Source: a bacterium (lineage in GTDB: Bacteria; Verrucomicrobiota; Kiritimatiellia; CAIVKH01). Taken from it: a stretch of 40,299 nucleotides of DNA. The notes under the pieces are model-generated. The model searched no databases and had not been told where the DNA came from. It saw nothing but the letters and a program-made list of their open reading frames with translations. Shown here piece by piece: positions 1 through 40,299 of this stretch; within the stretch, counting starts at the first letter, position 1, and each line of letters begins with the position of its first letter. The translations under genes and the position numbers were made by a program. The stretch spans positions 1 to 40,299 of the forward strand of contig JAZDKY010000134.1 of NCBI GenBank assembly GCA_043802525.1, written 5' to 3'.

Positions 1-3000
1 CTGCGCGCTATTCCGCCGCCGCCCGAGGTCATCCACAGCTTCCCACTTGATGCCGATCCGGGATGGACCACGCAAGGTCAATGGGCCTTCGGCGTACCGC
101 AGGGACTGGGGGGCGACCCGAGTTCCGGGCACACCGGCGCCCATGTGTACGGATACAACCTTGCGGGAGCGTACGCGAATGGGATTCCTGAGTACTTCCT
201 GACCACACCTGCGCTGGACTGTTCCGGCTATGAAAACGTTACCCTCAGCTTCCGGCGCTGGCTGGGCGTTGAAAGCGCTTCCTACGACCATGCGCGCGTG
301 TATGCCAGCACGAACGGCACGACGTGGGTGACGCTGTGGAACCATGTCAGCGGCTCATTCCAGGACACGTCCTGGCAGGCCGTCAGCTATGACCTTTCCG
401 CGATAGCCGATGATTCGCCCACCGTCTATCTCCGCTGGGGTATGGGGTCGACCGATGGTTCCGTGACCTACTCCGGGTGGAATATCGACGATATCGAACT
501 TGTCGGAAATCTGACCGACAGCCTGCGTGTCAGTCCGGCTGACGATTTGAGGTCGACGGGCTACCTAGGCGGTCCATTCAACCCGTCAAACAACGTCTAC
601 ACGCTGACGAACAGGGGCAGCACAAACCTGACGTGGACGGCCGTTTGCGCGTCGAACTGGATCAGCATCACGCCGGACAGTGGAACGTTGTCGGCGGGTG
701 TCACAACCGATGTCACGGTGGCCATCAACGCGAACGCCAACGGACTTGGCGTGGGCGCCTACAACGCAACCGTAGCCTTCTGCAATGGTGTCAGCGGGAT
801 GGTGCGGACGCGGACCGTTGCCTTGACCGTGCAGGGCGACATCGCGTTTGACTCCGCCTGCTACACGAACGGCGAGGCTGGTGGGCCAGCGCTGATCACC
901 GTGCGCCGTGTCGGCAACACGAACCGGATCGTGACGGTTGACTTTGCCACCAGCAACGGGACGGCGACGGCGGGGAACGACTATGTGGCCACGAGCGGAA
1001 CGCTGACGTTTGCCGTGGGCGACACGGTCAAGAGCTTTGATGTTCAGGTCCTGAACGATGCCTTGGCGGAAGGGAACGAGACGGTGAACCTGGCGCTGAG
1101 CAACCCCACAGGCGGGGGAGCACTGGGCGATCCATTGGCCGCGACCCTGACGATTGTGGATGACGACGGTTTCCTTGACGACTTCGATCTGAATATTGAC
1201 CTCCCGCAGTGGTCGGCGTTCGGGGGCACGGTCGGCACTACGGTGATCGCCACCAATCATGGTGGTTTTGTGTCGAGTCCCAATTCCTTGTGGTTCAGCG
1301 ACGCCGGCAGTCGGTTTGCCGCCACGCGCTCGTTGGACACGAGTGACGGCGGGCCGATGAGTTTCTGGCTGCGCTTCGGGTACGGGTCCAGTCCGTGGGA
1401 GACGGCAGACCTGCCGGGCGAGGGTGTCGTGGTTGAGTCTTCGACCAATGGCGGAACGAGTTGGCTTGAGATCGGGCGGTACGATACCACCAATTTCTAC
1501 AGTTGGACGTACGTGTCGATGGCCATACCCGTCGCGGCGCAGGGGCCGGTCGTACGGTTCCGTTGGCGGCAACTCAGCCACAGCGGCACCAGTTTCGACC
1601 ATTGGGCGCTGGACAACGTGATGATCAGCACGGTGCCGCCTGATGCGCTCACCGTGACACCCACGGATGGTCTGAGCGCCTCCGGCTACTCAGGCGGTCC
1701 CTTCAGCCCGTCAAACAAGGTCTACACGCTGACGAACACGGACAGCACAAACCTGACGTGGACGGCCGTTTGCGCGTCGAACTGGATCAGCGTCACGCCG
1801 GACAGTGGAACGTTGTCGGCGGGTGTCACAACCGATGTCACGGTGGCCATCAACGCGAACGCCAACGGACTCGGCGTGGGCGACTACAACGCAACCGTAG
1901 CCTTCAGCAATGACGTCAGCGGTGTGGTGCAGACCCGGGCCGTGAGCGTGACGGTGCAGGGCGAGATCGCATTTGACTCCGCGACCTACGCGGTGAGTGA
2001 GACCGGCGGAACGGCCATGATCACGGTGCGCCGCGACGGCAACACAAGCCGGGCGGTGACGGTGGACTTTGCCACCAGCAACGGGACATCGATGGCGGGC
2101 AGCGACTATGTGGCCACGAACGGGACGCTGACGTTTGCTGTGGGCGACACGGTCAAGAGTTTTGGCGTTCAGGTTCTAAACGATGCCTTGGCCGAAGGGA
2201 ACGAGACGGTGAATCTGGTGCTGAGCAATCCCACGGGCGGCGGAACACTGGGCAATCCCGCAGCCGCGACCCTGACGATTCTGGATGACGAGGGAATCGA
2301 TATCTCGCTGCCTCGCAACCTCTACGATGGCTCCAACTACCTGTGGGACATTCAGGGCAACGGAAAGATCAACAACGGAACGATTGACGCCTACGATGGC
2401 GGCCATGTGCTTCTAAACTTCCCCTCCTTCACAAACGGGGTCTTGGTCTCAGCCCGGCAGGTCATGATGGGTCCCTCTGCCTACGGCACGGTCCGCGTCA
2501 CGCGCAAGATCTATGTCCCCGCCGACCGCGGGTTCTGCCGCTTCCTAGAGGTGATGGAAAACGTCGGCAGCGAAGTCGTGACCAACCGGGTCCGGCTCGA
2601 CACGAACCTCGGGTCCGACAGCGGCACCCTCATGGATAGCACGTCCAGCGGCGACACGAGCTTCGGGACGAATGACGACTGGATTGTGACCGACGACGCC
2701 GATGGTTCCGGAGATCCGACGGTGGCGCACGTCATCGCCAACGCATTTGGCCAGCAGCGGGCTTCGGCCGTCACCTACTCCACCGGCGTGCTCGGCTACG
2801 AGTACAGCGTTGTCCTGGCGCCCGGCGAGACGAAGATCGTCATGCACTTCGGCGCGCAGCACCTCAACCGGGCGATCGCGCGCAGCAACGCCGCCAGCCT
2901 CGCCACGCTGGAAGCAGGCGCCCTGCAACTGATGTCCCCCACCGAGATTGCCCAGGTTGTGAACTTCGGGATACCCACGAGCGACAGCGACAACGACGGA

Positions 3001-3369
3001 CTGCCGGACTGGTGGGAGATCCAGGCGGGCCTTAGTCCGTCGGTTTCCAACTCGCCCGGATCGAATGTGGACGGCGATTGGATGACGGATATGGAGGAAT
3101 ACATTGCCGACACGCAGCCGACGAACGGACTTTCCTTCTTCCCTACCATCGTGCTCACCGATGCTCCGACAGGCGCCATGTCGCTTGTGGTGTATCCGAC
3201 TTCGGCCGGGCGCGTGTATGGGGTTCGCTGGACAACCAACCTGATGCTCGACCCGCAGGTGTGGACGCTGTATCCGCCGGAAAAGACCGGGACCGGATCG
3301 GCTGTCACGTTCACGGTGACCAACGACGCGCCGGGCCGGACGTATCGTACAGGCGTGCGTTTGCCTTGA
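1..3369 (+). CDS. Large secreted repeat protein, 5'-partial. The reading frame is open back to the window edge. It has MAM/choice-of-anchor-like beta-sandwich modules, two near-identical roughly 375-aa repeat units ending in Calx-beta-like motifs (TLTIVDDDG / TLTILDDEG), and a C-terminal DSDNDGLPDWWE (thrombospondin-type-3-like) module plus a roughly 90-aa tail domain.
   Basis: ORF 145..3369 has no stop in frame back to nt 1. The Calx-beta-like signature (NDALAEGNETVNL..ATLTIVDDDG) occurs twice. There is an internal nucleotide tandem duplication. The C-terminal module is shared with the next gene. Confidence 0.7.
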   Translation: MRAIPPPPEVIHSFPLDADPGWTTQGQWAFGVPQGLGGDPSSGHTGAHVYGYNLAGAYANGIPEYFLTTPALDCSGYENVTLSFRRWLGVESASYDHARVYASTNGTTWVTLWNHVSGSFQDTSWQAVSYDLSAIADDSPTVYLRWGMGSTDGSVTYSGWNIDDIELVGNLTDSLRVSPADDLRSTGYLGGPFNPSNNVYTLTNRGSTNLTWTAVCASNWISITPDSGTLSAGVTTDVTVAINANANGLGVGAYNATVAFCNGVSGMVRTRTVALTVQGDIAFDSACYTNGEAGGPALITVRRVGNTNRIVTVDFATSNGTATAGNDYVATSGTLTFAVGDTVKSFDVQVLNDALAEGNETVNLALSNPTGGGALGDPLAATLTIVDDDGFLDDFDLNIDLPQWSAFGGTVGTTVIATNHGGFVSSPNSLWFSDAGSRFAATRSLDTSDGGPMSFWLRFGYGSSPWETADLPGEGVVVESSTNGGTSWLEIGRYDTTNFYSWTYVSMAIPVAAQGPVVRFRWRQLSHSGTSFDHWALDNVMISTVPPDALTVTPTDGLSASGYSGGPFSPSNKVYTLTNTDSTNLTWTAVCASNWISVTPDSGTLSAGVTTDVTVAINANANGLGVGDYNATVAFSNDVSGVVQTRAVSVTVQGEIAFDSATYAVSETGGTAMITVRRDGNTSRAVTVDFATSNGTSMAGSDYVATNGTLTFAVGDTVKSFGVQVLNDALAEGNETVNLVLSNPTGGGTLGNPAAATLTILDDEGIDISLPRNLYDGSNYLWDIQGNGKINNGTIDAYDGGHVLLNFPSFTNGVLVSARQVMMGPSAYGTVRVTRKIYVPADRGFCRFLEVMENVGSEVVTNRVRLDTNLGSDSGTLMDSTSSGDTSFGTNDDWIVTDDADGSGDPTVAHVIANAFGQQRASAVTYSTGVLGYEYSVVLAPGETKIVMHFGAQHLNRAIARSNAASLATLEAGALQLMSPTEIAQVVNFGIPTSDSDNDGLPDWWEIQAGLSPSVSNSPGSNVDGDWMTDMEEYIADTQPTNGLSFFPTIVLTDAPTGAMSLVVYPTSAGRVYGVRWTTNLMLDPQVWTLYPPEKTGTGSAVTFTVTNDAPGRTYRTGVRLP
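568..1170 (+). repeat. Intragenic tandem duplication, unit A. It is near-identical at nucleotide level to 1693..2295 (offset 1125 nt).
   Basis: Direct comparison of ggcggtcc...ctgacgatt(g/c)tggatgacga at both positions shows only scattered substitutions. Confidence 0.85.
1693..2295 (+). repeat. Intragenic tandem duplication, unit B (copy of 568..1170).
   Basis: Same comparison as for unit A. Confidence 0.85.
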
Positions 3370-3563
3370 GCCGCCGTACACGCCTCGACGTGGCAAAGGA
3401 CAAGCGGCGCGCCAAGTCCGGCTTCGCCAACTCTTCGGTGGACAACCCGGTGGTATGTCCCTGAACTGACTATGCCTATGAGCGCCCTGCCAACGATTTC
3501 ATGCCACCTCAGTTTGCGATCTGGAATAAATCGACATGCCGGAGCGACTATTGAACCTTACAG

Positions 3564-3659
3564 AATATTGTGACAAGCGCCCGGTCAGGGGACCGGGCCT
3601 ACAACCGCTGTAGGCCGCGTGCCCCCACGCGGCGTCTGATGCTGAAGGGTCACAATATT
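3564..3659 (+). promoter_or_regulatory. Structured 5' leader of the beta-helix protein gene. An 11-bp perfect inverted repeat (aatattgtgac / gtcacaatatt) encloses two GC hairpins (ccggtc-aggg-gaccgg; cgcgtg-ccc-cacgcg).
   Basis: Inverted repeat at 3564-3574 and 3649-3659. The internal palindromes were read directly from the sequence. Confidence 0.3.
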
Positions 3660-3743
3660 TCGCGAGAGTCAATAATACTTGGGAACGGGGGAATCAGCGC
3701 GACACCATCCAGCAGGGGTCTGCGTCAGAGGAGCCATTTGATC

Positions 3744-6700
3744 ATGAACAGGGCCTTGTGCTTGGTGGTTGTGTTTCTGGGCGTTACGGCTGCGCAGGCG
3801 CAGCCGTCAAACCAAGTGTTCTACATGTCGCCCACCGGCAGCGACGCCAATAACGGGCTGAGCGAGGCGGCGCCTTTCAAGACGTTCCTCAAGGCTTTCA
3901 GTACCATGCAGGGCGGCGATGAGCTGGTTCTTCGGGACGGCACGTACTCGGAGGCGGCCGGGACGGGCATCATCCATTGGCAGGGCGCGAATGCCGCGCA
4001 GATCACGTCCGGCGTGGACCTGGCGCGGCAGACGTATGTGCACGCAAAGAATCCGGGCGCGGTCATCCTTGCCGGACAGCTTTTCATCGGCCGCAGTTTT
4101 CGCAAGGACCGGTATATCACGATCCGCGGCATCACGTTCGAGGGCGGCGGCATGATCTACAACGGCGACTATGTCACGATCAAGGAATGCGGCTTTCACG
4201 ATGTGTCCAACGGGGGCGGCAGCGTTTTTGGGATCGGCACCAACGACCATAACGACGGGAACCGCTACAACCTGATCGAGGACTGCTGGATCTGGGGCCG
4301 CAACCGGATCATAGCCTCAAACTACCGCGCGGATCGGAATGTCTGGCGGCGCGTCGTCATCCGCGGCGATGGCTGCAACAGCGCGGATTGCGCGGGCAGT
4401 GGCAATCCCAACGTCGGCGTTACGGTCTACAATTCCAGCGATGTATCGATGCAGAATGTCGTTGTCATCGACCGGATTCTCGACGGCGGCTCGCCGTACG
4501 GCAGCTTCGCCACGGCGCAACATCAGGACTGGGGGGATGGCGCCGGAGAATGGCAAGGCCCCAATGAGTGGCTCGGAACGATTTCGCTCAATGGGGAAGA
4601 CGGCGGTTATGTTTTTGAGGCCGACGACGCCAATGATAACACCCTTCACATGGAAAACATCGTCGCCTGGAAGAACGGGGGCGGACTGAACATCGGTACG
4701 GCTTCCTGGTCGACCAACAAGACCCGCAACATCCACGTCAGCAATGCGACGCTCGGCGAAAACGGGGACCATGACGGCTTGCGCGTCGCGCCGGAAGTGC
4801 CGCCGCCGGGCATCGTGCGCAATGTGATCGTGTACAAGGCGTCGCGCGGCGTCAATTCGAGCGTGCAGCCGGGCTACTGCGATGTCGATGGGGCGACGGT
4901 GTCGGATTACAATCAGACCGCCTGCGCGACAGGCTGCAGGACCAGCAACCCAACGGCCGACGGCGCGATCCCGTCCCTGAAATACATCACCCGCATCGAG
5001 GCCGGATCGGCGCTCAAGGGTACGGGTTTCGGCGGCGCGGATTACGGCGCAAACGTCCTGTACCGCTACGGTGTGGACGGATCGCGCTACGGCGACACCA
5101 ACTACAACACGCTGACCGCGTCGCCGCTCTGGCCCTGGCCGTACGAGGATCGGATCAAGGCGCAACTGGCGCAGGATTCGACGCGTGGCTTCTGCGCCAC
5201 GAACACAACGCTGACACGGTACATCTGGGAATACCTGGGCCATCCGATCCCGACCACTATCTACGGCGGCGCTTCGACGGGAACGGTCTTCTACGTGGAC
5301 GACGATGCGCCGGACAACAGCGGCGACGGCCTGACTCCTGCAACGGCCATGCACAACCTTTCGGCGGCGCTGGCGCTTTGCAACACGAACGGCGGCGATA
5401 CGGTCACCCTGCTGGATGGCGTGTACGACGAGGCGGCGGATCGCATCCAGCACAGCGTCCTGCCGAAGACGCCGACGAACTACACGACGATCAAGGCGTT
5501 GAACCGGTGGGGCGTGGACATGCGGCAGCCGCTGGACTGCAGCGTGGACAATGCGGTTCGGAATTACGTCGAGCTGGACGGCCTGCGTTTCACGAGCCTG
5601 GGCAATCACACGTTTGCCGGCGCGCGGTGGAAGATTCGGAACTGCGCCTTCCACGGAAGGCTCGGCATGGGCAACAACGGCAGCTCGCTGCCCGGATTGG
5701 CCTGCGAATACAACCTCGTTGAAGACTGTCACGTCTGGGGTCCCGGCGCGACGAACTCCATGCGGTACAAGGTGCAGGTGTACAACAGCCGGAACATCAT
5801 CGTGCGATGCGTTGTCGCGCGGCACGACGGCCAGTACTGGTCCGTTGGCGTGCAGAATCCATCGGCGGTCTTCGTGGTGTACAGTTGCCAGAACGTGATG
5901 CTGCAGAACTGCATCGCCATCGACAGCCCGGGTCCGGACTGCGACGAATGGTCCGCGGGCTACTACACCGCGGACCATCGCGGCAACAACCAGTTGCTGT
6001 GGAGCAACGTGGCGTGGCAGGGTTGCATCGCGGCGCAGATCACCGGCACGTACGCGTTCCGGATCGACAACGGCCAGGACGCCGGGGCGACCGACCGTTA
6101 CGACAACTGCGTCGTGATCGGCGGCCAGGGACCGACCGCCTTCGTGGCCTGGAACAACTACTCCGTTTCCTCGCGCCTCGAATACACGCAATGTTCGGTT
6201 GTGAACACGGGCAACGTCCGCTATGCCACCGGCTTCTCGGAGGGCGGCTATGTTTCATCCGCACGGCGTTGCGTCGTACGCGGTGTGAGCGGTTCGGCGA
6301 TCGGGACGATCAACACGACGCAGTACAACAACGCCTTTGCGTGCGGTTCGAACAACCCTGGCAACAACGGGTTTACCACGGACCCGGAAACCAACGGGCT
6401 GCTGTATCCGATCCGCATCGAACCCGGGAGCTTGCTGCAGACGGCGGGTGGCGGATCCCGGGTCGGCGCGGATCTTTCCAAGGCGTGGGGCGTTTCCGGT
6501 TCGTTCTGGGGCGATCCAGGCTATGACGCGCCGACGACGAATAACCTGTGGCCGTTCCCGAACGAGGCGCAGATCCAGTCGGACTTCCGCGCGTTCGATA
6601 ATACGTCCGACGAGTGGCGTGGGTTCTGCGCGCCGGGGATGACCTTGACACGCTACCTCTGGGAGTACCTGGGCCGGCCGGCCGACTCGGACGACGACCG

Positions 6701-7052
6701 GCTGCCGGACTGGTGGGAGTGGCTGTATTTTGGTTCGGCCACCGGCGCGGTGGCCTCCACGGACAACGACGCGGACGGCCACACGGCTGGGCAGGAGTAT
6801 GTTGCCGGAACAGATCCGACGAATGTGAATTCCGTCTTTGAATTCGCCTCGGTCGGCTGCGTGACGGCCGGGGCCACCATTACCTGGCCGTCGGTGAGCA
6901 ACCGGGTCTATTCCATTTCGCGCGGAACAAACCTCAGCGACAGCGCCTTCGCCCCGCTGAACACCAACCTGGTCGCGACGCCGCCGGTGAATGTTTATAC
7001 CGACACCGTCCAATCCGCGGGACCGTGGTTCTACCGGATCCGTGTGCGATAA
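3744..7052 (+). CDS. Secreted right-handed parallel beta-helix (pectin-lyase-fold) repeat protein. It ends in the same DSDDDRLPDWWE module plus C-terminal tail domain as the upstream gene.
   Basis: Start ATG at 3744 lies downstream of GAGGAG. There is a signal-peptide-like N-terminus (MNRALCLVVVFLGVTAAQAQ). PbH1-like repeats are present (NIHVSNATLG, NVMLQNCIAID). The module GFCA..TLTRY(I/L)WEYLG occurs twice. Confidence 0.6.
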   Translation: MNRALCLVVVFLGVTAAQAQPSNQVFYMSPTGSDANNGLSEAAPFKTFLKAFSTMQGGDELVLRDGTYSEAAGTGIIHWQGANAAQITSGVDLARQTYVHAKNPGAVILAGQLFIGRSFRKDRYITIRGITFEGGGMIYNGDYVTIKECGFHDVSNGGGSVFGIGTNDHNDGNRYNLIEDCWIWGRNRIIASNYRADRNVWRRVVIRGDGCNSADCAGSGNPNVGVTVYNSSDVSMQNVVVIDRILDGGSPYGSFATAQHQDWGDGAGEWQGPNEWLGTISLNGEDGGYVFEADDANDNTLHMENIVAWKNGGGLNIGTASWSTNKTRNIHVSNATLGENGDHDGLRVAPEVPPPGIVRNVIVYKASRGVNSSVQPGYCDVDGATVSDYNQTACATGCRTSNPTADGAIPSLKYITRIEAGSALKGTGFGGADYGANVLYRYGVDGSRYGDTNYNTLTASPLWPWPYEDRIKAQLAQDSTRGFCATNTTLTRYIWEYLGHPIPTTIYGGASTGTVFYVDDDAPDNSGDGLTPATAMHNLSAALALCNTNGGDTVTLLDGVYDEAADRIQHSVLPKTPTNYTTIKALNRWGVDMRQPLDCSVDNAVRNYVELDGLRFTSLGNHTFAGARWKIRNCAFHGRLGMGNNGSSLPGLACEYNLVEDCHVWGPGATNSMRYKVQVYNSRNIIVRCVVARHDGQYWSVGVQNPSAVFVVYSCQNVMLQNCIAIDSPGPDCDEWSAGYYTADHRGNNQLLWSNVAWQGCIAAQITGTYAFRIDNGQDAGATDRYDNCVVIGGQGPTAFVAWNNYSVSSRLEYTQCSVVNTGNVRYATGFSEGGYVSSARRCVVRGVSGSAIGTINTTQYNNAFACGSNNPGNNGFTTDPETNGLLYPIRIEPGSLLQTAGGGSRVGADLSKAWGVSGSFWGDPGYDAPTTNNLWPFPNEAQIQSDFRAFDNTSDEWRGFCAPGMTLTRYLWEYLGRPADSDDDRLPDWWEWLYFGSATGAVASTDNDADGHTAGQEYVAGTDPTNVNSVFEFASVGCVTAGATITWPSVSNRVYSISRGTNLSDSAFAPLNTNLVATPPVNVYTDTVQSAGPWFYRIRVR

Positions 7053-7201
7053 GTCATCTGGATGCGTTGTCAGTCCCTTTTTCCTGCGCGAATCAAGATT
7101 CGCGCAACAGGGCGCAGGCAAGCATGCGCCCTCCAGGTCAGGGCCAATCCTTGGAAACTTTGAAGGTGAATTTTCCAACCATTGGAAATACTCTGCCACA
7201 C

Positions 7202-8008
7202 GTGAAGCGCATCATCACTTTGGCCACGTGTCTCCTCGCCATCGGCTGCTCCGACAAGAGAGTCGACGAACTCCAGAAGAAGCTGGACGAGCAGCAGGCC
7301 CGGCTGCAGCAACTGGAAAAACAGGTCGGCGAAGAAGACGCCAAGCTGAAAGCGGTCGACGCCAAGCTTCTCGAGGCGCAGCGGTACGCACGCCAGATCG
7401 GGACATCGCAAAGGGAATCAATGCGCCTGCAGCGCGGCCACCAGCAGCAAATCGACGGCGTGCGCGATGACCTGGCCGAACTGCAGCAGAAATTTTTCAC
7501 GCCCCTGACACCCCTGCTGACGGCGAATCCGCCCGCCACCGCCGTCACGACAGCCCCCGCCCCGGCCTACACAGCCCCGATCAGTGTGTATTCACAGCCG
7601 GATCCAGCGGTCTCGGATTTCATCCAACCACCGGCCGGCACGAACAACGACCTGTTCCCCGTTTCCGTCAGCGATGTGCGAGGCGTGAAAGTGGTGTCGG
7701 GGTCGTACACAACAACACAGACCGTGCCGACGGATGACACGTACGTGGACGATTTCGGCGAGAAACAGAACCGGACCCGGATCGAAGAAGTCACCATGCC
7801 CGAACACGACTACCGGGTCTCGTACACGGTCCAGAACCTGACCCGCACGCCGAAACTGTTGGCGGTGGGCGCGGGACGGAAGACCAAGCCCGTGACGCTC
7901 CAGCCCGGCGAAACCCTGACCGATGTCGTCGATTCCGCCTTGGGGGCCGACCTGACCGTCCGCATCGGCGGAACGGTCAGGCGCTATCCGGCCGGCTACG
8001 ACGAGTAG
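7202..8008 (+). CDS. Lipoprotein with a coiled-coil region. The putative GTG start gives MKRIITLATCLLAIGCS with a lipobox. An alternative ATG start lies upstream at 7124.
   Basis: Lipobox LLAIGC follows a hydrophobic stretch. A Q/E/K-rich heptad-like segment is present. The ORF frame is 7025..8008. Confidence 0.45.
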   Translation: MKRIITLATCLLAIGCSDKRVDELQKKLDEQQARLQQLEKQVGEEDAKLKAVDAKLLEAQRYARQIGTSQRESMRLQRGHQQQIDGVRDDLAELQQKFFTPLTPLLTANPPATAVTTAPAPAYTAPISVYSQPDPAVSDFIQPPAGTNNDLFPVSVSDVRGVKVVSGSYTTTQTVPTDDTYVDDFGEKQNRTRIEEVTMPEHDYRVSYTVQNLTRTPKLLAVGAGRKTKPVTLQPGETLTDVVDSALGADLTVRIGGTVRRYPAGYDE

Positions 8009-8056
8009 CCGTAATCCGCGGGCAGCCGGAAGGCTGCCCCTCCAGCGGAGTCATGA

Positions 8057-8461
8057 CTACTTGTTGCGGCGCGCTTTCCTCTTTTCGATCGCCAACTGGG
8101 CTTCGCTCTCGTCAATCTGGCCGTCGTCGTTGCTGTCGGCCGCGTTCAAGGCTTTCGTCGTGGCCTTTGCGGATTCGAACAGGAACTCATTCTGCGTGAT
8201 GTATCCATCGCCGTTCGTGTCGAGTTTCTTCAGCGTGTCCTTGCTGCCGACTTCCGCTTCGCTCAGGACGCTGTTGTCGTCGGTGTCGAGTTGCTTGAAC
8301 AGTTCAAGCCTCTTCGCCTTGTTGCCGGAGTACGCGGTGGCGATTTCATCGGCCGTCAAAACGGAATCCCCGTTCTTGTTCACGCCCATTCGGGCATCTG
8401 CCGTCAAAACCGCCGCAAACGCGGCCACACAAACGGACGCGGTGACCATGCTATGTTTCAT
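8057..8461 (-). CDS. Secreted EF-hand calcium-binding protein with three EF-hand loops.
   Basis: Signal-peptide-like N-terminus. Loops DTDDNSVLSEAE, DTNGDGYITQNE and DSNDDGQIDESE match the 12-residue EF-hand consensus. Confidence 0.8.
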   Translation of the reverse strand: MKHSMVTASVCVAAFAAVLTADARMGVNKNGDSVLTADEIATAYSGNKAKRLELFKQLDTDDNSVLSEAEVGSKDTLKKLDTNGDGYITQNEFLFESAKATTKALNAADSNDDGQIDESEAQLAIEKRKARRNK

Positions 8462-8631
8462 GACTCGGTATTTCTCCTTTTGCGCTTCTTCAGCGCTTAT
8501 CTTCTGACGAATGCCGCGCCGATTTGTTCAGCGCGGCATGAAATTGTTTCCAGCCCCGTTTGGATGCGGCACAGCCGCATCCATCACGGCCGCCAAGCGG
8601 CGGATTATTCGTGTTTCGCGAATAATCCAGG

Positions 8632-9407
8632 CTAACCAGCGCATAGCTGGGCGGTTACAAAAGAGTAGCTCTGCTTGATGGACTCGAACGGGTCACCAGG
8701 GCACTCATCCTGCTCGATGATATACCACCTGCAAGCGGAGGCGTCCGCAGCATTGATGATGCCCTTCCAGTTCAGGTTGCCGTTGCCGACTTCCGCAAAC
8801 ACCACCTTGCTGTCGTGTCCGACGCCGTAGTCTTTCATGTGAACGAGCGGCACGCGGTTGTTGAGCTTCGCGCACCAAGCCACCGGATTCGCGCCGCCGA
8901 ACTGGACCCAATAGGTATCGATCTCCGCCTGCAGGTACTTCGGGTCCGTGTCGGCAAATATCATCTCGAGGATCGGGCGGTTCGCGATGCGCCGGAACTC
9001 CATGTGATGGTTATGGTAGCACAGCGTCAGCCCCGCCTCGTGCAACACCCGTCCCGCCTCGTTCAAGCCCGTGATCAGTTTTTTGACCTCCTCGGCATCG
9101 CCGAAATCCACGCCGCCCGGCCACGGGTACACCGCATACTTGCAGCCGAGCTGGCCAAGCCGTTCGACCACTTTCTGAGGTTCGCCGAGGATTGTTTCGG
9201 GCGACTCGTGCGACGCGCAACAGGCCAGACCTTCGCCCTTGAGGACCTTGGCGTATTCTTCCATCGATAGCGGGCCCGTGCCGGCAGCCTCAACGACGCC
9301 AAACCCGATGCTCCGCACTTTCTTCAACGACGCAACCATGTCCTCCGCCGTCTTCATCTGCTCGCGCAGCGTGTACAACTGCACGGCCACCTGGTTTTTT
9401 TTCATAA
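8632..9407 (-). CDS. Sugar phosphate isomerase/epimerase (xylose-isomerase-like TIM barrel).
   Basis: MKKNQVAVQLYTLRE...CYHNHHMEF...LVHMKDY is typical of this family. The start at 9407 has an AAGAGGGA-like RBS, and the upstream in-frame extension is unlikely. Confidence 0.75.
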
Positions 9408-9530
9408 TGATCCCTCTTATACTCTGCGAAGTAGCGAAGCCGCCTTCGCTACGTAGCACGAGCCGCGTGCCCGATTCTCGACTATGGACCCTCATTCAAC
9501 AGGCCTGAATTCGTGGTCGTGAGTCAACGT

Positions 9531-9637
9531 GCCGCTGAGATGTAGCGTCGGCTTACCCCGGCTTGCCGGGGAAGCCGAAAGTGCCGGGATATCCTTCGCT
9601 TCCCGGATGCCGGGTAAGCGAACGCTACATCAGCGGC
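9531..9637. repeat. Roughly 100-bp extended imperfect palindrome (arms about 29 bp: gccgctgagatgtagcgtcggcttacccgg / ccgggtaagcgaacgctacatcagcggc) with nested inner inverted repeats. It lies between the peptidase 3' end and the isomerase 5' end.
   Basis: The reverse-complement match of the two arms was read directly from the sequence. Confidence 0.5.
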
Positions 9638-9678
9638 AAATTGATACACGGCCGAATTCGCGTTCATTCGTGGTTTCC

Positions 9679-10728
9679 TCAAACCAGTTGATACTCGCCC
9701 TTATGCGCTTCTTCGAGGTACCGCGCCAGCAGCGTCACCGCGGCCTCGACATCCGTGCGGCTCACCATTTCGTTCACGGTGTGGATGTAACGCGTGGGCA
9801 CGCTGAGGGTCATGCTGACGGTGCCGCCGCGGGCGCGCTGCAACGCGCCGCCGTCCGTCCCGCCGCGCGGCAGAATTTCCATCTGGTGCGGGATGTTTTC
9901 GCGACGCGCGATCTCGCGGAAATGGTCGACCAGTTTCGGGTGGCAAACAAGCGACGCGTCCATGATCTTGATCGCAACGCCCTGACCGAGCTTCGTGACG
10001 GAATCCATCTCGGCCTGACCGGGAAAATCGTTGGCGAGCGTCGTGTCGAGCGCGACGCCGATGTCGGGATTCACCGCGTAGGCGGCGGTCATCGCGCCAC
10101 GAAGGCCGATTTCCTCCTGCACCGTTGCCACGGCGTAAATATCCGCATCGTGGCCGCGGAGCGCGCGCAGCGCCTCGATCATGACGTAAAGCCCGATGCG
10201 ATTGTCCATCGCCTTGCCGACGATGTTCCCGCCGCACAGTTCGAGCGTGCGGTCCATCGTGACCATGTCGCCGATCTCCACCTTCTGTTTCGCCTCCTGC
10301 GCAGGAAGTCCGATATCGACGAAGAAGTTGTCGATTTTCGGCGACTCCTTCGCCTCTTCCGGGCTCAGCATGTGTGTGGGCTTGGTCGTATACGCCAGCA
10401 CGCCGCGCAGGGTTTCGCCGCTGCGGCTATGGACCAGGACTCGTTGCGCGAAAAGCTGGCGCGGATCGAATCCTCCGAGCGTCTGAAGGCGCAGAAAGCC
10501 CTTGTCGTCGATGTACTTCACATAGAAGCCGATCTCGTCCATGTGCGCCGCGACCATCACCTTCAATCTTCCGCCACCCGCTTTAAGGCCGATCAGGTTG
10601 CCCATGACGTCGACCTCGATGGAATCGACGAGGGGAGTTATCGCCTCGCGAACGATGGCGCGGAGCCGTTCTTCTCGTCCCGAGGTGCCGGCGGTCTCGC
10701 TGAGTTTCTTGAGGAGATCGATGTCCAT
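9679..10728 (-). CDS. M42 family metallopeptidase (glutamyl aminopeptidase / FrvX-like).
   Basis: MDIDLLKKLSE...AHMDEIGF...DNRIG...QEEIGLRGA motifs. The longer +strand ORF 9529..10896 is its antisense shadow. Confidence 0.8.
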   Translation of the reverse strand: MDIDLLKKLSETAGTSGREERLRAIVREAITPLVDSIEVDVMGNLIGLKAGGGRLKVMVAAHMDEIGFYVKYIDDKGFLRLQTLGGFDPRQLFAQRVLVHSRSGETLRGVLAYTTKPTHMLSPEEAKESPKIDNFFVDIGLPAQEAKQKVEIGDMVTMDRTLELCGGNIVGKAMDNRIGLYVMIEALRALRGHDADIYAVATVQEEIGLRGAMTAAYAVNPDIGVALDTTLANDFPGQAEMDSVTKLGQGVAIKIMDASLVCHPKLVDHFREIARRENIPHQMEILPRGGTDGGALQRARGGTVSMTLSVPTRYIHTVNEMVSRTDVEAAVTLLARYLEEAHKGEYQLV

Positions 10729-10896
10729 ATTGTAATTCCGATGCTGGATGCCGGATTCTGGATACCGGATGAGAGCCGGAGTACTATCCGGCATCCAGTT
10801 TCCAGAATCCAGCATCGAGTGTCATGGGTAGGTCAGTTTGAATTACCCGTCGCATTTCTCATGCGCGTCCCCGGCGACCTTGCCTCCGGCGCATGA

Positions 10897-11139
10897 GCGT
10901 CAACCTAAGCATGATCCGAAATACGGCCCATTATGGCGATTTTCGCCAACGCGACGTGCGTTGGCTTTGGAGTGCGGTGGCTTGCCACCGCCCTTCTTCG
11001 CCGCGGCTTGACGCGGCGTCTTTTTAGCGCGCGGCAAGCCGCACGCTGACAAGGCGGCGGCAAGCCGCCGCACTCCAAAATCCGGCTCTCGCCGGATCAA
11101 AAGATTCATGGCTGGGCTGCTTCTGCGTTAGGTTGACGC
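10897..11139. repeat. 12-bp perfect terminal inverted repeat (gcgtcaacctaa / ttaggttgacgc) flanking about 220 bp. The interior contains a +strand hairpin followed by a T-run (cgccgcg-gcttga-cgcggcg tcttttta, 10999..11025) and a second palindrome (ggcggc-aa-gccgcc). It is a MITE-like element or a small structured RNA locus.
   Basis: Inverted-repeat arms at 10897-10908 and 11128-11139. The internal terminator-like hairpin was read from the sequence. Confidence 0.35.
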
Positions 11140-11234
11140 ACATGGCCAAAGACATCCGCCACCGGAGGAAACCGCGAATGAACGCTAATGAAAATCGAAT
11201 CAAGAGCAGGAAAACCCAAATCGCATCGTTACGG

Positions 11235-11657
11235 CTAAGAAGCTGCCCCGGCCGCGCCGACGGGCTTCTCCTCGGAAGGGAACCAGCTCTCCTCGGTCTC
11301 GTGAAGCCACTCCACCAGGCTCTCGAGAAACTCCTTCTTGATCAGGTTGGCTTTCAATTCCGCTTCCCGGCTTAGATCGTCTATCGCGGTGCGCAGTTCG
11401 TTGAGCTGGATATCGTAGACCAGATCGCTGTAGCCGTTCACGACCAATACCTTCTCGATATCCGGTTTTGCCTCGAATTCGGCATACGACCATGATCTTA
11501 TGTCGATGTACGAATCCTTCCACGCCAGGAATCGTTTGCTGACGACAACGACGCCCTTGGGCGTCTGGATGATGTGATGGTCCATGATCCAAACGGACAT
11601 GACGCAGGCACCGACAGCCGTCAGGCCTACGAACAGTGCGGCAAAGAACTTCTTCAT
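11235..11657 (-). CDS. Hypothetical membrane-anchored protein with a single N-terminal transmembrane helix.
   Basis: Hydrophobic N-terminus MKKFFAALFVGLTAVGACVMSVWI. Strong purine-rich RBS (gggggggaag) upstream. The overlapping 334-aa minus-strand ORF is rejected as a shadow. Confidence 0.5.
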   Translation of the reverse strand: MKKFFAALFVGLTAVGACVMSVWIMDHHIIQTPKGVVVVSKRFLAWKDSYIDIRSWSYAEFEAKPDIEKVLVVNGYSDLVYDIQLNELRTAIDDLSREAELKANLIKKEFLESLVEWLHETEESWFPSEEKPVGAAGAAS

Positions 11658-11747
11658 CAGCTTCCCCCCCCTGTTTTCTTACGCAACCCACTCCGAAAGG
11701 ACTGCTCTCGCATCTACGAATAAACAAATAACACCAAAAACAAACTA

Positions 11748-11776
11748 TTGACAAGAGAAATAAAAAGAAATAGTTT
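11748..11776 (+). promoter_or_regulatory. AT-rich divergent promoter region. It holds TTGACA, a 17-nt spacer and TAGTTT upstream of 11800. This is a striking AT-rich island in a GC-rich background.
   Basis: Hexamers and spacing were read from the sequence. The -10 element is weak. Confidence 0.3.
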
Positions 11777-11799
11777 AAGAAGTATGAAACCAAGGTGCC

Positions 11800-12156
11800 A
11801 TGAGCCCCGATAAAGAATTCCTGTCGCTGGAAGAAGTCGCCGATCTGCTCGGCGTCAATTATCAGCTCATCTATAAGCTTGTCCGGTCGGGAGAGCTTCC
11901 CGCCGCGCGGGTCGGAAGGGTCTATCGCGTGCTGCGGCGCGATCTGGACCGCTATATCGAGCATTCGAAGACGATGGGCGGCGACTACGCGTGTTCCTCC
12001 TGCGGAACCACCTATAAGAGCAAGGCTTCCCTTTCCCAGGCGTGCACCGAGTGCGGGGAGCCAATCTGTATGGACTGCTGGAGCCGCAGGGGCATCCGGC
12101 ATTGCAAGGCACATCAGGACGAGGGGCAAAAGGGAAAGAACGGAAAACCGAAGTGA
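11800..12156 (+). CDS. Small DNA-binding protein. It has an N-terminal excisionase/MerR-type helix-turn-helix and a C-terminal Cys4 zinc ribbon.
   Basis: LSLEEVADLLGVNYQLIYKLVRSGELPAARVG matches the excisionase-family HTH. CSSCG...CTECG...CMDC...CKAH are Cys clusters. Confidence 0.6.
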   Translation: MSPDKEFLSLEEVADLLGVNYQLIYKLVRSGELPAARVGRVYRVLRRDLDRYIEHSKTMGGDYACSSCGTTYKSKASLSQACTECGEPICMDCWSRRGIRHCKAHQDEGQKGKNGKPK

Positions 12157-12202
12157 AGTGCGGCGGTCTTCGCCGCTCGCGATTGAATAAGGAGACACGG
12201 CC

Positions 12203-13831
12203 ATGGGACTGTTTAGCGATACCTGTCATGCGTTGATCGATCGCACGACTTCAAAGGCACTCAGGGGGGAAGCGCTTGAAAAGGCGAAGCAGGATCCCAC
12301 GTCGCCACGCTGCGGCTCCACGGTGAAGCGGGCGGCCCGGTTCTGCAGCAAATGCGGCACAGGCGCGCCGGGTGGCTGGTGGCAGTGTCCCGACTGCAAG
12401 AAGTGGGTCGGCAACGAATCCAACTTCTGCTGGAACTGCAAGAAGCCGCTTCACCCGGAAAGCAGGGATGCTGTGGCCGGCGGCGCCTGGCAGCGGACGG
12501 CGGGCGTGTTTGCCGAGCGGTTTGAAGTGGGCGACGTGAAGCGCCTGCTGGAGAAGGGATTCACCATTGAGACCGGAACGGCGGCGATTCTGCTGGATGG
12601 CGGCGCATTCAAGGACGTGCTCGGCCCGGGGCGCCACAACGTGGACAGCCTCGCGCACAAGATCAACTGGTGGGGTAATGAGCCATCCAGAACCATTGTC
12701 CTCGTGGAAAATGGCGACGTTGTCCTCCCGCTGCGCGTCGAAGGACTTCGCTCGTCCGAAGACATGCCGCTCGAATTCTACAGCGAGGTCGCCTTCCATT
12801 TCACGGAGAAGGGGGCCGCGGATTTCATCGCGAACCTGTTCAAGAACTCGCAGCAGTTGGGCTATTCCGATCTCCAGGAGAAGCTGTCTGCCGAGATCCG
12901 CTATGCCGTGGAGAGCCTTTGCGTCAAATCCACCGCCGATGATCTCGTGAAAGACCCGCAGCGACGGCTGCAGATCGAAGACGCGCTCCAAACCACGCTC
13001 AAGACCGCGCTGGAGCGATATGGGCTCGAGATCGTGCGGGTGGCTTCGACTGAATTCACGGGGCCCGAGTACGAGGCGCTGCGCGCCAAGTCTGGGGAGA
13101 TTGAAATCAAGCGCCGCCAGTTTGAGTTCGACCAGCGAATGCGCGAACTCGTTCTCTCCGAAGGGATGCACCAGTTCAAATCCGAGCAGGATCTCGGTGA
13201 ATACGTCGCGCAGCTCGCACAGGAACGGAATGTATCCTCCGAGCACCGCGACCACGAGCTGGCCATCCTGCGCATGGTTCACCGGCACGAGCTGGACGAG
13301 AAAGAGGCGGCGTTCGCCATGGCGCGGGAGATGGAGAAAGCCGGGCACGAGATCGGTATCAAGATCAAGTGGGACGACTACACGCGCGATAAACTTCTCA
13401 AGGATGCCCAGGCGGAAGCCGAGGTCACAGGGATCTGGCTCAAGGTGAAGGAGGAGCGGAAGCGGATCAAGCGGGAGCACGAGGCGGAGGTGGCGAAGAT
13501 TCGCGAGGGGATGAGCCTTCAGACACTCGTGTCCATGACCGATGACCCGGCCAAGCGCGCGGACCTCATAAGACTCGGCGCGCAGTTGCAGGCGCAGGGC
13601 AAATCGGCTGACGAAATCCTCGCGCTGCAGGCGGCGCAGAACCCGGACGTTGTGCGGGTGCTGGCAGAGCGGGAGCGTGGGAAGCGCGAGGACCGTGAGA
13701 AGGACTGGGAGGAGCGGAAGAAGCTGCTCGATGAAGCATCCGAAAGGCTCGAGCGCATCTTGAAGGCTGCCTTGGAGACGACCGCCGAGGCGGCGAAGCA
13801 TCCGGGCTCCAACACGCAGATCGTGAAGTAG
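12203..13831 (+). CDS. Zinc-ribbon plus SPFH/Band-7-like domain protein with a long C-terminal coiled-coil.
   Basis: AAGGAG RBS. N-terminal CxxC pairs (CGSTV..CSKCG; CPDCKK..CWNCKK). The central block (ILLDGGAFKDVLGPGRHNV...TIVLVENGDVVLPL) resembles the SPFH domain. The C-terminus is E/K/R-rich helical. Confidence 0.55.
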   Translation: MGLFSDTCHALIDRTTSKALRGEALEKAKQDPTSPRCGSTVKRAARFCSKCGTGAPGGWWQCPDCKKWVGNESNFCWNCKKPLHPESRDAVAGGAWQRTAGVFAERFEVGDVKRLLEKGFTIETGTAAILLDGGAFKDVLGPGRHNVDSLAHKINWWGNEPSRTIVLVENGDVVLPLRVEGLRSSEDMPLEFYSEVAFHFTEKGAADFIANLFKNSQQLGYSDLQEKLSAEIRYAVESLCVKSTADDLVKDPQRRLQIEDALQTTLKTALERYGLEIVRVASTEFTGPEYEALRAKSGEIEIKRRQFEFDQRMRELVLSEGMHQFKSEQDLGEYVAQLAQERNVSSEHRDHELAILRMVHRHELDEKEAAFAMAREMEKAGHEIGIKIKWDDYTRDKLLKDAQAEAEVTGIWLKVKEERKRIKREHEAEVAKIREGMSLQTLVSMTDDPAKRADLIRLGAQLQAQGKSADEILALQAAQNPDVVRVLAERERGKREDREKDWEERKKLLDEASERLERILKAALETTAEAAKHPGSNTQIVK

Positions 13832-13863
13832 TGCGGGCAATTCAGGCACACCGGTAAAATGAG

Positions 13864-15405
13864 ATGAGTGACGTCCTCAGAACATGTCCGTCCTGCAGAA
13901 CGCCCCGCGATGCGGGCGATTCGTTCTGCAGCCACTGCAATGCGGAGCTTCCGCCGGTCGACCCTTCGCCGCCCGCGGTCGATCCGGACACGGCGGGCAG
14001 CCGGCCGACCATCGGCGGCGAAGGCATCTCAGAACCGGCCGTGGTCGAGGAATGTTCGGATCCGCAGCCCGTTCCGGAAATTCCTCGTCGCCGGGAGGAT
14101 CCCAGGAAGGAAGATCCGGTCGCCCCCGTGTTGTCGCCCGCCATGCCTTCGCATTGCCCCGACCTGAAAATCCTCTACGACACCGGACGTGTTTTCGTGG
14201 AAGGGCTCTATGTTCCGTTCCATTTCAAGGTCACGCCCCGGAACGAGGAGATAACCGGTCTTTTCATCGAAATCCGAAGGGACAGGGAGGTCATCGCGCG
14301 GGAAGAACCGGATGAACTGCTGACGCCGGGTGATGAGGTGCAACTGTACCTCGGCTACACCCCTCCGCGCGGCTTGGGCGGGCACGTGGATTTCAAGCTG
14401 TACGTGGGCTACAAGCTCGGCGACGAGCAGCGCTACTTCCTTGCAAGGAAGCGGCACACGGTCTTCCGGGCCAAGGAGAAAGTCCGCAGCGTTATCGAAA
14501 ACCTGCGCATCGACCTTCACAACAACCTGAGCGGTGGCCACGCCAGCGAGAATACGGTCAACCAGCACCTCGACGGACTCGAGGAGCTTTGCCCCAAGGC
14601 GAACGATCCCGCGGAGGAAATCAAGTTCATCGACCTGCCGGCCCTTTGGGAAGAGCTCGTGCTTCACAGAAGCAAGTACTCGTCGATCGGCCGGCCCGGG
14701 CATGGTTGCGAAGGGCTGCGGTTGGCCCAGCCACCTCCGGAAGCGGTCCATGCGCGTTTGACTCTTTCGTGGCGCGGCAGGCATATCCATCTGCTGTCCG
14801 ATCGGGCCGTACAGCTCGGCCGGAACCGGCAGTGCGACATTGTGACGCGCATGGGATCCGCCAAGAGTGAGGCCAATGACCCGATCAGCAGGTTACATTG
14901 CCGGATCGAGAACATGGGTGACCGGTGTTACGTGCTCGATAAAGGACCAGAGCAGGGCAGCCACAGCGCGATGGGCACCTACCTGAACGGGCGGCGTGTC
15001 AAAGAGGGCGGGAGCGCGGAGCTTCCCCAGAGCCGCGCCTTTACCGTTTCGCTTGCGAGCCCATCCGTGAATGACCCGTCCGTCTTTTCCCTGGAGGGCA
15101 ACGTGGTCTTGAGCGGCGAACACGGTGCGGAGCAGCCGGCCTGCAGGGACGAGGGAACTCCCGGCCATCCAGCCTGCCTGGTTCTCCGCAGGTCTGCGGA
15201 CAGCCCCGAGGTCTTCCTGCTCTTGTGGAAGCACGTTCATCTGAAGGTTGTGGACCCCGAATTCGGAAGCGCCTGCATTTGCAGGCGGTCGGGTGGATTC
15301 GTGCTGAGCCAGGGCGGCGCGTGCGAATGGCTGGCGCCGGGCACCAGCGTCTCCGCGCCGGCCGGAGAGATTCGGGTCCGCGAATACAAGCAGAAGGATC
15401 TATGA
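13864..15405 (+). CDS. Zinc-ribbon plus FHA (forkhead-associated, phospho-Thr-binding) domain protein.
   Basis: N-terminal CPSCRT..CSHCN. FHA core (VQLGRNRQCDIV...ISRLHCRIENMGDRCYVLDKGS..GTYLNGRRV). Confidence 0.7.
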   Translation: MSDVLRTCPSCRTPRDAGDSFCSHCNAELPPVDPSPPAVDPDTAGSRPTIGGEGISEPAVVEECSDPQPVPEIPRRREDPRKEDPVAPVLSPAMPSHCPDLKILYDTGRVFVEGLYVPFHFKVTPRNEEITGLFIEIRRDREVIAREEPDELLTPGDEVQLYLGYTPPRGLGGHVDFKLYVGYKLGDEQRYFLARKRHTVFRAKEKVRSVIENLRIDLHNNLSGGHASENTVNQHLDGLEELCPKANDPAEEIKFIDLPALWEELVLHRSKYSSIGRPGHGCEGLRLAQPPPEAVHARLTLSWRGRHIHLLSDRAVQLGRNRQCDIVTRMGSAKSEANDPISRLHCRIENMGDRCYVLDKGPEQGSHSAMGTYLNGRRVKEGGSAELPQSRAFTVSLASPSVNDPSVFSLEGNVVLSGEHGAEQPACRDEGTPGHPACLVLRRSADSPEVFLLLWKHVHLKVVDPEFGSACICRRSGGFVLSQGGACEWLAPGTSVSAPAGEIRVREYKQKDL

Positions 15406-15430
15406 ACGGCACCAAACTGGAGGACGCAAC

Positions 15431-16369
15431 ATGAGAACAGGAAATGAAGGATCCGATTCAACAGGGCCGGCGAAACAGATGTTTCTCCTGCGCGCCTTTT
15501 CATCTGTGGCCGTGCTGGCCCTGCTGCTTACGGGCTGTGCCACGACGACGCCGCCGAAACTTGAGCCCCGCATCGAGGCGCCCCCCGCCGCGTCCGTGTC
15601 GCCTTCACCGGCCGAGGTCCTGGCGCAGGAGGACATGAGTGGGCAATTGGTCACGTTCGGCAAACTCCGCACCGTGCTTCGCGGGAAAGAGGTGATCATC
15701 GACGAGAATGGCAGCGAGAGGCAGGCGAGTGAGATCCGGCCTGAACTCGAGCAGGACATGGTGAAAAGGGACTTCCGCATCTTCAGCGGCGCCGTGCTGC
15801 CCGATTCGGATGTCGCCGGGATTACGCGCGAGACCAAGGCCCACCTGGTGGTCACGATTGACGCGAAAAGCGAAATCGTCAACTCGACGGGAAACTTCAG
15901 CAAGTACAGGGCATCCGCGGAGGTGAAGGCCATTCGAGGACACGATGGGACCATCCTCGCGGAAGCCCGCGCGGAAGCCATGGGGCCTCGCCAACAGGAC
16001 AGTGACCGTGCAGGTCAATTGGCCCTCCGATCCTTGACGCCGGACCTGTCGAAGCAATTGCTCGAAGGTCTTCTCGGCAAGACGGACCAGCTCCTGTGGG
16101 CCGGCCTCATCATCAACAGCGTGCAGAGCATGGACAAGGCGCTCGCGATCCAGCGCGGCATAGAAAGCAAATCCTTCGTAAGCTACGTCGAACTGCTCAA
16201 CTGGGACAGGGATACGCAGGTCGCCACGTTCGAGATCATTTATGGAACCAAGCACGAGTCGGACGTGGCCTTGCTGTTGAACGACATCCCCCATGTGAAA
16301 GTCAGGCCGACCAAGTACGAGCCGGGCCGCATGGAGGTCCTGAGAAAGACCATGACGGGGTACAAGTAG
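15431..16369 (+). CDS. Lipoprotein (lipobox LLLTGC). An alternative start at 15479 (MFLLRAF...) is possible.
   Basis: GGAGG RBS 7 nt upstream of 15431. Hydrophobic stretch plus Cys lipobox. Confidence 0.55.
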   Translation: MRTGNEGSDSTGPAKQMFLLRAFSSVAVLALLLTGCATTTPPKLEPRIEAPPAASVSPSPAEVLAQEDMSGQLVTFGKLRTVLRGKEVIIDENGSERQASEIRPELEQDMVKRDFRIFSGAVLPDSDVAGITRETKAHLVVTIDAKSEIVNSTGNFSKYRASAEVKAIRGHDGTILAEARAEAMGPRQQDSDRAGQLALRSLTPDLSKQLLEGLLGKTDQLLWAGLIINSVQSMDKALAIQRGIESKSFVSYVELLNWDRDTQVATFEIIYGTKHESDVALLLNDIPHVKVRPTKYEPGRMEVLRKTMTGYK

Positions 16370-16401
16370 GATTTCGTTTCATCAAAGGGAAGGAATTGCA
16401 C

Positions 16402-17097
16402 ATGAAAACAATCAGATCAGCCATCGCGGTTCTAGCGGCATCGTCGCTGCTCATTCATCTGCCGGCGTCCGCCGCACTCGAAGCGCCGCGCGGCTCCATC
16501 GTCGAACGCAACATCGACCTTGCGGCCGAGAAGGCGTTTGACCAGTGGATGGGCAGCCTGGAAAGCGCGCCGCACGCGGACGACGTCCAGAACATCGGCA
16601 TCTTGAAGCTTGCCGGCGACACCAGGGATTTCACCTCGCTCCTGGCGGAGAAGCTGACCGCCTCCAAACGATTCCATGTCGTGATCCTCAGTGGAGGCGA
16701 CTGGAACGCGATCGAGGACGAAATGGCCCGTCAGGACGTGGATGCCGGCTTCGGGGACATCATGAACAAGGCGACGATCATGTGGACGAATGCCCGCGGC
16801 GCCTACGTCATCCCTGAGACGACCAAGGGTGCTGACGCACTCTTGCTGGGGCGGGTGCGCGATGTTGACGGGGACTGGCTCCGTGCGCGCGCCCGGATCA
16901 CGATGCATCTGGCCCGGGTCGACACGCGGACGCAGGTCGCCGGCGGCATAGCGGAAGGCGAGTCCGTCATGTCGATCAGGGACTTGGCGATCTACTTCAA
17001 GGTCGAGCTGTTGATCGGGGCTGGTTGCCTGGTTGTTGCGATGATCCTGCTGGCCCTGATCAGGGGCTTTTTCAAGGGCATGTCGAGGCCCCGATAA
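16402..17097 (+). CDS. Secreted protein with a C-terminal transmembrane anchor; hypothetical.
   Basis: ATG 16402 follows AAAGGGAAGG. Signal peptide MKTIRSAIAVLAASSLLIHLPASA. C-terminal hydrophobic helix LIGAGCLVVAMILLALI. Confidence 0.5.
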   Translation: MKTIRSAIAVLAASSLLIHLPASAALEAPRGSIVERNIDLAAEKAFDQWMGSLESAPHADDVQNIGILKLAGDTRDFTSLLAEKLTASKRFHVVILSGGDWNAIEDEMARQDVDAGFGDIMNKATIMWTNARGAYVIPETTKGADALLLGRVRDVDGDWLRARARITMHLARVDTRTQVAGGIAEGESVMSIRDLAIYFKVELLIGAGCLVVAMILLALIRGFFKGMSRPR

Positions 17098-17119
17098 GGG
17101 CCGGAAAGGGGAAGGCGCG

Positions 17120-17803
17120 ATGAAAAGAATGATGAAATGGTTTGTGATAACCGCACTGGGCGGCCTGTTCGTCTCAAGCGGCGATGCGGAATCGGCATCC
17201 TTCGGGGTCCGATTGTCTTCCACCACGTGGAAGGAGCGGAGCCTTTTCGGCGAGGAAGCCCAGAAGGCAGAAGGCTCAATGTTCGGGCCTACGCTCCTTT
17301 TCCGGCTCGGCCAGGATGATCCCTGGGGCATTGGTCTCGACGGCGCCTATGGCCAGTTGGACAATATGGACCGCGCCGACACGGACCTGTCCCTAGTCTA
17401 TAATATCTCGCCCGCGTTTGGTGTGTTCGCGGATTTCAAATATCTCTGGTACGACTACGAGTCGGACAGCGCCGATCGTGGCGAGAGCATTTCCACAACC
17501 GGCATTGGTCTTGGCCTGGGCGTCAACGTTAACGCTCCGCTTGGTTCGAGCGGGTTCTTCGCCTTTGGGAGCATGCGCGCTGTTCCCATGAGCATGGAGA
17601 CCGACGTACCGGACGCCGACGGCACAAGCCTGCTTTGGGCATACGAAGGAGGCTTTGCCTACGGGACGCCTTTGGATCTCGGCGCAAGCGACAGCTCGAT
17701 CTACTTCTCGCTGGGCTACCGGCAGCAGCAACTGAAGGGTGGCGAATTTGATGAAACCACGCGCCAGCCATTCGCGGAGATTGGGTTCAAGCAGGAATTC
17801 TGA
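17120..17803 (+). CDS. Outer-membrane beta-barrel protein (OmpW/porin-like), ending in a terminal Phe.
   Basis: Signal peptide. Alternating hydrophobic beta-strand pattern. C-terminal ...EIGFKQEF. Confidence 0.55.
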   Translation: MKRMMKWFVITALGGLFVSSGDAESASFGVRLSSTTWKERSLFGEEAQKAEGSMFGPTLLFRLGQDDPWGIGLDGAYGQLDNMDRADTDLSLVYNISPAFGVFADFKYLWYDYESDSADRGESISTTGIGLGLGVNVNAPLGSSGFFAFGSMRAVPMSMETDVPDADGTSLLWAYEGGFAYGTPLDLGASDSSIYFSLGYRQQQLKGGEFDETTRQPFAEIGFKQEF

Positions 17804-17831
17804 TATCTTGGATTGTTAGAGGCATGCTAGC

Positions 17832-18065
17832 GTGTTCGGCCTGACAATGAAAGAAACCAGGCTACAGCATGTCATGGTTGCGGTTGTACTTATCTACCAG
17901 CGGTACGCTCCCGCACGGATCCGGAATTCATGCAGATTCGAGCCGACATGCTCAAATTACGCTATGCTCGCTATCCGCAAGTATGGCGCTTTTATAGGCG
18001 TTATGCGGAGCTTCCGTCGCATAATATCCTGCCATGAACCAAACGGCGGCGTCGACAATCCATAA
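17832..18065 (+). CDS. yidD: Membrane protein insertion efficiency factor YidD.
   Basis: YQRY...CRFEPTCSNYA..AI.KYG...RIISCHP-like signature of the YidD family. It sits in a lower-GC patch. Confidence 0.75.
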   Translation: MFGLTMKETRLQHVMVAVVLIYQRYAPARIRNSCRFEPTCSNYAMLAIRKYGAFIGVMRSFRRIISCHEPNGGVDNP

Positions 18066-18074
18066 GGGAGATAC

Positions 18075-18311
18075 ATGAGTCAGTATAAGTGCGTGCCGGG
18101 TCCGAAAAATCTCGTTGTGAACAAGATCGAAGATATGGACAAAGCAGTTGTTCAATTCTCGGATCTGATCAATCAACAATGCAAAGACGGGTGGGACTTC
18201 TTTGCCCTTGAAGAAGTGTCCGTGACGCGTCGTCCCGGTTGCCTCGCTAGCCTCTTCGGCGCGAAAGAGACAACGATCGCTTACAACATGCTTGTATTCA
18301 AGAAAGGCTAG
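18075..18311 (+). CDS. Small hypothetical protein (possibly DUF4177-like).
   Basis: A 78-aa ORF immediately downstream of yidD. Weak resemblance only. Confidence 0.35.
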   Translation: MSQYKCVPGPKNLVVNKIEDMDKAVVQFSDLINQQCKDGWDFFALEEVSVTRRPGCLASLFGAKETTIAYNMLVFKKG

Positions 18312-18415
18312 AATCATTCGGTTCGGATCGGACGGTTGATTCAGGGGCGGCTCACCTGTCCGGTCCGAACCGGGAAGTGGACTGCCATGATCCGGCATAC
18401 GGAGGAGATGTGTGA

Positions 18416-21400
18416 GTGGTAGCAAAATGTTCCCAGTGCCGTGCTGAAATAGCGTCAGGATATCGATTCTGCCCATCGTGCGGCGGCTCAGTAGATACGG
18501 AACCATCCTCCCCGGCTGATCCTGCACTTCAGTCGATGGGTGATCTGCGCACGCGCCAGGACGCCCCCCGGCTCGACTCCATGGGCGACCTTCCAACTGG
18601 CGCGACCTCCGGCGCGCGCCAGTTAACGCGGGAACGTGCCGGTGATGTGCTTCGCGAACGGTACGAGTTGCTCGAAGAGCTGGGGCAGGGAGGATTTGGC
18701 TCCGTATGGAAGGCGCAGGATCGTGAGCTCGGACGCATCGTGGCCATCAAATGGCTCCATCATGTGACCGATAAGGAAGGCCGTCGTGATGAAATGGCCT
18801 TGGCCCGATTCGCGCAGGAAGCCCAGCTCATTGCGAAACTCAACCACCGGAATACGGTCGAAATCTACGACCGTTTCACTGATCAGGGCGATCCCTGCAT
18901 CGTGATGGAACACATCGAAGGCGGCAACCTTCGCCAGTATCTCAAGAGTCATGGCGGGAAGCTCAAGCTGGACGAGGCCGCGAAGATGATCCGCGGCGTG
19001 GCCCAGGGCCTCGCGTGCGCGCACAACAGCCAGTTGATTCACCGCGATATCAAGCCCGAGAATATTCTCCTCAAGCCTGAAGACGGGGAACTCGTTCCCA
19101 AGATCGTGGATTTCGGCCTTGCCCGGATGGAGAGCGAATCTGAGCTCAACACCATGGGAGGGCTTGGCACGCCTTTCTACATGCCCCCCGAGCAGCGGAG
19201 GGATGCAAAGCTGGTTGATCACCGGGCCGACATCTACGCGCTAGGGAAGACATTCTATTACATGATCACGGGCGATCTTCCCGACACCATCGATCCCGAC
19301 AAAATACCGTCCTCAGCCATCTCGGACGTCATACTCAAGTGTGTCAAACTCAGCCCGCAGGAGCGGTTTTTCAGCGCCGGCGACTTTATCGAGGCCCTCG
19401 ACGATGCCTTGGCGGGCGTCTCTCATAAAAAAGAGGCCATGCCCGCCGGAGACGCGGCCGCGCTGAATCTCTGCCCAAGCTGCGCAAAACCGAACCCTTC
19501 CGAATCCAAATTCTGCGAGAGCTGCGGGGCAGGGTTGACGCGCCAGTGCCCGGAATGCGACCGCCAGAATTCCGTTCACAAGACGTTTTGCGGAGGCTGC
19601 GGCACGGACGTGGCCGCGTTCGACAAGGTGCAGGAAGGTCTCGCCTCGGTGAAAGGTCTGTTGGCCGAGAAGAATTGGAGCCGGGCAATCGAGGAAGCGG
19701 AGGCCGTCGCGGGGATCTCGTTCAACCGAAAGAAAGGCCTGGGCTTATTGGCGGAGCTGAATGAATGCGGGGCCACCGCTCGCAACGCGGAGAAGCGTAT
19801 CGAAGAGCTCGCACACCAGATCGACAAGGCGGAGACAGACGGGGTTGCTCACGAAACTGTGCTCGAGATGATCAAGGAGTACTCGAGTCTCGAACCGCGG
19901 AGGAATTGGGAGTCCCGAGTGGCCGCGTTGCATACAGCCATCGACGACAGGGATTTTGAGGAGTGCTGCCAGAGGGCGATGGATGCGGCAGACAAAGGAC
20001 AGTTTTCGGATGCACAGGAAACGGTATTGGCTTATCTGACAACGTATCCGGATGGTCGACATGCAGACGAGGCGAAGACACTCGTCGAAACGGAACTGCC
20101 CGATCGGGAGGCGCGTTATGCCGAAAATCAGGCCTTAGCCTCTGCTGAGAAAGCCTTGGACGCTGTAGATGGTTCAAATCACCAGAAGTCCATCGATAAA
20201 ATACTCCGCGCGCTGGCCGGCTGCCAGCAATGCATTGCTCGCTATGAAGCTCGGCTTCAAGGCAATCGCCTCGGCGATGCAATCCGCAAGCTGACGGAGG
20301 CGCGCGGAGAAGTGGAAAAGGAGTTGGAGTTTCGGTCGCTGGAATCGTCCGTCAAGGACTTGATTCTCGCAAAGGATTATGTCGCTGCGTGTCTCAAGTG
20401 CAGGGAATTCCTTTCCAAGAACGATCACCATAAGTCAGAAGCCGCCACCCTCCGTGACAAAGCGCTGGAGCTGGAAGAGAACCGAAAGGCTGCCGCTGAC
20501 GCCGCTGCGCGGCGCAAGCTGCGTGTTTTGCTCTACAAGGTGGGTGCATGCGCTCTCGCCATCGCCCTGGTGATGGCGAATGTGGCCTGGCGGAACTATC
20601 GACTCGGAAGGGAATATGATCACGCCATTGATTCACGGAATCTCCAGGACGCCGAACGGCTCGCCAAGAAACGGAAGTTGAGCGCTGAAAGGCAGCTACT
20701 GCTCGATTACCTGCGCTCCTCGGACAAGGCGAAGTACGACTATGATCGACGCTTTGCTGACATCTCCGCCGCCTTGTCCGTCTACGGAGGGGACGCTTGG
20801 AATCGGATCCAGAGCAAATTGGCCGAGGCCGCGAGAGGTGATTTGCATGAGGCACCAAGGCTTTATGCTGAGGCGGCGGACGAAGCCAAGGCCGTGCAGA
20901 CACGCTACGGAAAGCTCATAACAACCAGGCAGCATTTCGAGGCTAAGTACACCGTGGACGTCGTGAGCACGCTTCAAGCCCTTGCGCCTGAAGAGGCCCA
21001 CCGACTCAGCGACCTCGTCGAATCGGCAGCGAACGAGAAGGATATTGATAGAGGGCTCGACCTTTACCGGAAGGCCGACTTGGAGCTGAATCAAGCGATC
21101 CAAATTGCCGTGAAACAGAAATCGGCGGAGGCCGACGCTTCGGCAGCTCGGAAAGCGGCAGAGTCAGCCTATGCAGATGTTGGTTCGGATAAACTGCTGA
21201 AGAACGTCACGGAGCTTCGTGAACAGGTTGTATCCCAGCTTGCGGAAGCACGGGCCATGTATGACAAGCGTGACTACGATCAGGCCGCAACGTCGTGGCA
21301 AGAATGTTCGGATCTCGTCAACCAGATATCGGATCGCATCCGCGAGATGAAAAGCAGGCGGCTCTTGTTTCAGCAGTCGCTGAAGAACTACGAAAAGGAC

Positions 21401-21565
21401 ATTCCGCGCATCCGGAAAGATATTCCCGATATGTGGAGACAATTACAAGCATTGACGAATGCAGCCGAATTGGCCACGTCGCCGGAAGTATTCATAAGCA
21501 AGTATCAGGATGCGCTTAACCAACTGGAAAGGGCTGTGGATGTCATCAGCCAGAAAGATCGATAG
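18416..21565 (+). CDS. Ser/Thr protein kinase. It has an N-terminal zinc ribbon, a Hanks kinase domain, a double zinc ribbon, a transmembrane helix and a long helical TPR-like C-terminal region.
   Basis: GTG start 8 nt after GGAGGAG. LGQGGFGSVWKA, HRDIKPENILL and DFGLA kinase motifs. CPSCAK..CESCG..CPECDR..CGGCG. Transmembrane segment VLLYKVGACALAIALVMANVAW. Confidence 0.9.
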   Translation: MVAKCSQCRAEIASGYRFCPSCGGSVDTEPSSPADPALQSMGDLRTRQDAPRLDSMGDLPTGATSGARQLTRERAGDVLRERYELLEELGQGGFGSVWKAQDRELGRIVAIKWLHHVTDKEGRRDEMALARFAQEAQLIAKLNHRNTVEIYDRFTDQGDPCIVMEHIEGGNLRQYLKSHGGKLKLDEAAKMIRGVAQGLACAHNSQLIHRDIKPENILLKPEDGELVPKIVDFGLARMESESELNTMGGLGTPFYMPPEQRRDAKLVDHRADIYALGKTFYYMITGDLPDTIDPDKIPSSAISDVILKCVKLSPQERFFSAGDFIEALDDALAGVSHKKEAMPAGDAAALNLCPSCAKPNPSESKFCESCGAGLTRQCPECDRQNSVHKTFCGGCGTDVAAFDKVQEGLASVKGLLAEKNWSRAIEEAEAVAGISFNRKKGLGLLAELNECGATARNAEKRIEELAHQIDKAETDGVAHETVLEMIKEYSSLEPRRNWESRVAALHTAIDDRDFEECCQRAMDAADKGQFSDAQETVLAYLTTYPDGRHADEAKTLVETELPDREARYAENQALASAEKALDAVDGSNHQKSIDKILRALAGCQQCIARYEARLQGNRLGDAIRKLTEARGEVEKELEFRSLESSVKDLILAKDYVAACLKCREFLSKNDHHKSEAATLRDKALELEENRKAAADAAARRKLRVLLYKVGACALAIALVMANVAWRNYRLGREYDHAIDSRNLQDAERLAKKRKLSAERQLLLDYLRSSDKAKYDYDRRFADISAALSVYGGDAWNRIQSKLAEAARGDLHEAPRLYAEAADEAKAVQTRYGKLITTRQHFEAKYTVDVVSTLQALAPEEAHRLSDLVESAANEKDIDRGLDLYRKADLELNQAIQIAVKQKSAEADASAARKAAESAYADVGSDKLLKNVTELREQVVSQLAEARAMYDKRDYDQAATSWQECSDLVNQISDRIREMKSRRLLFQQSLKNYEKDIPRIRKDIPDMWRQLQALTNAAELATSPEVFISKYQDALNQLERAVDVISQKDR

Positions 21566-23096
21566 CGCTACGCAAGTGTCGGCCAAGGTCAGCGCCTGTC
21601 TTGTGCTCTTCATCAGCTCAACGCTGTGCGGCTGCAGCACAATCAAGAACACGCGGCAGGTGGTTGAGAAGATAGATGGGCAACCTATCGCGGGAACGGA
21701 ACGGCGATTCGTCGATGTAGTTAAGATGACCAACGTGTGGGATTCAGAGAAACCGGAGTTTCAACGATTGACTGTTACCGCCAAAGGCAGCAAGGAGTGG
21801 CAGGTAGAGCAGTTTGAGGAAACGTGGGTAGTACAAGATAAAGAGCGTAGCTACGCCGTGGTCGGGAGAGGCGAGGGCTACAACCTCGGTTACGACTTAT
21901 TCGCGGATCCCGTTTTCGCCTGTGTCGGCTTGCTTGTATACCCGTTCGCATTTCTTGCGCCGCGCACGGACAATCCAGACGCGTCGTTTGGAAATATAAA
22001 CCGGACTGTAAGTCAGTGGCTCTTCGCTGCATTGCCTGGTATCAGTAATTGCGCCAAGCCTATTCGCACATCGTCGCGATCGTTGAAGAGCCGTGATGAA
22101 CTGCCTCCTGCGGGCCGGGCCACGTCGGTCGACGCGTGGATTGAATTGTTGGTTTACGATGGCGGCAACGTCCGGGTAATGGAGCAAGCGTTAGATGCAG
22201 ACAAGCCGCTCCTGTTGCCGGTCTGTGATTTCGCCCTGAATTCACCCGGTCACCCGGAGGTGACTTTCGTCGTGACTTCCAAGACCGCAATGGTTCGCGG
22301 CCCCAATAGACTGACGATCCGTCTCAACGAAACGGAATTGGTCAGGCGAAAAGCGGCCGCACAGAAGGCGAACCCTGACGAGCGTCGCCAAGCGTATGCC
22401 TTCCATCCGGGTCATGATCTCGATGACCACGAAGGCGGGAACGGAGATGGGCTTCTCCGGGCCGGAGAGACCGTACTTCTTGTCATGACGGTGGATAATT
22501 CGGGCAGTGGTCCAGGTTACGGCGTGGAACTCGCCGCTTCGGTCAAGGGTGGTGACGTTTCGGTGGGAAGCCCGCAGCCTGTTACGCAGTTGAAGGGGAA
22601 ATCTTCGGCGAGGATCGGCGTGCCTCTCACGGTGCCCCTGAAATCGCCGGACGGAGTAGCTCGTATCGAAGTCGTCGCCGCAGATGCCGCAGGCGTTACG
22701 TCATCACCGGTTGCGGTGGAGATTCCGTACTCCCACCGCCCATTGCCGGAGCTGCAACTCGGCAGCGTGGACGTCCAGCGCGCCCCGGACGGTGCGGACG
22801 GCGATTTTGGTGTCATCATTAAAGTGCGAAACCGCGGCGATGGCGATTCCGAGCGCACCAAGCTGGCCATTGCGGGTGAACCCAGCGCCGGCCGTGTGGT
22901 ACGGGGGCAAATTGAATTTGGAACCCTTGCCCCGCACTCCCAGACGCAAGCGGTCCTGCGCCTCAATTCCACAGGGGCTACGTCTGATGTCACGACGATC
23001 CAAGTCCGCATCGTTGAGCGCCTCGGCGTTGGCTCAGACGAAAAGAGCCTCGATATACCCATTCCAGCGAGTGGCAAGCGGACCTCGCGCAAGTAG
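21540..23096 (+). CDS. Lipoprotein (lipobox TLCGCS); hypothetical. It overlaps the upstream kinase 3' end by 26 nt.
   Basis: MSSARK...LVLFISSTLCGCS. Overlap suggests translational coupling with the kinase. Confidence 0.55.
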   Translation: MSSARKIDSATQVSAKVSACLVLFISSTLCGCSTIKNTRQVVEKIDGQPIAGTERRFVDVVKMTNVWDSEKPEFQRLTVTAKGSKEWQVEQFEETWVVQDKERSYAVVGRGEGYNLGYDLFADPVFACVGLLVYPFAFLAPRTDNPDASFGNINRTVSQWLFAALPGISNCAKPIRTSSRSLKSRDELPPAGRATSVDAWIELLVYDGGNVRVMEQALDADKPLLLPVCDFALNSPGHPEVTFVVTSKTAMVRGPNRLTIRLNETELVRRKAAAQKANPDERRQAYAFHPGHDLDDHEGGNGDGLLRAGETVLLVMTVDNSGSGPGYGVELAASVKGGDVSVGSPQPVTQLKGKSSARIGVPLTVPLKSPDGVARIEVVAADAAGVTSSPVAVEIPYSHRPLPELQLGSVDVQRAPDGADGDFGVIIKVRNRGDGDSERTKLAIAGEPSAGRVVRGQIEFGTLAPHSQTQAVLRLNSTGATSDVTTIQVRIVERLGVGSDEKSLDIPIPASGKRTSRK

Positions 23097-23116
23097 GCAC
23101 ATGTTACGGTCGCAGT

Positions 23117-25678
23117 ATGGACGAAAGCGTGAACAACAGGGAGACGGTTCGGGCAGAATCCGCCGGCCGACACGAGTTTGCGCTTGAAGCAGGAGACATT
23201 CTCGATCAGTACCGGATTCTCCGCCCGCTCGGCGCGGGCGGGATGGGCGAGGTGTACCTCGCTGAGAACGTCCACAACCACAAACGCTTCGCCCTGAAAG
23301 TCCTCCCCGCCGCGCTCGCGCGGGACCCCCAGTTCGTTGGCCGGTTCAAGGTCGAGTCGCGCGTCATGATGGACCTCGACCACCCGGGCATCGTGCGCGT
23401 CCACCACATTGGCGAAGCTCGAGGGCTCTATTACCTGACCATGGACTTCGTGGAGGGTCCCGACGGCGCGCCCTTTGATCTCGAAGACCTGCTGCGCGAG
23501 CAGGGAGGCAGGATCAAGGACGAAAAGGTCGTTCGGGAACTCGCTCTCCAAATATGTGACGCGCTGGACTATGCGCATCATTTCCGCGGTGAGGGCATTG
23601 TCCATCGTGACCTAAAGCCGGCGAACATCCTGCTGCCCGGAGGACAGAAGACAGAGGACGGAAGACAGATCACGGTCAGAATCAGCGATTTCGGCCTGGC
23701 GAAGGTGGTGGGCGATGCCTATCTGAAGAGCATCATCGAGCGGTCGGTCAGTCTTTCGATCGGCGGTGAAGTCTCTATGGGGGACGAAAAGACCGGAGAC
23801 GGAAGGCCGAAACATCAAAAGACCAGCACGCGGTCCATCCTCGGTACCTATGACTACATGAGTCCCGAGCAGAAGCTTGGCCTGCCCGTCGATGCCCGCA
23901 GCGATATCTACGCGCTGGGCATGATGCTGTACAAGATGCTGACAGGCCGGAAAGCCGAAGGCGCTTACCGGCGGCCCTCGCAACTCGGGTGCGGCAGGGC
24001 GTGGGACTCTGTAGTTGAGCGTTGCATCCAGCAGGCACCCGAAGACCGCTATGCATCGGTGGCGGTACTGCAGAGGGATATTGAAAAAACCACACGGACG
24101 ACACACCGCAGGGCAATCCTGTCACTTATTGGCATAGCTGCCGGTGTACTTCTGGCAGCAGGCTTCCATTTCTTCTTGAACACCTCTAGGTCAAACTTGA
24201 AGGAGTCTGTGACTCAACCTGAACATGGAGTTTCCGATGTATCACTTGGTAGCGCTGCGGATTTGAAGCCCCGTTCTGTCATCGCATCGGGTATTGTTTA
24301 CACTCAGCTTCCAGACGGATTTGTCATTGTTTCGGGCGGCTTGTACATCTCCACAGAGCCTTCCGGCGCGACGGTATCTGTGGACGGGTATGAAATTACA
24401 AATAGCCCCGCAACATTTCGCGACATGGCAGCCGGTTCGCAGATTGTTACGGTCAAACTGGCCGACTACGAGTCGCAAACATTCGACATCGATGTTCCTG
24501 AAGACGATTTTGCGAAGACCAATGTTGTCCTTGTCAGAAAAAAGGGCCTCATCGAAGTCACGAGCCGACCCGCAGGTGCCCAAGTCATGCAGGGATCCCG
24601 CGTGCTGGGTGAAACCCCGATGAGCGCTCGCCTGGAAGTGGGCCCACAAATTTTGACGATTCGCAAATATGGCTTCCGAGATGCTGACGTCCGCGCCGAC
24701 GTCACAGCTGACCTCAAGACGATCGTGTCCGAAGTGACTCTGACGTCAGAGCTCGGCGCTATCCGGATCACGGCACGACCCGCCTCGGGCGAGGGTAAGT
24801 ATTTTGATATTCTGGATAATCGAATCGAGCTTGGTTCCGCAGATCGCAAAATAGAGAACTCGTCCTTCCCGTGTGTGGTGACCGGACTTGCTGTCGGGGC
24901 TATTCAAGTCGCGGTCGCTGTAGACGGATACAAAACAGCAACAAATATGGTGACGGTCGCCGGTGGTCGCACGACGGATACCGAATTCGTACTCGCGCGG
25001 CTTGGTCCCGTTGACGGCGCCGACTGGTCCGTGCCGGGAAGTACGAACTTAACAAACGCTCAAGAGATGGCATATCAGGCTCAGACGAACGGGACAAATC
25101 CATCCTTGGCATCCTCTGTGCAGCTCGTTGCCGATGGGAAACTCCTATTGCGTCAAAACAAGCTTGCCGAGGCGGAGAAGATGTTCCAATCCGTCCTTGG
25201 CCAATCGCCCAACATGCTTGACGCGCGCATCGGCTTGGCGGCCTGCCGGTACAATGCGGGCGATCTGGACCAGGCGCAGCGACTCGTCGGTGACGTACTG
25301 GCCGTAGAAGCGAAGAACGCACAGGCGCTCGGCCTCATGGGTATCATTGCGTGGCGCGAGGGCCGGTACCGCGATGCCGTAGAGATACTCAGCGAGGCTG
25401 TCCGCGCCGACCCGACCGATGCGCAACTGCACAGCTACTTGGGCGTGGCGTTTCAGGCGCGCAAGCGGTACGCCGAAGCCACCCAAGAACTGCGGACTGC
25501 TGTAACGCTGGATCCCAACAACGCGGAGGCCCAGTACAATCTTTCCGTGGTCCTTGCTACGGCCCGCTCGCCTTTGTTGCAGGAAGCCAAGGCACACTAC
25601 GACCTCGCGCTGCAATTGGGGTACCCCCGGGACGACGCGATGGACAAGCTTTTATCAAGGATTCCGCAAGCACATTGA
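23117..25678 (+). CDS. Ser/Thr protein kinase with a transmembrane helix, extracytoplasmic PEGA-like domains and C-terminal TPR repeats.
   Basis: LGAGGMGEVYLA, HRDLKPANILL and DFGLAK. Transmembrane segment AILSLIGIAAGVLLAAGF. PEGA-like GAQVMQGSRVLGETPM..L..G. TPR-like repeats (AEAQYNLSVVLA...). Confidence 0.9.
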   Translation: MDESVNNRETVRAESAGRHEFALEAGDILDQYRILRPLGAGGMGEVYLAENVHNHKRFALKVLPAALARDPQFVGRFKVESRVMMDLDHPGIVRVHHIGEARGLYYLTMDFVEGPDGAPFDLEDLLREQGGRIKDEKVVRELALQICDALDYAHHFRGEGIVHRDLKPANILLPGGQKTEDGRQITVRISDFGLAKVVGDAYLKSIIERSVSLSIGGEVSMGDEKTGDGRPKHQKTSTRSILGTYDYMSPEQKLGLPVDARSDIYALGMMLYKMLTGRKAEGAYRRPSQLGCGRAWDSVVERCIQQAPEDRYASVAVLQRDIEKTTRTTHRRAILSLIGIAAGVLLAAGFHFFLNTSRSNLKESVTQPEHGVSDVSLGSAADLKPRSVIASGIVYTQLPDGFVIVSGGLYISTEPSGATVSVDGYEITNSPATFRDMAAGSQIVTVKLADYESQTFDIDVPEDDFAKTNVVLVRKKGLIEVTSRPAGAQVMQGSRVLGETPMSARLEVGPQILTIRKYGFRDADVRADVTADLKTIVSEVTLTSELGAIRITARPASGEGKYFDILDNRIELGSADRKIENSSFPCVVTGLAVGAIQVAVAVDGYKTATNMVTVAGGRTTDTEFVLARLGPVDGADWSVPGSTNLTNAQEMAYQAQTNGTNPSLASSVQLVADGKLLLRQNKLAEAEKMFQSVLGQSPNMLDARIGLAACRYNAGDLDQAQRLVGDVLAVEAKNAQALGLMGIIAWREGRYRDAVEILSEAVRADPTDAQLHSYLGVAFQARKRYAEATQELRTAVTLDPNNAEAQYNLSVVLATARSPLLQEAKAHYDLALQLGYPRDDAMDKLLSRIPQAH

Positions 25679-25701
25679 TCATTCGCACATGAAGATATTA
25701 T
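25675..25701 (+). promoter_or_regulatory. Candidate sigma70-type promoter (TTGATC, about 15-16 nt, TATTAT) in an AT-rich patch between the kinase stop and the first Snf7-like gene.
   Basis: Hexamers read from the sequence. The spacer is slightly short. Confidence 0.3.
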
Positions 25702-25745
25702 GCGCGTGAATAGGCATCTATTCATGTCTACACTTTGACCTAGCA

Positions 25746-26615
25746 ATGGAGCAGTGCTGCATATGCGGGAAGGATCTGCCGGGCAAGTATTCGCAGCAGA
25801 ACTGTTGCGAGAAGCCCGAATGTAAAAAGCTCTTCTGCGACCTGCACTGGAACCGGAGCAACCGGCTCTGCCGCGAGCACGGGTACCGGGAATTGGCGGA
25901 ACACGGAGGCAAAGATATGACGACGCCCGACCAGGAACCTGCGGCTTCGAAGATCGATCCGAAGCGCGCCAAGAAACTCATGGATGCCACGGTGTCCTTC
26001 GTCAAGAAACTCGGCGCGGGCGCGGCGGATCTTCTCGGCAAGCTCAAGAAGGACAAGTCCCCGCAGGCCATGCTGGCGACGATGGAGCAGTCCATCGACG
26101 CGAACCAGAAACGGCGCGAGGACGTTTCCGGTCGCGTGGAGCGACTTCACAACGAGATTGTCGAGAAGAAGAAAGCCTATGCGACGGCGGCACCGGCCCG
26201 GAAACGTATTCTCGAGGCTGAACTTCGGAGCAAGCTCTCGGAATACAAGGCTTCCGAGCGCGAGCTGAGCGTCCTGCTGGAAAACGAGCGCGTACTTTCG
26301 CAGGTCAAAGGCCGGCTCTACGAGGTCGTGTCGTACGGCATGGCCGGCGTGACGGAAGCACAAATAGACGACGTGATCGACGAGATCGAGGAGGCGGTCG
26401 CCGAAGCCGAAGGCCGCGCGGACGCCTCGCGCGACCTTGAGAAGGCCGGGCGCCGTCGGGAGCGTGAGTCCGACAAGGACGACTTTTTGTCGCAACTCGG
26501 CGAGTTCGGTGGGGACGCGGAACCGTCCGGATTGGACAAGGAGCTTGCCGGTTTTGACGAGCCGGAGCCTGCCGCCGAAAAACCGAAACGGAACAAGGAA
26601 GAACCCGACATCTGA
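25746..26615 (+). CDS. Cys-rich zinc-binding N-terminus fused to a Snf7/ESCRT-III-like helical core with an acidic tail.
   Basis: The segment EKKKAYATAAPARKRILEAELRSKLSEYKASERELSVLLENERVLSQVKGRLYEVVSYGMAGVTEAQIDDVIDEIEE follows the Snf7 pattern (basic hairpin, then acidic C-terminus with an IDDV.D.IEE-like block), by analogy to yeast Snf7/CHMP4. Pattern-based, not searched. Confidence 0.5.
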   Translation: MEQCCICGKDLPGKYSQQNCCEKPECKKLFCDLHWNRSNRLCREHGYRELAEHGGKDMTTPDQEPAASKIDPKRAKKLMDATVSFVKKLGAGAADLLGKLKKDKSPQAMLATMEQSIDANQKRREDVSGRVERLHNEIVEKKKAYATAAPARKRILEAELRSKLSEYKASERELSVLLENERVLSQVKGRLYEVVSYGMAGVTEAQIDDVIDEIEEAVAEAEGRADASRDLEKAGRRRERESDKDDFLSQLGEFGGDAEPSGLDKELAGFDEPEPAAEKPKRNKEEPDI

Positions 26616-26631
26616 TTGCCAGGAGGTCACC

Positions 26632-27261
26632 ATGAGTTTCATGTTCAAGTCCAAGAAGGAGCGGGCCAAAGAGGCGCGCCGTGATCAACGCCAGGCGTTC
26701 CGTCAGGCTGAAAACGCGATCGATGACGTGAAGGAACGTATCAAGCAGATGGACAAGGATGCGAAGAAGCAGTGGGACCAGGCCCGGGAAGCCATGAAAG
26801 CGGGCCAGAAATCCGTCGCGCAGCGCCTGCTCATCAGCTACCGCGCATCGCAGGTGCTCATCACCAAACTCGAGCAGAAGCGTTGGGTGTTTGAGCAGTT
26901 CTTCACCAAGCTGCAGGCCGCGAATTCCGACCAGCAGTTCGCCGACGCGCTGTCCGGCATCAACAAGGTGATCAAGATCGACCCCGAACGTGTCGCCGAT
27001 GTCTTCGATGAAGCCCAAGACCTGCTCGGCGAGCAGCTCGACTCCGATCGCTTCTGGGAGAAGATGTACACCAAGGAAACCGAGGGCGCGACGGCGTCGC
27101 TCGAAGACCATATCCCGTCGCTTGACGAACTCGGCAAGCAGCTTGAGCAGGAAGCCGCGGTGGAGATCGGAGGGGGCGCGACCGAGCGGGTGAACACCGA
27201 GCTGGACTCCCGCATCAAGGCGGGGCAGGAGCGGGTGAAGAAGCTGTTGGACGGCAAGTAG
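26632..27261 (+). CDS. Snf7/ESCRT-III-like protein (CHMP2-like charge asymmetry) with a C-terminal MIM1-like motif.
   Basis: Perfect AGGAGG RBS. Basic N-terminus (KKERAKEARRDQRQ). Core MKAGQKSVAQRLLISYRASQVLITKLEQKRW...KLQAANSDQQFADALSGINKV parallels CHMP2A MAKQGQMDAVRIMAKDLVRTRRYVRKF...KIQTLKSNNSMAQAMKGVTKAM. Acidic tail. Terminal ..QERVKKLLDGK resembles the MIM1 consensus (E/D)xxLxxRLxxL(K/R). Confidence 0.55.
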   Translation: MSFMFKSKKERAKEARRDQRQAFRQAENAIDDVKERIKQMDKDAKKQWDQAREAMKAGQKSVAQRLLISYRASQVLITKLEQKRWVFEQFFTKLQAANSDQQFADALSGINKVIKIDPERVADVFDEAQDLLGEQLDSDRFWEKMYTKETEGATASLEDHIPSLDELGKQLEQEAAVEIGGGATERVNTELDSRIKAGQERVKKLLDGK

Positions 27262-27276
27262 GAGACGGGGCAGAGG

Positions 27277-27316
27277 GCGGAGGACGGAAAGGCGGAGGAC
27301 GGAAGGCGGAGGACGG
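27277..27316 (+). repeat. Three tandem copies of the purine-rich motif GGCGGAGGACGGAA(A).
   Basis: Read from the sequence. A similar GGAGGACGG/GAAGACGG run occurs inside the AAA gene at 37942..37975. Confidence 0.6.
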
Positions 27317-27318
27317 CG

Positions 27319-27477
27319 CATGGCATCCCCAAGACCGGTGGATTTGCTCAAGACGATCCTCAATTCCCTCATTCTCGTCGCCGGCGGCGTGGGGAGCGTG
27401 GTCAATCTCCTGCGAGGCAATGGCCTGCCTGCGGCGCTGCTCGTGCTCGTGGCGGCGGTCGTTAGGAGGTGCCCATA
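27319..27477 (+). CDS. Possible 52-aa small membrane protein (below the ORF-track threshold).
   Basis: ATG lies 9 nt after GGAGGA. Hydrophobic LLKTILNSLILVAGGVGSVVNLL...LLVLVAAVV. Hand-translated. Confidence 0.25.
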
Positions 27478-27642
27478 AAAAACATTTACAAAGAGGCTCT
27501 TGCAAAGCTCCAGAAAACAACGGTCGCGACGGAGCGCGACCCTCCAAAGATGAAGGGAATGGCCCATTTTTCAAGCTGGAGGGACGCGCTTCGTCGCGTC
27601 CATAGGAGTTTTGCAAGACGCTCACATGTAAATGTTGTTTTT
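27476..27642 (+). promoter_or_regulatory. Structured leader upstream of DGR-target kinase 1. A roughly 35-bp imperfect inverted repeat (aaaaacatttacaaagaggctcttgcaaagctcc / ggagttttgcaagacgctcacatgtaaatgttgttttt) encloses two perfect GC hairpins (gtcgcg..cgcgac; ggacgcg-cttcgt-cgcgtcc).
   Basis: Reverse-complement relationships were read directly. It is an AT-richer patch. Confidence 0.35.
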
Positions 27643-27702
27643 GAGCGCAGCCGTAGCTTGCTTTCCCTCGAAGGCGAGATGCTCGCGGGGGGCGGTTGAA
27701 GA

Positions 27703-30609
27703 ATGGACAAGTCCTTGGGCAGCCGGGATACCACGCCGCCGGATGATCCATCCGGCAGCGATGGCATCAAGAGCGTCGGCGACTGGCAGACGCTGCGGGC
27801 GATGGCCGGGCGGAAGCGGTTCAAGGCCGGGGAGATGATCCTTGGCCGGTACAAGGTCACCGGCGAACTGGGCCAGGGCGGGATGGGTGTCGTCTACCGC
27901 TGCTTCGACGAGGTCGGCGGGATCGACGTGGCGCTCAAGGCGCTGCCGCCCGAACTCTCGCACGATTCTTCGGAAATGGCGGAGGTACGCGAGAACTTCC
28001 AGCTCGTTTCGCGGCTGGTCCACACCAACATCGCCCAGATCCGCACCCTCGATAAGGACCCCGCCACGGGCGACTACTACCTCGTCATGGAGTGCGTGGA
28101 TGGGATCAACCTGCGCGACTACCGGAAGAAGCACGGCGGGAAACTGACGCTCGAACAGGTGATGCGGATCGCCCCGCAGGTGGCCGGGGCGCTCGACTAT
28201 GCGCACGGCCAGAAAATCATCCACAGGGACATCAAGCCCGCCAACGTGATGATCCGTGCCGACGGCACGGTGAAAGTGCTGGACTTCGGACTGGCCGCGC
28301 AGCTTCACACGTCCATGTCGCGGGTCAGCAAGGCCCATTACGGGACCAGCGGCACGGGCCCGTACATGGCGCCGGAGCAGTGGGAGGGCGACTACCAGGA
28401 CGCGGCGACGGATCAGTACGCGTTCGGTGCCTTGGTCTATGAGCTGCTGGCAGGGCGTTGTCCTTTCGAAAGCCACGACTCGGGCGTCCTGCGGCATGCC
28501 GTCCTGCACGGGAAGGCCAAACCGATCGACGGCGTGCCCGCACGGGAAATGGATGCGATCTTGCGCGCGCTGGCGAAGACGCGGGAGGATCGGTTTGCGG
28601 ATTGCGCGGAGTTTGTGGAGGCGCTGGGCGGGGGGAAGATTGAACCACGGAGGACACGGAGTAACGCGGAGGGGAAGAGGAGTGGGGTTCGTGGTTTGCG
28701 GTTGGGGGTTGGGGTGGTTCTGCTCGTGGCCCTTGGCTACGGGTCCCTTGTGTCCCTCAAGTCGCTTTCCGCGCGCCGCGCGGAGGAGCGCACCGCACAG
28801 GACGCCGCGGCGAAGCAGAACGACGCGTCAAAACAGCAGATTGCCCAACTCCAACAGGCCGTCGAGCAGGCACTGACGTCTGGCAATTTGAAGGCCGCGG
28901 GAGAGAGCCTGTCTGACTTGGAGGAACTGGGCGTGCAGATACCGGCCGTGCGTGATCTGAGAGCCCGATACGAAGCAGCCGCGGGCGCACAAGAAGTGAG
29001 GAAGCGGCAGGCAGAAGCGTCGCTGGAATACGAGGCGGCACAGAAACTCGAGCCTGGGCAGGGGTTGGAGAAGAAGCTGAAGGAACTGGAACTGGTCTGG
29101 CGAGAGGCGGAACAGGCGAAGAAGGACGAGGCGTGGGGGCCGGCGCTGACGTCGTACGACCATCTCCTGGGGAAGTGCCGGGAGCTTGGGGAATGGGATG
29201 CGGCGCGCAAAGGCGCGAAGGCGCAGGGCCGGAAGGCGGAAGGCGCAAGACAGTCGGCGTCGGGCAGGAACGCGGAGCGGGATGCCTTGGCGCTATGGAA
29301 TGGCGCGGCCTCGGCGGCCTCGGCCGCAGCGACGGCCTATGAGGCGGGTGATTTTGCGGGCGCTTCCAAGGGTTGGAAGGATGCTGAAGTGAAGTTCCAA
29401 TCTTCGGAGCAGAGGGCTGTCGCGGTGCAGGCATACGGGAAGGCGAAGGCGGACTACGATGCCGCGGCGTCGCGGGCGGACCGGGAACTGCTGGGGCAGT
29501 ACGCCGCAGGCAAGTGGAAGGAAGCCCAGCAGCAGGCCAGGACGGCGGAGCAGTCCGGGGACACGCCGGACGAGGGGCGCCGGGCGTACGAGGCCGCGCT
29601 GGCGGCCTTGGACGCGGCGGTCAAGGAGGCGGAGGAGAAGTCGATCCCGATCCTGAAGGTCACGGCGAAGGCCGACGGAGCAGATGTCAAAGCTACGGTC
29701 AGCGACGGCAAGAGCACGTGGATGACGCCGGTGGAGCTGAAACTGGCGAAGAACCAGTCCTATACGTTTCAAGTAACCTATGCGGGCGGCGGCAAGCGCT
29801 GGAAAGCGGTGCGCGACACCCGAACATCCGATTGGGTGGGCGTGAAGCAGTGGGCGGTGGCGCTGGAGGCGTCGCGAGGGCCCGAGCCGGGCCGGCCGTG
29901 GACGGTGCCGGAGCTGGGGATGGAGTTCGTGCCGGTGGAGGCGGGCAGCTTCCAGATGGGATCGGAAGACGGCCATAACGACGAGAAACCCGTACACGGC
30001 GTGAGGATCACGAAGCCGTTCTGGATGGGGAAATACGAGGTGACGCAGGAGGAGTACCGGAAGATCAGCGGTCAGGCGCCTTCCTACTTCAAGGGCGACC
30101 GGCTGCCTGTTGAGACGGTCAACTGGAACGAAGCCGTTGCGTTCTGCCGCAAACTGACCGAACAGGAGCAGGCGGCGGGGCGGTTGCCGGAAGGGTATGA
30201 ATACCGGTTGCCGACGGAGGCGGAATGGGAGTACGCGGCGCGCGGCGGGACCTTGAGTCGAGGGACGGGGTATGCGGGCGGCGACGATATTGACCGGGTG
30301 GCGTGGTATACGTCGAATAGCGGGAGTACGACGCATGAGGCGGGCACGAAAGCAGCCAATGAGTTGGGCCTCTACGACATGAGCGGGAACGTGTGGGAAT
30401 GGTGCCTGGACGCATATCAGGACAGCTATACGGGCGCTCCGGCGGATGGTTCGGAGCGTACTGGTTCCGGGGCCGTTTCGCGGGTTCTCCGTGGCGGGTC
30501 GTGGCCCGACGATGCGACGTACTGTCGCGTCGCCTACCGCCGCAGGAACGACCCGACGGACTCCTACTACTGCATTGGCTTTCGTGTTGTGTTGGGGGCG
30601 GTCCGTTGA
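27703..30609 (+). CDS. Transmembrane Ser/Thr protein kinase with a C-terminal extracytoplasmic FGE-sulfatase/C-type-lectin-fold domain carrying the DGR variable region. DGR target 1.
   Basis: LGQGGMGVVYRC, HRDIKPANVMI and DFGLAA. Transmembrane segment GVGVVLLVALGYGSLVSL. FGE domain (RLPTEAEWEYAARGG...GNVWEWCLDAY...RVLRGGSW...GFRVVL). VR1 lies at the 3' end. Confidence 0.9.
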   Translation: MDKSLGSRDTTPPDDPSGSDGIKSVGDWQTLRAMAGRKRFKAGEMILGRYKVTGELGQGGMGVVYRCFDEVGGIDVALKALPPELSHDSSEMAEVRENFQLVSRLVHTNIAQIRTLDKDPATGDYYLVMECVDGINLRDYRKKHGGKLTLEQVMRIAPQVAGALDYAHGQKIIHRDIKPANVMIRADGTVKVLDFGLAAQLHTSMSRVSKAHYGTSGTGPYMAPEQWEGDYQDAATDQYAFGALVYELLAGRCPFESHDSGVLRHAVLHGKAKPIDGVPAREMDAILRALAKTREDRFADCAEFVEALGGGKIEPRRTRSNAEGKRSGVRGLRLGVGVVLLVALGYGSLVSLKSLSARRAEERTAQDAAAKQNDASKQQIAQLQQAVEQALTSGNLKAAGESLSDLEELGVQIPAVRDLRARYEAAAGAQEVRKRQAEASLEYEAAQKLEPGQGLEKKLKELELVWREAEQAKKDEAWGPALTSYDHLLGKCRELGEWDAARKGAKAQGRKAEGARQSASGRNAERDALALWNGAASAASAAATAYEAGDFAGASKGWKDAEVKFQSSEQRAVAVQAYGKAKADYDAAASRADRELLGQYAAGKWKEAQQQARTAEQSGDTPDEGRRAYEAALAALDAAVKEAEEKSIPILKVTAKADGADVKATVSDGKSTWMTPVELKLAKNQSYTFQVTYAGGGKRWKAVRDTRTSDWVGVKQWAVALEASRGPEPGRPWTVPELGMEFVPVEAGSFQMGSEDGHNDEKPVHGVRITKPFWMGKYEVTQEEYRKISGQAPSYFKGDRLPVETVNWNEAVAFCRKLTEQEQAAGRLPEGYEYRLPTEAEWEYAARGGTLSRGTGYAGGDDIDRVAWYTSNSGSTTHEAGTKAANELGLYDMSGNVWEWCLDAYQDSYTGAPADGSERTGSGAVSRVLRGGSWPDDATYCRVAYRRRNDPTDSYYCIGFRVVLGAVR
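30470..30609 (+). repeat. DGR variable repeat VR1 (3' end of kinase-FGE gene 1).
   Basis: 140-nt alignment to TR1 shows 12 mismatches, all at TR adenines (examples: ggAAcAac to ggCCcGac; ccAaccgcAAc to ccTaccgcCGc; AAcAAcAAcAtt to TAcTAcTGcAtt). Confidence 0.9.
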
Positions 30610-30664
30610 GGAATGGGTATTGTACTGAGCTTCTGGGCTTCTGTGTTCTGAACTACTGTTTGAA

Positions 30665-30690
30665 AGCGCGCGGAGCGCGCTCGAATTTTT
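30665..30690 (+). terminator. GC hairpin (agcgcgc-gga-gcgcgct) followed by a T5 run, 56 nt downstream of VR1. It is a DGR target-recognition-type hairpin and/or an intrinsic terminator.
   Basis: Read from the sequence. The homologous position after VR2 has ccccgc-gaa-gcgggg. Confidence 0.5.
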
Positions 30691-30737
30691 CGGCTGTGTC
30701 GAAAGGGGGACCATGACACACGGGGGACGAAACGATA

Positions 30738-30877
30738 GGGCCGTTTCGCGGGTTCTCCGTGGCGGGTCGTGGAACAACGATGCGACGAACTGTCGCGTCG
30801 CCAACCGCAACAGGAACGACCCGACGAACTCCAACAACAACATTGGCTTTCGTGTTGTGTTGGGGGCGGTCCGTTGA
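30738..30877 (+). repeat. DGR template repeat TR1 (orphan). It is AAC-rich and translates in target frame as [42 protein letters not shown].
   Basis: Identical to VR1 except at 12 adenine positions. It is intergenic. The upstream gggggaccatgaca resembles the avd 3' end (gggggccgggacatgaca) found before TR2. Confidence 0.9.
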
Positions 30878-31045
30878 AGAATCGGACAGCCAGATACCGT
30901 GCGCTTCCCGCGAGAGCGGGTCGCCCGGTCCGTGCAAACCCATTCCAGTTTTGTCCTCCTGATCCCGCCGGCGAGCGGGGCGAAGACGCGGCGCGGGGCT
31001 GGGGCTGGTACCCTGAGGATCTCGAAGGGGAAAGCCCCGGCCCCG
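30878..31045 (+). ncRNA. Conserved structured RNA element 3' of TR1 (DGR spacer-like region). It includes the shared motif ccagatac and the conserved block aagacgcggcgcggggcYggggcYggtaccctgagg..tcgaRggggaaRgccccggc.
   Basis: The same roughly 60-nt block recurs downstream of TR2 (37607..37665). A C/U difference in the 5' strand preserves pairing (G-C versus G.U) with gccccggcccc. Confidence 0.55.
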
Positions 31046-31253
31046 CATGCTCCGCAGCGGGCACGGAATGGCTGCGCAGCACGACGGGCTATGACCGATC
31101 CGCTGGACATCGCCAAGAAGAATATTCCGCGGGCGGGCGACCGCAAGGGGGCATGACAACCCGGCCAGATTCGCGATATGATTGCATCTGAATGGTTCTT
31201 TATATGACGGTGGCGATGTTGATAAGTCTTGCTGGCAAGATGTTCCTTTCCCT

Positions 31254-31870
31254 ATGAAACCGCCCGACAACAGCCTCGGTGGTCAGTCGACAAATCCCGG
31301 CGCGGATCTGCCGGACGGCATCCATTCGATCGGCGACGTCCTGACGCAGCGCCAGCGGAAGCGGTTCAGGGCCGGGGACGTGCTGGCGGGGCGCTACAAG
31401 ATTCTCGGCGAACTCGGGCAGGGTGGGATGGGGTTGGTGTTCCGTTGCCTTGACGAGGTCGGCGGGATCGAGGTCGCCGTGAAGATGCTTCCTCCGGAAG
31501 TCTCGCGCGACACGGGCGAGATGGAGGAGGTCCGTGAGAATTTCCAACTGGTCGCGAAGCTCGCCCACCCGAACATCGCCACGGTCAGGACCTTGGAACG
31601 GGATCCTGCCACGGGCGAATACCTCCTCGTCATGGACAGCGCCGAGGGCGCCAGCCTGCGGAAGTGGCGAAAAGAAGGCGCAGGGGGCCGTCGCACGCTC
31701 GAAGAGATTCTGCCCGTCCTTGAACACGTGGCGTCGGCGCTGGATTACGCGCACGGGCGCAAGGTCGTCCACCGGGATATCAAGCCCTCCAATATCTCAT
31801 GTGGCGCGGGGCACGTGGTTGGAGGTTAGGGCTTGGTGTGGCCGTGATCCTTGCGCTGGGCTGGTGGGGA
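31254..31870 (+). pseudogene. Truncated paralogue of the kinase-FGE gene. It keeps the kinase N-terminal half (near-identical to 33066..33610) and is then internally deleted to a fragment of the transmembrane region.
   Basis: MKPPDNSLGGQSTNPGADLPDGIHSIGDV...HRDIKPSNI, then SCGAGHVVGG*. The downstream ggcttggtgtggccgtgatccttgcgctgggctggtgggg matches the transmembrane-coding segment at about 34061. Confidence 0.75.
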
Positions 31871-31953
31871 AACGTATAAGCACCTCAGCTTCTGTGGTTC
31901 TTTGCCGTTTTCCTCCAACACGACAACCTGATGATTTCCCCTTTAAGCGCGCG

Positions 31954-32211
31954 TCATCGGTACACCTCGCGTCGGTTGCCGATCTTCAAGACCAGCACGA
32001 TCAATTGTCTGTCCCGAACGGTGTAGATGATGCGCCAGTCGCCAACGCGGACACGATACTGGTCATCTTGCCCGCCCAGTTTTTCCACGCCGGGCGGGCG
32101 CGGGTTATCGGCAAGGCTTTCCAGCCTTCGGAGAATCCGGGAATGAACGTCCGGCTGAAGCAGGTCCAACTGCTTGCGGGCCGGTCGCGTGATCGTGACA
32201 GTGTACTTCAA
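31954..32211 (-). CDS. Type II toxin, RelE/ParE family.
   Basis: ...NPRPPGVEKLGG..QYRVRVGDWRIIYTVRDRQLIVLVLKIGNRREVYR is the classic RelE/ParE C-terminus. 4-bp overlap with the upstream antitoxin. The start is probably TTG. Confidence 0.75.
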   Translation of the reverse strand: MKYTVTITRPARKQLDLLQPDVHSRILRRLESLADNPRPPGVEKLGGQDDQYRVRVGDWRIIYTVRDRQLIVLVLKIGNRREVYR

Positions 32212-32474
32212 GCACGGGCCTTGCGAGTGCGCTTATAATCCTCAAGGGTCATCGCGCTTTTTGGATTCCGCTCGTAGTCGCGCAGGGCCTTCAAGGCGTC
32301 GCGGGCATCTGTTGCGTCCTCGAATCGGCGCAGTAGCTCCAAGTCTTTGGCGGAAACCAGCGCCGCGACCGGCGTCCCACGTCGTTCCACTACAATGCGT
32401 TCGCCGCCGTAGGACACTTTATTGATGGCGTCGGCGAAATGGATACGCGCTTCGGCTATGCTTAATATAGTCAT
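32208..32474 (-). CDS. Type II antitoxin, Phd/YefM family.
   Basis: MTILSIAEARIHFADAINKVSYGGERIVVERRGTPVAALVSAKDLELL fits the Phd/YefM fold signature. It is the only opposite-strand gene pair in a long +strand run. Confidence 0.75.
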   Translation of the reverse strand: MTILSIAEARIHFADAINKVSYGGERIVVERRGTPVAALVSAKDLELLRRFEDATDARDALKALRDYERNPKSAMTLEDYKRTRKARA

Positions 32475-32559
32475 GTCCTTCCCCCTCTGTTCATGTACAT
32501 TCCGTACTAAATGTACAGAGTACGGGTGCCGATGTCAAAGGACGGAATCAACGGGCTCG

Positions 32560-32950
32560 CGAAGGAATACCTCATTCCGTTGTGGGGCCAGCTCTTCACC
32601 TTGGCCTTTTTCAGGATGCGTCCACGCCATCTCCGAACGACTGAATTCGGGGCGCAGACGGGTTCCGACTCCCGGCGGTCAACATGGAATGTATACCCTT
32701 GGAATTCTGGGCAAGGCACGTGGCTTCCTCAGAAAGACGCCGGGAACTACAGTTCGAGTTGGGGGGGAATATGTGGGAGCGTTGCGAGGACTACTATGGC
32801 GGCCAGAGTGGCTCCCGTGTTCTTCGCGGCGGTTCTTGGTTCGACGGTGCTTCTGTGACTTTGCTATTGTCGAGCCGTGTCGACGACCTCCCCGGGAGTC
32901 AAAGCGGCGATATCGGTTTCCGCGTGGTGTTGGCTCGTGCTTCGCCTTGA
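32560..32950 (+). pseudogene. Decayed FGE-domain 3' fragment with a degenerate former VR (..[24 protein letters not shown]...IGFRVVLA). It is the remnant of a third DGR target.
   Basis: Recognisable FGE C-terminal motifs in a broken frame. It differs from both TRs at non-adenine positions as well, so it is no longer a homing substrate. Confidence 0.55.
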
Positions 32951-33065
32951 GGCTTCCACCTTCGCAAATGCTTGGGTGGCACGTCGCCGGGCGGGGTCTC
33001 TCGCGCCAAGTTGGATGTGAATATGGTTTGTTCTGCTATCCTTATTTGATTACGACTCTCCCATC

Positions 33066-35864
33066 ATGACACCGCCCGATAACAGCCTCGGTGGTCAGTC
33101 GACGAATCCCGGCGCGGACCTGCCGGACGGCATCCACTCCATCGGCGACGTCCTGACGCAGCGCCAGCGCAAGCGGTTCAGGGCCGGGGACGTGCTGGCG
33201 GGGCGCTACAAGATTCTCGGCGAACTCGGACAGGGCGGGATGGGGTTGGTGTTCCGCTGCCTTGACGAGGTCGGCGGGATCGAGGTCGCCGTGAAGATGC
33301 TTCCTCCGGAAGTCTCGCGAGACACGGGCGAGATGGAGGAGGTCCGTGAGAATTTCCAACTGGTCGCGAAGCTCGCCCACCCGAGCATCGCCACGGTCAG
33401 GACCTTGGAACGGGACCCTGCCACGGGCGAATACCTCCTCGTCATGGACAGCGCCGAGGGCGTCAGCCTGCGGAAGTGGCGAAAAGAAGGCGCAGGGGGC
33501 CGTCGCACGCTCGCAGAGATTCTGCCCGTCCTTGAACATGTGGCGTCGGCGCTGGATTACGCGCACGGGCGCAAAGTCGTCCACCGTGACATCAAGCCCT
33601 CCAATATCATGGTGTCGCCCGACGGCACGGTCAACGTGTTGGACTTCGGCTTGGCGGCGCAGATCCACACATCGTTTTCCCGCGTCTCGCAAACGAAATA
33701 TGGGACGAGCGGGACGGGCCCGTACATGGCGCCGGAACAGTGGCGCGGGGAATACCAGGACGCGAAGACCGATCAGTATGCGCTGGGGGTGATGACGTAC
33801 GAATTGCTGGCGGGGCGGCTGCCGTTCGAGAGTCATGATGCGTCGGTCTTGAAACAGGCTGTGTTGGACCATGAGCCGACGCCCATCGCGGGGTTGGACC
33901 CTGCTGCGATGGCGGTGCTCCGCCGCGCGTTGGCGAAGAAGCGTGAAGAAAGGTTTGCAAGCTGTGCGGAGTTTGTGGAGGCGCTGGGGGGTGGGAAGAT
34001 TTCACCGCAGAGGACGCCGAGGAACGCAGAGGGAAGGAGGAGTAGATTCGGGGGTTTGTGGTTGGGGGTTGGTGTGGCCGTGATCCTCGTCCTGGGCTGG
34101 TGGGGATGGATGGTATGGCGCCAGGGAAGTGCGCCTGAGGAACAGTCTGCGCGGGTGTCTGCGCAGACGAAGCCGAATACGGCCGCTGAACAGCCAGATG
34201 GGCAAGCGAGCCAAGCGCAGCCGATAACCCTCGAAGATCTGGATAAGTTAGACTTCAGCCCGATAGTCACCCTACCGACATCAGTACGCAATGGCGCCGC
34301 GTACATTGCAACCGACCCGGCGGGGGCGGCGGTTGCGATAGGAGCGGCAGGGAAGACTGCGCCGGCTGAGTTCCTCAATCTTCCTGCGGGCGTGTGTACG
34401 GCGCGGGTATCGCTTTCGGGCTACTACGACACGAGTGTCCTACTCCTCGTCACCGGGGACCGGTTCACCAAAACGAACGTCGTCCTGCGCCGCCACAGCG
34501 GGAAAGTCCGGCTGTCCAGTACGCCAACCGAGGCGGAAATATGGCGGGACGGGCAGAGGCTGGGCATGACGCCCGAGATTCTCGGACCCTTCCCAGCCGA
34601 GTCGATCGTGTTCGAGTTGAAGAAGCCGGGTTACCGCCCGGCGACCGTCACCGTGGAGGTCCGGAAGGACGAAGCCACCGACCGTACCGCGAGCCTCGAA
34701 AAGGCGTCCGGCTGGCTTCGCGTTGTGGCGCAAGGAAGGCCTGCTGGTGAAGCGGGCGAATTGGAGATCGACGGCCGGAGCGTGGGCGTCGTCAAGCTCC
34801 CCTACGTCGCGGGCCCGTTCGATCCCGCGAAGGTCAAGGTGCGCTTCGTCGGCGCAGGCGGCGCGTCGGCGGAGGCCGCAGCCTCCGTGGAGGACACCAG
34901 AACCAACGTGGTCACGCTGGTCTTCGAGGCGCAGCCGAGGGATGGCGAAGACTGGACCGTCAAGAACTTGGGCATGCTGGTGAAGTGGATCCCGGCGGGC
35001 ACGTTCATGATGGGCAGCACGCCGGAGGAACGGGCGTGGGCCGCCGGGTCGGAGGGCAAGGGGCAGAAGGAATGGTTTGCCGGTGAAGGCGATCAGCCGC
35101 GGAGCACGAAGGTGGATCCGGGTTTCTGGTTGGGACAGACCGAGGTCACGCGGGGTCAGTGGAAACAGTTCATGGCAGACAATCCCTCGTTTCGAACCGA
35201 TGCGGAGAAAAGCGGCCAGGCATGGTGCCTTGACATCAAAGGCGACAAGCAATGGAAGCTCATGAAGGGTAAGAGCTGGCGGGATCCGAACTTCGAGCAG
35301 GACGATACGCACCCGGTTGTGTGCATATCGTGGAACGACGCGACCGCCTTCTGCGCTTGGCTGACTCGTAAGGAACGGGACGGCGGCCGCCTCCCGGAGA
35401 GCCTGGTTTACCGCCTTCCATCAGAGGCGGAATGGGAGTATGCCTGCAGAGCGCAAAAGGAGCAGACGCGGTTCTGGTGGGGAGACGCTGTGATGGACGG
35501 AGAAGGGCGAGTGAACGTGGGGGGGACGGAAAAGATGCCGAATGGAACCACTTGGAGCGTGAGCTTCTCGTTTGACGATGGCTGGCCCTACACGGCCCCG
35601 GTGGACAGCTATGGGACCAGAGGGCGCAATGGCTTTGGTTTGGCGGATATGCTGGGCAACGTCTGGGAGTGGTGCCTCGACGGCTGGTCGGAGCAGGGCG
35701 CGCAGGTCCAGGTATACAAGGCCGATGCTTCGCGGCGCGTTGTGCGGGGCGGGTCGTTCAACTTTCAACCCGGTGGCGTCCGTTGCGCGTATCGCGCCAG
35801 GACCGATCCTTCGCTTCCGGACGGCGGCGATGGCTTTCGGGTTGGTCTGGGTGTTTCCCGCTGA
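33066..35864 (+). CDS. Transmembrane Ser/Thr protein kinase with a C-terminal extracytoplasmic FGE-sulfatase/C-type-lectin-fold domain carrying VR2. DGR target 2.
   Basis: LGQGGMGLVFRC, HRDIKPSNIMV and DFGLAA. Transmembrane segment LWLGVGVAVILVLGWWGW. FGE domain (RLPSEAEWEYACRA...GNVWEWCLDGW...RVVRGGSF...GFRVGL). Confidence 0.9.
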   Translation: MTPPDNSLGGQSTNPGADLPDGIHSIGDVLTQRQRKRFRAGDVLAGRYKILGELGQGGMGLVFRCLDEVGGIEVAVKMLPPEVSRDTGEMEEVRENFQLVAKLAHPSIATVRTLERDPATGEYLLVMDSAEGVSLRKWRKEGAGGRRTLAEILPVLEHVASALDYAHGRKVVHRDIKPSNIMVSPDGTVNVLDFGLAAQIHTSFSRVSQTKYGTSGTGPYMAPEQWRGEYQDAKTDQYALGVMTYELLAGRLPFESHDASVLKQAVLDHEPTPIAGLDPAAMAVLRRALAKKREERFASCAEFVEALGGGKISPQRTPRNAEGRRSRFGGLWLGVGVAVILVLGWWGWMVWRQGSAPEEQSARVSAQTKPNTAAEQPDGQASQAQPITLEDLDKLDFSPIVTLPTSVRNGAAYIATDPAGAAVAIGAAGKTAPAEFLNLPAGVCTARVSLSGYYDTSVLLLVTGDRFTKTNVVLRRHSGKVRLSSTPTEAEIWRDGQRLGMTPEILGPFPAESIVFELKKPGYRPATVTVEVRKDEATDRTASLEKASGWLRVVAQGRPAGEAGELEIDGRSVGVVKLPYVAGPFDPAKVKVRFVGAGGASAEAAASVEDTRTNVVTLVFEAQPRDGEDWTVKNLGMLVKWIPAGTFMMGSTPEERAWAAGSEGKGQKEWFAGEGDQPRSTKVDPGFWLGQTEVTRGQWKQFMADNPSFRTDAEKSGQAWCLDIKGDKQWKLMKGKSWRDPNFEQDDTHPVVCISWNDATAFCAWLTRKERDGGRLPESLVYRLPSEAEWEYACRAQKEQTRFWWGDAVMDGEGRVNVGGTEKMPNGTTWSVSFSFDDGWPYTAPVDSYGTRGRNGFGLADMLGNVWEWCLDGWSEQGAQVQVYKADASRRVVRGGSFNFQPGGVRCAYRARTDPSLPDGGDGFRVGLGVSR

Positions 35865-35867
35865 GGC
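35729..35867 (+). repeat. DGR variable repeat VR2.
   Basis: 139-nt alignment to TR2 shows 16 mismatches, all at TR adenines (examples: cAAtcaa to cTTtcaa; tAAcgtAcgAtg to tGGcgtCcgTtg; AtcgAAtccgA to TtcgCTtccgG; cAgcAAcAAtgg to cGgcGGcGAtgg). Confidence 0.9.
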
Positions 35868-35926
35868 ATGGTAGTTGTTCTGTGTCCTGAGCTTCTGGGT
35901 TCTGGTTTCTGAGGTTCTGAAAACTA

Positions 35927-35941
35927 ACCCCGCGAAGCGGG
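35927..35941 (+). promoter_or_regulatory. GC hairpin with a GAA triloop (ccccgc-gaa-gcgggg), 60 nt downstream of VR2 and just upstream of the RT start. DGR target-recognition-type hairpin.
   Basis: Read from the sequence. The segment between VR and hairpin (ctgagcttctggg.ttctg.gtt.ctga) is conserved with the VR1-downstream region. Confidence 0.5.
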
Positions 35942-35952
35942 GCCGAAAATGT

Positions 35953-37014
35953 ATGGCCGTAACCTTCAAGCATCTGTACGCGCAGGTCTGGGACTTCGAA
36001 AACCTGTGGCTGGCTTATCAGAAGGCCCGCCGGGGCAAACGGTATGACGAGCCTGTGGCGAGGTTCGACAGCAACGCGGAGGAGAATATTCTCCAGCTAC
36101 AGTCGGAACTGCGCGACCGCTGCTGGACACCCGGGCCGTACCGCCACTTCTACGTTTGGGAGCCCAAGAAGCGAAGGATATCCGCCGCGCCGTTCCGCGA
36201 CCGCGTTGTGCACCACGCCCTAGTGAACGTGCTGGAGCCGATCTATGAAGCGCGATTCAGCGGTTCTTCGTATGCCTGCAGGAAAGGGAAGGGCACACTG
36301 GCGGCGATGCTCAAGGCGCATTGGGGCGTCCGCAACTGCGCGTGGTTCCTCAAGGGCGATATCGTGAAATTCTTTCCCTCTGTGGATCACGAGGTGCTCC
36401 TGAGCGTTCTCCAGAGGAAGATCGCGGACGTCGATGTCCTGGCGATGATTCGCGTCATCCTCGATTCCGGGCGGGGTGTCTTTGATGATGAGCGGCCGCC
36501 GATGTGGTTCGCGGGCGACGACCTGCTTGCGCCCGCGCTCCGGCCCAAAGGGCTTCCGATCGGCAACCTGACCAGCCAGTTCTTTGCAAACGTCCTTCTC
36601 AACGAACTCGACCAGTTTGTGCACACCCGACTTTCGCCGCGCCTCTATGTCCGCTACAGCGACGACTTCGTGCTTTTCGATCACGACCGCGGCAAGGTGG
36701 AGCCCGTGCGCGGTCCGATCGAGGAGTGCCTTGAGTCGCTGCGCCTGAGGATGCATCCGGGCAAGTCCCATCTTCGGCCTTCCCGGCAGGGGCTCCGGTT
36801 CCTGGGTTTCCGGCTTCTTCCGTCGACGCGAAGGGTGGCTCGCGAAAACCTGACGCGTTTCCGGCGACGTATGCGGACGTGCGGGCATCTGCGGAGGGGA
36901 AATCGAATAACCGTCGCGCGCGTGGGCGCATCCGTGCGTGGCTGGTTGAGTCACGTGGACCATGCGAATGCGTCCGCCGTCACAAGGAGGTTGTTGTCCG
37001 ATGTCCGGTTCTGA
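35953..37014 (+). CDS. Diversity-generating retroelement reverse transcriptase.
   Basis: The hallmark DGR RT motif IGNLTSQFFANVLLNELD is present, as is RYSDDFVLF (catalytic YxDD) and the N-terminal FENLWLAYQKARRGKRYD. The gene sits between a VR and a TR. The in-frame upstream extension to 35875 is unlikely. Confidence 0.9.
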   Translation: MAVTFKHLYAQVWDFENLWLAYQKARRGKRYDEPVARFDSNAEENILQLQSELRDRCWTPGPYRHFYVWEPKKRRISAAPFRDRVVHHALVNVLEPIYEARFSGSSYACRKGKGTLAAMLKAHWGVRNCAWFLKGDIVKFFPSVDHEVLLSVLQRKIADVDVLAMIRVILDSGRGVFDDERPPMWFAGDDLLAPALRPKGLPIGNLTSQFFANVLLNELDQFVHTRLSPRLYVRYSDDFVLFDHDRGKVEPVRGPIEECLESLRLRMHPGKSHLRPSRQGLRFLGFRLLPSTRRVARENLTRFRRRMRTCGHLRRGNRITVARVGASVRGWLSHVDHANASAVTRRLLSDVRF

Positions 37015-37354
37015 TCGCGCGGAATCCCCGCTATTCGTCAAGACAAGGGACTTCATGGGCTGGCTGTTCCAGCACACGGCCAAGTTCCCCAAGGTCTACC
37101 GGCATACGCTGACAAACCGATTGGAAGAAAGTATGCTGGATTTTCATCGCTGTCTTGGTGTCGCCGCGTTGACGGGCGATGAGGTAGCCCTCGCACGTGC
37201 GGACGTCGAGCTGTGGCAACTGCGCCAGCTTCTCCGCTTGGCAAACGACATGGGATTCTTCCCCGCTCGCCTGATGGAGTACAGCGCCCCACGGCTCGCA
37301 GAGCTCGGGAGCCTGCTTGGCGGGTGGCGGAGGAAGACGGGGGCCGGGACATGA
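37001..37354 (+). CDS. avd: Avd-like accessory variability determinant (small basic four-helix-bundle protein). It overlaps the RT 3' end.
   Basis: AGGAGG RBS 10 nt upstream. About 117 aa. ...AKFPKVYRHTLTNRLEESMLD...LAELGSLLGGWRRK resembles Bordetella phage Avd / TIGR02436-type proteins. It lies immediately upstream of TR2. Confidence 0.7.
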   Translation: MSGSDRAESPLFVKTRDFMGWLFQHTAKFPKVYRHTLTNRLEESMLDFHRCLGVAALTGDEVALARADVELWQLRQLLRLANDMGFFPARLMEYSAPRLAELGSLLGGWRRKTGAGT

Positions 37355-37361
37355 CAGCGGC

Positions 37362-37500
37362 GTTCGCGGCGCGTTGTGCGGGGCGGGTCGTTCAACAATC
37401 AACCCGGTAACGTACGATGCGCGTATCGCGACAGGAACGATCCATCGAATCCGAACAGCAACAATGGCTTTCGGGTTGGTCTGGGTGTTTCCCGCTGAGG
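37362..37500 (+). repeat. DGR template repeat TR2. It is AAC-rich and translates in target frame as RVVRGGSFNNQPGNVRCAYRDRNDPSNPNSNNGFRVGLGVSR.
   Basis: Identical to VR2 except at 16 adenines. It starts 8 nt after the avd stop. Confidence 0.9.
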
Positions 37501-37665
37501 CGTCGAACTGCCAGATACGGCAAGCCCGCGGCTGCGCCGCGATCCTGCCGTCCGAGCACCTCCATGCCCGTCCCGGCATCCGGATCGCGCCCCTTTGGGC
37601 GCGACAAAGACGCGGCGCGGGGCCGGGGCCGGTACCCTGAGGTTGTCGAGGGGGAAGGCCCCGGC
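37501..37665 (+). ncRNA. Conserved structured RNA element 3' of TR2 (DGR spacer-like region). It is homologous to 30878..31045.
   Basis: Shared ccagatac and the block aagacgcggcgcggggccggggccggtaccctgaggttgtcgagggggaaggccccggc. Stem gccggggcc/ggccccggc. Confidence 0.55.
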
Positions 37666-37718
37666 GTCGCATTCCGAGGCGGGGTTGTGCAGCATGTACG
37701 GCGAGTAAGGAGGTTCTC

Positions 37719-38870
37719 ATGAGTTTTCTCCTCGAAAAGAAACTGGAGCACGAGAGCCTGTGCGAGTCTGACATTCGGGCGGGCCGCGTCGGGAATGCCG
37801 TTTTCCACGCGGCGAAGGCCGCCGAATTCGCGTACGCCCTGGCCGCGCAGACGGCCGGCAACATCGGCCAGCGCTATATTGAGGATGCGGAGGGGTGGTT
37901 GGAGATCGCGGAGAGGCTGCGGACCAGGCCCCCTGTTTCCCGGAAGACGGAGGACGGAGGACGGAAGACGGAGGGAAAGGGGCAGAGGACGAAGGATGAC
38001 GAGCAGGGGCCGGATGATGACTGGCTGGTGACCGAAAAGCCCAATGTCACGTTCGACATGATCGCGGGGATGGCAGAGGCGAAGCAGTCGATCATGGAGA
38101 TGGTGGTGCTGCCGCTCAAATCGCCCGAGAAGGCGAAGGCACTGGGACTGCGGGCCGGCGGCGGCGTGCTGCTATATGGCCCTCCCGGCAATGGCAAGAC
38201 CCTTCTCGGCAAGGCGGTGGCCAGCCAGCTCGACGCGCCGTTCTACTACGCGTCGGGCGCCCAGATACGGTCCAAGTGGCACGGAGAATCCGAGCAGCGG
38301 CTGCGCAAGCTCATCCAGTCCGCGAAGCAGCAATCCGTTGCCGTTCTTTTCCTGGACGAAGTCGACGGACTGCTCCCGAAACGCGGCGGAAATTCCGTCG
38401 TCGATAACCGCTTGGTGACGCAGTTCCTTGCGGAAATCGGCGGGTTCGAGGAATCCGACAATGTGCTCCTGGTCCTTGGGGCGACCAACAAGCCTTGGGA
38501 GATTGACGAAGCCGTTTTCCGGACCGGCCGATTCGACGAAAAGATCTATGTGGGCCTTCCTGACGATCCGGCCCGGCTTGGCATCCTGCACATGCACCTG
38601 GACAAGGTCCCGCTCGGGCCGGACTTCGATTTCGAGAAATGGGCGAAACGGATCGAGGGCTATACGGGAAGCGACATTGTCGGCGTCGTCAACGATGCCA
38701 AGAGATCCGCGCTCAGCAGGAGCATCCGTGAAGAGGGCGATCCGCAACTGACGAATGCCGATCTGGAGGCTGCCTTCAAGACGATACCGTCGTCCGTCAC
38801 ACCGCAACTGCTTCAGCGGTACGAGCAATTCAAGCAGGCACGGTTTGGCCAGCCAAAGGACGTGGCCTGA
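37719..38870 (+). CDS. Vps4-like (meiotic-clade) AAA+ ATPase. It has an N-terminal MIT-like helical domain, a low-complexity linker, an AAA domain and a Vps4-type C-terminal helix.
   Basis: AAGGAGG RBS. Walker A GPPGNGKT, Walker B LFLDEVD. SKWHGESEQRLRKL and LVLGATNKPWEIDEAVFRTGRFDEKIYVGLPD parallel Vps4 SKWLGESEKLVKNL and [30 protein letters not shown]. C-terminal TIPSSVTPQLLQRYEQFKQARFGQ parallels Vps4 [24 protein letters not shown]. Confidence 0.75.
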   Translation: MSFLLEKKLEHESLCESDIRAGRVGNAVFHAAKAAEFAYALAAQTAGNIGQRYIEDAEGWLEIAERLRTRPPVSRKTEDGGRKTEGKGQRTKDDEQGPDDDWLVTEKPNVTFDMIAGMAEAKQSIMEMVVLPLKSPEKAKALGLRAGGGVLLYGPPGNGKTLLGKAVASQLDAPFYYASGAQIRSKWHGESEQRLRKLIQSAKQQSVAVLFLDEVDGLLPKRGGNSVVDNRLVTQFLAEIGGFEESDNVLLVLGATNKPWEIDEAVFRTGRFDEKIYVGLPDDPARLGILHMHLDKVPLGPDFDFEKWAKRIEGYTGSDIVGVVNDAKRSALSRSIREEGDPQLTNADLEAAFKTIPSSVTPQLLQRYEQFKQARFGQPKDVA

Positions 38871-38971
38871 AATGGCGACGCCGCTTCACGTCTTGTCGCG
38901 CCCGTCACCGAAAAACCACTTCCGGATGGCATCCATGGTTTGGAATGAAGGCGGGCGGTTGCAGGACAGGC

Positions 38972-39388
38972 TCACGTCGCCAATGCTCCAAAATCTTCCG
39001 GAGGTTCCTGGCCTCCGATGTTTTTGCTGAATTCCACGAGACCAAATGTATTTGGCCCTGAACGGGTGAAAACCGCGTGTCTACGCACGTATGAACCAAG
39101 AGAGCCGCTAAGAGAAACTCTGTTTTCCTTCGTCACATCCTGACCAATGGCCTTAAGCAGCTCGCTAATAGGCAAAGGCTTCCCCACCTTCTTTAGATGC
39201 TCATACGCTCGATAGATGTTTGTGCCCGGTCGAATCGTCACCGCCGCCTGTGAGTCTTTCGGAAGTGCCTTCAATGCTTCCTCAAGGCCAGATACAAATG
39301 CCTCTGTTGCAGTAATTTGTGATTTCAACGCCGCTATTTCGATGCGCTTGGTCGCGATCTTCTTCTCTATGATTCCTCGGGCGTACAT
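38972..39388 (-). CDS. Hypothetical protein in a low-GC patch. It has an N-terminal coiled-coil and a possible winged-helix C-terminal half.
   Basis: The ORF sits in clearly AT-richer sequence than the rest of the window. No confident family match from memory. Confidence 0.35.
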   Translation of the reverse strand: MYARGIIEKKIATKRIEIAALKSQITATEAFVSGLEEALKALPKDSQAAVTIRPGTNIYRAYEHLKKVGKPLPISELLKAIGQDVTKENRVSLSGSLGSYVRRHAVFTRSGPNTFGLVEFSKNIGGQEPPEDFGALAT

Positions 39389-39450
39389 GGCGCGTTCCTC
39401 CCAATCGTTTGCAGCCTGTTATCGAATGTGCTGCAAAAAGTCAAGAGTGC

Positions 39451-39479
39451 GTTGAAGTGTGTTGAAGTGTGTGAAGTGT
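39451..39479 (+). promoter_or_regulatory. Triple direct repeat gttgaagtgt / gttgaagtgt / gtgaagtgt upstream of the dinD-like gene.
   Basis: Read from the sequence. Candidate regulator-binding iterons. Confidence 0.3.
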
Positions 39480-39539
39480 ATTGGATGTTGATTGTCGCTG
39501 CCAATTAGCGCATATATTCCCGAATCAGGAGAATGCCGG

Positions 39540-39939
39540 ATGAGCCAAAACATGGAAATAATTAGCGGGTTTGAGAAGGCGAGGAGGGTGTCATCGAAGG
39601 GCGCGGAGTACTGGCACGCGCGCGAGTTGATGCTGCTCCTGGGTTATTCTGATTGGCGCAATTTCTGCAACGCAATGGAGAGGGGCATAGCGAGCTGTGA
39701 TGCGCAAAAGGTCAAGGCGACGCACCATTTCGTTGAAACTACCAAAATGGTTGGCATTGGAAGTGGGGCGGAGCGCGAAAGTGATGACTACAAAAAGCAT
39801 TGAAGGCCGCTCCCGATTCATTGCCGCCCGCGCCAAATTAGGATGCCACCGACCCGTCGAAGTTTCCAACAAGCGTCCTTTGAAAGACCGCGGACCGCGG
39901 TCACAGCGCGGCGAGGATGGGCGCATGTCACTTCCGTAG
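39540..39939 (+). pseudogene. DNA-damage-inducible protein D (DinD)-like gene, frame-disrupted and truncated.
   Basis: AGGAGA RBS. FEKARRVSSKGAEYWHARELMLLLGYSDWRNFCNAMERGIASCDAQKVKATHHFVE closely parallels E. coli DinD FEEIRHYGTDLHLFHARELARLLEYKRWENFEKVIKRAMIACETAGQSVDHHFRR. The frame stops at about 103 aa and continues in +1 (..SRFIAARAKLG..). Confidence 0.5.
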
Positions 39940-40025
39940 GGGTTTGCCGGTTGACTTTCAATCGAGGAAACCACGAAACACCCAAGATGGCACAGCCGCA
40001 ACCGAAGAAGAAGGAAACCACTGAA

Positions 40026-40165
40026 CCCTCCCAAGGCGGGCAGGCCCTCCCAAGGCGGGCAGGCCCTCCCAAGGCGGGCAGGCCCTCCCAAGGCGGGCAG
40101 GCCCTCCCAAGGCGGGCAGGCCCTCCCAAGGCGGGCAGGCCCTCCGAAGGCGGGCGGGCCTGGTC
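40026..40165. repeat. Minisatellite: a 19-bp unit (caaggcgggcaggccctcc) in six perfect tandem copies, with a degenerate partial copy on each side.
   Basis: caagg recurs every 19 nt from 40032 to 40127. There are no spacers, so this is not a CRISPR array. Confidence 0.85.
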
Positions 40166-40299
40166 AATGACAATTACAACCGGGCATTGACGACAATTAC
40201 ACTTCCGCATGGGCGGTGGACGATTATGGGCTCCTTTTCCTGTCCCCTGGCCTGTGCAGGAGCCCGGTCCCGCTGAAGGCGGGATGCCCCGCAGGGGCA

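What the first reader, a model, noticed from the sequence alone, without database searches (positions are those of the whole stretch)
25746..27261. Tandem Snf7/ESCRT-III-like proteins and a Vps4-like MIT-AAA ATPase bracketing the DGR locus
Two adjacent ORFs show the ESCRT-III architecture: a basic N-terminal helical hairpin, an acidic C-terminus, and runs that parallel CHMP2A/Snf7 nearly residue-by-residue in pattern. The second ends in a MIM1-like ..ERVKKLL motif. About 10 kb downstream on the same strand is a Vps4-like AAA ATPase (37719..38870). It has an N-terminal MIT-like three-helix region, the meiotic-clade motifs (SKWHGESE; LVLGATNKPWEIDEA..R..FD..IYVGLPD) and a Vps4-type C-terminal helix (QLLQRYEQFKQARFG). 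A bona fide Snf7 + Vps4 pairing is rare in bacteria, where ESCRT-III is usually represented by PspA/Vipp1. Here the pair brackets the receptor-kinase/DGR block and begins with a zinc-ribbon fusion. This suggests a membrane-remodelling or signalling module regulated by the neighbouring kinases.
Basis: inference. Interest (0 to 1): 0.8.

Follow-up and report, generated by a model that had tools for sequence, protein, structure and literature searches.

The report
Bacterial Snf7 protein with partner ATPase
This window carries a true Snf7-type (ESCRT-III) membrane-remodelling protein and a dedicated AAA ATPase that sit side by side in related PVC-group bacteria. Reviews say bacteria lack such a pairing, but the ATPase is not demonstrably a Vps4, and the first small protein is not demonstrably an ESCRT-III.

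Summary
All the described ORFs exist.

- **ORF B (26632-27261)** is a real Snf7-family protein. It scores above the Pfam cut-off, all 20 orthologues tested match Snf7, and its family profile hits solved yeast Snf7.
- **ORF A (25746-26615)** is a zinc-ribbon plus long helical-hairpin protein. It has ESCRT-III-like charge polarity but no detectable ESCRT-III homology.
- **The ATPase C (37719-38870)** has a Vps4-like layout: a three-helix N-domain, a disordered linker, one AAA domain and a C-terminal helix. By sequence and fold it is closest to Cdc48 D2. No MIT signal was found, and Vps4_C scores below threshold.

The decisive result is synteny. In 23 of 28 related genomes (Lentisphaerae, Kiritimatiellia, Verrucomicrobiota) the C orthologue lies within 5 kb of B, and in 8 of them within 30 nt. 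The kinase/DGR block here is therefore an insertion into a conserved Snf7-AAA operon.

The wider conserved cluster adds an SPFH-zinc-ribbon protein, an FHA protein and receptor Ser/Thr kinases. This mirrors archaeal ESCRT systems.

I read it as a phospho-regulated ESCRT-III/AAA membrane-remodelling module specific to PVC bacteria: a new variant of a known kind.

The parts
25746..26615 (+). Protein A: N-terminal zinc ribbon, linker, long alpha-helical hairpin, a further long helix and an acidic tail with a conserved ELAGF motif. Conserved partner of B.
   Evidence: ORF. Family of more than 120 homologues. AF2 model at pLDDT 80.9 with hairpin H106-147/H150-196. Orthologues next to B in 19 of 28 loci. 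No ESCRT-III homology detected.
26632..27261 (+). Protein B: Snf7/ESCRT-III family protein. Basic N-half, acidic C-half, N-terminal MxxxFKSKK motif and a conserved C-terminal helix ...ERVKKLLDGK.
   Evidence: Pfam Snf7 29.7 bits against the 27.3 cut-off. All 20 orthologues match Snf7. The family profile hits solved yeast Snf7, E 5.5e-4, colinear over residues 21-180. NCBI names it 'Snf7 family protein'. GGAGG ribosome-binding site.
27320..27478 (+). 52-aa remnant of a conserved small two-TM protein that accompanies the operon elsewhere (L1_131/L2_129).
   Evidence: tblastn, 44-56% identity over 27-34 aa, local E 1e-8.
27703..30609 (+). Receptor Ser/Thr kinase: cytoplasmic kinase domain, one TM segment, and an external FGE-sulfatase/C-type-lectin-fold domain whose 3' end is DGR variable region VR2 (30470-30617).
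   Evidence: Pfam. TM at residues 334-352. VR/TR pair.
30738..30885 (+). Second DGR template repeat (TR2), cognate to VR2.
   Evidence: 91% identical to 30470-30617. 13 of 14 mismatches fall at TR adenines.
33066..35864 (+). Second receptor Ser/Thr kinase (kinase, TM, PEGA, FGE domain). Its 3' end is DGR variable region VR1 (35729-35867).
   Evidence: Pfam. TM. VR/TR pair.
35875..37014 (+). DGR reverse transcriptase.
   Evidence: Pfam RVT_1, E 2.5e-18.
36962..37354 (+). DGR accessory protein bAvd.
   Evidence: Pfam bAvd, 49.8 bits.
37363..37501 (+). DGR template repeat TR1, cognate to VR1.
   Evidence: 88% identical to 35729-35867. 16 of 16 mismatches fall at TR adenines.
37719..38870 (+). [quoted passage not shown] Conserved operon partner of B.
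   Evidence: Pfam AAA and AAA_lid_3. AF2 model. Orthologues at 52-79% identity next to B in 23 of 28 genomes. Closest to Cdc48 D2.
12203..13831 (+). SPFH/Band-7 protein with an N-terminal double zinc ribbon. Conserved upstream member of the cluster.
   Evidence: Pfam. Orthologues within 10 kb of B in 17 of 28 loci.
13864..15405 (+). Zinc-ribbon and FHA-domain protein (phospho-threonine reader). Conserved cluster member.
   Evidence: Pfam FHA, E 1.3e-9. Orthologues in 13 of 28 loci.
15431..17097 (+). Two envelope proteins conserved in the cluster. One is a lipoprotein (15431-16369). The other is a secreted protein with a C-terminal TM anchor (probable start about 16402, end 17097).
   Evidence: Signal peptide/lipobox and TM predictions. 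Synteny.
18416..25678 (+). Two further receptor Ser/Thr kinases (18416-21565 with zinc ribbons; 23117-25678 with PEGA and TPR) flanking a lipoprotein (21510-23096), immediately upstream of A.
   Evidence: Pfam. TM predictions.

Best explanation
The window holds a conserved gene cluster specific to the PVC superphylum. It encodes a bacterial ESCRT-III-type machine.

**Proposed roles**
- B is a Snf7-family subunit. I expect it to polymerise on the inner face of the cytoplasmic membrane through its basic N-half and its N-terminal hydrophobic/basic motif.
- C is its dedicated classical AAA+ unfoldase. I expect it to work as a Vps4 analogue: its N-terminal three-helix domain binds the conserved C-terminal helix of B (and possibly the ELAGF tail of A), and ATP hydrolysis extracts subunits to remodel or recycle the polymer.
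- A, a zinc-ribbon plus helical-hairpin protein, is a co-polymer subunit or a nucleating adaptor.
- The SPFH-zinc-ribbon protein provides a membrane scaffold.
- The FHA protein couples the machine to phospho-threonine marks made by the single-pass receptor kinases. Here two of these kinases have DGR-hypervariable external ligand-binding domains.

**Shown**
- B belongs to the Snf7 family.
- The B-C-A gene linkage is conserved.
- The domain layout and kinase topology are as described.
- The DGR has active-looking VR/TR pairs.
- The DGR/kinase block is an insertion into an operon that is otherwise contiguous.

**Inferred**
- B polymerises.
- C acts on B.
- Kinase-to-FHA signalling controls the machine.
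- The physiological output (membrane repair, vesiculation or envelope remodelling).
For: **B is Snf7.**
- Pfam PF03357 scores 29.7 bits against the 27.3 cut-off.
- All 20 orthologues match Snf7, and none matches PspA_IM30 at E<=0.01.
- The family profile hits yeast SNF7 8wb6 at E 5.5e-4, colinear over residues 21-180, and Heimdall ESCRT-IIIB.
- Charge polarity is +10/-11.

**B-C linkage.**
- The C orthologue lies within 5 kb on the same strand in 23 of 28 species-level genomes, and within 30 nt in 8 of them. Three of the five exceptions have truncated flanks of at most 2.5 kb.
- The linkage holds while B identity falls to 45%.
- It also holds in loci with no DGR (L007, L010, L025, L027, L028, L031).

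**C architecture.** AF2 gives a three-helix bundle at residues 2-69 (pLDDT 87-97), a disordered linker at 75-101, an AAA domain, a lid and a C-terminal helix at 362-376. The N-domain and C-helix are conserved across orthologues.

**A linkage.** A orthologues sit beside B in 19 of 28 loci.

**Accessory genes.** SPFH-zinc-ribbon, FHA and kinases with PEGA or FGE domains recur in the loci. They parallel the archaeal ESCRT loci described in PMC10936438.

**Kinase topology.** The kinase domain is cytoplasmic and the FGE domain is external.

**Not a known defence system.** The cluster has no PADLOC match beyond generic AAA similarity.
Against: - No structure model was made for B, and no polymerisation or binding data exist.
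- C is not specifically Vps4-like. It is closest to Cdc48/VAT D2 (208 bits against 168 for yeast Vps4) and has the Cdc48-type RTGRFD motif.
- C shows no MIT signal by Pfam, PDB profile search or hhalign.
- Vps4_C is sub-threshold.
- A has no detectable ESCRT-III homology.
- The MIM-like reading of the B tail is untested.
- Some loci carry integrase fragments or a ParE toxin nearby. This would fit a mobile or defence context.
- In this window two accessory genes of the operon have decayed.
Confidence: 0.6

Rival explanations
1. The cluster is a biological-conflict (anti-phage or anti-competitor) system. DGR-diversified receptor kinases sense an invader or its products at the cell surface. They signal through the FHA protein to an ESCRT-III/AAA effector, which either repairs the membrane or executes membrane-directed abortive infection.
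For: - DGR-hypervariable sensor domains on two kinases.
- FGE-domain kinases in 12 of 28 loci.
- An integrase-like fragment, a ParE toxin and an integrase near some loci.
- Variable accessory gene content and gene decay.
- DGR-diversified FGE-type domains in conflict systems are described in PMC7159879 (listed).
Against: - No protein of the cluster matches a PADLOC defence model, apart from generic AAA similarity of about 100 bits.
- B and C are unusually conserved (B 45-78%, C 52-79% identity) across classes, with stable synteny. That looks more like a housekeeping function than a patchy defence island.
- An RT lies near B in only 1 of the 28 genome loci, plus L002/L003 (one arrangement seen on two contigs) and this window.
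Confidence: 0.2
2. B and C are neighbours but do not form an ESCRT-III/Vps4-like pair. C is a general Cdc48-like unfoldase for protein quality control or for another substrate (for example the kinases or A). B acts alone as a PspA-like membrane stabiliser.
For: - The ATPase domain of C is closest to Cdc48/VAT D2 and about equally similar to PAN and FtsH.
- No MIT signal was found.
- Bacterial PspA/Vipp1 work without an unfoldase (PMC7619361).
Against: - Direct adjacency and co-orientation of B and C is kept across divergent genomes.
- The C N-domain and the B C-terminal helix are both conserved.
- Makarova et al. use exactly this neighbourhood criterion to define Vps4-like ATPases that lack MIT.
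Confidence: 0.12
3. The AAA ATPase belongs to the DGR cassette (it follows bAvd and TR1 directly here) and has nothing to do with the Snf7-like gene 10 kb upstream.
For: In this window C starts 218 nt after TR1. In L002/L003 it also follows a DGR RT.
Against: In most related genomes C is adjacent to B with no RT or Avd in the locus (L007, L010, L013, L016, L017, L020, L025, L027, L028, L031). In L009 the RT lies on the other side of B.
Confidence: 0.03

Closest known systems
Archaeal ESCRT-III/Vps4 systems outside Asgard (CdvB/CdvC and the euryarchaeal 'Main', Halo_FHA, Meth_adaptin and Halo_adaptin loci; Makarova et al. 2024, PMC10936438)
   Same: - A Snf7-family gene lies next to a single-domain classical AAA ATPase with a helical N-domain and a C-terminal helix.
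- Accessory genes of the same kinds: an SPFH protein with coiled coil and zinc ribbon, an FHA protein, membrane Ser/Thr kinases with Ig/PEGA repeats, and zinc-ribbon coiled-coil proteins.
- One archaeal clade (Halo_adaptin) also has a Vps4-like ATPase with no identifiable MIT.
   Different: - This cluster is bacterial (PVC superphylum).
- The ATPase has no detectable MIT, has a Cdc48-type RxGRFD motif, and scores higher against Cdc48 D2 than against Vps4 or CdvC.
- No winged-helix (ESCRT-II-like) or adaptin-like protein was identified.
- Kinases with DGR-diversified FGE domains are present.
- Periplasmic and lipoprotein components are present.
Bacterial PspA/Vipp1(IM30) systems (ESCRT-III superfamily)
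   Same: Same superfamily of membrane-binding helical-hairpin polymers. An association with SPFH/Band-7 proteins is known for PspA (PMC7619361, PMC10936438).
   Different: B matches Pfam Snf7, not PspA_IM30. No PspB/C/F or Lia partners are present. B has a dedicated classical AAA unfoldase, which the 2025 review says bacteria appear to lack.
Bacterial Vps4-like AAA ATPase operons with a TPR-6TM protein, and PspA with a double-AAA ATPase and a membrane-anchored divergent Snf7 (Ravi et al. 2024, PMC11237479)
   Same: Classical AAA ATPases linked to ESCRT-III-superfamily or membrane proteins in bacteria, including Verrucomicrobia and Planctomycetes.
   Different: In the first type Snf7 is replaced by a TPR-6TM protein; here a soluble Snf7 is retained. 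In the second type the ATPase has two AAA domains and the Snf7 is membrane-anchored. Neither description includes the SPFH, FHA, zinc-ribbon-hairpin or kinase set.
Eukaryotic ESCRT-III (Snf7/CHMP4 class) with Vps4
   Same: B aligns colinearly with yeast Snf7. It shows the basic/acidic polarity, an N-terminal hydrophobic-basic motif and a conserved C-terminal amphipathic helix. It is partnered with an ATPase that has a three-helix N-domain, a linker, one AAA domain and a C-terminal helix.
   Different: No MIT or MIM could be shown. The ATPase model shows no beta-domain. No ESCRT-0/I/II components were found. The ATPase is not in the Vps4 clade by similarity.
Zinc-ribbon plus coiled-coil hairpin proteins HP0958/CT398/MSMEG_4306
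   Same: These are the best Foldseek matches of A (E 0.08-0.3). They combine an antiparallel coiled-coil hairpin with a zinc ribbon.
   Different: The domain order is reversed (zinc ribbon is C-terminal in those proteins). The matches are not significant, and there is no genomic or functional parallel.

Membership tests
Snf7/ESCRT-III (protein B) | Match to Pfam PF03357 above the gathering score | tested here: met
   29.7 bits against 27.3, E 6.2e-7. All 20 orthologues match at E<=0.01, best 4e-8.
Snf7/ESCRT-III (protein B) | Colinear similarity to a solved ESCRT-III core | tested here: met
   The family profile hits yeast SNF7 8wb6_A at E 5.5e-4 over residues 21-180 of both. It also hits 5fd9/5fd7 at E about 6e-3 and Heimdall ESCRT-IIIB at E 0.08.
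Snf7/ESCRT-III (protein B) | Basic N-terminal half and acidic C-terminal half | tested here: met
   +10 (pI 10.2) against -11 (pI 4.5).
Snf7/ESCRT-III (protein B) | Alpha1-alpha2 hairpin plus alpha3-alpha5 fold | not tested
Snf7/ESCRT-III (protein B) | C-terminal MIT-interacting motif (MIM1 or MIM2) | tested here: inconclusive
   A nearly invariant C-terminal LDxRIxSGQERVKKLLDGK is present. It contains an LxxR[IL] core but does not fit the full MIM1 consensus as I recall it. No binding test was possible.
Snf7/ESCRT-III (protein B) | Membrane-bound polymer formation | not testable with these tools
   Requires biochemistry or electron microscopy.
PspA/Vipp1 (protein B) | Match to Pfam PspA_IM30 or to solved PspA/Vipp1 | tested here: not met
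   No PspA_IM30 match at E<=0.01 in 20 members. No PspA or Vipp1 chain among the PDB profile hits at E<=10.
Snf7/ESCRT-III (protein A) | Sequence homology to ESCRT-III or PspA | tested here: not met
   hhalign of A3 against A1 gives probability 3.8%. The PDB profile search found nothing relevant. Pfam Snf7 matches 2 of 25 members at E<=1, best 0.065.
Snf7/ESCRT-III (protein A) | ESCRT-III fold | tested here: inconclusive
Vps4/CdvC (protein C) | Single classical-clade AAA domain with lid | tested here: met
   Pfam AAA at 1.4e-37 and AAA_lid_3 at 2.5e-9. AF2 model.
Vps4/CdvC (protein C) | N-terminal MIT domain | tested here: inconclusive
   By sequence the feature is not met. There is no Pfam MIT match in C or in 17 N-domains. 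The N-domain profile finds no MIT chain in the PDB. hhalign against Vps4 MIT domains gives probability 0.5%. By structure, AF2 gives a confident three-helix bundle of MIT-like size (H2-20, H24-44, H48-69). It could not be superposed on an MIT domain separately.
Vps4/CdvC (protein C) | Vps4_C C-terminal helix (PF09336) | tested here: inconclusive
   14.8 bits for the whole protein and 18.9 bits for the isolated segment, against a 21.3 cut-off. 8 of 21 orthologues match at E<=0.1. The helix at 362-376 is modelled. VAT/Cdc48 D2 aligns over the same segment. Some fused relatives pass the cut-off.
Vps4/CdvC (protein C) | Closer to Vps4 than to other classical AAA families, with the Vps4-type arginine-finger region | tested here: not met
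   phmmer gives 208 bits to VAT D2 and 168 bits to yeast Vps4, whose recalled sequence was verified against 5uie. NCBIfam gives CDC48 235, CdvC 203, PAN 199 and FtsH 193 bits. The top 50 Foldseek hits are all p97/Cdc48. C has an invariant FRTGRFD, where yeast Vps4 has IRR--RFE with a 2-residue gap.
Vps4/CdvC (protein C) | Encoded next to an ESCRT-III gene (the neighbourhood criterion of Makarova et al. 2024) | tested here: met
   23 of 28 genomes within 5 kb on the same strand, and 8 within 30 nt. The criterion is quoted.
Diversity-generating retroelement (intervening block) | RT, Avd and a TR/VR pair with adenine-specific differences at the 3' end of a target gene | tested here: met
   RVT_1 and bAvd. 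Two VR/TR pairs with 16/16 and 13/14 mismatches at TR adenines, located in the FGE domains of two kinases.
Known anti-phage defence systems (PADLOC) | Match of cluster proteins to defence-system models | tested here: not met
   A, B, SPFH, FHA and three others have no match. C shows only generic AAA similarity to IetA (101 bits) and TRIP13.

The most novel reading that the evidence does not exclude
PVC bacteria (Lentisphaerae, Kiritimatiellia and some Verrucomicrobiota) carry a vertically inherited, complete ESCRT-type machine. It consists of a Snf7 polymer, a helical-hairpin/zinc-ribbon co-subunit, an SPFH scaffold, an FHA adaptor and a dedicated AAA disassembly ATPase. It is evolutionarily related to the euryarchaeal ESCRT systems and is triggered by hypervariable surface receptor kinases. 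That would be ligand-triggered membrane budding, uptake or scission in bacteria. [quoted passage not shown]
Probability: 0.2. Interest if true: 0.9.

Novelty: new variant of a known kind. Interest (0 to 1): 0.7.

Why it matters
**What the literature says.** Recent reviews and surveys state that ESCRT components other than PspA/Vipp1 are not found in bacteria. They also state that a Vps4-like ATPase regulating ESCRT-III dynamics appears absent there (PMC10936438 abstract; PMC7619361).

**What this cluster would add.** It is a conserved bacterial operon that pairs a true Snf7-family protein with a dedicated classical AAA unfoldase, and it carries the same kinds of accessories (SPFH, FHA, membrane kinases) as archaeal ESCRT loci. 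It would give a bacterial model for ATP-driven ESCRT-III remodelling.

**Questions it bears on.**
- Whether Vps4-type regulation arose once from Cdc48 or was recruited more than once.
- The long debate about membrane complexity in PVC bacteria.
- The link to DGR-hypervariable receptor kinases suggests a signalling input to membrane remodelling that has no described counterpart.

**Caveat.** The proteins are already in public databases, and B is named 'Snf7 family protein'. The novelty lies in the system-level association. I found no paper describing it in the searched library.

Tried and rejected
1. **Single-sequence PDB searches** of A and B gave only chance coiled-coil hits.
3. **MIT domain in C.** Pfam on the isolated N-terminus and on 17 orthologous N-domains, a PDB profile search, and hhalign against yeast and human Vps4 MIT domains were all negative. 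The human MIT sequences were recalled from memory; only the yeast one was verified.
4. **Whole-library profile search with the C family.** Multi-AAA proteins with summed scores dominated the result, so it did not reveal the nearest single-domain relatives. A few fused relatives carry Vps4_C above threshold.
5. **The afdb50 fold library** was unavailable.
6. **C as a DGR accessory** was rejected by synteny.
7. **Known defence system** was rejected by PADLOC.
8. **Top PDB hits to p97.** These are not by themselves evidence against Vps4, because two-domain proteins sum their scores and yeast Vps4 shows the same pattern. I therefore compared single domains directly.
9. **No proper phylogeny of C** was built, for lack of labelled reference sequences offline.
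Full report
**What is in the sequence**

The interval 25746-27261 holds two co-oriented ORFs.
- ORF A runs 25746-26615 (289 aa).
- ORF B is listed from a TTG at 26437, but its real start is the ATG at 26632. That ATG has a GGAGG ribosome-binding site 6 nt upstream and matches the N-terminus of every homologue. B is therefore 209 aa.
- The AAA ATPase C is at 37719-38870 (383 aa).

The window is a public MAG contig. NCBI names B 'Snf7 family protein', names C 'ATP-binding protein', and calls A a hypothetical protein from Met58, which leaves out the zinc ribbon.

**Protein B is a true Snf7-family protein**
- It scores 29.7 bits on Pfam Snf7, against a gathering score of 27.3 (E 6.2e-7).
- It belongs to a tight family of more than 230 proteins. 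The 120 listed hits are at least 61% identical to it.
- All 20 sampled members match Snf7, and none matches PspA_IM30 at E<=0.01.
- A profile of the family finds solved yeast Snf7 (8wb6, E 5.5e-4, colinear over residues 21-180 of both). It also finds the Snf7 core crystal structures and Heimdallarchaeal ESCRT-IIIB, and no PspA or Vipp1.
- Its N-half is basic (+10) and its C-half is acidic (-11).
- The family conserves an N-terminal M-x-x-L-F-K-S-K basic motif and a nearly invariant C-terminal LDxRIxSGQERVKKLLDGK.
- Whether that tail is a MIM could not be tested.

**Protein A is not demonstrably ESCRT-III**

A has a conserved Cys/His zinc ribbon (present in 17 of 25 sampled homologues), a variable linker, a helical region and an acidic tail with an ELAGF motif.

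AF2 (pLDDT 80.9) gives a zinc ribbon, two short helices, a 42+47-residue hairpin at pLDDT above 94, a 49-residue helix and a short helix. That layout and the charge polarity (+8, then -16) are compatible with an ESCRT-III or PspA-like subunit. Every homology test failed, however:
- hhalign against the B family gave probability 3.8%.
- The PDB profile search found nothing relevant.
- Pfam Snf7 matched 2 of 25 members at E<=1.
- Foldseek found no hit at E<=0.001. Its best matches were the zinc-ribbon/coiled-coil proteins CT398, MSMEG_4306 and HP0958.

**The ATPase C has a Vps4-like layout but no Vps4-clade signature**

AF2 (pLDDT 79.5) shows:
- a confident three-helix bundle at residues 2-69;
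- a disordered linker at 75-101;
- a classical AAA domain;
- a four-helix lid with no beta-domain insert;
- a C-terminal helix at 362-376.

Orthologues conserve the N-domain and the C-terminal IPSSVTxxLLKQYExFRxQRFG.

The ATPase domain is nonetheless closest to Cdc48 D2:
- NCBIfam gives CDC48 235 bits, CdvC 203, PAN 199 and FtsH 193.
- All of the top 50 Foldseek hits are p97/Cdc48 chains.
- In a like-for-like single-domain comparison, C scores 208 bits to VAT D2 and 168 bits to yeast Vps4. The yeast Vps4 sequence was verified against PDB 5uie.
- C has an invariant FRTGRFD where yeast Vps4 has IRR--RFE.
- No MIT signal was found by Pfam, a PDB profile search or hhalign.
- Vps4_C stays below threshold, at 14.8-18.9 bits against 21.3. 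8 of 21 orthologues match at E<=0.1.

C is therefore a Vps4 analogue by architecture. It is not a shown member of the Vps4 clade.

**Synteny shows that B and C belong together**

A scan of one genome per species returned 28 loci. All are MAGs labelled Lentisphaerae, Victivallales, Kiritimatiellia or Verrucomicrobiota.
- The C orthologue (52-79% identity) lies within 5 kb of B on the same strand in 23 of the 28. In 8 of them it lies within 30 nt.
- Of the five exceptions, three have truncated flanks of at most 2.5 kb and the other two carry kinase genes beside B. The present window, with a 10.5-kb gap, would also have been scored as an exception.
- A orthologues, with or without the zinc ribbon, accompany B in 19 of the 28 loci.

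The Snf7-AAA pair is thus a conserved operon, and the kinase/DGR block is an insertion into it. An independent, divergent DGR (29-39% identity) sits at the same position in L002/L003, which carry the same arrangement. Kinase arrays precede C in L032. Between B and the first kinase, this window keeps remnants of two accessory genes that are intact elsewhere.

**The wider cluster**

Several genes recur with B:
- an SPFH/Band-7 protein with a double zinc ribbon (17 of 28 loci);
- a zinc-ribbon/FHA protein (13 of 28);
- a lipoprotein and a secreted membrane-anchored protein;
- receptor Ser/Thr kinases with FGE domains (12 of 28).

The kinases are single-pass. The kinase domain is cytoplasmic, and the PEGA and FGE domains are outside. 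Here two kinases are DGR targets, with two VR/TR pairs in which 16/16 and 13/14 differences fall at TR adenines. No cluster protein matches a PADLOC defence model beyond generic AAA similarity.

**Comparison with the literature**

Makarova et al. 2024 describe euryarchaeal ESCRT loci that contain Vps4 and ESCRT-III together with FHA proteins, membrane kinases with Ig/PEGA repeats, and SPFH-coiled-coil-zinc-ribbon proteins. One of their clades has a Vps4-like ATPase with no identifiable MIT. They accept neighbourhood with ESCRT genes as a criterion for Vps4, and they state that ESCRT homologues are not identifiable in bacteria.

A 2025 review says a Vps4-like ATPase appears absent in bacteria.

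Ravi et al. 2024 note scattered bacterial Snf7 homologues. They describe Vps4-like ATPases in bacteria paired with a TPR-6TM protein instead of Snf7, and PspA with a double-AAA ATPase.

I found no description of the PVC cluster reported here, or of its DGR-kinase association.

**Interpretation**

The best reading is a PVC-specific ESCRT-III/AAA membrane-remodelling module. B is the polymer. C is its recycling unfoldase, recruited through its three-helix N-domain. A is a partner or adaptor. SPFH and FHA link the machine to the membrane and to phospho-signals from receptor kinases.
- **Shown:** the gene linkage, the family assignment of B and the domain layouts.
- **Inferred:** the mechanism and the physiological role.

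A conflict-system reading, with hypervariable sensors driving a membrane effector, remains a serious rival.

Noticed in passing
window 30470-30885 and 35729-37501: The DGR has two VR/TR pairs but only one RT. VR1 35729-35867 pairs with TR1 37363-37501, and VR2 30470-30617 pairs with TR2 30738-30885. Each VR lies at the 3' end of a kinase FGE domain, and the differences fall almost only at TR adenines (16/16 and 13/14).
   Followed up: yes
window 30975-31048 and 37599-37672: A 74-nt element, 85% identical between its two copies, follows each template repeat by about 90-100 nt. It may be the structured part of the DGR RNA. I did not fold it or compare it with Rfam.
   Followed up: no
window 31254-31553 versus 33066-33365: This 300-nt stretch is 96% identical to the 5' end of the second FGE kinase gene. 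It is a truncated duplicate, probably a pseudogene, lying between the two kinase genes (ORFs 31182-32238).
   Followed up: partly
window 27320-27478 and 27589-27699: These are remnants of two accessory genes that are intact next to the Snf7-AAA operon in other genomes: a small two-TM protein (L1_131/L2_129) and a zinc-ribbon protein (L1_159/L2_149). The second match is weak: only the last 36 residues align, and the stop codon follows within one residue of where the intact protein ends.
   Followed up: partly
window 25746-25917: The public annotation starts protein A at Met58 (232 aa). It omits an N-terminal Cys/His zinc ribbon that full-length homologues conserve and that AF2 models at pLDDT above 90.
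   Followed up: yes
alignment A2 (C orthologues P0122, P0125, P0143, P0179): Several orthologues of the ATPase have Walker B hhhhDD instead of hhhhDE (LFLDDVDG against LFLDEVDG in the window). This could slow ATP hydrolysis in those lineages.
   Followed up: no
L001/L004 8979-9836 and about 13.7 kb; L032 11927-13105: An integrase-like fragment lies just upstream of the Snf7 gene in L001/L004. In L004's arrangement, as listed by the gene table, a ParE toxin gene lies just downstream of the ATPase. A phage-type integrase lies downstream of the ATPase in L032. This hints that part of the cluster can sit in a mobile or island context.
   Followed up: no
window 40026-40160: A tandem repeat of a 19-nt unit (CCCTCCCAAGGCGGGCAGG), 7.1 copies at 98% match, lies near the end of the contig. 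It produces repetitive ORFs in several frames.
   Followed up: no
window 11200-12204 (- strand): This minus-strand ORF of 334 aa contains a region homologous to the 127-aa membrane protein that sits between A and B in L002 (30% identity over 115 aa, E 3e-24). It may be another cluster component, encoded divergently here.
   Followed up: no
proteins P0371, P0375, P0381, P0393, P0433: These relatives of C carry the same N-domain and AAA domain, followed by a second AAA domain (659-1013 aa). Two of them pass the Pfam Vps4_C threshold. They are either tandem-fused variants of this ATPase family or gene-fusion artefacts.
   Followed up: partly

Follow-up and report, generated by a model that had tools for sequence, protein, structure and literature searches.

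This locus raises the question of how a template/target pair of a DGR comes to stand without a reverse transcriptase (RT) of its own, and of which enzyme, if any, serves it. The window analysed here (the whole stretch of DNA, 40,299 nt; a 40.3-kb contig) contains a DGR locus with two template repeats (TR1 and TR2), two VRs (VR1 and VR2) and a sole RT and avd (35953-37354), which belong to cassette 2; the template/target pair of cassette 1 is RT-less. With a probability of roughly 0.6, we read cassette 1 as an RT-less satellite of the neighbouring DGR, in which TR1 RNA would use RT2 and Avd2, encoded 5 kb away, in trans. The locus is laid out as follows.

27703..30609, + strand: target gene 1, a receptor-type Hanks Ser/Thr kinase (Pfam Pkinase, 2.7e-43; FGE-sulfatase, 2.4e-49)
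30470..30614, + strand: VR1, the final 46 codons and the stop codon of target 1, plus the next 5 nt
30610..30693, + strand: 3' flank of VR1, consisting of GAGGAATGG, a CTG/TTCTG-rich tract, a GC hairpin and GAATTTTT, in the same order as in relatives
30694..30737, + strand: deletion scar and relic of the avd 3' end, 44 nt (block structure in blastn and MAFFT)
30722..30733, + strand: 5' strand of a long-range RNA duplex, GGGGGACGAAAC, pairing with 30948-30959 (RNAduplex)
30738..30882, + strand: TR1, a non-coding template repeat (comparison with VR1)
30878..31050, + strand: structured RNA 3' of TR1, Sp-like (alignment of 8 cassettes, RNAalifold)
30975..31048, + strand: tract of raised identity (85%) with 37599-37672 of cassette 2, covering the long 3' stem-loop (repeat search)
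31254..32945, + strand: decayed third target gene (blastn, tblastn, three-frame translation)
33066..35864, + strand: target gene 2, with kinase, PEGA and FGE-sulfatase domains (Pfam)
35729-35867, + strand: VR2, carried by target gene 2 (16 A-only mismatches to TR2)
35953..37014, + strand: RT2, a DGR-type reverse transcriptase and the only RT on the contig (Pfam RVT_1)
37001..37354, + strand: avd2, accessory variability determinant (Pfam bAvd, 49.8 bits)
37363..37501, + strand: TR2 (ungapped comparison with VR2)
37502..37675, + strand: structured RNA 3' of TR2, Sp-like, homologue of 30878-31050

Ungapped comparison of VR1 (30470-30609) with TR1 (30738-30877) gives 12 mismatches (VR1 positions 30505, 30506, 30508, 30520, 30535, 30541, 30542, 30559, 30565, 30568, 30571 and 30572), each at an A of TR1, and complete identity at the 128 non-A positions. 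The repeat extends 5 nt more, with a 13th A(TR)/G(VR) difference at 30878/30610, just beyond the target-1 stop codon, and the first non-A mismatch at 30883/30615. Of the 27 adenines of TR1, 20 belong to its 10 AAC codons and 7 lie elsewhere. The 12 mismatches are confined to the first two positions of AAC codons and alter 9 of these 10 codons in VR1; the other 7 adenines are all unaltered, which suggests selection on VR1. VR2 and TR2 likewise differ at TR adenines only (16/16). TR1 and TR2 are 64% identical, each VR matches the TR of the other cassette at only ~61-65%, and TR1 is no nearer to TR2 than to the TRs of DGRs among which RT identity is 58-69%. The sequence-only reading had described 12 differences confined to TR adenines, a TR1 homologous to and distinct from TR2, and VRs that match their own TR alone, all of which is borne out here. 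The 40.3 kb thus contain one RT and two different TRs, both with a VR of their own, the arrangement of a multi-TR DGR. The A-only pattern points to recent retrohoming and is counted in favour of the use of RT2 in trans.

The stop codon of an FGE-sulfatase/C-type-lectin-fold domain marks the end of each VR. In target 1 this C-terminal domain follows one transmembrane helix at about residues 332-352, and the kinase motifs (G-loop, VALK, HRDIKPAN, DFG and APE) are intact. The contig and target 1 were found as a single copy only in the databases searched. The third target gene begins with a kinase N-terminus 95% identical at the nucleotide level to that of target 2, past which come a frameshift/deletion, stop codons and the relic of a C-lectin-fold C-terminus at 32717-32945, ~60% identical to TR1/VR1 and with numerous non-A mismatches. 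It is a decayed DGR remnant, unlike VR1/TR1: non-A TR/VR mismatches and a broken ORF or broken RNA elements, the marks of decay, are absent from cassette 1, in which the target-1 ORF and the helices are intact.

The enzymes of cassette 2 are of the DGR type. The best solved-structure match of RT2 is Bordetella bRT (8ub7_A, 2.2e-48), which outranks group II intron RTs, and RT2 carries the motifs IGNLTSQ and YSDD. The score of avd2 is above the Pfam bAvd cut-off (40 bits), and with the NCBIfam model DivGenRetAVD it reaches 69.4 bits, below the cut-off of 80. The locus combines three features of the DGR class, namely a DGR-clade RT, a TR/VR pair with A-only differences and Avd. An autonomous cassette has its own RT, and usually its own avd, beside the TR; cassette 1 has neither, and a tblastn search with RT2 and Avd2 as queries found no second copy of either in the 40.3-kb window.

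Alignment of the two cassettes (blastn, MAFFT) explains this layout. Two blocks are homologous, 30357-30650 to 35627-35904 and 30720-31061 to 37337-37683, and 44 nt in cassette 1 occupy the place of ~1.4 kb of RT and avd in cassette 2. The missing segment runs from the hairpin after the VR to the last ~15 nt of avd. From this alignment, cassette 1 is best described as a formerly complete DGR that lost RT and avd by one clean ~1.4-kb deletion. All that a DGR needs in cis is left: the VR-type 3' flank with its GC hairpin, the avd-3' strand of the duplex, TR1 and ~170 nt of structured RNA. The earlier placement of TR1 128 nt 3' of its target gene agrees with the gap from the stop codon (30609), and its statement that TR1 has no RT or avd of its own holds as well. 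The avd-like remnant that it noted before TR1 is present, in two copies, GGGGGACCATGACA (30705-30718) and GGGGGACGAAAC (30722-30733), followed by a relic of the stop codon (TAG, 30736-30738), but it is not debris, being a strand of a covarying RNA duplex. Its choice between use of RT and Avd in trans and a cassette that has lost its enzymes need not be made: the evidence fits both, and the two are not mutually exclusive.

The signals of a target site, a 3' homology boundary and a GC hairpin/cruciform, are retained in cassette 1. After VR1 the flank is of the VR type (GAGGAATGG) vs the TR type (GAAGAATCG), which is the clade pattern. The hairpin (30665-30681, AGCGCGC-GGA-GCGCGCT; equivalent in cassette 2, 35928-35942) has a loop size and a distance unlike those of the phage consensus (PMC3240598). 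The same ordered flank elements recur 3' of every VR in 7 related DGRs, immediately upstream of the RT start codon.

A conserved structured RNA at 30878-31050, which had been missed in the first reading, lies 3' of TR1. It contains the motifs GCCAGATACCG, GGTCCGTGCA..CCATTCCAG and GCGAAGACGCGGCGC, and its stem-loop at 30896-30929 occupies the place of the Avd-binding stem-loop, its long 3' stem-loop (30993-31046) that of the RT-binding one. RNAalifold on 8 cassettes gives 42 pairs, 21 of them with compensatory change; 92% of cells are paired vs 38-46% when slid, a value reached in 0/500 shuffles. The folding energies of single sequences do not reach significance (z = -1.2 and -1.6). Cassette 1 retains each of the 50 columns that are invariant in the alignment of 8 cassettes, and its motifs are nearer the clade consensus than those of cassette 2. 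Such elements occur twice in the window, once 3' of each TR. The covarying RNA scaffold of this DGR clade is absent from Rfam, no family match being found for the downstream RNA.

TR1 is bracketed by the long-range duplex 30722-30733:30948-30959, and equivalent pairing is found in 8/8 cassettes (RNAduplex); in cassette 2 the last codons of avd2 (37339-37350) form its 5' strand. Over 7 distinct sequences, 95% of cells are paired vs 33-60% in slid controls, a comparison biased in favour of the duplex since the strands were picked with the help of a duplex predictor, and 7 of the 12 pairs are compensatory, as in GAAAC:GUUUU of cassette 1 vs GGGAC:GUCCC of cassette 2. In the Bordetella DGR, cDNA synthesis requires the long 3' stem-loop of Sp, to which RT binds; Avd binds the stem-loop immediately 3' of TR, and TR is enclosed by a duplex of upstream and downstream sequence (bioRxiv 10.1101/2023.10.23.563531; PMC6182149). 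By analogy with that RNA, we infer Avd-binding, TR-bracketing and RT-binding roles for the respective helices, and recognition of cassette 1 RNA by Avd2 is putative.

The similarity of the two cassettes is mosaic. Identity is 64% in TR and 62% in the 5' RNA domain, values typical of DGRs with RTs about 60% identical, and judged by these values the cassettes are old paralogues. In the 3' domain it rises to 85% (62/73), as high as between L006 and L012, two DGRs whose RTs are 86% identical. The excess is marked against 26 other pairs (z = 3.4; Fisher P = 0.002), and cassettes 1 and 2 agree at 39 of the 48 columns of this domain that vary among other DGRs. The contrast between the 3' stem-loop and the rest favours use of RT2/Avd2 in trans by TR1 RNA, although the shared stem-loop could also reflect gene conversion without functional consequence.

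Cassette 1 would then work as follows. Transcription of TR1 would probably be due to read-through out of target gene 1; the RT of relatives lies directly 3' of the same hairpin. The TR1 RNA would fold as the scaffold of the clade, with the bracketing duplex, the stem-loop just 3' of TR1 and the long 3' stem-loop, and RT2-Avd2 would bind it in trans. The RNA would be copied into adenine-mutagenised cDNA, which would replace VR1, guided by VR1's own 3' homology and the hairpin. Since TR1 and TR2 are only 64% identical, the template-target pairs would be orthogonal although one enzyme serves both. It is known that avd, TR and brt are functional when provided in trans (PMC5758913). This model takes as observed the A-only mismatches, the deletion anatomy, the covarying RNA elements, the lack of other RT or avd genes on the contig and the shared 3' stem-loop; TR1 transcription, RT2-Avd2 binding and present activity are what we infer. 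More tentatively, at slightly less than even odds, the enzyme-less cassette may persist with its own template, its target signals and most of its RNA scaffold together with the 3' stem-loop of the neighbouring DGR, that stem-loop being a modular, exchangeable determinant of the RT-Avd/template match.

Several observations speak against the use of RT2 in trans. The two cassettes do not share the sequence of the Avd-position stem-loop (only about 62% identical) or of the long-range duplex; the 30665-30681 hairpin, also recovered by a terminator-like scan, resembles a terminator with its following T-run and separates target 1 from TR1, and the search for a sigma-70-like promoter upstream of TR1 gave none; and the pseudogene directly downstream (31254-32945) attests to decay elsewhere in the locus, which is in flux. 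These points would suit a recently orphaned relic, in which RT1 and avd1 were deleted too recently for mutations to have accrued, RT2-Avd2 ignores TR1 and VR1 is frozen. We consider this unlikely, because not one of the 128 non-A positions differs and the covarying helices show no damage, because the deletion would have to postdate every point mutation in some 0.5 kb that is under no other constraint, and because it leaves the likeness of the 3' stem-loop to that of cassette 2 unexplained.

TR1 might instead be served by another DGR RT/Avd elsewhere in the genome, its nearness to cassette 2 being incidental. The data are one contig of a metagenome-assembled genome, DGRs reach distant sites with components that work in trans (PMC5758913), and TR1 and its 5' RNA domain are no nearer to cassette 2 than to other clade members. 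This is quite improbable nonetheless, as the element in the RT-binding position is specifically like that of cassette 2, the deletion scar marks the place where cassette 1 formerly had its own enzymes, and no second RT or avd fragment occurs in the 40 kb. A mis-join or strain chimera could be suspected in a metagenome assembly with paralogous repeats close by, including a 564-nt stretch of 95% identity at 31254 and 33066, but such an artefact is hardly credible as the source of the RT-less layout. Assembly collapse at the deletion junction was ruled out, since no 15-mer of 30600-30737 is repeated elsewhere in the window and exact matches between the cassettes reach no more than 17 nt; moreover, the contig has both VR1 and TR1, separated by unique sequence, and repeat collapse does not produce such a layout.

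The Bordetella phage BPP-1 DGR (PDB 8ub7 series) resembles the present locus in its DGR-type RT, its Avd, the adenine-specific TR-to-VR differences, the VR at the 3' end of a C-type-lectin-fold domain with a GC hairpin downstream, and the TR placed between upstream (avd 3') and downstream structured RNA with a stem-loop after TR, a bracketing duplex and a long 3' stem-loop. The RNA elements match in position and topology only, without sequence homology and without an Rfam family. Gene order also differs (target-RT-avd-TR-RNA here vs mtd-avd-TR-Sp-brt in BPP-1), as does the hairpin, which in this locus follows the VR at about 55-60 nt and has a loop of 3 nt, whereas that of BPP-1 has a GRNA tetraloop and lies 4-34 bp away. 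The targets are transmembrane Ser/Thr kinases rather than a phage tail fibre, and two TRs with one RT are unlike BPP-1.

The layout of a multi-TR DGR is already known from surveys, without closer study. In one survey about 20% of multi-VR DGRs have more than one TR, and Stenotrophomonas sp. SKA14, in the MetaCSST set, has two (PMC6642488); the Zeta crAss-like phages Lera/ct1yV3 carry TR1-TR3, of which TR2 and TR3 already show non-A drift (PMC12386605). The earlier description of two TRs per RT as uncommon is thus fair, with the qualification that such DGRs are on record. The surveyed DGRs likewise have one RT gene with more than one TR, each TR with its own VR, but their architecture is merely listed. 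Here the RT/avd deletion is mapped, the RNA scaffold is conserved, and the second pair lacks non-A differences and has one RNA domain in common with the RT-bearing cassette. DGRs whose targets are remote or multiple are known from Treponema, Legionella and cyanobacteria (PMC5758913, PMC7517822); in these, and in the syntenic relatives L009/L010 and L015, RT-Avd likewise acts on a non-adjacent target. The cyanobacterial targets are also Ser/Thr-kinase-C-lectin-fold fusions, and L009 shares the island of Band7, FHA, two kinase-FGE targets, RT, avd, TR and AAA ATPase. In all of these DGRs a single TR is the source of every VR; L009/L010 and L015 each have one TR that is matched by both VRs. The extra target here, in contrast, comes with a template and an RNA scaffold of its own.

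Without service of TR1 in trans, the locus would simply capture one moment in the decay of a DGR. If TR1 is served by RT2-Avd2, the locus is a natural experiment on DGR specificity, in which two template RNAs, unlike almost everywhere but in one stem-loop, share an enzyme and the shared stem-loop is the candidate recognition module. Nature would then already multiplex orthogonal template-target pairs on one DGR enzyme, which bears on the engineering of DGRs for multiplexed targeted mutagenesis, and the bacterium would diversify two receptor kinases independently for the cost of one RT.

The locus lies on a complete contig of 40,299 bp from an NCBI metagenome-assembled 'bacterium', and homologues of its target proteins come mostly from Lentisphaeria, Victivallales and Verrucomicrobiota. 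It is a diversity-generating retroelement (DGR).

Genes of the DGR locus
27703-30609: target 1, a kinase with a TM helix and an FGE-sulfatase/C-lectin-fold domain; carries variable repeat 1 (VR1)
31254-32945: decayed third kinase-C-lectin target gene, between the TR1 RNA and target 2
35953-37014: RT2, a reverse transcriptase of DGR type with IGNLTSQ and YSDD motifs
37001-37354: avd2 (accessory variability determinant), above the Pfam bAvd threshold

Target 1 with VR1 is followed by 128 nt, template repeat 1 (TR1) and a structured RNA (together, cassette 1), then by the decayed third target gene and target 2 with VR2. After VR2 come the RT, avd, TR2 and a second structured RNA (with target 2, cassette 2), and a CdvC/Vps4-like AAA ATPase. 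The top solved-structure match of RT2 is Bordetella bRT (8ub7_A, 2.2e-48). Searching the window by tblastn with RT2 and Avd2 gave no further copy or fragment of either. The locus as a whole shows every sequence hallmark of a DGR that was tested, and cassette 1 alone has no RT of its own. Three small ORFs that overlap the region after TR1, 30769-31191 (+), 30899-31156 (+) and 30653-31270 (-), gave no Pfam match and were taken as GC-rich noise.

The sequence-only reading had counted 12 differences between VR1 and TR1, all at TR adenines, and had paired each VR with its own TR only; both points are borne out. In an ungapped comparison, VR1 (30470-30609) and TR1 (30738-30877) are identical at 128 positions, and TR1 has A at each of the 12 mismatches. 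In the frame of the target 1 ORF (968 aa), all 12 changes fall on the first and second positions of AAC codons, of which there are ten, nine of them altered; the seven adenines outside these codons are all unchanged. The homology extends 5 nt beyond the stop codon and includes a 13th site, A in the TR (30878) and G in the VR (30610). The two VRs of the related locus L015 differ at the equivalent position (G and C), and the site is therefore regarded as genuinely mutagenised. VR2 (35729-35867) and TR2 (37363-37501) have 16 mismatches, again all at TR adenines. TR1 and TR2 are 64% identical, VR1 has no match to TR2, and VR2 has none to TR1.

The anatomy of cassette 1 is that of a DGR with its enzymes removed. 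By blastn and MAFFT, two blocks of it are homologous to cassette 2 at ~62-69% identity: 30357-30650 to 35627-35904 (target end, VR and 3' flank) and 30720-31061 to 37337-37683 (last ~17 nt of avd, TR and downstream RNA). The intervening sequence is ~1.4 kb in cassette 2, comprising the RT and avd, and about 44 nt in cassette 1. In all seven related DGRs compared, whose RTs are 59-69% identical to RT2, every VR has the same series of elements behind it: first GAGGAATGG, next a tract rich in CTG/TTCTG, then a GC hairpin whose loop is 3 nt, and finally an A/T run leading to the RT start codon. The full set is present after VR1 (hairpin 30665-30681, GAATTTTT), directly followed by an avd-3'-like stretch whose relic stop, TAG at 30736-30738, abuts TR1. 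It follows that cassette 1 used to be a complete target-RT-avd-TR unit. Because the junction sequence is unique and the longest exact match between the cassettes is 17 nt, assembly collapse was ruled out in favor of deletion. The CTG/TTCTG-rich tract varies in length and is located between the VR-gene stop codon and the hairpin (30625-30660 and 35885-35920); it occupies the same position after each VR of L004, L006, L009, L012, L015, L017 and L018, and is absent after TRs. It may contribute to target-site recognition or act as a spacer.

In this clade every TR is followed by a 170-240-nt non-coding region in which invariant motifs (GCCAGAAAYCG; GGTCCGAGCA..CCATTCCAG..CCTG; GGGCGAAGACGCGGCGC; GGTA) are separated by sequence-variable helices. 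For eight cassettes, RNAalifold predicted 42 pairs, and compensatory changes occur in 21 of these; 92% of cells were paired, against 38-46% with partners slid, and none of 500 shuffles attained the observed values. Folding energies of the single sequences were not significantly better than those of shuffles, so the structure rests on covariation. The cassette 1 copy (30878-31050) fits the clade structure, retains all 50 columns that are invariant in the eight-cassette alignment, and is closer to the consensus motifs than the cassette 2 copy. The window has only two such elements, one per TR, and an Rfam search of it gave no matching family. A scan of viral contigs with the motif TCCGWGCRNNNYCATTCCAG gave 31 matches; these were read as chance, since none had an RT or TR/VR pair and only three had even a loose second-motif match nearby.

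The short remnant resembling the avd 3' end, which the sequence-only reading had noted before TR1, is present, but it actually belongs to a covarying duplex, as one of the two strands. In each of the eight cassettes these strands are the final ~12 nt of avd and ~12 nt after CCATTCCAG of the downstream RNA, so that the duplex brackets the TR. The pairings covary (CGGGAC:GUCCCG, CGGAAC:GUUCCG, CAAGAC:GUCUUG, GUCGGC:GCCGGC), and that of cassette 1 is CGAAAC:GUUUUG (strands 30722-30733 and 30948-30959). Seven of the 12 pairs are compensatory and 95% of cells are paired, against 33-60% in slid controls, a comparison to be read with the caveat that the strands were anchored with the aid of a duplex predictor. 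The retained avd-3' strand of cassette 1 matches its own partner strand and not that of cassette 2; the deletion halted just short of this strand, an element that the RNA would need. In the RNA of the Bordetella DGR, a TR-bracketing duplex and a 3' RT-binding stem-loop are laid out similarly. The layouts agree in position and topology only, and the elements are probably counterparts on that basis.

Similarity between the two cassettes is mosaic. TR2 is no closer to TR1 than are the TRs of other clade members (61-74%), the 5' halves of the downstream RNAs are 62% identical (z = -0.4 against 26 other pairs), and the C-terminal domains of targets 1 and 2 are 32% identical at the protein level. 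By these values the cassettes are either old paralogues or were acquired separately; the TR and C-terminal-domain identities rule out a recent duplication of cassette 2 as the origin of cassette 1. In contrast, the 3' long stem-loop is 85% identical (62/73; z = 3.4; Fisher P = 0.002 when compared with the 5' domain). This is on par with the pair L006 and L012, which have RTs of 86% identity; where RTs are 58-69% identical, stem-loop identity is 55-75%. Of 48 columns that vary across the remaining six DGRs, 39 are the same in cassettes 1 and 2, whereas agreement of either cassette with those six is 29-60%. Whether the shared stem-loop stems from gene conversion or common constraint, the part of the RNA common to both cassettes is the part expected, by analogy with Bordetella, to bind the RT.

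The deletion anatomy, the retained RNA scaffold and this stem-loop support the earlier proposal of either trans-use or a cassette that has lost its enzymes. We favor trans-use, at a probability of about 0.6. TR1 RNA would probably be produced by read-through from target 1; the GC hairpin must be read through in relatives, because their RT sits directly after the same hairpin. The RNA would fold into the clade scaffold and be bound in trans by RT2-Avd2, encoded ~5 kb away, and adenine-mutagenised cDNA would replace VR1. The 36% divergence of TR1 from TR2, 3' ends included, would keep the two template-target pairs orthogonal.

The shared 3' stem-loop is the main evidence separating service by RT2-Avd2 from its rivals. 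That cassette 1 was recently orphaned and is now frozen would fit the decay of the adjoining third target gene, but it leaves the stem-loop without explanation and demands a deletion too recent for the cassette to have gained any point mutation since; we consider it unlikely. Less likely again is an unseen RT elsewhere in the genome, which does not predict the stem-loop either, although it is compatible with data from one contig of that genome. An assembly artefact is very improbable in view of the unique junction.

The first 564 nt of the decayed third gene share 95% identity with the beginning of target 2 (33066-33629); a frameshifting ~420-nt deletion follows, and every frame is interrupted by stop codons. 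At the end of the gene is a VR-like C-terminus relic (32717-32945), which has ~60% identity to TR1/VR1 and a stop and TGAGG flank of its own. With 49-67 mismatches to either TR, mostly non-A, the relic was ruled out as a third live VR.

To our knowledge, mapped loss of RT and avd with the full RNA scaffold retained, the covarying TR-bracketing duplex of this clade, and similarity to a neighbouring cassette limited to the stem-loop are undescribed. DGRs with more than one TR are already on record. The MetaCSST survey found them in about 20% of 271 multi-VR DGRs, such as that of Stenotrophomonas sp. SKA14 (PMC6642488), and three templates, TR1 to TR3, are carried by Lera and ct1yV3, which are Zeta crAss-like phages, with non-A drift in TR2 and TR3 (PMC12386605). 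DGR components function in trans, also on remote targets (PMC5758913), and cyanobacterial DGRs have Ser/Thr-kinase-C-lectin-fold targets (PMC7517822). All seven clade relatives examined have a single TR; in L009/L010 and L015 one TR serves two targets. An RT-based search for near-identical copies of the locus gave three loci in genome contigs (identity 45% or less) and two in metagenome contigs (60% or less). RT2 and target 1 each form a single-member protein cluster whose sole source is this contig, and for the AAA ATPase no record was found by exact-protein look-up.

Several repeats were seen elsewhere on the contig. A GA-rich repeat, GGAAGACGGAGGACGGAGGACGGAAGAC..., occurs in the ORFs of a kinase (23629-23669, in 23117-25678) and the AAA ATPase (37932-37972) and upstream of target 1 (27278-27312). 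About seven copies of a perfect 19-nt tandem repeat, CCCTCCCAAGGCGGGCAGG, lie close to the contig end (40007-40177). Direct repeats within a Calx-beta/BACON protein ORF (145-3369; 541-840 and 1666-1965, 89%) and an unannotated 1160-aa ORF (3570-7052; 5183-5246 and 6617-6680, 77%) probably reflect repeated domains.

L009 and L010 (ENA ERZ24794676 and ERZ24794671) are the same DGR with an identical RT, and both VRs differ between them: in one assembly each VR has 24 mismatches to the single TR, and in the other the two VRs have 19 and 27. The difference provides direct evidence for activity of the clade in nature. The gene island around the DGR (window 12203-25678 and 37719-38870) is common to distant relatives, including L009 and L020; the L020 contig, a context of target 1 homologues, has two kinase-FGE genes and no TR or RT. 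The island comprises a Band7/SPFH protein that has a double zinc ribbon, an FHA protein, the AAA ATPase, which in L009 adjoins a Snf7-like gene, and another two Hanks kinases, of which one has PEGA and TPR domains. This content suggests a signalling/membrane-remodelling module tied to diversified receptor kinases.

What the first reader, a model, noticed from the sequence alone, without database searches (positions are those of the whole stretch)
27703..35864. DGR diversifies the extracytoplasmic ligand-binding domain of transmembrane Ser/Thr receptor kinases
Both targets have a cytoplasmic Hanks kinase at the N-terminus, a single transmembrane helix, a coiled-coil/PEGA-like ectodomain and a C-terminal FGE-sulfatase (C-type-lectin-fold) domain whose last roughly 40 codons are the VR. 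The hypervariable binding surface is therefore wired directly to a phospho-signalling output, giving an evolvable receptor repertoire. Nearby are an FHA-domain protein (13864..15405), two further transmembrane STKs and SPFH/ESCRT-III-like membrane proteins, all plausible downstream partners.
Basis: partly seen in the sequence, partly recalled or inferred. Interest (0 to 1): 0.8.

Follow-up and report, generated by a model that had tools for sequence, protein, structure and literature searches.

The report
DGR-diversified periplasmic receptor kinases
Two membrane-spanning Ser/Thr kinases carry an outward-facing lectin-fold sensor tip that a retroelement rewrites at random; kinase targets of this kind are already published, but here they sit inside a conserved membrane-remodelling gene cluster that I did not find described.

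Summary
Genes 27703-30609 and 33066-35864 each encode an intact Hanks kinase, one hydrophobic helix, an ectodomain and a C-terminal FGE-sulfatase (C-type-lectin-fold) domain. The last ~46 codons of each are a DGR variable region.

- **VR/TR signature:** VR1/TR1 differ at 13 positions and VR2/TR2 at 16. All 29 are template adenines (P about 1e-10 and 3e-14).
- **DGR parts:** one reverse transcriptase and one bAvd serve two different template repeats. Each TR is followed by the same structured RNA element.
- **Activity:** not shown for this contig. In two related elements, contigs from different samples differ only in the receptor VRs.
- **Family:** kinase-TM-FGE receptors are numerous in Verrucomicrobiota, Lentisphaeria and Kiritimatiellia MAGs. 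Three of nine sampled clusters are hypervariable at the tip.
- **Context:** the receptors recur beside an HTH_17, zinc-ribbon/Band-7, FHA, Snf7-like and AAA ATPase cluster. In this window and in an independent locus, the receptor/DGR block lies between Snf7 and the AAA gene.

DGR-targeted kinases are published, so the core claim is not new. The genomic context may be. Signalling to the neighbouring genes is inferred from synteny only.

The parts
27703..30609 (+). Target 1: Hanks kinase (about 45-310), TM helix (about 331-352), all-alpha ectodomain (349-646), beta-sandwich (650-721), non-catalytic FGE/CLec domain (733-966)
   Evidence: Pfam; motifs and hydropathy; AlphaFold2 model with mean pLDDT 83.8
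30470..30614 (+). VR1: last 46 codons of target 1 plus 5 nt. It has 16 variable codons, 10 of them AAC in the TR, giving about 1e15 possible proteins
30665..30681 (+). GC hairpin AGCGCGC-GGA-GCGCGCT followed by a T-run, downstream of VR1. Probable DGR target-recognition hairpin and/or terminator
   Evidence: a comparable GC hairpin follows VR2 and the L087 and L090 VRs
30738..30882 (+). TR1: template repeat for VR1, with no RT or Avd gene of its own
30883..31050 (+). Structured RNA element downstream of TR1. Probable 3' part of the DGR RNA
   Evidence: The 74-nt core is 85% identical to the copy after TR2 (D9); alignment; RNAalifold gives 52 pairs, 19 with compensatory change
31246..31870 (+). 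Pseudogene: a 96%-identical copy of the first about 180 codons of target 2, ending after HRDIKPSN, joined to a TM-segment remnant, with in-frame stops
31954..32474 (-). ParE toxin (31954-32211) and Phd/YefM antitoxin (32208-32474) inserted between the receptor genes
   Evidence: Pfam (3.4e-13 and 1.1e-12)
32684..32950 (+). Orphan FGE-domain C-terminal fragment (RVLRGGSW...IGFRVVL) that matches neither TR closely
   Evidence: FGE-sulfatase 5.2e-06
33066..35864 (+). Target 2: Hanks kinase (about 40-310), helix 318-353 containing the TM segment, disordered linker, three beta-sandwich domains (410-620; two score as PEGA), FGE/CLec domain (630-930)
   Evidence: Pfam; AlphaFold2 model with mean pLDDT 75.6; kinase matches PknA/PknB with TM-score (normalised to target) 0.83-0.85
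35729..35867 (+). VR2: last 45 codons of target 2. It has 17 variable codons, giving about 1e13 possible proteins
35928..35942 (+). GC hairpin CCCCGC-GAA-GCGGGG downstream of VR2
35953..37014 (+). DGR reverse transcriptase (353 aa from the ATG used in the NCBI call) with IGNLTSQ and YSDD motifs
   Evidence: RVT_1 2.5e-18; P0121; motifs
37001..37354 (+). bAvd accessory protein (117 aa; the longer ORF starts at 36962)
   Evidence: PF22296 5.3e-13 and 3.7e-13; start placed by analogy with L087
37363..37501 (+). TR2: template repeat for VR2
37502..37675 (+). Structured RNA element downstream of TR2, homologous to the one after TR1
11800..12156 (+). HTH_17 DNA-binding protein, first gene of the conserved cluster
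   Evidence: Pfam 9.3e-16; the same gene precedes the Band-7 gene in L001, L003, L087 and L096
12203..13831 (+). Double-zinc-ribbon + SPFH/Band-7 protein
   Evidence: Pfam; 55-59% identical orthologues in L001, L003, L087 and L096
13864..15405 (+). Zinc-ribbon + FHA (phosphothreonine-binding) protein
   Evidence: Pfam FHA 1.3e-09; orthologues next to the Band-7 gene in L001, L003, L094 and L096
15431..17803 (+). Three conserved proteins of unknown function: 15431-16369, about 16486-17097 and 17120-17803
   Evidence: 52-61% identical, same order, in L003
18416..21565 (+). Kinase with zinc ribbons and one hydrophobic segment near residue 701; no FGE domain
23117..25678 (+). Kinase, TM segment, PEGA and TPR receptor; no FGE domain and not a DGR target
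25746..26615 (+). Conserved unknown protein that precedes Snf7 in relatives
   Evidence: 49-52% identical in L001, L087 and L096
26629..27261 (+). Snf7-like (ESCRT-III/PspA superfamily) protein
   Evidence: Pfam Snf7 5.8e-07, 29.8 bits against a 27.3 cut-off; family of about 321 proteins at E <= 1e-10
37719..38870 (+). Single-ring classic-clade AAA ATPase (CDC48-D2/CdvC-like), partner of Snf7 in relatives
   Evidence: 67-74% identical and adjacent to Snf7 or the DGR block in L087 and L096

Best explanation
A single DGR diversifies the periplasmic sensor tip of two paralogous single-pass receptor Ser/Thr kinases.

Shown or strongly supported:
- The DGR consists of an RT, bAvd and two separate TR-RNA units.
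- Each TR transcript, together with its conserved downstream structured element, is presumably copied by the shared RT with random substitution at adenines. The cDNA replaces the last ~46 codons of its own target.
- This can rewrite 16 or 17 codons in a non-catalytic FGE-sulfatase/C-type-lectin-fold domain.
- That domain lies outside the cytoplasmic membrane. The PknB-like kinase lies inside.

Inferred:
- Ligand binding in the periplasm activates the kinase.
- The signal is read by the FHA protein and the other products of the conserved cluster in which the receptors sit: HTH_17, zinc-ribbon/Band-7, Snf7-like ESCRT-III protein and AAA ATPase.
- The outcome is an envelope or membrane-remodelling response to unpredictable periplasmic ligands, such as phage parts or injected toxins.

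The stated confidence is for the whole chain. For the DGR-plus-receptor core alone it is about 0.9.
For: DGR core:
- 29 of 29 VR/TR mismatches are at TR adenines.
- The RT is intact, with IGNLTSQ and YSDD motifs, and bAvd is present.
- AAY-rich TR codons avoid stop codons.
- GC hairpins follow both VRs.
- The TR-downstream element is conserved after both TRs and in three relatives, with compensatory pairs.

Topology:
- Each receptor has one hydrophobic segment with a positive-inside bias.
- AlphaFold2 gives kinase, helix, ectodomain and CLec in that order.
- 75 of 86 homologues that carry both a kinase and an FGE motif have exactly one hydrophobic segment between the two.
- The kinase catalytic residues are invariant across 30 homologues.
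- The FGE catalytic cysteine pair is absent.

Activity in relatives:
- L087, L088 and L089 are otherwise identical contigs from three samples, apart from a stretch of the FGE domains just upstream of the VRs in L087. Among-sample variable VR positions fall at TR adenines in 22 of 22 and 27 of 28 cases.
- L096 and L097 differ at 21 positions in the receptor gene, all inside the VR.
- Three of nine protein clusters are hypervariable only in the last 60 residues.

Linkage to the cluster:
- Band-7 and FHA genes lie next to kinase-FGE arrays in L001, L003, L087, L094 and L096.
- Snf7 and AAA genes lie next to kinase-FGE genes in L087, the P0037 contig and L096.
- The receptor/DGR block lies between Snf7 and AAA both here and in L096, although the two RTs are only 39% identical and the Avd/RT order is reversed.
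- None of 80 other DGR loci of the wider RT clade has these neighbours.
Against: - No population data exist for this contig. P0001 and P0007 are single-member clusters, so current activity here is not shown.
- Topology rests on hydropathy and AlphaFold2 only. No dedicated predictor or experiment was used, and the T1 TM region has low pLDDT.
- TR1 has no adjacent RT, and trans use of the RT is inferred.
- Nothing shows phosphorylation, ligand binding, or any physical link to the FHA, Band-7, Snf7 or AAA proteins.
- Some kinase-FGE loci lack those neighbours within 10 kb (L095; L090).
- The Snf7 Pfam score is only just above threshold.
- PADLOC gave only generic kinase and AAA hits.
Confidence: 0.55

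Rival explanations
1. The receptors are DGR-diversified as described, but they sense nutrients, particles or other cells and signal independently of their neighbours. On this view the adjacency to the Band-7, FHA, Snf7 and AAA genes reflects a shared variable genomic island, not a common pathway.
For: - Surveys find that most cellular DGR targets are membrane-anchored binders linked to adhesion or carbohydrate binding (bioRxiv 10.1101/2020.04.01.020958).
- Toxin-antitoxin pairs, IS elements and pseudogenes surround these arrays, as in a variable island.
- L095 and L090 have kinase-FGE genes without those neighbours within 10 kb.
Against: - The same neighbours recur with 50-75% identical orthologues in six loci.
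- The receptor/DGR block sits between Snf7 and AAA in two loci whose RTs are only 39% identical.
- None of 80 control DGR loci shows these neighbours.
- All genes are on one strand with short gaps.
Confidence: 0.2
2. Only the TR2/VR2 cassette next to the RT is live. TR1/VR1 would be an orphaned copy whose mismatches record past activity, left behind by the rearrangements that also produced the pseudogene and the FGE fragment.
For: - TR1 has no RT or Avd next to it and lies about 5 kb from the RT.
- The interval between the targets is visibly decayed.
- The sequence upstream of TR1 does not resemble the avd 3' end that precedes TR2.
Against: - TR1 keeps the full downstream structured element, 85% identical in its core to the TR2 copy and with base pairs maintained.
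- VR1 keeps the downstream GC hairpin and the same VR-versus-TR end difference seen in L087.
- All 13 mismatches are at adenines and no other drift is visible between VR1 and TR1.
- DGRs with two TRs have been reported (PMC6642488).
Confidence: 0.15
3. The hydrophobic segment is not a membrane span and the CLec domain is cytoplasmic. It would then act as an autoinhibitory or substrate-selecting module of a soluble kinase, as proposed for most cyanobacterial kinase variable proteins.
For: Vallota-Eastman et al. predicted most cyanobacterial DGR kinase targets to be cytosolic and proposed these roles (PMC7517822). The T1 segment has low AlphaFold2 confidence.
Against: - The 19-residue hydropathy maxima are 2.16 and 1.92, with basic flanks on the kinase side.
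- The segment is conserved in position in 75 of 86 homologues.
- PEGA and beta-sandwich domains follow it, and the literature read treats PEGA as a peptidoglycan-associating domain typically placed after a TM segment.
- The nearest solved kinases are the receptor kinases PknA, PknB and StkP.
Confidence: 0.05
4. The whole DGR is a fossil. The RT no longer works and the VR/TR differences are historical, so the receptors are now a fixed pair.
For: There is no within-population variation data for this contig. Six of nine related receptor clusters show no tip variation.
Against: - The RT and Avd reading frames are intact with catalytic motifs.
- Neither VR/TR pair has a single non-adenine mismatch over 139-145 nt. 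Such mismatches would accumulate after inactivation.
- The closest sampled relatives are demonstrably variable between samples.
Confidence: 0.05

Closest known systems
Cyanobacterial DGR variable proteins with an N-terminal Ser/Thr kinase and C-terminal CLec domain (Vallota-Eastman et al. 2020, PMC7517822); type b12 of Wu et al. 2018 (PMC5758913)
   Same: Hanks-type kinase at the N-terminus. FGE-sulfatase/CLec domain at the C-terminus carrying the VR. Adenine-specific TR/VR mismatches. Paralogue arrays with both diversified and static members.
   Different: Those proteins were mostly predicted to be cytosolic. Here, and in 75 of 86 homologues with both motifs, a single TM helix places the CLec domain outside. 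The lineage is PVC rather than cyanobacteria. The gene neighbourhood is Band-7/FHA/Snf7/AAA, not the MoxR-vWA or STAND systems.
DGR-diversified 'antigen sensor' conflict systems of multicellular bacteria (Dore et al. 2024, PMC10907252; Kaur et al. 2020, PMC7159879)
   Same: A CLec sensor diversified by a DGR and fused or linked to signalling or effector domains, including Pkinase. Both periplasmic and cytoplasmic sensors were predicted. Several targets per locus.
   Different: Those systems are built around MoxR-vWA ternary modules or STAND NTPases with caspase, TIR or CHAT effectors. None of these is in this window. The partners here are SPFH, FHA, ESCRT-III-like and classic AAA proteins.
Bordetella phage BPP-1 Mtd and Treponema denticola TvpA, the prototype DGR targets
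   Same: A C-terminal VR in a CLec/FGE-like fold, AAY-rich TR codons, and Avd plus RT. TvpA (2y3c) matches the VR-bearing C-terminus at E = 5e-06.
   Different: Mtd is a phage tail-fibre tip and TvpA a surface lipoprotein. Neither has a signalling domain. Here the gene order is target-RT-Avd-TR, and there are two TRs.
PknB/PknA/StkP-type bacterial receptor kinases (PASTA kinases)
   Same: Cytoplasmic Hanks kinase, single TM helix and extracytoplasmic sensor. Best solved matches are at E = 4e-38 by sequence and TM-score (normalised to target) 0.83-0.85 by fold. FHA proteins are well-known readers of such kinases (my own knowledge).
   Different: The sensor is a hypervariable CLec domain on a helical or PEGA stalk instead of germline-fixed PASTA repeats.
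Bacterial PspA/Snf7 systems with AAA+ ATPase and Band-7 partners (mSystems 2024, PMC11237479)
   Same: A Snf7-like protein next to a classic AAA ATPase. A Band-7 protein in the neighbourhood. A proposed role in membrane remodelling or repair.
   Different: That survey's text has no occurrence of 'FHA', and none of the passages retrieved for Snf7 or Band-7 links them to Ser/Thr kinases or DGRs. Here receptor kinases, some DGR-diversified, are inserted within the Snf7-AAA unit.
DGRs with more than one TR, for example Stenotrophomonas sp. SKA14 (Yan et al. 2019, PMC6642488)
   Same: One RT is associated with two TRs and several VRs.
   Different: Here each TR has its own single cognate target with a different ectodomain scaffold. 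The second TR unit is a complete TR-plus-RNA-element copy 5 kb from the RT.

Membership tests
Diversity-generating retroelement (DGR) | A TR/VR repeat pair whose mismatches are (nearly) all at TR adenines | tested here: met
   13 of 13 and 16 of 16 mismatches at TR adenines; P = 1e-10 and 3e-14
Diversity-generating retroelement (DGR) | Reverse transcriptase of the DGR type ([I/L/V]GxxxSQ motif, YxDD catalytic motif) | tested here: met
   RVT_1 2.5e-18; IGNLTSQ at residue 203 and YSDD at 235. That the motif is diagnostic of DGR RTs is from my own knowledge.
Diversity-generating retroelement (DGR) | Accessory protein (Avd) | tested here: met
   PF22296 bAvd at 5.3e-13 and 3.7e-13, above the gathering score
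Diversity-generating retroelement (DGR) | VR at the C-terminus of a CLec/FGE-fold target, with a downstream hairpin | tested here: met
   FGE-sulfatase 2e-49 to 2e-51 running to the stop codon; GC hairpins at 30665-30681 and 35928-35942
Diversity-generating retroelement (DGR) | Ongoing mutagenic retrohoming (VR varies within a population) | not testable with these tools
   This contig has only one sequence per target. The feature is met in relatives L087-L089 and L096/L097.
Hanks-type Ser/Thr protein kinase | Catalytic motifs: G-loop, VAIK lysine, HRD, DFG, APE | tested here: met
   All are present in T1 and T2 and invariant in 30-sequence alignments. The fold matches PknA/PknB.
Single-pass receptor kinase (N-in, C-out) | One TM helix between the kinase and the sensor, with no signal peptide | tested here: met
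   One hydrophobic segment per protein and none at the N-terminus. A helix at 318-353 in the T2 model. 75 of 86 homologues are alike. No dedicated TM predictor was available.
Single-pass receptor kinase (N-in, C-out) | Sensor domain experimentally outside the cytoplasmic membrane | not testable with these tools
   Orientation is inferred from the positive-inside bias and from the kinase's need for cytoplasmic ATP.
Formylglycine-generating enzyme (the annotation given at NCBI: SUMF1/EgtB/PvdO family enzyme) | Catalytic cysteine pair in the substrate groove | tested here: not met
   In the alignment to human SUMF1, the stretch holding the two cysteines is replaced in T2 by FNFQPG--GV, which is part of the VR. 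The domain is a binding scaffold, not an enzyme.
PEGA domain | Pfam PF08308 match above the gathering score | tested here: met
   T2 scores 3.8e-14 with two stretches. T1 has no Pfam hit but a predicted beta-sandwich at 650-721, so T1 is inconclusive.
ESCRT-III/Snf7 with Vps4-type AAA ATPase | Snf7-family protein adjacent to a Vps4/CdvC AAA ATPase | tested here: inconclusive
   Snf7 scores 29.8 bits against a 27.3 cut-off. The AAA protein matches the CdvC model over nearly its full length, but at 203 bits against a 650 cut-off, and resembles CDC48 D2 equally. Adjacency is seen in L087 and the P0037 contig. A MIT domain was not tested.
MoxR-vWA ternary or STAND NTPase conflict systems with DGR | MoxR AAA plus vWA, or a STAND NTPase, linked to the CLec target | tested here: not met
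   No vWA, MoxR, NACHT or STAND hits in any window protein scanned

The most novel reading that the evidence does not exclude
In PVC bacteria (Verrucomicrobiota, Kiritimatiellia, Lentisphaeria) there may be a conserved multi-gene envelope system made of HTH_17, zinc-ribbon/Band-7, FHA, several unknown proteins, a Snf7-like ESCRT-III protein and a CdvC/CDC48-like AAA ATPase. Its input would be an array of single-pass receptor kinases, and DGRs have been built into the operon to hypermutate the periplasmic sensor tip. That would couple an anticipatory, antibody-like receptor repertoire to ESCRT-III-type membrane remodelling through phosphothreonine signalling. Possible purposes are membrane repair or defence against phage or toxin entry, or receptor-triggered membrane invagination.
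Probability: 0.35. Interest if true: 0.8.

Novelty: new variant of a known kind. Interest (0 to 1): 0.5.

Why it matters
DGRs are the only known prokaryotic system that generates anticipatory diversity in a binding site. What the cell does after a variant binds something is largely unknown for chromosomal DGRs.

Here the variable site is fused, across the membrane, to a kinase, so binding has an obvious read-out. The candidate downstream genes lie in the same conserved cluster: an FHA reader, an SPFH scaffold, an ESCRT-III-like protein and an AAA ATPase. This makes the question 'what is a cellular DGR for?' testable with kinase-dead mutants, phosphoproteomics and membrane phenotypes. It also suggests an unexpected regulatory input for bacterial ESCRT-III-like machinery.

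On the practical side, NCBI annotates both target genes here, and several homologues, as 'SUMF1/EgtB/PvdO family nonheme iron enzyme'. That name hides both the kinase and the DGR target nature.

Tried and rejected
- **Genome-contig scan with the RT.** Only three distant loci were returned (Kuenenia, Bryobacteraceae, Patescibacteria). They gave no information on the organism or the close clade.
- **Metagenome-contig scan with the RT alignment.** I used it as a control set. About 45 of 80 loci have an FGE target, only L013 has a fused kinase, and none has the cluster genes.
- **Rfam at gathering threshold.** No family matched, so the TR-downstream element is not a curated family.
- **PADLOC and NCBIfam on the cluster proteins.** Only generic kinase (PD-T4-6) and AAA (IetA, CDC48, CdvC) hits appeared, all below the equivalog cut-offs. 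I did not file the cluster under any known defence system.
- **Foldseek of the whole T2 model against the PDB.** Kinase hits filled the list, so it said nothing about the CLec domain. I relied on the sequence search instead.
- **Alignment with a truncated ectodomain query (A7).** It misaligned to the kinase domains and was discarded in favour of full-length alignments (A8, A10).
- **Context look-ups without usable DNA.** P0003 is not on record. P0009, P0037 and P0309 returned gene tables but no DNA.
- **Similarity between the sequence upstream of TR1 and the avd 3' end.** It was not convincing.
- **The L094 array.** The VR-like tails are mosaic, but there is no TR within 10 kb and the codon-position pattern (17/15/9) is not decisive. 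I left it as suggestive only.
- **The FGE fragment at 32684-32950.** I considered it as a third VR and rejected that, because it matches neither TR.

Full report

| Protein | Coordinates | Length | Pkinase | FGE-sulfatase | Other |
|---|---|---|---|---|---|
| T1 | 27703-30609 | 968 aa | 2.7e-43 | 2.4e-49, residues 741-963 | none |
| T2 | 33066-35864 | 932 aa | 2.4e-41 | 2e-51, residues 641-926 | two PEGA stretches, 3.8e-14 |

Both kinases keep the G-loop, the VA[LV]K lysine, HRDIKPxN, DFG and APE. These positions are invariant in alignments with 29 homologues each. The nearest solved structures are the receptor kinases PknA, PknB and StkP, by sequence and by fold (TM-score normalised to target 0.83-0.85).

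**The DGR.** Direct-repeat search finds two separate repeat pairs.
- VR1 30470-30614 and TR1 30738-30882 differ at 13 positions.
- VR2 35729-35867 and TR2 37363-37501 differ at 16 positions.
- All 29 differences are at template adenines, and there is no other mismatch inside the repeats.
- If mismatch positions were random, the probabilities would be 1e-10 and 3e-14.
- The two TRs are clearly different sequences, so each serves only its own target.

TR adenines sit mostly in AAC/AAT codons at positions 1 and 2. There are 16 variable codons in T1 (aa 935-958) and 17 in T2 (aa 899-922). These codons cannot mutate to stop codons, and they allow roughly 1e15 and 1e13 protein variants.

One reverse transcriptase follows T2 directly. 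It spans 35953-37014 and scores RVT_1 2.5e-18, with IGNLTSQ and YSDD motifs. It overlaps a bAvd gene at 37001-37354 (PF22296, 4e-13). The gene order is T2, RT, Avd, TR2.

TR1 lies just downstream of T1, 5 kb from the RT, with no RT or Avd of its own. Each TR is followed by about 170 nt of related sequence:
- The 74-nt core is 85% identical between the two copies.
- The element also follows the TRs of three related elements.
- A consensus fold of the five sequences has 52 pairs, 19 of them with compensatory changes.
- With five sequences this is only indicative, and Rfam has no matching family.

Both VRs are followed by a short GC hairpin, at 30665-30681 and 35928-35942, after a similar CTGAGCTTCTGGG stretch. 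Comparable hairpins follow the VRs of relatives. I read TR1 as a complete second DGR RNA unit that uses the RT in trans. This is inferred, not shown. DGRs with two TRs have been reported (PMC6642488).

**Topology and structure.**
- Each protein has one hydrophobic segment, T1 about 331-352 and T2 about 329-350, and none at the N-terminus. More K/R residues lie on the kinase side than on the far side.
- The AlphaFold2 model of T2 (mean pLDDT 75.6) gives a kinase, a long helix at 318-353, a disordered linker, three beta-sandwich domains (410-620) and the FGE/CLec domain (630-930).
- The T1 model (mean pLDDT 83.8) gives a kinase, a poorly modelled TM region, a confident all-alpha region (349-646), one beta-sandwich (650-721) and the FGE domain (733-966).
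- The two receptors therefore present their variable tips on different stalks.
- The FGE domain aligns to human SUMF1 (E = 4e-21) and, at its C-terminus, to the DGR target TvpA (E = 5e-06).
- The stretch that holds the FGE catalytic cysteine pair is replaced by VR sequence. The domain is a binding scaffold, not the enzyme the NCBI name suggests.
- The orientation is inferred from these features. No dedicated predictor was available.

**Between the targets.** Three features lie in this interval.
- Region 31246-31796 is a 96%-identical copy of the first about 180 codons of T2. It stops after HRDIKPSN, is joined to a remnant of the TM segment, and has in-frame stops.
- A ParE/Phd pair lies on the other strand.
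- An 88-codon FGE C-terminal fragment at 32684-32950 matches neither TR.

Together these look like the wreck of a third receptor gene.

**Relatives and activity.** The window is a whole 40,299-bp MAG contig labelled only 'bacterium'. Its two targets are single-member clusters, so activity cannot be read here. Two related elements give direct evidence.

- **L087-L089.** The closest RT clade is 57-69% identical. One member at 59% lies on a contig assembled independently from three samples. The layout is two kinase-FGE genes, RT, bAvd, TR, an unknown gene, Snf7 and AAA. The second target's ectodomain is 43% identical to that of T1.
  - The three contigs are otherwise identical.
  - Among-sample variable VR positions fall at TR adenines in 22 of 22 and 27 of 28 cases.
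  - Further differences just upstream of the VRs look like mixing between the two paralogues during assembly.
- **L090.** A 68%-identical RT targets a kinase-LRR-FGE protein.
- **L096/L097.** In a more distant element, two samples differ at 21 positions in the receptor gene, all inside the VR.

The architecture itself is common.
- Most of the best 120 homologues carry Pkinase plus FGE-sulfatase. Named sources include Verrucomicrobiota, Lentisphaeria, Victivallales and Kiritimatiellia MAGs.
- Of the 86 homologues with both a kinase and an FGE motif, 75 have exactly one hydrophobic segment between the two.
- Of nine 90%-identity clusters with several full-length members, three vary almost only in the last 60 residues (17 of 26, 11 of 12 and 16 of 16 variable positions). 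Six do not vary there.

The family therefore has both diversified and static members. Arrays without a nearby RT exist (L003, L094, L095).

**Context.** Everything from 11800 to 38870 is on the plus strand. The gene order is:
- HTH_17
- double-zinc-ribbon/Band-7
- zinc-ribbon/FHA
- three unknown genes
- kinase with zinc ribbons
- an unknown gene
- kinase-PEGA-TPR
- an unknown gene
- Snf7-like
- the receptor/DGR block
- a classic-clade AAA ATPase

Orthologues recur next to kinase-FGE genes as follows.

| Neighbours | Loci | Identity to window |
|---|---|---|
| Band-7 and FHA | L001, L003, L087, L096 | Band-7 55-59%; FHA 32-33% in L001, L003, L096 |
| Band-7 and FHA | L094 | Band-7 28% |
| Snf7 and AAA | L087, L096 | 57-74% |
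| Snf7 and AAA | P0037 contig | no DNA held; Pfam gene table only |

Starting instead from the Snf7-like protein, both contexts examined contain receptor kinases. One of them, L096, repeats this window's arrangement of Snf7, kinase-FGE, DGR and AAA. That is notable because its RT is only 39% identical and its Avd/RT order is reversed. In L087 the Snf7 gene ends where the AAA gene starts, and the DGR block sits upstream of both. As a control, none of the 80 DGR loci from the wider RT clade has Band-7, FHA, Snf7 or AAA homologues, and only one has a kinase target. The samples are small and were chosen by homology, so this is a strong lead rather than a statistic.

**Mechanism.**
- *Shown or strongly supported:* a DGR with one RT/Avd and two TR units rewrites the distal tip of a non-catalytic CLec domain in two single-pass receptor kinases.
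- *Inferred:* the tip is periplasmic. Ligand binding activates the kinase, as in PknB-type receptors. Phosphothreonine is read by the FHA protein. The response involves the Band-7 scaffold and the Snf7-like/AAA pair, which in other systems remodel or repair membranes (PMC11237479).
- *Weak hint:* the HTH_17 protein has a sub-threshold match to the Rv2175c wHTH family. From my own knowledge, Rv2175c is a substrate of a mycobacterial Ser/Thr kinase.
- *Open:* what the ligands are. Periplasmic access suggests phage components, injected toxins or envelope fragments.

**Comparison with the literature.** Kinase domains on DGR targets are already listed or described:
- Wu et al. 2018, type b12.
- Vallota-Eastman et al. 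2020 describe them in detail for cyanobacteria. They found them mostly cytosolic with some TM cases.
- They appear among the 'antigen sensors' of Dore et al. 2024.
- They recur as 'Pkn1/PknD' products in a 2024 MAG survey.
- PEGA domains on targets were noted by Roux et al..

What I did not find in the searched library is the receptor topology as a family-wide feature in PVC bacteria, or the embedding in a Band-7/FHA/Snf7/AAA cluster. The library is incomplete, so this absence is weak evidence.

**Verdict.** I class the finding as a new variant of a known kind. Interest is moderate at 0.5. It would be higher if the link to the ESCRT-III-like module proves functional.

Noticed in passing
window 26629-27261 and 37719-38870; L087 12661-14417; L096 10001-16716: In L087 the Snf7-like gene ends where the AAA ATPase gene starts. 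In this window and in L096, the kinase-FGE/DGR block of about 10 kb or 5 kb is inserted between the two genes on the same strand. The two DGRs have RTs only 39% identical and opposite Avd/RT order.
   Followed up: partly
window 30883-31050 and 37502-37675; L087 11550-11790; L090 6149-6390; L092 3510-3750: A conserved, apparently structured RNA element of about 170 nt follows every TR in this RT clade. Conserved blocks include GCCAGATAC, GGTCCGAGCA and AAGACGCGGCGCGGGGC, and 19 of 52 predicted pairs show compensatory changes. Rfam has no match.
   Followed up: partly
window 31246-31870, 31954-32474 (minus strand), 32684-32950: Three features lie between the two live targets: a truncated 96%-identical copy of the 5' end of target 2, a ParE/Phd toxin-antitoxin pair, and an orphan FGE C-terminal fragment. 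Toxin-antitoxin pairs or IS elements also flank related arrays (HipBA in L001, ParE/Phd in L094 and the P0309 locus, IS200 in L090).
   Followed up: partly
window 40007-40177: A tandem array of about eight 19-nt units (CCCTCCCAAGGCGGGCAGG) lies near the contig end. There are no spacers, so it is not CRISPR-like. Its function is unknown.
   Followed up: no
window 27703-30609 and 33066-35864 (P0007, P0001): NCBI names both targets 'SUMF1/EgtB/PvdO family nonheme iron enzyme'. The kinase domain and the loss of the FGE catalytic cysteines are not reflected in that name. The same name is given to several homologues.
   Followed up: yes
L094 10001-19362 (Verrucomicrobiota MAG GCA_050948605.1): An array of four kinase-FGE genes sits next to Band-7 and FHA genes. 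The last about 170 nt of three of them are 81-84% identical, with clustered variable blocks resembling VRs. No RT or TR lies within 10 kb, so a remote DGR is possible.
   Followed up: partly
window 11800-12156: The HTH_17 protein that opens the conserved cluster has a sub-threshold match (24.4 bits against a 27.1 cut-off) to the Rv2175c wHTH family. From my own knowledge, the founding member of that family is a substrate of a mycobacterial Ser/Thr kinase.
   Followed up: no
L096 14136-15482: The RT gene is called as 448 aa in the source, and that ORF runs through the TR (15218-15347). The same TR also matches a second, remote VR 13 kb upstream (408-533) in another kinase-FGE gene.
   Followed up: partly
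window 145-3369 and 3570-7052: A 1074-aa protein with Calx-beta, Reelin subrepeat-B and BACON domains is followed by a 1160-aa ORF with no Pfam match. Both lie upstream of the cluster and appear unrelated to it.
   Followed up: no
L087 6241-6421 and 9369-9671: In one of the three samples, the two paralogous FGE domains differ from the other samples upstream of the VR, and the two VRs of that sample are identical to each other. This is probably assembly mixing or gene conversion between the paralogues.
   Followed up: no

Follow-up and report, generated by a model that had tools for sequence, protein, structure and literature searches.

What is the function of the short block of sequence that follows both template repeats (TRs) of this locus, and why does it occur twice beside a single reverse transcriptase (RT)? 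A well-supported answer is that the block is the 3' part of a structured RNA that the RT of a diversity-generating retroelement (DGR) needs for copying its template, present here in two copies for one enzyme. In the window (the whole stretch of 40,299 nt that was analysed) lies a genuine DGR that has a single RT-Avd pair and two pairs of TR and VR, arranged as follows:

27703..30609, + strand: target gene 1, a Ser/Thr kinase with an FGE-sulfatase/C-type-lectin-like domain (Pfam Pkinase, FGE-sulfatase)
30470-30617, + strand: VR1, a repeat with TR1 (91% identity)
30738..30885, + strand: TR1, an orphan template repeat without an adjoining RT or Avd gene
33066..35864, + strand: target gene 2, with kinase, PEGA and FGE-sulfatase domains (Pfam)
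35729-35867, + strand: VR2, forming a repeat pair with TR2
35875..37014, + strand: DGR reverse transcriptase (Pfam RVT_1; 100% match to P0001)
36962..37354, + strand: Avd, bAvd-like (Pfam bAvd PF22296, E = 5e-13, 49.8 bits against a cut-off of 40)
37363..37501, + strand: TR2, a repeat with VR2

Of the mismatches between the paired repeats, 13/14 for TR1/VR1 and 16/16 for TR2/VR2 lie at adenines of the TR. RTs of the DGR clade carry an [I/L/V]GxxxSQ motif in place of QGxxxSP, and IGNLTSQ is invariant in the clade of this RT (alignment A2, 33 sequences). The database protein P0001 has 353 aa, so the true start of the RT lies later within ORF 35875..37014. Both VRs overlap the stop codons of their target genes, and the FGE-sulfatase domains finish at residues 963/968 and 926/932 of the two target proteins. 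The stretch separating VR1 from TR1 holds a terminator-like hairpin (30665-30690), and no promoter for TR1 RNA was found. The 5' end of target gene 2 is duplicated at 31254-31553 with 96% identity. Because TR1 has no RT or Avd of its own alongside, its RNA is presumably served in trans by the RT-Avd pair adjoining TR2, the sole pair within the 40-kb window. DGRs with more than one TR are already known, e.g., in Stenotrophomonas sp. SKA14, which likewise has two TR/VR pairs for a single RT (PMC6642488); such reports list TRs only, whereas here each TR comes with a full set of cis elements and its own pair of primer strand and VR flank.

The original prediction described a block of about 60 nt downstream of TR1 with a second copy near 37501..37665, and both copies are indeed present. 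The block occupies 30980-31046 and 37604-37670 with 85% identity between the copies, compared with 37% past the block, and a repeat search aligns 30975-31048 to 37599-37672, again at 85% identity. It is composed of a conserved single strand, GCGAAGACGCGGC, and a 54-nt hairpin, P4, with the following positions and scores under the covariance model (CM) R1:

30980..30992, + strand: conserved single strand of copy 1, GCGAAGACGCGGC (AAGACGC invariant in the 9-sequence alignment A3)
30993..31046, + strand: P4 hairpin of copy 1, with a 14-bp outer stem, an internal loop and an inner stem-loop (82.8 bits)
37604-37616, + strand: conserved single strand of copy 2, ACAAAGACGCGGC
37617..37670, + strand: P4 hairpin of copy 2 (77.8 bits)

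Segment by segment, copy 1 and copy 2 are 85% identical in P4 and in the single strand before it, 79% in the segment directly after the TR (GAAGAAUCG..GCCAGAUAC), 65% in the primer and Stop strands, 63% in the TRs and 42% in P1, and identity falls to a background of 37% beyond 31047. The internal loop of P4 is formed by GGUA 31007-31010 and GAA 31030-31032 in copy 1 and by GGUA 37631-37634 and GAA 37654-37656 in copy 2, and is invariant. As predicted, P4 has a stable thermodynamic fold, with -47.0 and -45.1 kcal/mol in the two copies (z = -3.6 and -4.0) and 0/200 shuffles as good. The whole 183-185-nt flank folded alone gives weak z-scores of -0.8 and -1.6, since for half of its helices the partner strand lies beyond the flank. 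Two U/C differences in the P4 stem had been read as G.U against G-C pairs; this is right for the first one (U.G versus C-G), while at the second, the U-A pair of copy 1 (31006 with 31033) is replaced by a C-G pair in copy 2 (37630 with 37657), which is fully compensatory.

Two copies alone cannot prove selection, and the evidence for it comes from 12 further distinct sequences that carry the element in related DGRs, whose RTs share 55-69% identity with the RT of the window. These close relatives were gathered via contigs encoding related proteins, and the same RT-Avd pair was found in all of them; in some relatives, gene callers put ORFs over the TR and the spacer (Sp). The exact 12-mer AAGACGCGGCGC occurs downstream of Avd and TR in 6/7 distinct loci, with near variants in L094 and L095. 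In the initial test, 94.9% of the P4 pairs were formed, compared with at most 56% when the partner strand was slid, and 0/500 shuffles reached the observed value. In 14 sequences from 13 related DGRs, P4 was 94% paired and 10 of its 18 pairs showed compensatory changes; RNAalifold independently returned the same helix. A covariance model built from nine sequences then served as a held-out test, and, as the original prediction had anticipated for relatives of this DGR, it found the element in 5/5 further DGRs (50-62 bits), in each at the equivalent position some 215-260 nt past the stop codon of avd. Within the window, R1 hits two sites only. Further away, weak but position-consistent CM matches with the GUA/GAA loop kept were found downstream of more distant DGR RTs, and the iterated model R2 added few distant loci (about 12/83), almost all of which lie downstream of the RT and on the + strand. 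A search of genome contigs with the single RT gave only 3 distant relatives; among the matches listed by the metagenome-contig search with the RT alignment were RTs of 41-50% identity. Rfam returned no match for the whole window at gathering thresholds and chance-level hits only for the region at permissive thresholds (mir-940, E = 0.95; sot2652, E = 0.057), and no Rfam family covers the element.

These data bear on the possibility that the block has no function of its own and is just the slowly decaying leftover of a recently duplicated TR cassette. The two TR cassettes are clearly paralogous, and the 96%-identical duplicate of the target-2 5' end at 31254-31553 points to a recent rearrangement of the region. 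However, identity in the block (85%) exceeds that of the TRs (63%) and of P1 (42%), which belong to the same duplication, the differences between the copies are compensatory, and the element recurs in the 12 further sequences with RTs only 55-69% identical to that of the window. This reading is already contradicted by the covariation and the held-out loci, and we regard it as highly improbable.

We give just as little credence to a role of the block at the DNA level, such as a target-recognition cruciform, or to its belonging to a small protein-coding gene. BPP-1 does employ a DNA hairpin for target recognition (PMC5703328), the ORFs 30899-31156 and 37417-37722 overlap the block, and gene-caller ORFs cover TR and Sp in some relatives. 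A target-recognition hairpin would be expected after the VR rather than the TR, however, and the CM search shows P4 to be absent after both VRs, where a different GC hairpin is present. P4 also contains many G.U pairs, which would be A.C mismatches if read on the minus strand; the structure is therefore strand-specific and acts as RNA. As for coding, the substitutions between the copies follow no consistent codon position and hit all three, the loop lengths of the homologues differ by indels that are not multiples of 3, and the alignments hold no conserved reading frame across homologues.

P4 is only one part of a larger structure. The flanks had been described as otherwise unrelated, which does not hold: about 170 nt downstream of each TR, together with the 13 nt upstream of each TR, share one common architecture. 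Its less conserved part contains three further covarying helices (P1, a TR:spacer template-primer duplex and a long-range Stop duplex) and the hairpin P3, located as follows:

30721..30733, + strand: Stop duplex 5' strand of copy 1, CGGGGGACGAAAC; non-coding, aligning with the last avd codons of copy 2
30879..30885, + strand: 3'-end strand of TR1, pairing with the primer strand (A7 columns 32-38 with 86-92)
30889..30935, + strand: GCCAGAU, P1 stem-loop and CCGUGC of copy 1 (stem 30896-30903 / 30922-30929, GAGA-capped inner helix)
30938..30946, + strand: primer strand of copy 1, ACCCAUUCC; pairs with the TR 3' end and ends 1-2 nt before the Stop strand
30948..30960, + strand: Stop duplex 3' strand of copy 1, GUUUUGUCCUCCU; recovered in the unconstrained MFE fold of 30715-31050
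30964..30979, + strand: P3 hairpin of copy 1, CCCGC-CGGCGA-GCGGG
37338-37350, + strand: Stop duplex 5' strand of copy 2, in the last avd codons
37500-37506, + strand: template strand of copy 2
37510-37516 and 37517-37551, + strand: GCCAGAU and P1 of copy 2
37570-37582, + strand: Stop duplex 3' strand of copy 2
37586-37603, + strand: P3 of copy 2

P1 and the template-primer and Stop duplexes together were 94.7% paired in the 14 sequences and 95.5% in the nine, with compensatory changes at 18 of 27 pairs. Slid controls reached at most 49%, a contrast that is inflated because the helices of this trimmed-core alignment were first spotted by eye on the same sequences, while the compensatory counts and the held-out loci are not inflated by that choice; 0/500 shuffles reached the observed value. 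RNAalifold independently predicts the three helices, and when the complete RNAs (336 and 343 nt) are folded by MFE without constraints, the long-range duplex is recovered along with P1, P3 and P4. The 13-bp Stop duplex (A4/A7 columns 7-19 with 95-107) is 93.4% paired in the 14 sequences, with 9/13 pairs compensatory, and the P1 stem is 94.6% paired with 6/8 pairs compensatory; the sequences flanking P1, GCCAGAA and CCGAGC, are conserved in the 14 sequences. The six pairs of the template-primer duplex are 97.6% paired in the same set with 3 compensatory, so that its few variable positions give it thinner support than the other helices, and its terminal pair is broken in the relative L110. A hairpin at the position of P3 is present in 9/9 sequences with differing sequence and length (in L095 the segment folds into three hairpins), and P3 is followed by the invariant GCGAAGAC. 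The ccagatac motif that had been placed immediately after each TR is truly common to both copies (GCCAGATAC, 30889-30897 and 37510-37518), but it does not abut the repeats, starting 4 nt (copy 1) and 9 nt (copy 2) past the end of the VR/TR homology. Compensatory changes across 14 sequences, with independent RNAalifold predictions, thus bear out the proposal that selection acts on RNA secondary structure.

From these observations, we consider it very probable that each TR is embedded in a DGR RNA scaffold of its own, a cis-acting RNA that would be bound by RT-Avd to self-prime and copy the TR. The elements, whose order is observed, may work as follows. The 13-nt strand just upstream of the TR (1), which consists of the last avd codons in copy 2 and of their non-coding relic in copy 1, and the TR itself (2) would be followed by GCCAGAU with the stem-loop P1 (3), a putative Avd-binding site. 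The primer strand (4), CCAUUCC or CCAUGCC, would pair with the last TR nucleotides and supply the priming nucleotide, and the next strand (5) would pair back to element 1, closing the TR into a loop and setting the end point of the cDNA (the 'Stop' duplex). After the hairpin P3 (6), the single strand GCGAAGACGCGGC (7) may provide A-minor adenosines and a strand wrapping the RT thumb, and P4 with its GGUA/GAA internal loop (8) is the proposed RT-binding stem-loop. The conserved block of about 60 nt corresponds to elements 7 and 8, and we propose that it tops the conservation since both RNAs would have to dock on one RT.

To our knowledge, only the DGR RNA of the Bordetella phage has been dissected experimentally. 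The BPP-1 DGR RNA (avd 3' end, TR and Spacer) was resolved together with bRT-Avd by cryo-EM (Handa et al., bioRxiv 10.1101/2023.10.23.563531; Handa et al. 2018, PMC6182149), and its cDNA is primed from the 2'-OH of Sp A56, resulting in a covalent RNA-cDNA molecule. Judged by position, the scaffold described here appears to map onto it element by element, and the same priming chemistry may operate. In both, the final avd codons contain an upstream strand that base-pairs with Sp, forming what in BPP-1 is the cPRT Stop duplex; a stem-loop stands directly after the TR, with P1 at the place of the Avd-binding stem-loop, so that Avd binding would hold by analogy; the template-primer duplex formed by TR and Sp is set apart from the Stop strand by 1-2 nt, the distance also seen for Sp A56; a small hairpin is followed by GCGAA and a single strand of about 10 nt; and there is a long terminal hairpin with an asymmetric internal loop, for an overall length of about 165 nt here compared with 140 nt in BPP-1. 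The region 30878-31046 as a whole would be the counterpart of the BPP-1 spacer, the source of the cDNA primer. The original prediction, which assigned priming to the spacer-like block, may thus be right for the whole region but not for the 60-nt block, as the primer strand (30938-30946 in copy 1) lies about 45 nt upstream of it. The block itself, by position and shape, would be the counterpart of the A-minor/thumb-ring strand and the RT-binding stem-loop.

No sequence homology with BPP-1 is detectable beyond a short shared string, UCCUGC-UUCG-GCGAACACG in BPP-1 and UCCUG-P3-GCGAAGACG here (UCCUG..hairpin..GCGAA.ACG). GC-UUCG-GC-GAA-CACG of BPP-1 stands at the place of P3 and the invariant strand, which suggests A-minor contacts here by analogy. 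R1 gave no match on the Sp strand of BPP-1 (best 12.8 bits, wrong strand), so that the identification of P4 with the RT-binding stem-loop rests on position and shape. Other details differ. The gene order is VR-RT-Avd-TR-Sp here and VR-Avd-TR-Sp-RT in BPP-1; P4 has one GGUA/GAA loop and a variable inner stem, whereas the BPP-1 hairpin carries two interior loops plus a heptaloop; P3 varies and can reach about 60 nt, its BPP-1 equivalent being an 8-nt UUCG hairpin; the candidate priming nucleotide is C instead of A; and, unlike in BPP-1, two scaffolds accompany one RT-Avd pair, one of them with the avd strand as a non-coding relic. Compensatory substitutions failed to rescue the avd:Sp duplex of BPP-1, and a survey predicted Avd-binding stem-loops and cPRT Stop duplexes in 207/278 DGRs (bioRxiv 10.1101/2023.10.23.563531). 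For that survey, 40 nt upstream and 100 nt downstream of the TR were folded as single sequences, a reach that misses the distal hairpin, and no covariation test was involved, whereas here all helices, including the distal P4, show compensatory changes. This clade would therefore represent a second, sequence-unrelated scaffold with compensatory changes in every helix, and the comparison highlights which BPP-1 features may be general (the Stop duplex, the primer duplex, a hairpin followed by GCGAA and a distal RT hairpin) and which vary.

One could also argue that P4 chiefly serves the 3' end of the template RNA, e.g., as a hairpin that protects or terminates it or as a site of processing, instead of docking the RT. 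This would suit its place as the last structured element of the scaffold, its high GC content and stability (-45 to -47 kcal/mol) and the fall of conservation to background directly after it. However, no U-tract follows P4 and the terminator scan makes no call there, and a hairpin serving mere stability needs neither the invariant GGUA/GAA loop nor the invariant 13-nt single strand before P4; the 85% identity between the P4 copies also exceeds what a stem alone requires, and the BPP-1 hairpin at the same position binds the RT and is essential (bioRxiv 10.1101/2023.10.23.563531). We consider such a main role unlikely, although the two roles are mutually compatible. A covariance model of P4 or of the whole scaffold would show where the template RNA truly ends on its 3' side and would find orphan TRs without an adjoining RT. 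Paralogous scaffolds on one RT-Avd pair would further constitute a natural experiment, in which residues identical in both are candidates for protein contacts, and this may possibly aid the engineering of DGR-based mutagenesis systems.

The primer strands, CCCAUUCC (30939-30946) and UCCAUGCC (37561-37568), are less conserved than the block, and each is matched by the 3' flank of its VR:

30610..30618, + strand: 3' flank of VR1, GGAATGGGT, right behind the stop codon; perfectly complementary to Sp1 primer strand 30938-30946 (IMH-like)

Likewise, the VR2 flank GGCATGG (35865-35871) is complementary to Sp2 37562-37568. In 11 cassettes, the VR 3' flank, starting right behind the VR stop codon, is perfectly complementary to its cognate primer strand for a median of 9 nt (7-11 nt), and it follows lineage-specific changes of the primer strand (0/20000 permutations). 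The TR counterpart of the flank always retains two fixed mismatches; that of TR1, AGAATCGGA, has a perfect run of 0 with the primer strand. BPP-1 shows the same relation, with the VR flank perfectly and the TR imperfectly complementary to the primer strand. The primer strands differ between the scaffolds, CCAUUCC going with GGAATGG after VR1 and CCAUGCC with GGCATGG after VR2. We tentatively speculate that the primer strand might also be an RNA 'address' for homing, through which one RT-Avd pair could route two RNA-linked cDNAs to two genes and never to the TRs, although we hold this to be rather less likely than its converse. A model of primer-IMH pairing had been put forward on the basis of one sequence, that of BPP-1 (PMC5703328); if the speculation is true, the present data would be the first comparative (covariation) support for it, and the address would be directly reprogrammable. 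The covariation of VR flank and primer offers a testable handle on how the cDNA finds its target, the least understood step of DGRs.

Judging from the end of the duplex and the start of VR complementarity, C30945/C30946 and C37567/C37568 are candidates for the priming nucleotide. A conserved adenosine as the primer was rejected, since copy 2 has C in place of the A at A4 column 94, and the A at column 89, though invariant, lies within the duplex. Adenine mutagenesis marking the start of the cDNA was likewise considered for the difference between VR1 and TR1 A30878 and rejected, this being a fixed VR/TR difference; the equivalent position is G in 10/11 VRs examined.

The internal loop of P4 also resembles a known RNA motif. 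GGUA/GAA and AGUA/GAA are two of four sequence signatures for the sarcin-ricin (bulged-G / loop E) motif (PMC1865062), and P4, with GGUA on its 5' strand and GAA on its 3' strand, matches them in the same strand orientation; the match is at the level of the sequence signature, and the RT-binding hairpin of BPP-1 is not described as containing the motif. Some relatives carry AGUA/GAA in the internal loop of P4.

The diversity-generating retroelement (DGR) occupies the 3' third of the window, and its genes and repeats, the latter paired by repeat search, are as follows.

27703-30609, target gene 1, Ser/Thr kinase with a terminal FGE-sulfatase (C-type-lectin-like) domain
30470-30617, variable repeat VR1, paired with TR1
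30738-30885, template repeat TR1
33066-35864, target gene 2, Ser/Thr kinase with a terminal FGE-sulfatase (C-type-lectin-like) domain
35729-35867, VR2, paired with TR2
35875-37014, reverse transcriptase (RT)
36962-37354, bAvd-like protein
37363-37501, TR2
37719-38870, AAA ATPase

Of the TR/VR mismatches, 13 of 14 in pair 1 and 16 of 16 in pair 2 coincide with TR adenines. The RT matches a database protein at 100% identity and contains IGNLTSQ, a motif invariant across its clade of relatives (55-69% identity). Cassette 2 is ordered VR-RT-Avd-TR; TR1 starts 128 nt past target gene 1, with no adjoining RT or Avd. We compared the contigs of twelve clade relatives, all of which have target-RT-Avd, then TR, then a non-coding stretch, and the exact 12-mer AAGACGCGGCGC was found again after the TR in most of them. 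At one related locus (L088 3477-3893), target gene and RT are separated by an inserted Y1 (IS200/IS605-type) transposase gene, and the downstream scaffold is unchanged.

The block predicted to be conserved 3' of both TRs was borne out, as 30975-31048 and 37599-37672 are 85% identical by repeat search, and the expected motif after each TR was found as GCCAGATAC, common to 30889-30897 and 37510-37518. The block consists of a single strand and a hairpin, P4, each 85% identical between the copies, and identity is 79% directly after the TR, 65% in mid-flank, 63% in the TRs, 42% in the flank hairpin P1, and 37% past 31047. The possibility that the block is a neutral remnant of duplication is excluded, being contradicted both by this profile and by the relatives that carry the element. 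P4 and the other principal helices are located as follows.

30993-31046 and 37617-37670, P4, copies 1 and 2 (A3 alignment)
30721-30733 with 30948-30960, long-range duplex, copy 1, 13 bp
37338-37350 with 37570-37582, long-range duplex, copy 2, 13 bp
30879-30885 with 30939-30945, template-primer duplex, copy 1, TR 3' end GAAU-C-GG with CC-C-AUUC

The anticipated stable fold of the hairpin was obtained for both copies, at -47.0 (z = -3.6) and -45.1 kcal/mol (z = -4.0). In A3, a MAFFT alignment of nine distinct sequences (seven loci and the two window copies), P4 has a 14-bp outer stem, a GGUA/GAA internal loop and a 4-bp inner stem, and a hairpin of this type folds in all nine. Pairing reached 94.9%, against at most 56% for slid partners, with both-sided changes in 10 of 18 pairs; none of 500 shuffles matched these values, RNAalifold independently returned the same helices, and pairing across all 14 sequences was 94.3%. 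The 5' arm has two U/C differences that had been listed as wobble-compatible, and this holds for one (U.G versus C-G); the other, U-A versus C-G, is a true compensatory change that had gone unrecognised. Trained on the nine sequences, a covariance model found two sites only in the window and, in each of five held-out DGRs, one site at the same position (50-62 bits). Among the matches listed for less closely related DGR RTs (41-50% identity) were weaker ones, downstream of the RT and on the same strand, that keep the GUA...GAA loop. The iterated model also matched 512-579 of a distant DGR locus, L078 (26.9 bits), ~3.4 kb upstream of the RT, which could be a candidate orphan TR scaffold like TR1. 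The P4 loop resembles the sarcin-ricin motif at the sequence level only: that motif has four sequence signatures, two of which are GGUA/GAA and AGUA/GAA (PMC1865062).

Because P4 contains many G.U pairs, the + strand is the functional one. A coding sequence or a DNA cruciform is contradicted by this strand specificity, by indel lengths not divisible by three, and by P4 being missing downstream of the VRs. An additional role of P4 as a terminator or 3'-end hairpin is possible, but it would not explain why the internal loop and the single strand are invariant, and no U-tract follows P4.

The flanks had been described as otherwise unrelated, but trimmed-core alignments, from which the TR interior and variable loops were removed (A4, 9 sequences; A7, 14), place three further helices in their less conserved part. 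The long-range duplex links the strand just upstream of the TR to a flank strand, with 9 of 13 pairs compensatory (GAAAC/GUUUU, GGGAC/GUCCC, GGAAC/GUUCC); the template-primer duplex has three compensatory pairs, and P1, an 8-bp stem directly after GCCAGAA, has 6 of 8. Combined, 94.7% of cells are paired (slid control at most 49%), with compensatory changes in 18 of 27 pairs; these helices were first spotted by eye on nine sequences, a bias that five held-out loci and RNAalifold, which independently gives all three, lessen rather than eliminate. Unconstrained MFE folds of the complete RNAs (336 and 343 nt) recovered the long-range duplex, P1, P4 and P3, a hairpin between the long-range strand and GCGAAGAC that is present in all nine sequences examined and varies in sequence and length. 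The upstream duplex strand is formed by the last avd codons in copy 2 and all relatives; in copy 1 it is non-coding, yet alignable with them column for column.

The elements of the scaffold line up in order with those in the RNA of the Bordetella phage DGR BPP-1, and their spacing is similar; P1 and P4 would be the counterparts of its Avd- and RT-binding stem-loops. In the cryo-EM structure of bRT-Avd with RNA, the spacer (Sp) 3' of the TR comprises an Avd-binding stem-loop (Sp 3-33), a primer strand (Sp 47-56) paired with TR 117-129 and followed by two linker nucleotides, and a Stop strand (Sp 59-70) pairing with the final codons of avd (bioRxiv 10.1101/2023.10.23.563531). In the same structure these are followed by a short hairpin at Sp 71-78, the triplet GAA at Sp 79-81 with its two A-minor adenosines, an unpaired thumb ring (Sp 82-94) and, last, a long stem-loop that has interior loops and binds the RT (Sp 95-139). 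Our count of the BPP-1 sequence reproduces most named residues (A56, G57, C58, U63, A80, A81, U3, G4, U7), while the published 'Sp C92' counts as G at 92, with C at 91. UCCUGC-UUCG-GCGAACACG in BPP-1 corresponds to UCCUG-P3-GCGAAGACG in the window. The P4 covariance model did not detect the BPP-1 Sp, so the link is architectural rather than sequence-based. The block had been proposed as the equivalent of the region that primes cDNA synthesis; on this mapping, priming would belong to the same flank, but to a strand ~45 nt upstream, and the block itself would correspond to the A-minor/thumb-ring strand and RT-binding hairpin. Protein binding, priming chemistry and use of the RT in trans are what we infer by analogy.

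This kind of element is already known, DGRs with two TRs have been reported (PMC6642488), and an earlier survey of other DGRs relied on folding single sequences and reached only 100 nt past the TR. Rfam holds no family for the scaffold element. New here are a complete scaffold supported by covariation, in a clade with no sequence relationship to BPP-1, the distal hairpin with its GGUA/GAA loop, two scaffolds that would be served by one common RT-Avd, and evidence from comparison of cassettes that primer and VR pair.

Across 11 cassettes, the sequence immediately 3' of the VR stop codon is exactly complementary to the cognate primer strand, in perfect runs of 9, 7, 9, 8, 8, 11, 4, 9, 7, 11 and 9 nt, as with CCAUUCC and GGAATGG in cassette 1 and CCAUGCC and GGCATGG in cassette 2. 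The TR counterparts have runs of 0-5 nt and two fixed mismatches with the primer strand, A.C at the duplex end and C.C inside it, and permuting cassettes reached the observed complementarity in none of 20,000 trials. BPP-1 is alike: VR UGACCACCU is a perfect complement of Sp 48-56 AGGUGGUCA, where the TR has UGCCCAUCA. Naorem et al. (2017; PMC5703328) noted this VR-Sp complementarity and proposed that primer-IMH pairing sets the homing direction, a model that our comparative pattern appears to support. The same pattern independently identifies CCAUUCC as the putative primer strand, and C30945/C30946 and C37567/C37568 are candidates for the priming nucleotide. The regions after the VRs were aligned as A6.

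30610-30692 and 35865-35945, post-VR regions of the window
L084 3873-4000, and L092, L094, L095, L097 and L099, post-VR regions of related loci

Every VR in the clade is followed, in this order, by GGAATGG (the primer complement), by 5-8 tandem units that repeat every 8 nt and end in CUG (e.g. GCTTCTGG GCTTCTGT GTTCTGAA; called by TRF at 35877-35919), and by a GC-rich hairpin whose loop is 4 nt long (30665-30681; CCCCGCGAAGCGGGG near 35928-35942). This arrangement may be the target-recognition element, comparable with the IMH and DNA stem-loop of BPP-1. Between the target gene 1 stop codon and TR1 lies a hairpin that resembles a terminator and has a T-run (AGCGCGCGGAGCGCGCT CGAATTTTT, 30665-30690), so any TR1 RNA would need read-through or its own promoter; no such promoter was found.

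Ser/Thr kinase genes are unusually dense in this region, five counting a fragment, two being DGR targets, and an FHA-domain protein and an SPFH/double-zinc-ribbon protein are also encoded.

13864-15405, 18416-21565, 23117-25678, 27703-30609, 31182-31829 and 33066-35864, genes noted in the kinase-rich region (kinases, FHA, SPFH/double-zinc-ribbon)

The truncated kinase ORF (31182-31829) lies immediately 3' of the TR1 scaffold, and 300 nt of it (31254-31553) match the 5' end of target gene 2 (33066-33365) at 96% identity, which is evidence that a segment was recently duplicated or rearranged between the two cassettes. Directly 3' of the TR2 scaffold, the AAA ATPase has an AAA_lid_3 domain; a related locus (L095 5661-7062) also has an AAA ATPase 3' of the DGR, and there a weak Snf7-like gene comes before it. 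Short tandem repeats rich in GGA/GAC (GGCGGAGGACGGAAA, CGGAGGA), paired in the repeat search, occur upstream of target gene 1 (27269-27316) and within the 5' part of the ATPase gene (37941-38021), and a tandem array near the contig end (40026-40160) has 7.1 copies of the 19-nt unit CCCTCCCAAGGCGGGCAGG with 98% matches.

Follow-up and report, generated by a model that had tools for sequence, protein, structure and literature searches.

Decayed DGR target remains around a relE/phd toxin-antitoxin pair: one split gene or two relics?

What lies between two live targets of a DGR, and does it still take part in diversification? The window, meaning the whole stretch of DNA analysed here, is an entire contig of a MAG with a length of 40,299 nt, analysed as assembled sequence. 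Between its first TR module and its second target (Table 1) are found a piece of a kinase gene, a toxin-antitoxin (TA) pair and the end of an FGE domain. A sequence-only reading had explained these as a third target gene split by insertion of the TA cassette. That account holds in so far as decayed target remains, a real TA pair and a former VR are all present. It does not hold where it assumes one gene and a simple insertion. The best explanation is that the interval plays no part of its own in diversification and is a graveyard of DGR targets that holds a standard type II TA operon.

The DGR on the contig includes an RT gene (35953-37014, RVT_1) and a bAvd/Avd gene (36962-37354). VR1 spans about 30478-30612 and VR2 about 35736-35867. 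In both the VR1/TR1 and the VR2/TR2 pair, mismatches within the repeat are confined to TR adenines, so both pairs look active. A module of about 200 nt downstream of TR1 and TR2 is conserved and is common to the TRs of relatives. Between 12203 and 38870, every coding-looking ORF is on the + strand except relE and phd. These had been described as the sole minus-strand genes in a long + run, and they are indeed the only credible ones. Another long minus-strand ORF, at 17952-18596, was rejected as a gene, having no Pfam match and a non-coding GC3.

Table 1. Features of the interval and of the live DGR components around it.
Feature	Position	Strand	Description or basis
Target 1	27703-30609	+	Ser/Thr kinase, transmembrane segment, C-terminal FGE-sulfatase domain (Pfam)
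TR1	30738-30885		directly after target 1
TR1 module	30738..31060	+	TR1 plus conserved spacer-like element downstream; directly upstream of the relics
Relic A, part 1	31254..31796	+	kinase N-lobe, residues 1-181; close target 2 paralogue
Deletion scar and premature stop	31797..31829	+	about 20 scrambled nt; TAG at 31827-31829
Relic A, part 2	31817..31870	+	transmembrane remnant, 54 nt; out of frame with kinase part
Relic A, probable part 3	31871..31953	+	degraded post-VR 3' flank, 83 nt; CTCAGCTTCTGTGGTTCT ... TTTAAGCGCGCG
relE-type toxin gene	31954..32211	-	85 aa, full length; PF05016
phd/yefM-type antitoxin gene	32208..32474	-	88 aa; PF02604, TIGR01552
Predicted TA promoter/operator region	32475..32540	-	consensus matches
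Relic B, frame 0	32658..32759	+	middle of FGE/CLec domain (NVYPW...AGNYSSS); tblastn
Relic B, frame 2	32753..32950	+	C-terminal FGE/CLec part (...IGFRVVL); contains former VR
Former VR (VR-equivalent)	about 32813-32950	+	138 nt, end of relic B
Target 2	33066..35864	+	kinase-TM-PEGA-FGE; VR2 at 3' end; live; donor or paralogue of relic A
TR2	37363-37501		after avd

The left part of the interval, relic A, begins as a near-copy of target 2, as the sequence-only reading had noticed. Aligned with that gene by blastn, both the kinase and the transmembrane (TM) fragments are clearly homologous to it. Over 31254-31796, relic A is 96.5% identical to the opening 543 nt of that gene (33066-33608), with 19 mismatches and no gaps, and 177 of the 181 residues of the protein are the same. 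Homology begins at the ATG; the sequences upstream are unrelated.

The copy was also said to be internally deleted and then broken off, and the alignment bears this out. A stretch of 444 nt in the target 2 equivalent (33609-34052) has been swapped for a 20-nt scar, and the join is out of frame. After HRDIKPSN the reading frame is shifted, and it soon runs into the premature stop. Beyond the scar, 31817-31870 is 87% identical to the TM segment of target 2 (34053-34106). By tblastn this remnant matches residues 319-347 of target 2, in a frame other than that of the kinase piece.

In relic A, the Pkinase profile (Pfam) is matched at positions 1-129 only, of 263. The GxGxxG motif, the VAVK lysine and the HRD motif are kept, and the catalytic domain is incomplete: DFG, the activation loop and the entire C-lobe are missing. 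Because it lacks DFG and the C-lobe, the product of 31254-31829 cannot be a kinase. In the NCBI annotation the piece is a 191-aa protein kinase (P0121). Its ORF has an intact start codon, and a sigma-70-like promoter is found upstream of it, at 31153-31182.

The differences between relic A and target 2 carry a record of selection. All 19 fall at codon positions 2 and 3; 15 are synonymous and four nonsynonymous, giving a dS of 0.12, a dN of 0.010 and a ratio (omega) of 0.08. A model in which one lineage was neutral throughout, the fragment having been a pseudogene from the duplication onward, predicts some 60% nonsynonymous changes and is rejected (p < 0.001). Comparison with outgroup kinases assigns N107S and E150A to the target 2 lineage, which leaves one or two nonsynonymous changes on the relic lineage. 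Roughly twenty amino-acid changes would be expected there under neutrality (our own calculation from the numbers of the dN/dS test). Purifying selection thus acted on relic A during almost the whole time of its divergence, and its inactivation is recent. Duplication of a target followed by inactivation, as originally proposed, is therefore supported and can be refined: the copy was selected for a long time and died only recently.

The same numbers could be read as a sign that the stump is alive. In that case the 191-aa protein, an N-lobe without the rest, would be retained and expressed, for instance as a decoy or as a regulator of target 2 signalling. The low omega, the one or two nonsynonymous changes, the intact start codon, the sigma-70-like promoter and the NCBI gene call would all suit such a protein. 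Low omega is explained equally well by recent inactivation, however, and the protein has neither DFG nor an activation loop nor a C-lobe, so that it could not act as a kinase. Its last 10 residues are frame-shifted after a scrambled junction. The only comparable short kinase ORF in a relative, P0127, is on a contig full of broken ORFs. Since half of the catalytic domain is gone, ongoing selection on the stump is unlikely, and a retained function for it is improbable overall.

A low dN/dS could also result if the kinase piece came from the orthologue of another strain. Divergence of 3.5%, mostly synonymous, is typical of orthologues in co-occurring strains too, and in a contig of MAG origin a strain variant of target 2 might have been mis-joined. 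Both sides of the repeat, however, carry unique sequence unlike the flanks of target 2, and the repeat is left by way of scrambled sequence that leads to another segment of target 2, not adjacent to the first. This is not how a mis-join caused by a repeat looks. An assembly artefact is thus the least probable of the explanations weighed here, and recent death of a real paralogue is the reading followed below.

The right part of the interval, relic B, is the end of an FGE domain. Over 32684-32950 it matches FGE-sulfatase at E 5.2e-6, above the Pfam cut-off, at profile positions 180-254 of 255. It thus lies where a VR would be found, at the 3' end of a domain with the CLec/FGE fold. The degraded tail had been placed at 32560-32950. 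Only the part from 32658 onward can be demonstrated; homology upstream, in 32560-32657, is not significant and gives no Pfam signal.

Among 5.8 billion proteins, the closest to the tail are two short metagenomic C-termini. One of them (P0190, named a Ser/Thr kinase by JGI) is 56% identical to it, and the other (P0191) 49% in the database search and 53% by tblastn. Identity to the FGE ends of the live targets is lower at the protein level, with 38% for target 1 and 34% for target 2. By tblastn, 32658-32759 matches P0191 at 2e-6 and P0190 at 8e-5 in a frame that differs from the remainder of the tail. The matches to the two proteins thus fall in two frames, 32658-32759 and 32720-32932, with about 26 codons missing between them. 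Homology in two frames with some 26 residues lost makes the tail itself a frameshifted pseudogene. The frame switches near 32750, an in-frame stop lies upstream, there is no N-terminal part, and the tail belongs to no intact target ORF. GC3 periodicity is 0.63 in the tail against 0.73 in the live FGE ends, a difference of about two standard errors given that the tail has 99 codons.

Adenine content provides evidence for the past of this tail. In the VR stretch it is 9.4%, compared with 11.9% in VR1 and 8.3% in VR2; the TRs have adenine fractions of 0.215 (TR1) and 0.205 (TR2). The background in coding windows of the contig is 20.8 +/- 3.9%, and only 0.06% of 135-nt windows are as poor in adenine. 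Past mutagenesis at adenines would be expected to leave such a depletion, which supports a former rather than a current VR. An assignment as TR instead of VR was rejected, the tail being adenine-poor.

Against TR1, 50 of 133 aligned positions are mismatched, including 17 of the 28 A positions and 33 of the 105 others, and there are indels as well; TR2 fits worse. The earlier description of a former VR that now differs from the TRs at non-A positions is thus accurate. Continued service by TR1 or TR2 was rejected because of the non-A mismatches and the indels. A cognate TR with adenine-only differences from 32813-32950 was not found in the contig, where nothing else resembles the tail. The conserved 3' end (IMH) of the live VRs is absent, the 3' end of the tail diverging from both TR/VR pairs. 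Downstream of the tail there is no hairpin; 121 nt folded no better than shuffles (z +0.37). As adenine-poor as the live VRs, yet with 33 non-A differences from TR1, this stretch is best described as an orphaned former VR. Relic B is located 3 kb from RT/Avd. Neither relic can be diversified or can signal.

The TA pair between the two relics looks complete. A RelE/ParE and Phd/YefM pair had been predicted on the opposite strand, and both genes are confirmed there. The toxin matches ParE_toxin (PF05016) over residues 5-84 at 3.4e-13 (50.4 bits, cut-off 23). Its match to TIGR02385 RelE_StbE (1.3e-4, 22.4 bits) is below the cut-off of 27.9, so that the call of RelE versus ParE as subfamily depends mainly on the best PDB matches, which are RelE structures (2khe, 1wmi and RelE 4fxe/4v7j). 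Homologues number 9056 representatives at E <= 0.001, with end-to-end alignment; thousands are 84-90 aa long, and the best is 61% identical. The antitoxin matches PF02604 at 1.1e-12 (48 bits, cut-off 29.8) and TIGR01552 at 6.2e-11 (41.5 bits, cut-off 20.8). Neither the toxin nor the RT ORF, read from its start at TTG, had an exact match on record.

In the operon the antitoxin gene precedes that of the toxin, and the two share TTGA, in which the antitoxin stop overlaps the TTG start of the toxin. GAAGGA is found just ahead of the antitoxin ATG. Upstream is a putative sigma-70-like site with a -35 of TTGACA (32538-32533), a 17-nt spacer and a -10 of TACATT (32515-32510), matching the consensus at 10 of 12 positions. 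A perfect palindrome of 8+8 nt, TGTACATT/AATGTACA (32494-32517), contains TGTACA and overlaps the predicted promoter. This TGTACA palindrome presumably resembles the operators of yefM-yoeB. Overlap of promoter and palindrome is the usual arrangement for autoregulation, and the pair may be regulated in this way. Judged from its sequence, it would be an active and ordinary type II module.

If the cassette had simply been inserted, traces of the event might be visible around it. The target-site duplications that the sequence-only reading had suggested looking for were not found; direct and inverted repeats flanking the pair are likewise absent beyond chance-level matches of 8-18 nt. No transposase or integrase gene lies between 30610 and 33065. 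The pair shows no compositional signature of foreign origin, its GC and GC3 being within the host range. Some 2 kb of the gene body has also been lost. With neither target-site duplication nor inverted repeat, this loss means that the TA cassette replaces sequence and is not a simple insertion.

Whether the two relics were once a single gene depends in part on the 83 nt that separate the TM remnant from relE. Behind every VR in this DGR clade (in the window and in L012, L009 and L006) a conserved element is found. It consists of the stop codon, GAGGAATG, a run of CTG-containing pentamers and a GC hairpin with a GAA/GAG loop. Behind VR1, VR2 and the VRs of relatives, the hairpin is GC-rich, has a loop of 3 nt and lies 55-65 nt after the stop codon. 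The flanks with these GC hairpins fold better than shuffles, with z -2.6 for post-VR1 and z -2.9 for post-VR2.

The sequence at 31871-31953, CCTCAGCTTCTGTGGTTCT...TTTAAGCGCGCG, resembles these two flanks. By local and chained alignment its score is reached by 1-2 of 2000 dinucleotide shuffles. When the two flanks are scored jointly, it ranks first among about 9,900 sliding windows on both strands of the contig. The match reaches into the hairpin as far as its left arm (31945-31953) and breaks off exactly at the relE stop codon; the right arm is absent. Models built by nhmmer from relatives recover post-VR1 (1.2e-8) and post-VR2 (5e-4); neither these nor profiles that include the two flanks of the window report 31871-31953 at E < 10. 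Since nhmmer misses the stretch and pairwise tests alone support it, the assignment to relic A of its own post-VR 3' flank is no more than suggestive. If relic A has its own 3' flank, the FGE tail would derive from another gene.

The pieces also differ in ancestry, which points in the same direction. Identity to target 2 is 96.5% and 87% in the 5' remnants; the tail is 34-38% identical to the live targets and 56% identical to P0190. The TM match reaches 87% despite the poor conservation of that segment, and it argues against one gene. Together with the apparent 3' flank of relic A, this discordance makes two relics more likely than one split gene.

The alternative is that there was one third kinase-FGE target, the middle of which was hit by the TA cassette, and that the kinase and TM remnant and the tail are its two ends. 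Kinase, TM and FGE tail are collinear on one strand with fitting spacing, tandem kinase-FGE targets occur in L012, and one deletion fewer is needed. Moreover, 31871-31953 matches the post-VR flanks over a short, degraded stretch, which profile searches miss. Nevertheless, the best match to a post-VR flank in the whole contig is placed after the TM remnant and ahead of the TA pair. At 34% identity to the FGE end of target 2, the tail belongs with the subfamily of P0190. A recently functional gene should moreover be accompanied by its cognate TR, but the tail is matched by none. With the missing gene body and the lack of target-site duplications or inverted repeats added, a single gene split by insertion is rather unlikely. 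That relics A and B were separate genes with the TA pair between them has roughly an even chance of being correct and is preferred here.

Comparison with relatives could reveal a third target that is still whole, or the site without the TA pair. The collections searched contained no close relative: scans of genome and metagenome contigs with the RT gave 31-60% identity, and the best RT identity in the protein database is 69%. The contexts of P0002, P0004, P0028, P0127 and P0156 show the usual layout of the clade. All five are too distant, and neither an intact third target nor an empty TA site is visible in them.

The best-conserved neighbour is L012, the RT of which is 59% identical. Its order is two intact tandem kinase-FGE targets, RT, Avd, a TR1-type TR, a 229-aa gene, Snf7 and an AAA ATPase, and there is no TA pair at this place. 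The 229-aa gene is homologous to the 289-aa ORF at 25746-26615 of the window. From the layout of L012, tandem targets are normal for the clade. The comparison also indicates that the locus in the window is rearranged, with the DGR block between Snf7 and the AAA gene and TR1 detached from RT/Avd.

A course of events can be proposed for the reading with two relics. Relic A (31254-31953) would be a gutted close paralogue of target 2, of which 181 codons, the TM remnant and probably the post-VR flank survive. Two deletions of microhomology type, one of some 0.44 kb and the other of some 1.8 kb, may have taken the kinase C-lobe, the ectodomain, the FGE domain and the VR. Before that, the gene would have been a functional, selected target almost since its split from target 2 (dS about 0.12), to be destroyed recently. 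Relic B (about 32658-32950) would be the frameshifted 3' end of a different FGE target, with a VR that was once mutagenised at adenines. The relE/phd pair would fill the space from the hairpin of relic A to the middle of the FGE domain of relic B, where the 5' part of gene B belongs. Illegitimate recombination with replacement of sequence, and not transposition, probably brought it there, and it would now act as an ordinary autoregulated module.

A more general idea is that the post-VR hairpin or cruciform is a fragile site, which captures foreign DNA and seeds microhomology deletions, so that target arrays turn over there. The join of relE/phd at the hairpin loop (31953/31954) would then be an example caught in the act, and the TA pair may protect what remains of the array. 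This is a speculative idea and improbable as a whole. Modules such as the relE/phd pair are common, and no observation here ties this one functionally to the DGR or speaks for the role in stabilising the locus that the sequence-only reading had suggested.

One contig thus shows a multi-target DGR array, with two TR modules and two live kinase-FGE targets, gaining and losing targets. One paralogue went through long selection and recent destruction; of another, only an adenine-depleted fossil VR without template is left. Useful details are the signature of recent death, the adenine-depleted fossil VR and a possible breakpoint in the post-VR hairpin. Adenine depletion could serve as a simple marker of former VRs. 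For annotation, the 191-aa "protein kinase" and the 88-aa FGE ORF here are best handled as pseudogene fragments.

Several known systems can be compared with this interval. The TA pair is like the type II RelE/ParE and Phd/YefM systems, such as RelBE and YefM-YoeB of E. coli, in having overlapping genes (88 + 85 aa) with the antitoxin first. Further examples of the type are Pyrococcus aRelE (PDB 1wmi) and M. tuberculosis RelG (Rv2866, PDB 3g5o). The Pfam and TIGRFAM matches fit this type, and the toxin has a RelE-like C-terminal RREVY. Nothing distinguishes the pair from such systems; its location within a DGR target array is unusual, without demonstrated meaning.

A hairpin or cruciform downstream of the VR that supports DGR retrohoming has been described for the Bordetella phage BPP-1. 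Similarly, VR1, VR2 and the VRs of relatives precede a GC-rich hairpin. It differs in its distance from the stop codon, behind the run of CTG-containing pentamers, and at 31945-31953 the left arm alone remains, adjoining the TA cassette.

Kinase-domain DGR targets are listed in a survey (type b12; PMC5758913), the kinase domain is among the DGR target domains of PMC10907252, and regulatory DGR targets of cyanobacteria are the subject of PMC7517822. Relic A is a paralogue of a target with kinase and FGE/CLec domains, namely target 2, and relic B ends in the same RGGSW...GFRVVL module, depleted of adenine like a VR. Unlike such targets, both relics are disrupted, with truncation, frameshifts and a premature stop, and relic B is without TR partner, IMH-like match and downstream hairpin. 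The decayed target material and the TA pair together amount to routine turnover of genes in a system of known kind, and not to a new system.

Two complete TR modules are found in the window, against a single RT/Avd pair. TR1 lies directly 3' of target 1, with neither RT nor Avd alongside it, and it is the TR1-type TR that relatives keep (76% identity between TR1 and the TR of the related locus L012). The ~200 nt that follow each TR are conserved between both window copies (74 nt at 85%), and L012 and a second relative, L009, share them in their TR regions. This conserved stretch probably represents the spacer of the DGR RNA.

A second conserved element follows the VRs of this DGR clade, in the window as well as in L012, L009, and L006. 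Its parts, in order, are GAGGAATG, a tract of 5-10 CTG-containing pentamers (TTCTG/GCTGA), and a GC hairpin whose loop is GAA/GAG; some copies also contain a T-run. A profile made from the relatives recovers the two copies in the window, at E 1.2e-8 and 5e-4.

Coordinates of features in the window and at related loci
Feature	Locus	Coordinates	Remark
TR1 module	window	30738-31060	
TR2 module	window	37363-37685	
Post-VR element	window	30610-30690	
Post-VR element	window	35865-35945	
Post-VR element	L012	6685-6800	
Post-VR element	L012	9813-9930	
Post-VR element	L009	5366-5490	
Post-VR element	L006	3807-3920	
Kinase-PEGA-TPR protein	window	23117-25678	no FGE domain
Kinase-FGE DGR target	L012	4516-6684	
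Conserved gene cluster	window	12203-27261 + 37719-38870	
Conserved gene cluster	L012	1-14467	
19-nt repeat	window	40026-40160	near contig end
Y1 transposase gene (IS200/IS605-type)	L006	4082-4498	target-RT interval
Gp49/HigB-like + HTH_3 pair	L006	8548-9154	3 kb downstream

The window DGR sits within a conserved gene cluster that encodes a Band7/double-zinc-ribbon protein, an FHA protein, several Ser/Thr kinases, a 289-aa protein, a Snf7/ESCRT-III-like protein, and a CdvC/Vps4-like AAA ATPase. In L012 a 229-aa homologue of the 289-aa protein, Snf7, and the AAA gene are all contiguous; in the window a 10.4-kb DGR block separates Snf7 from the AAA gene. Close to the contig end lie 7.1 copies (98% identity) of the 19-nt unit CCCTCCCAAGGCGGGCAGG, which ORFs of both strands translate into repetitive peptides.

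Because the upstream kinase-PEGA-TPR protein, which lacks FGE, has a kinase-FGE DGR target as its nearest L012 counterpart (kinase 42% identity), domain swapping between relatives, or loss of the diversified module, is suggested.

The closest kinase relatives of the relic, the kinase N-lobe remnant beside relE/phd, lie on JGI Ga0496406_006289 (L015/L016; 75% nucleotide identity). Many short broken ORFs are spread over several kinase genes of this contig, which is probably an error-rich assembly. Its 196-aa 'kinase' is therefore no evidence for a conserved truncated form.

The related DGR locus L006 (RT 68% identical) carries both the transposase gene and the Gp49/HigB-like/HTH_3 pair, so other DGRs of the clade also have mobile and TA-like genes nearby.
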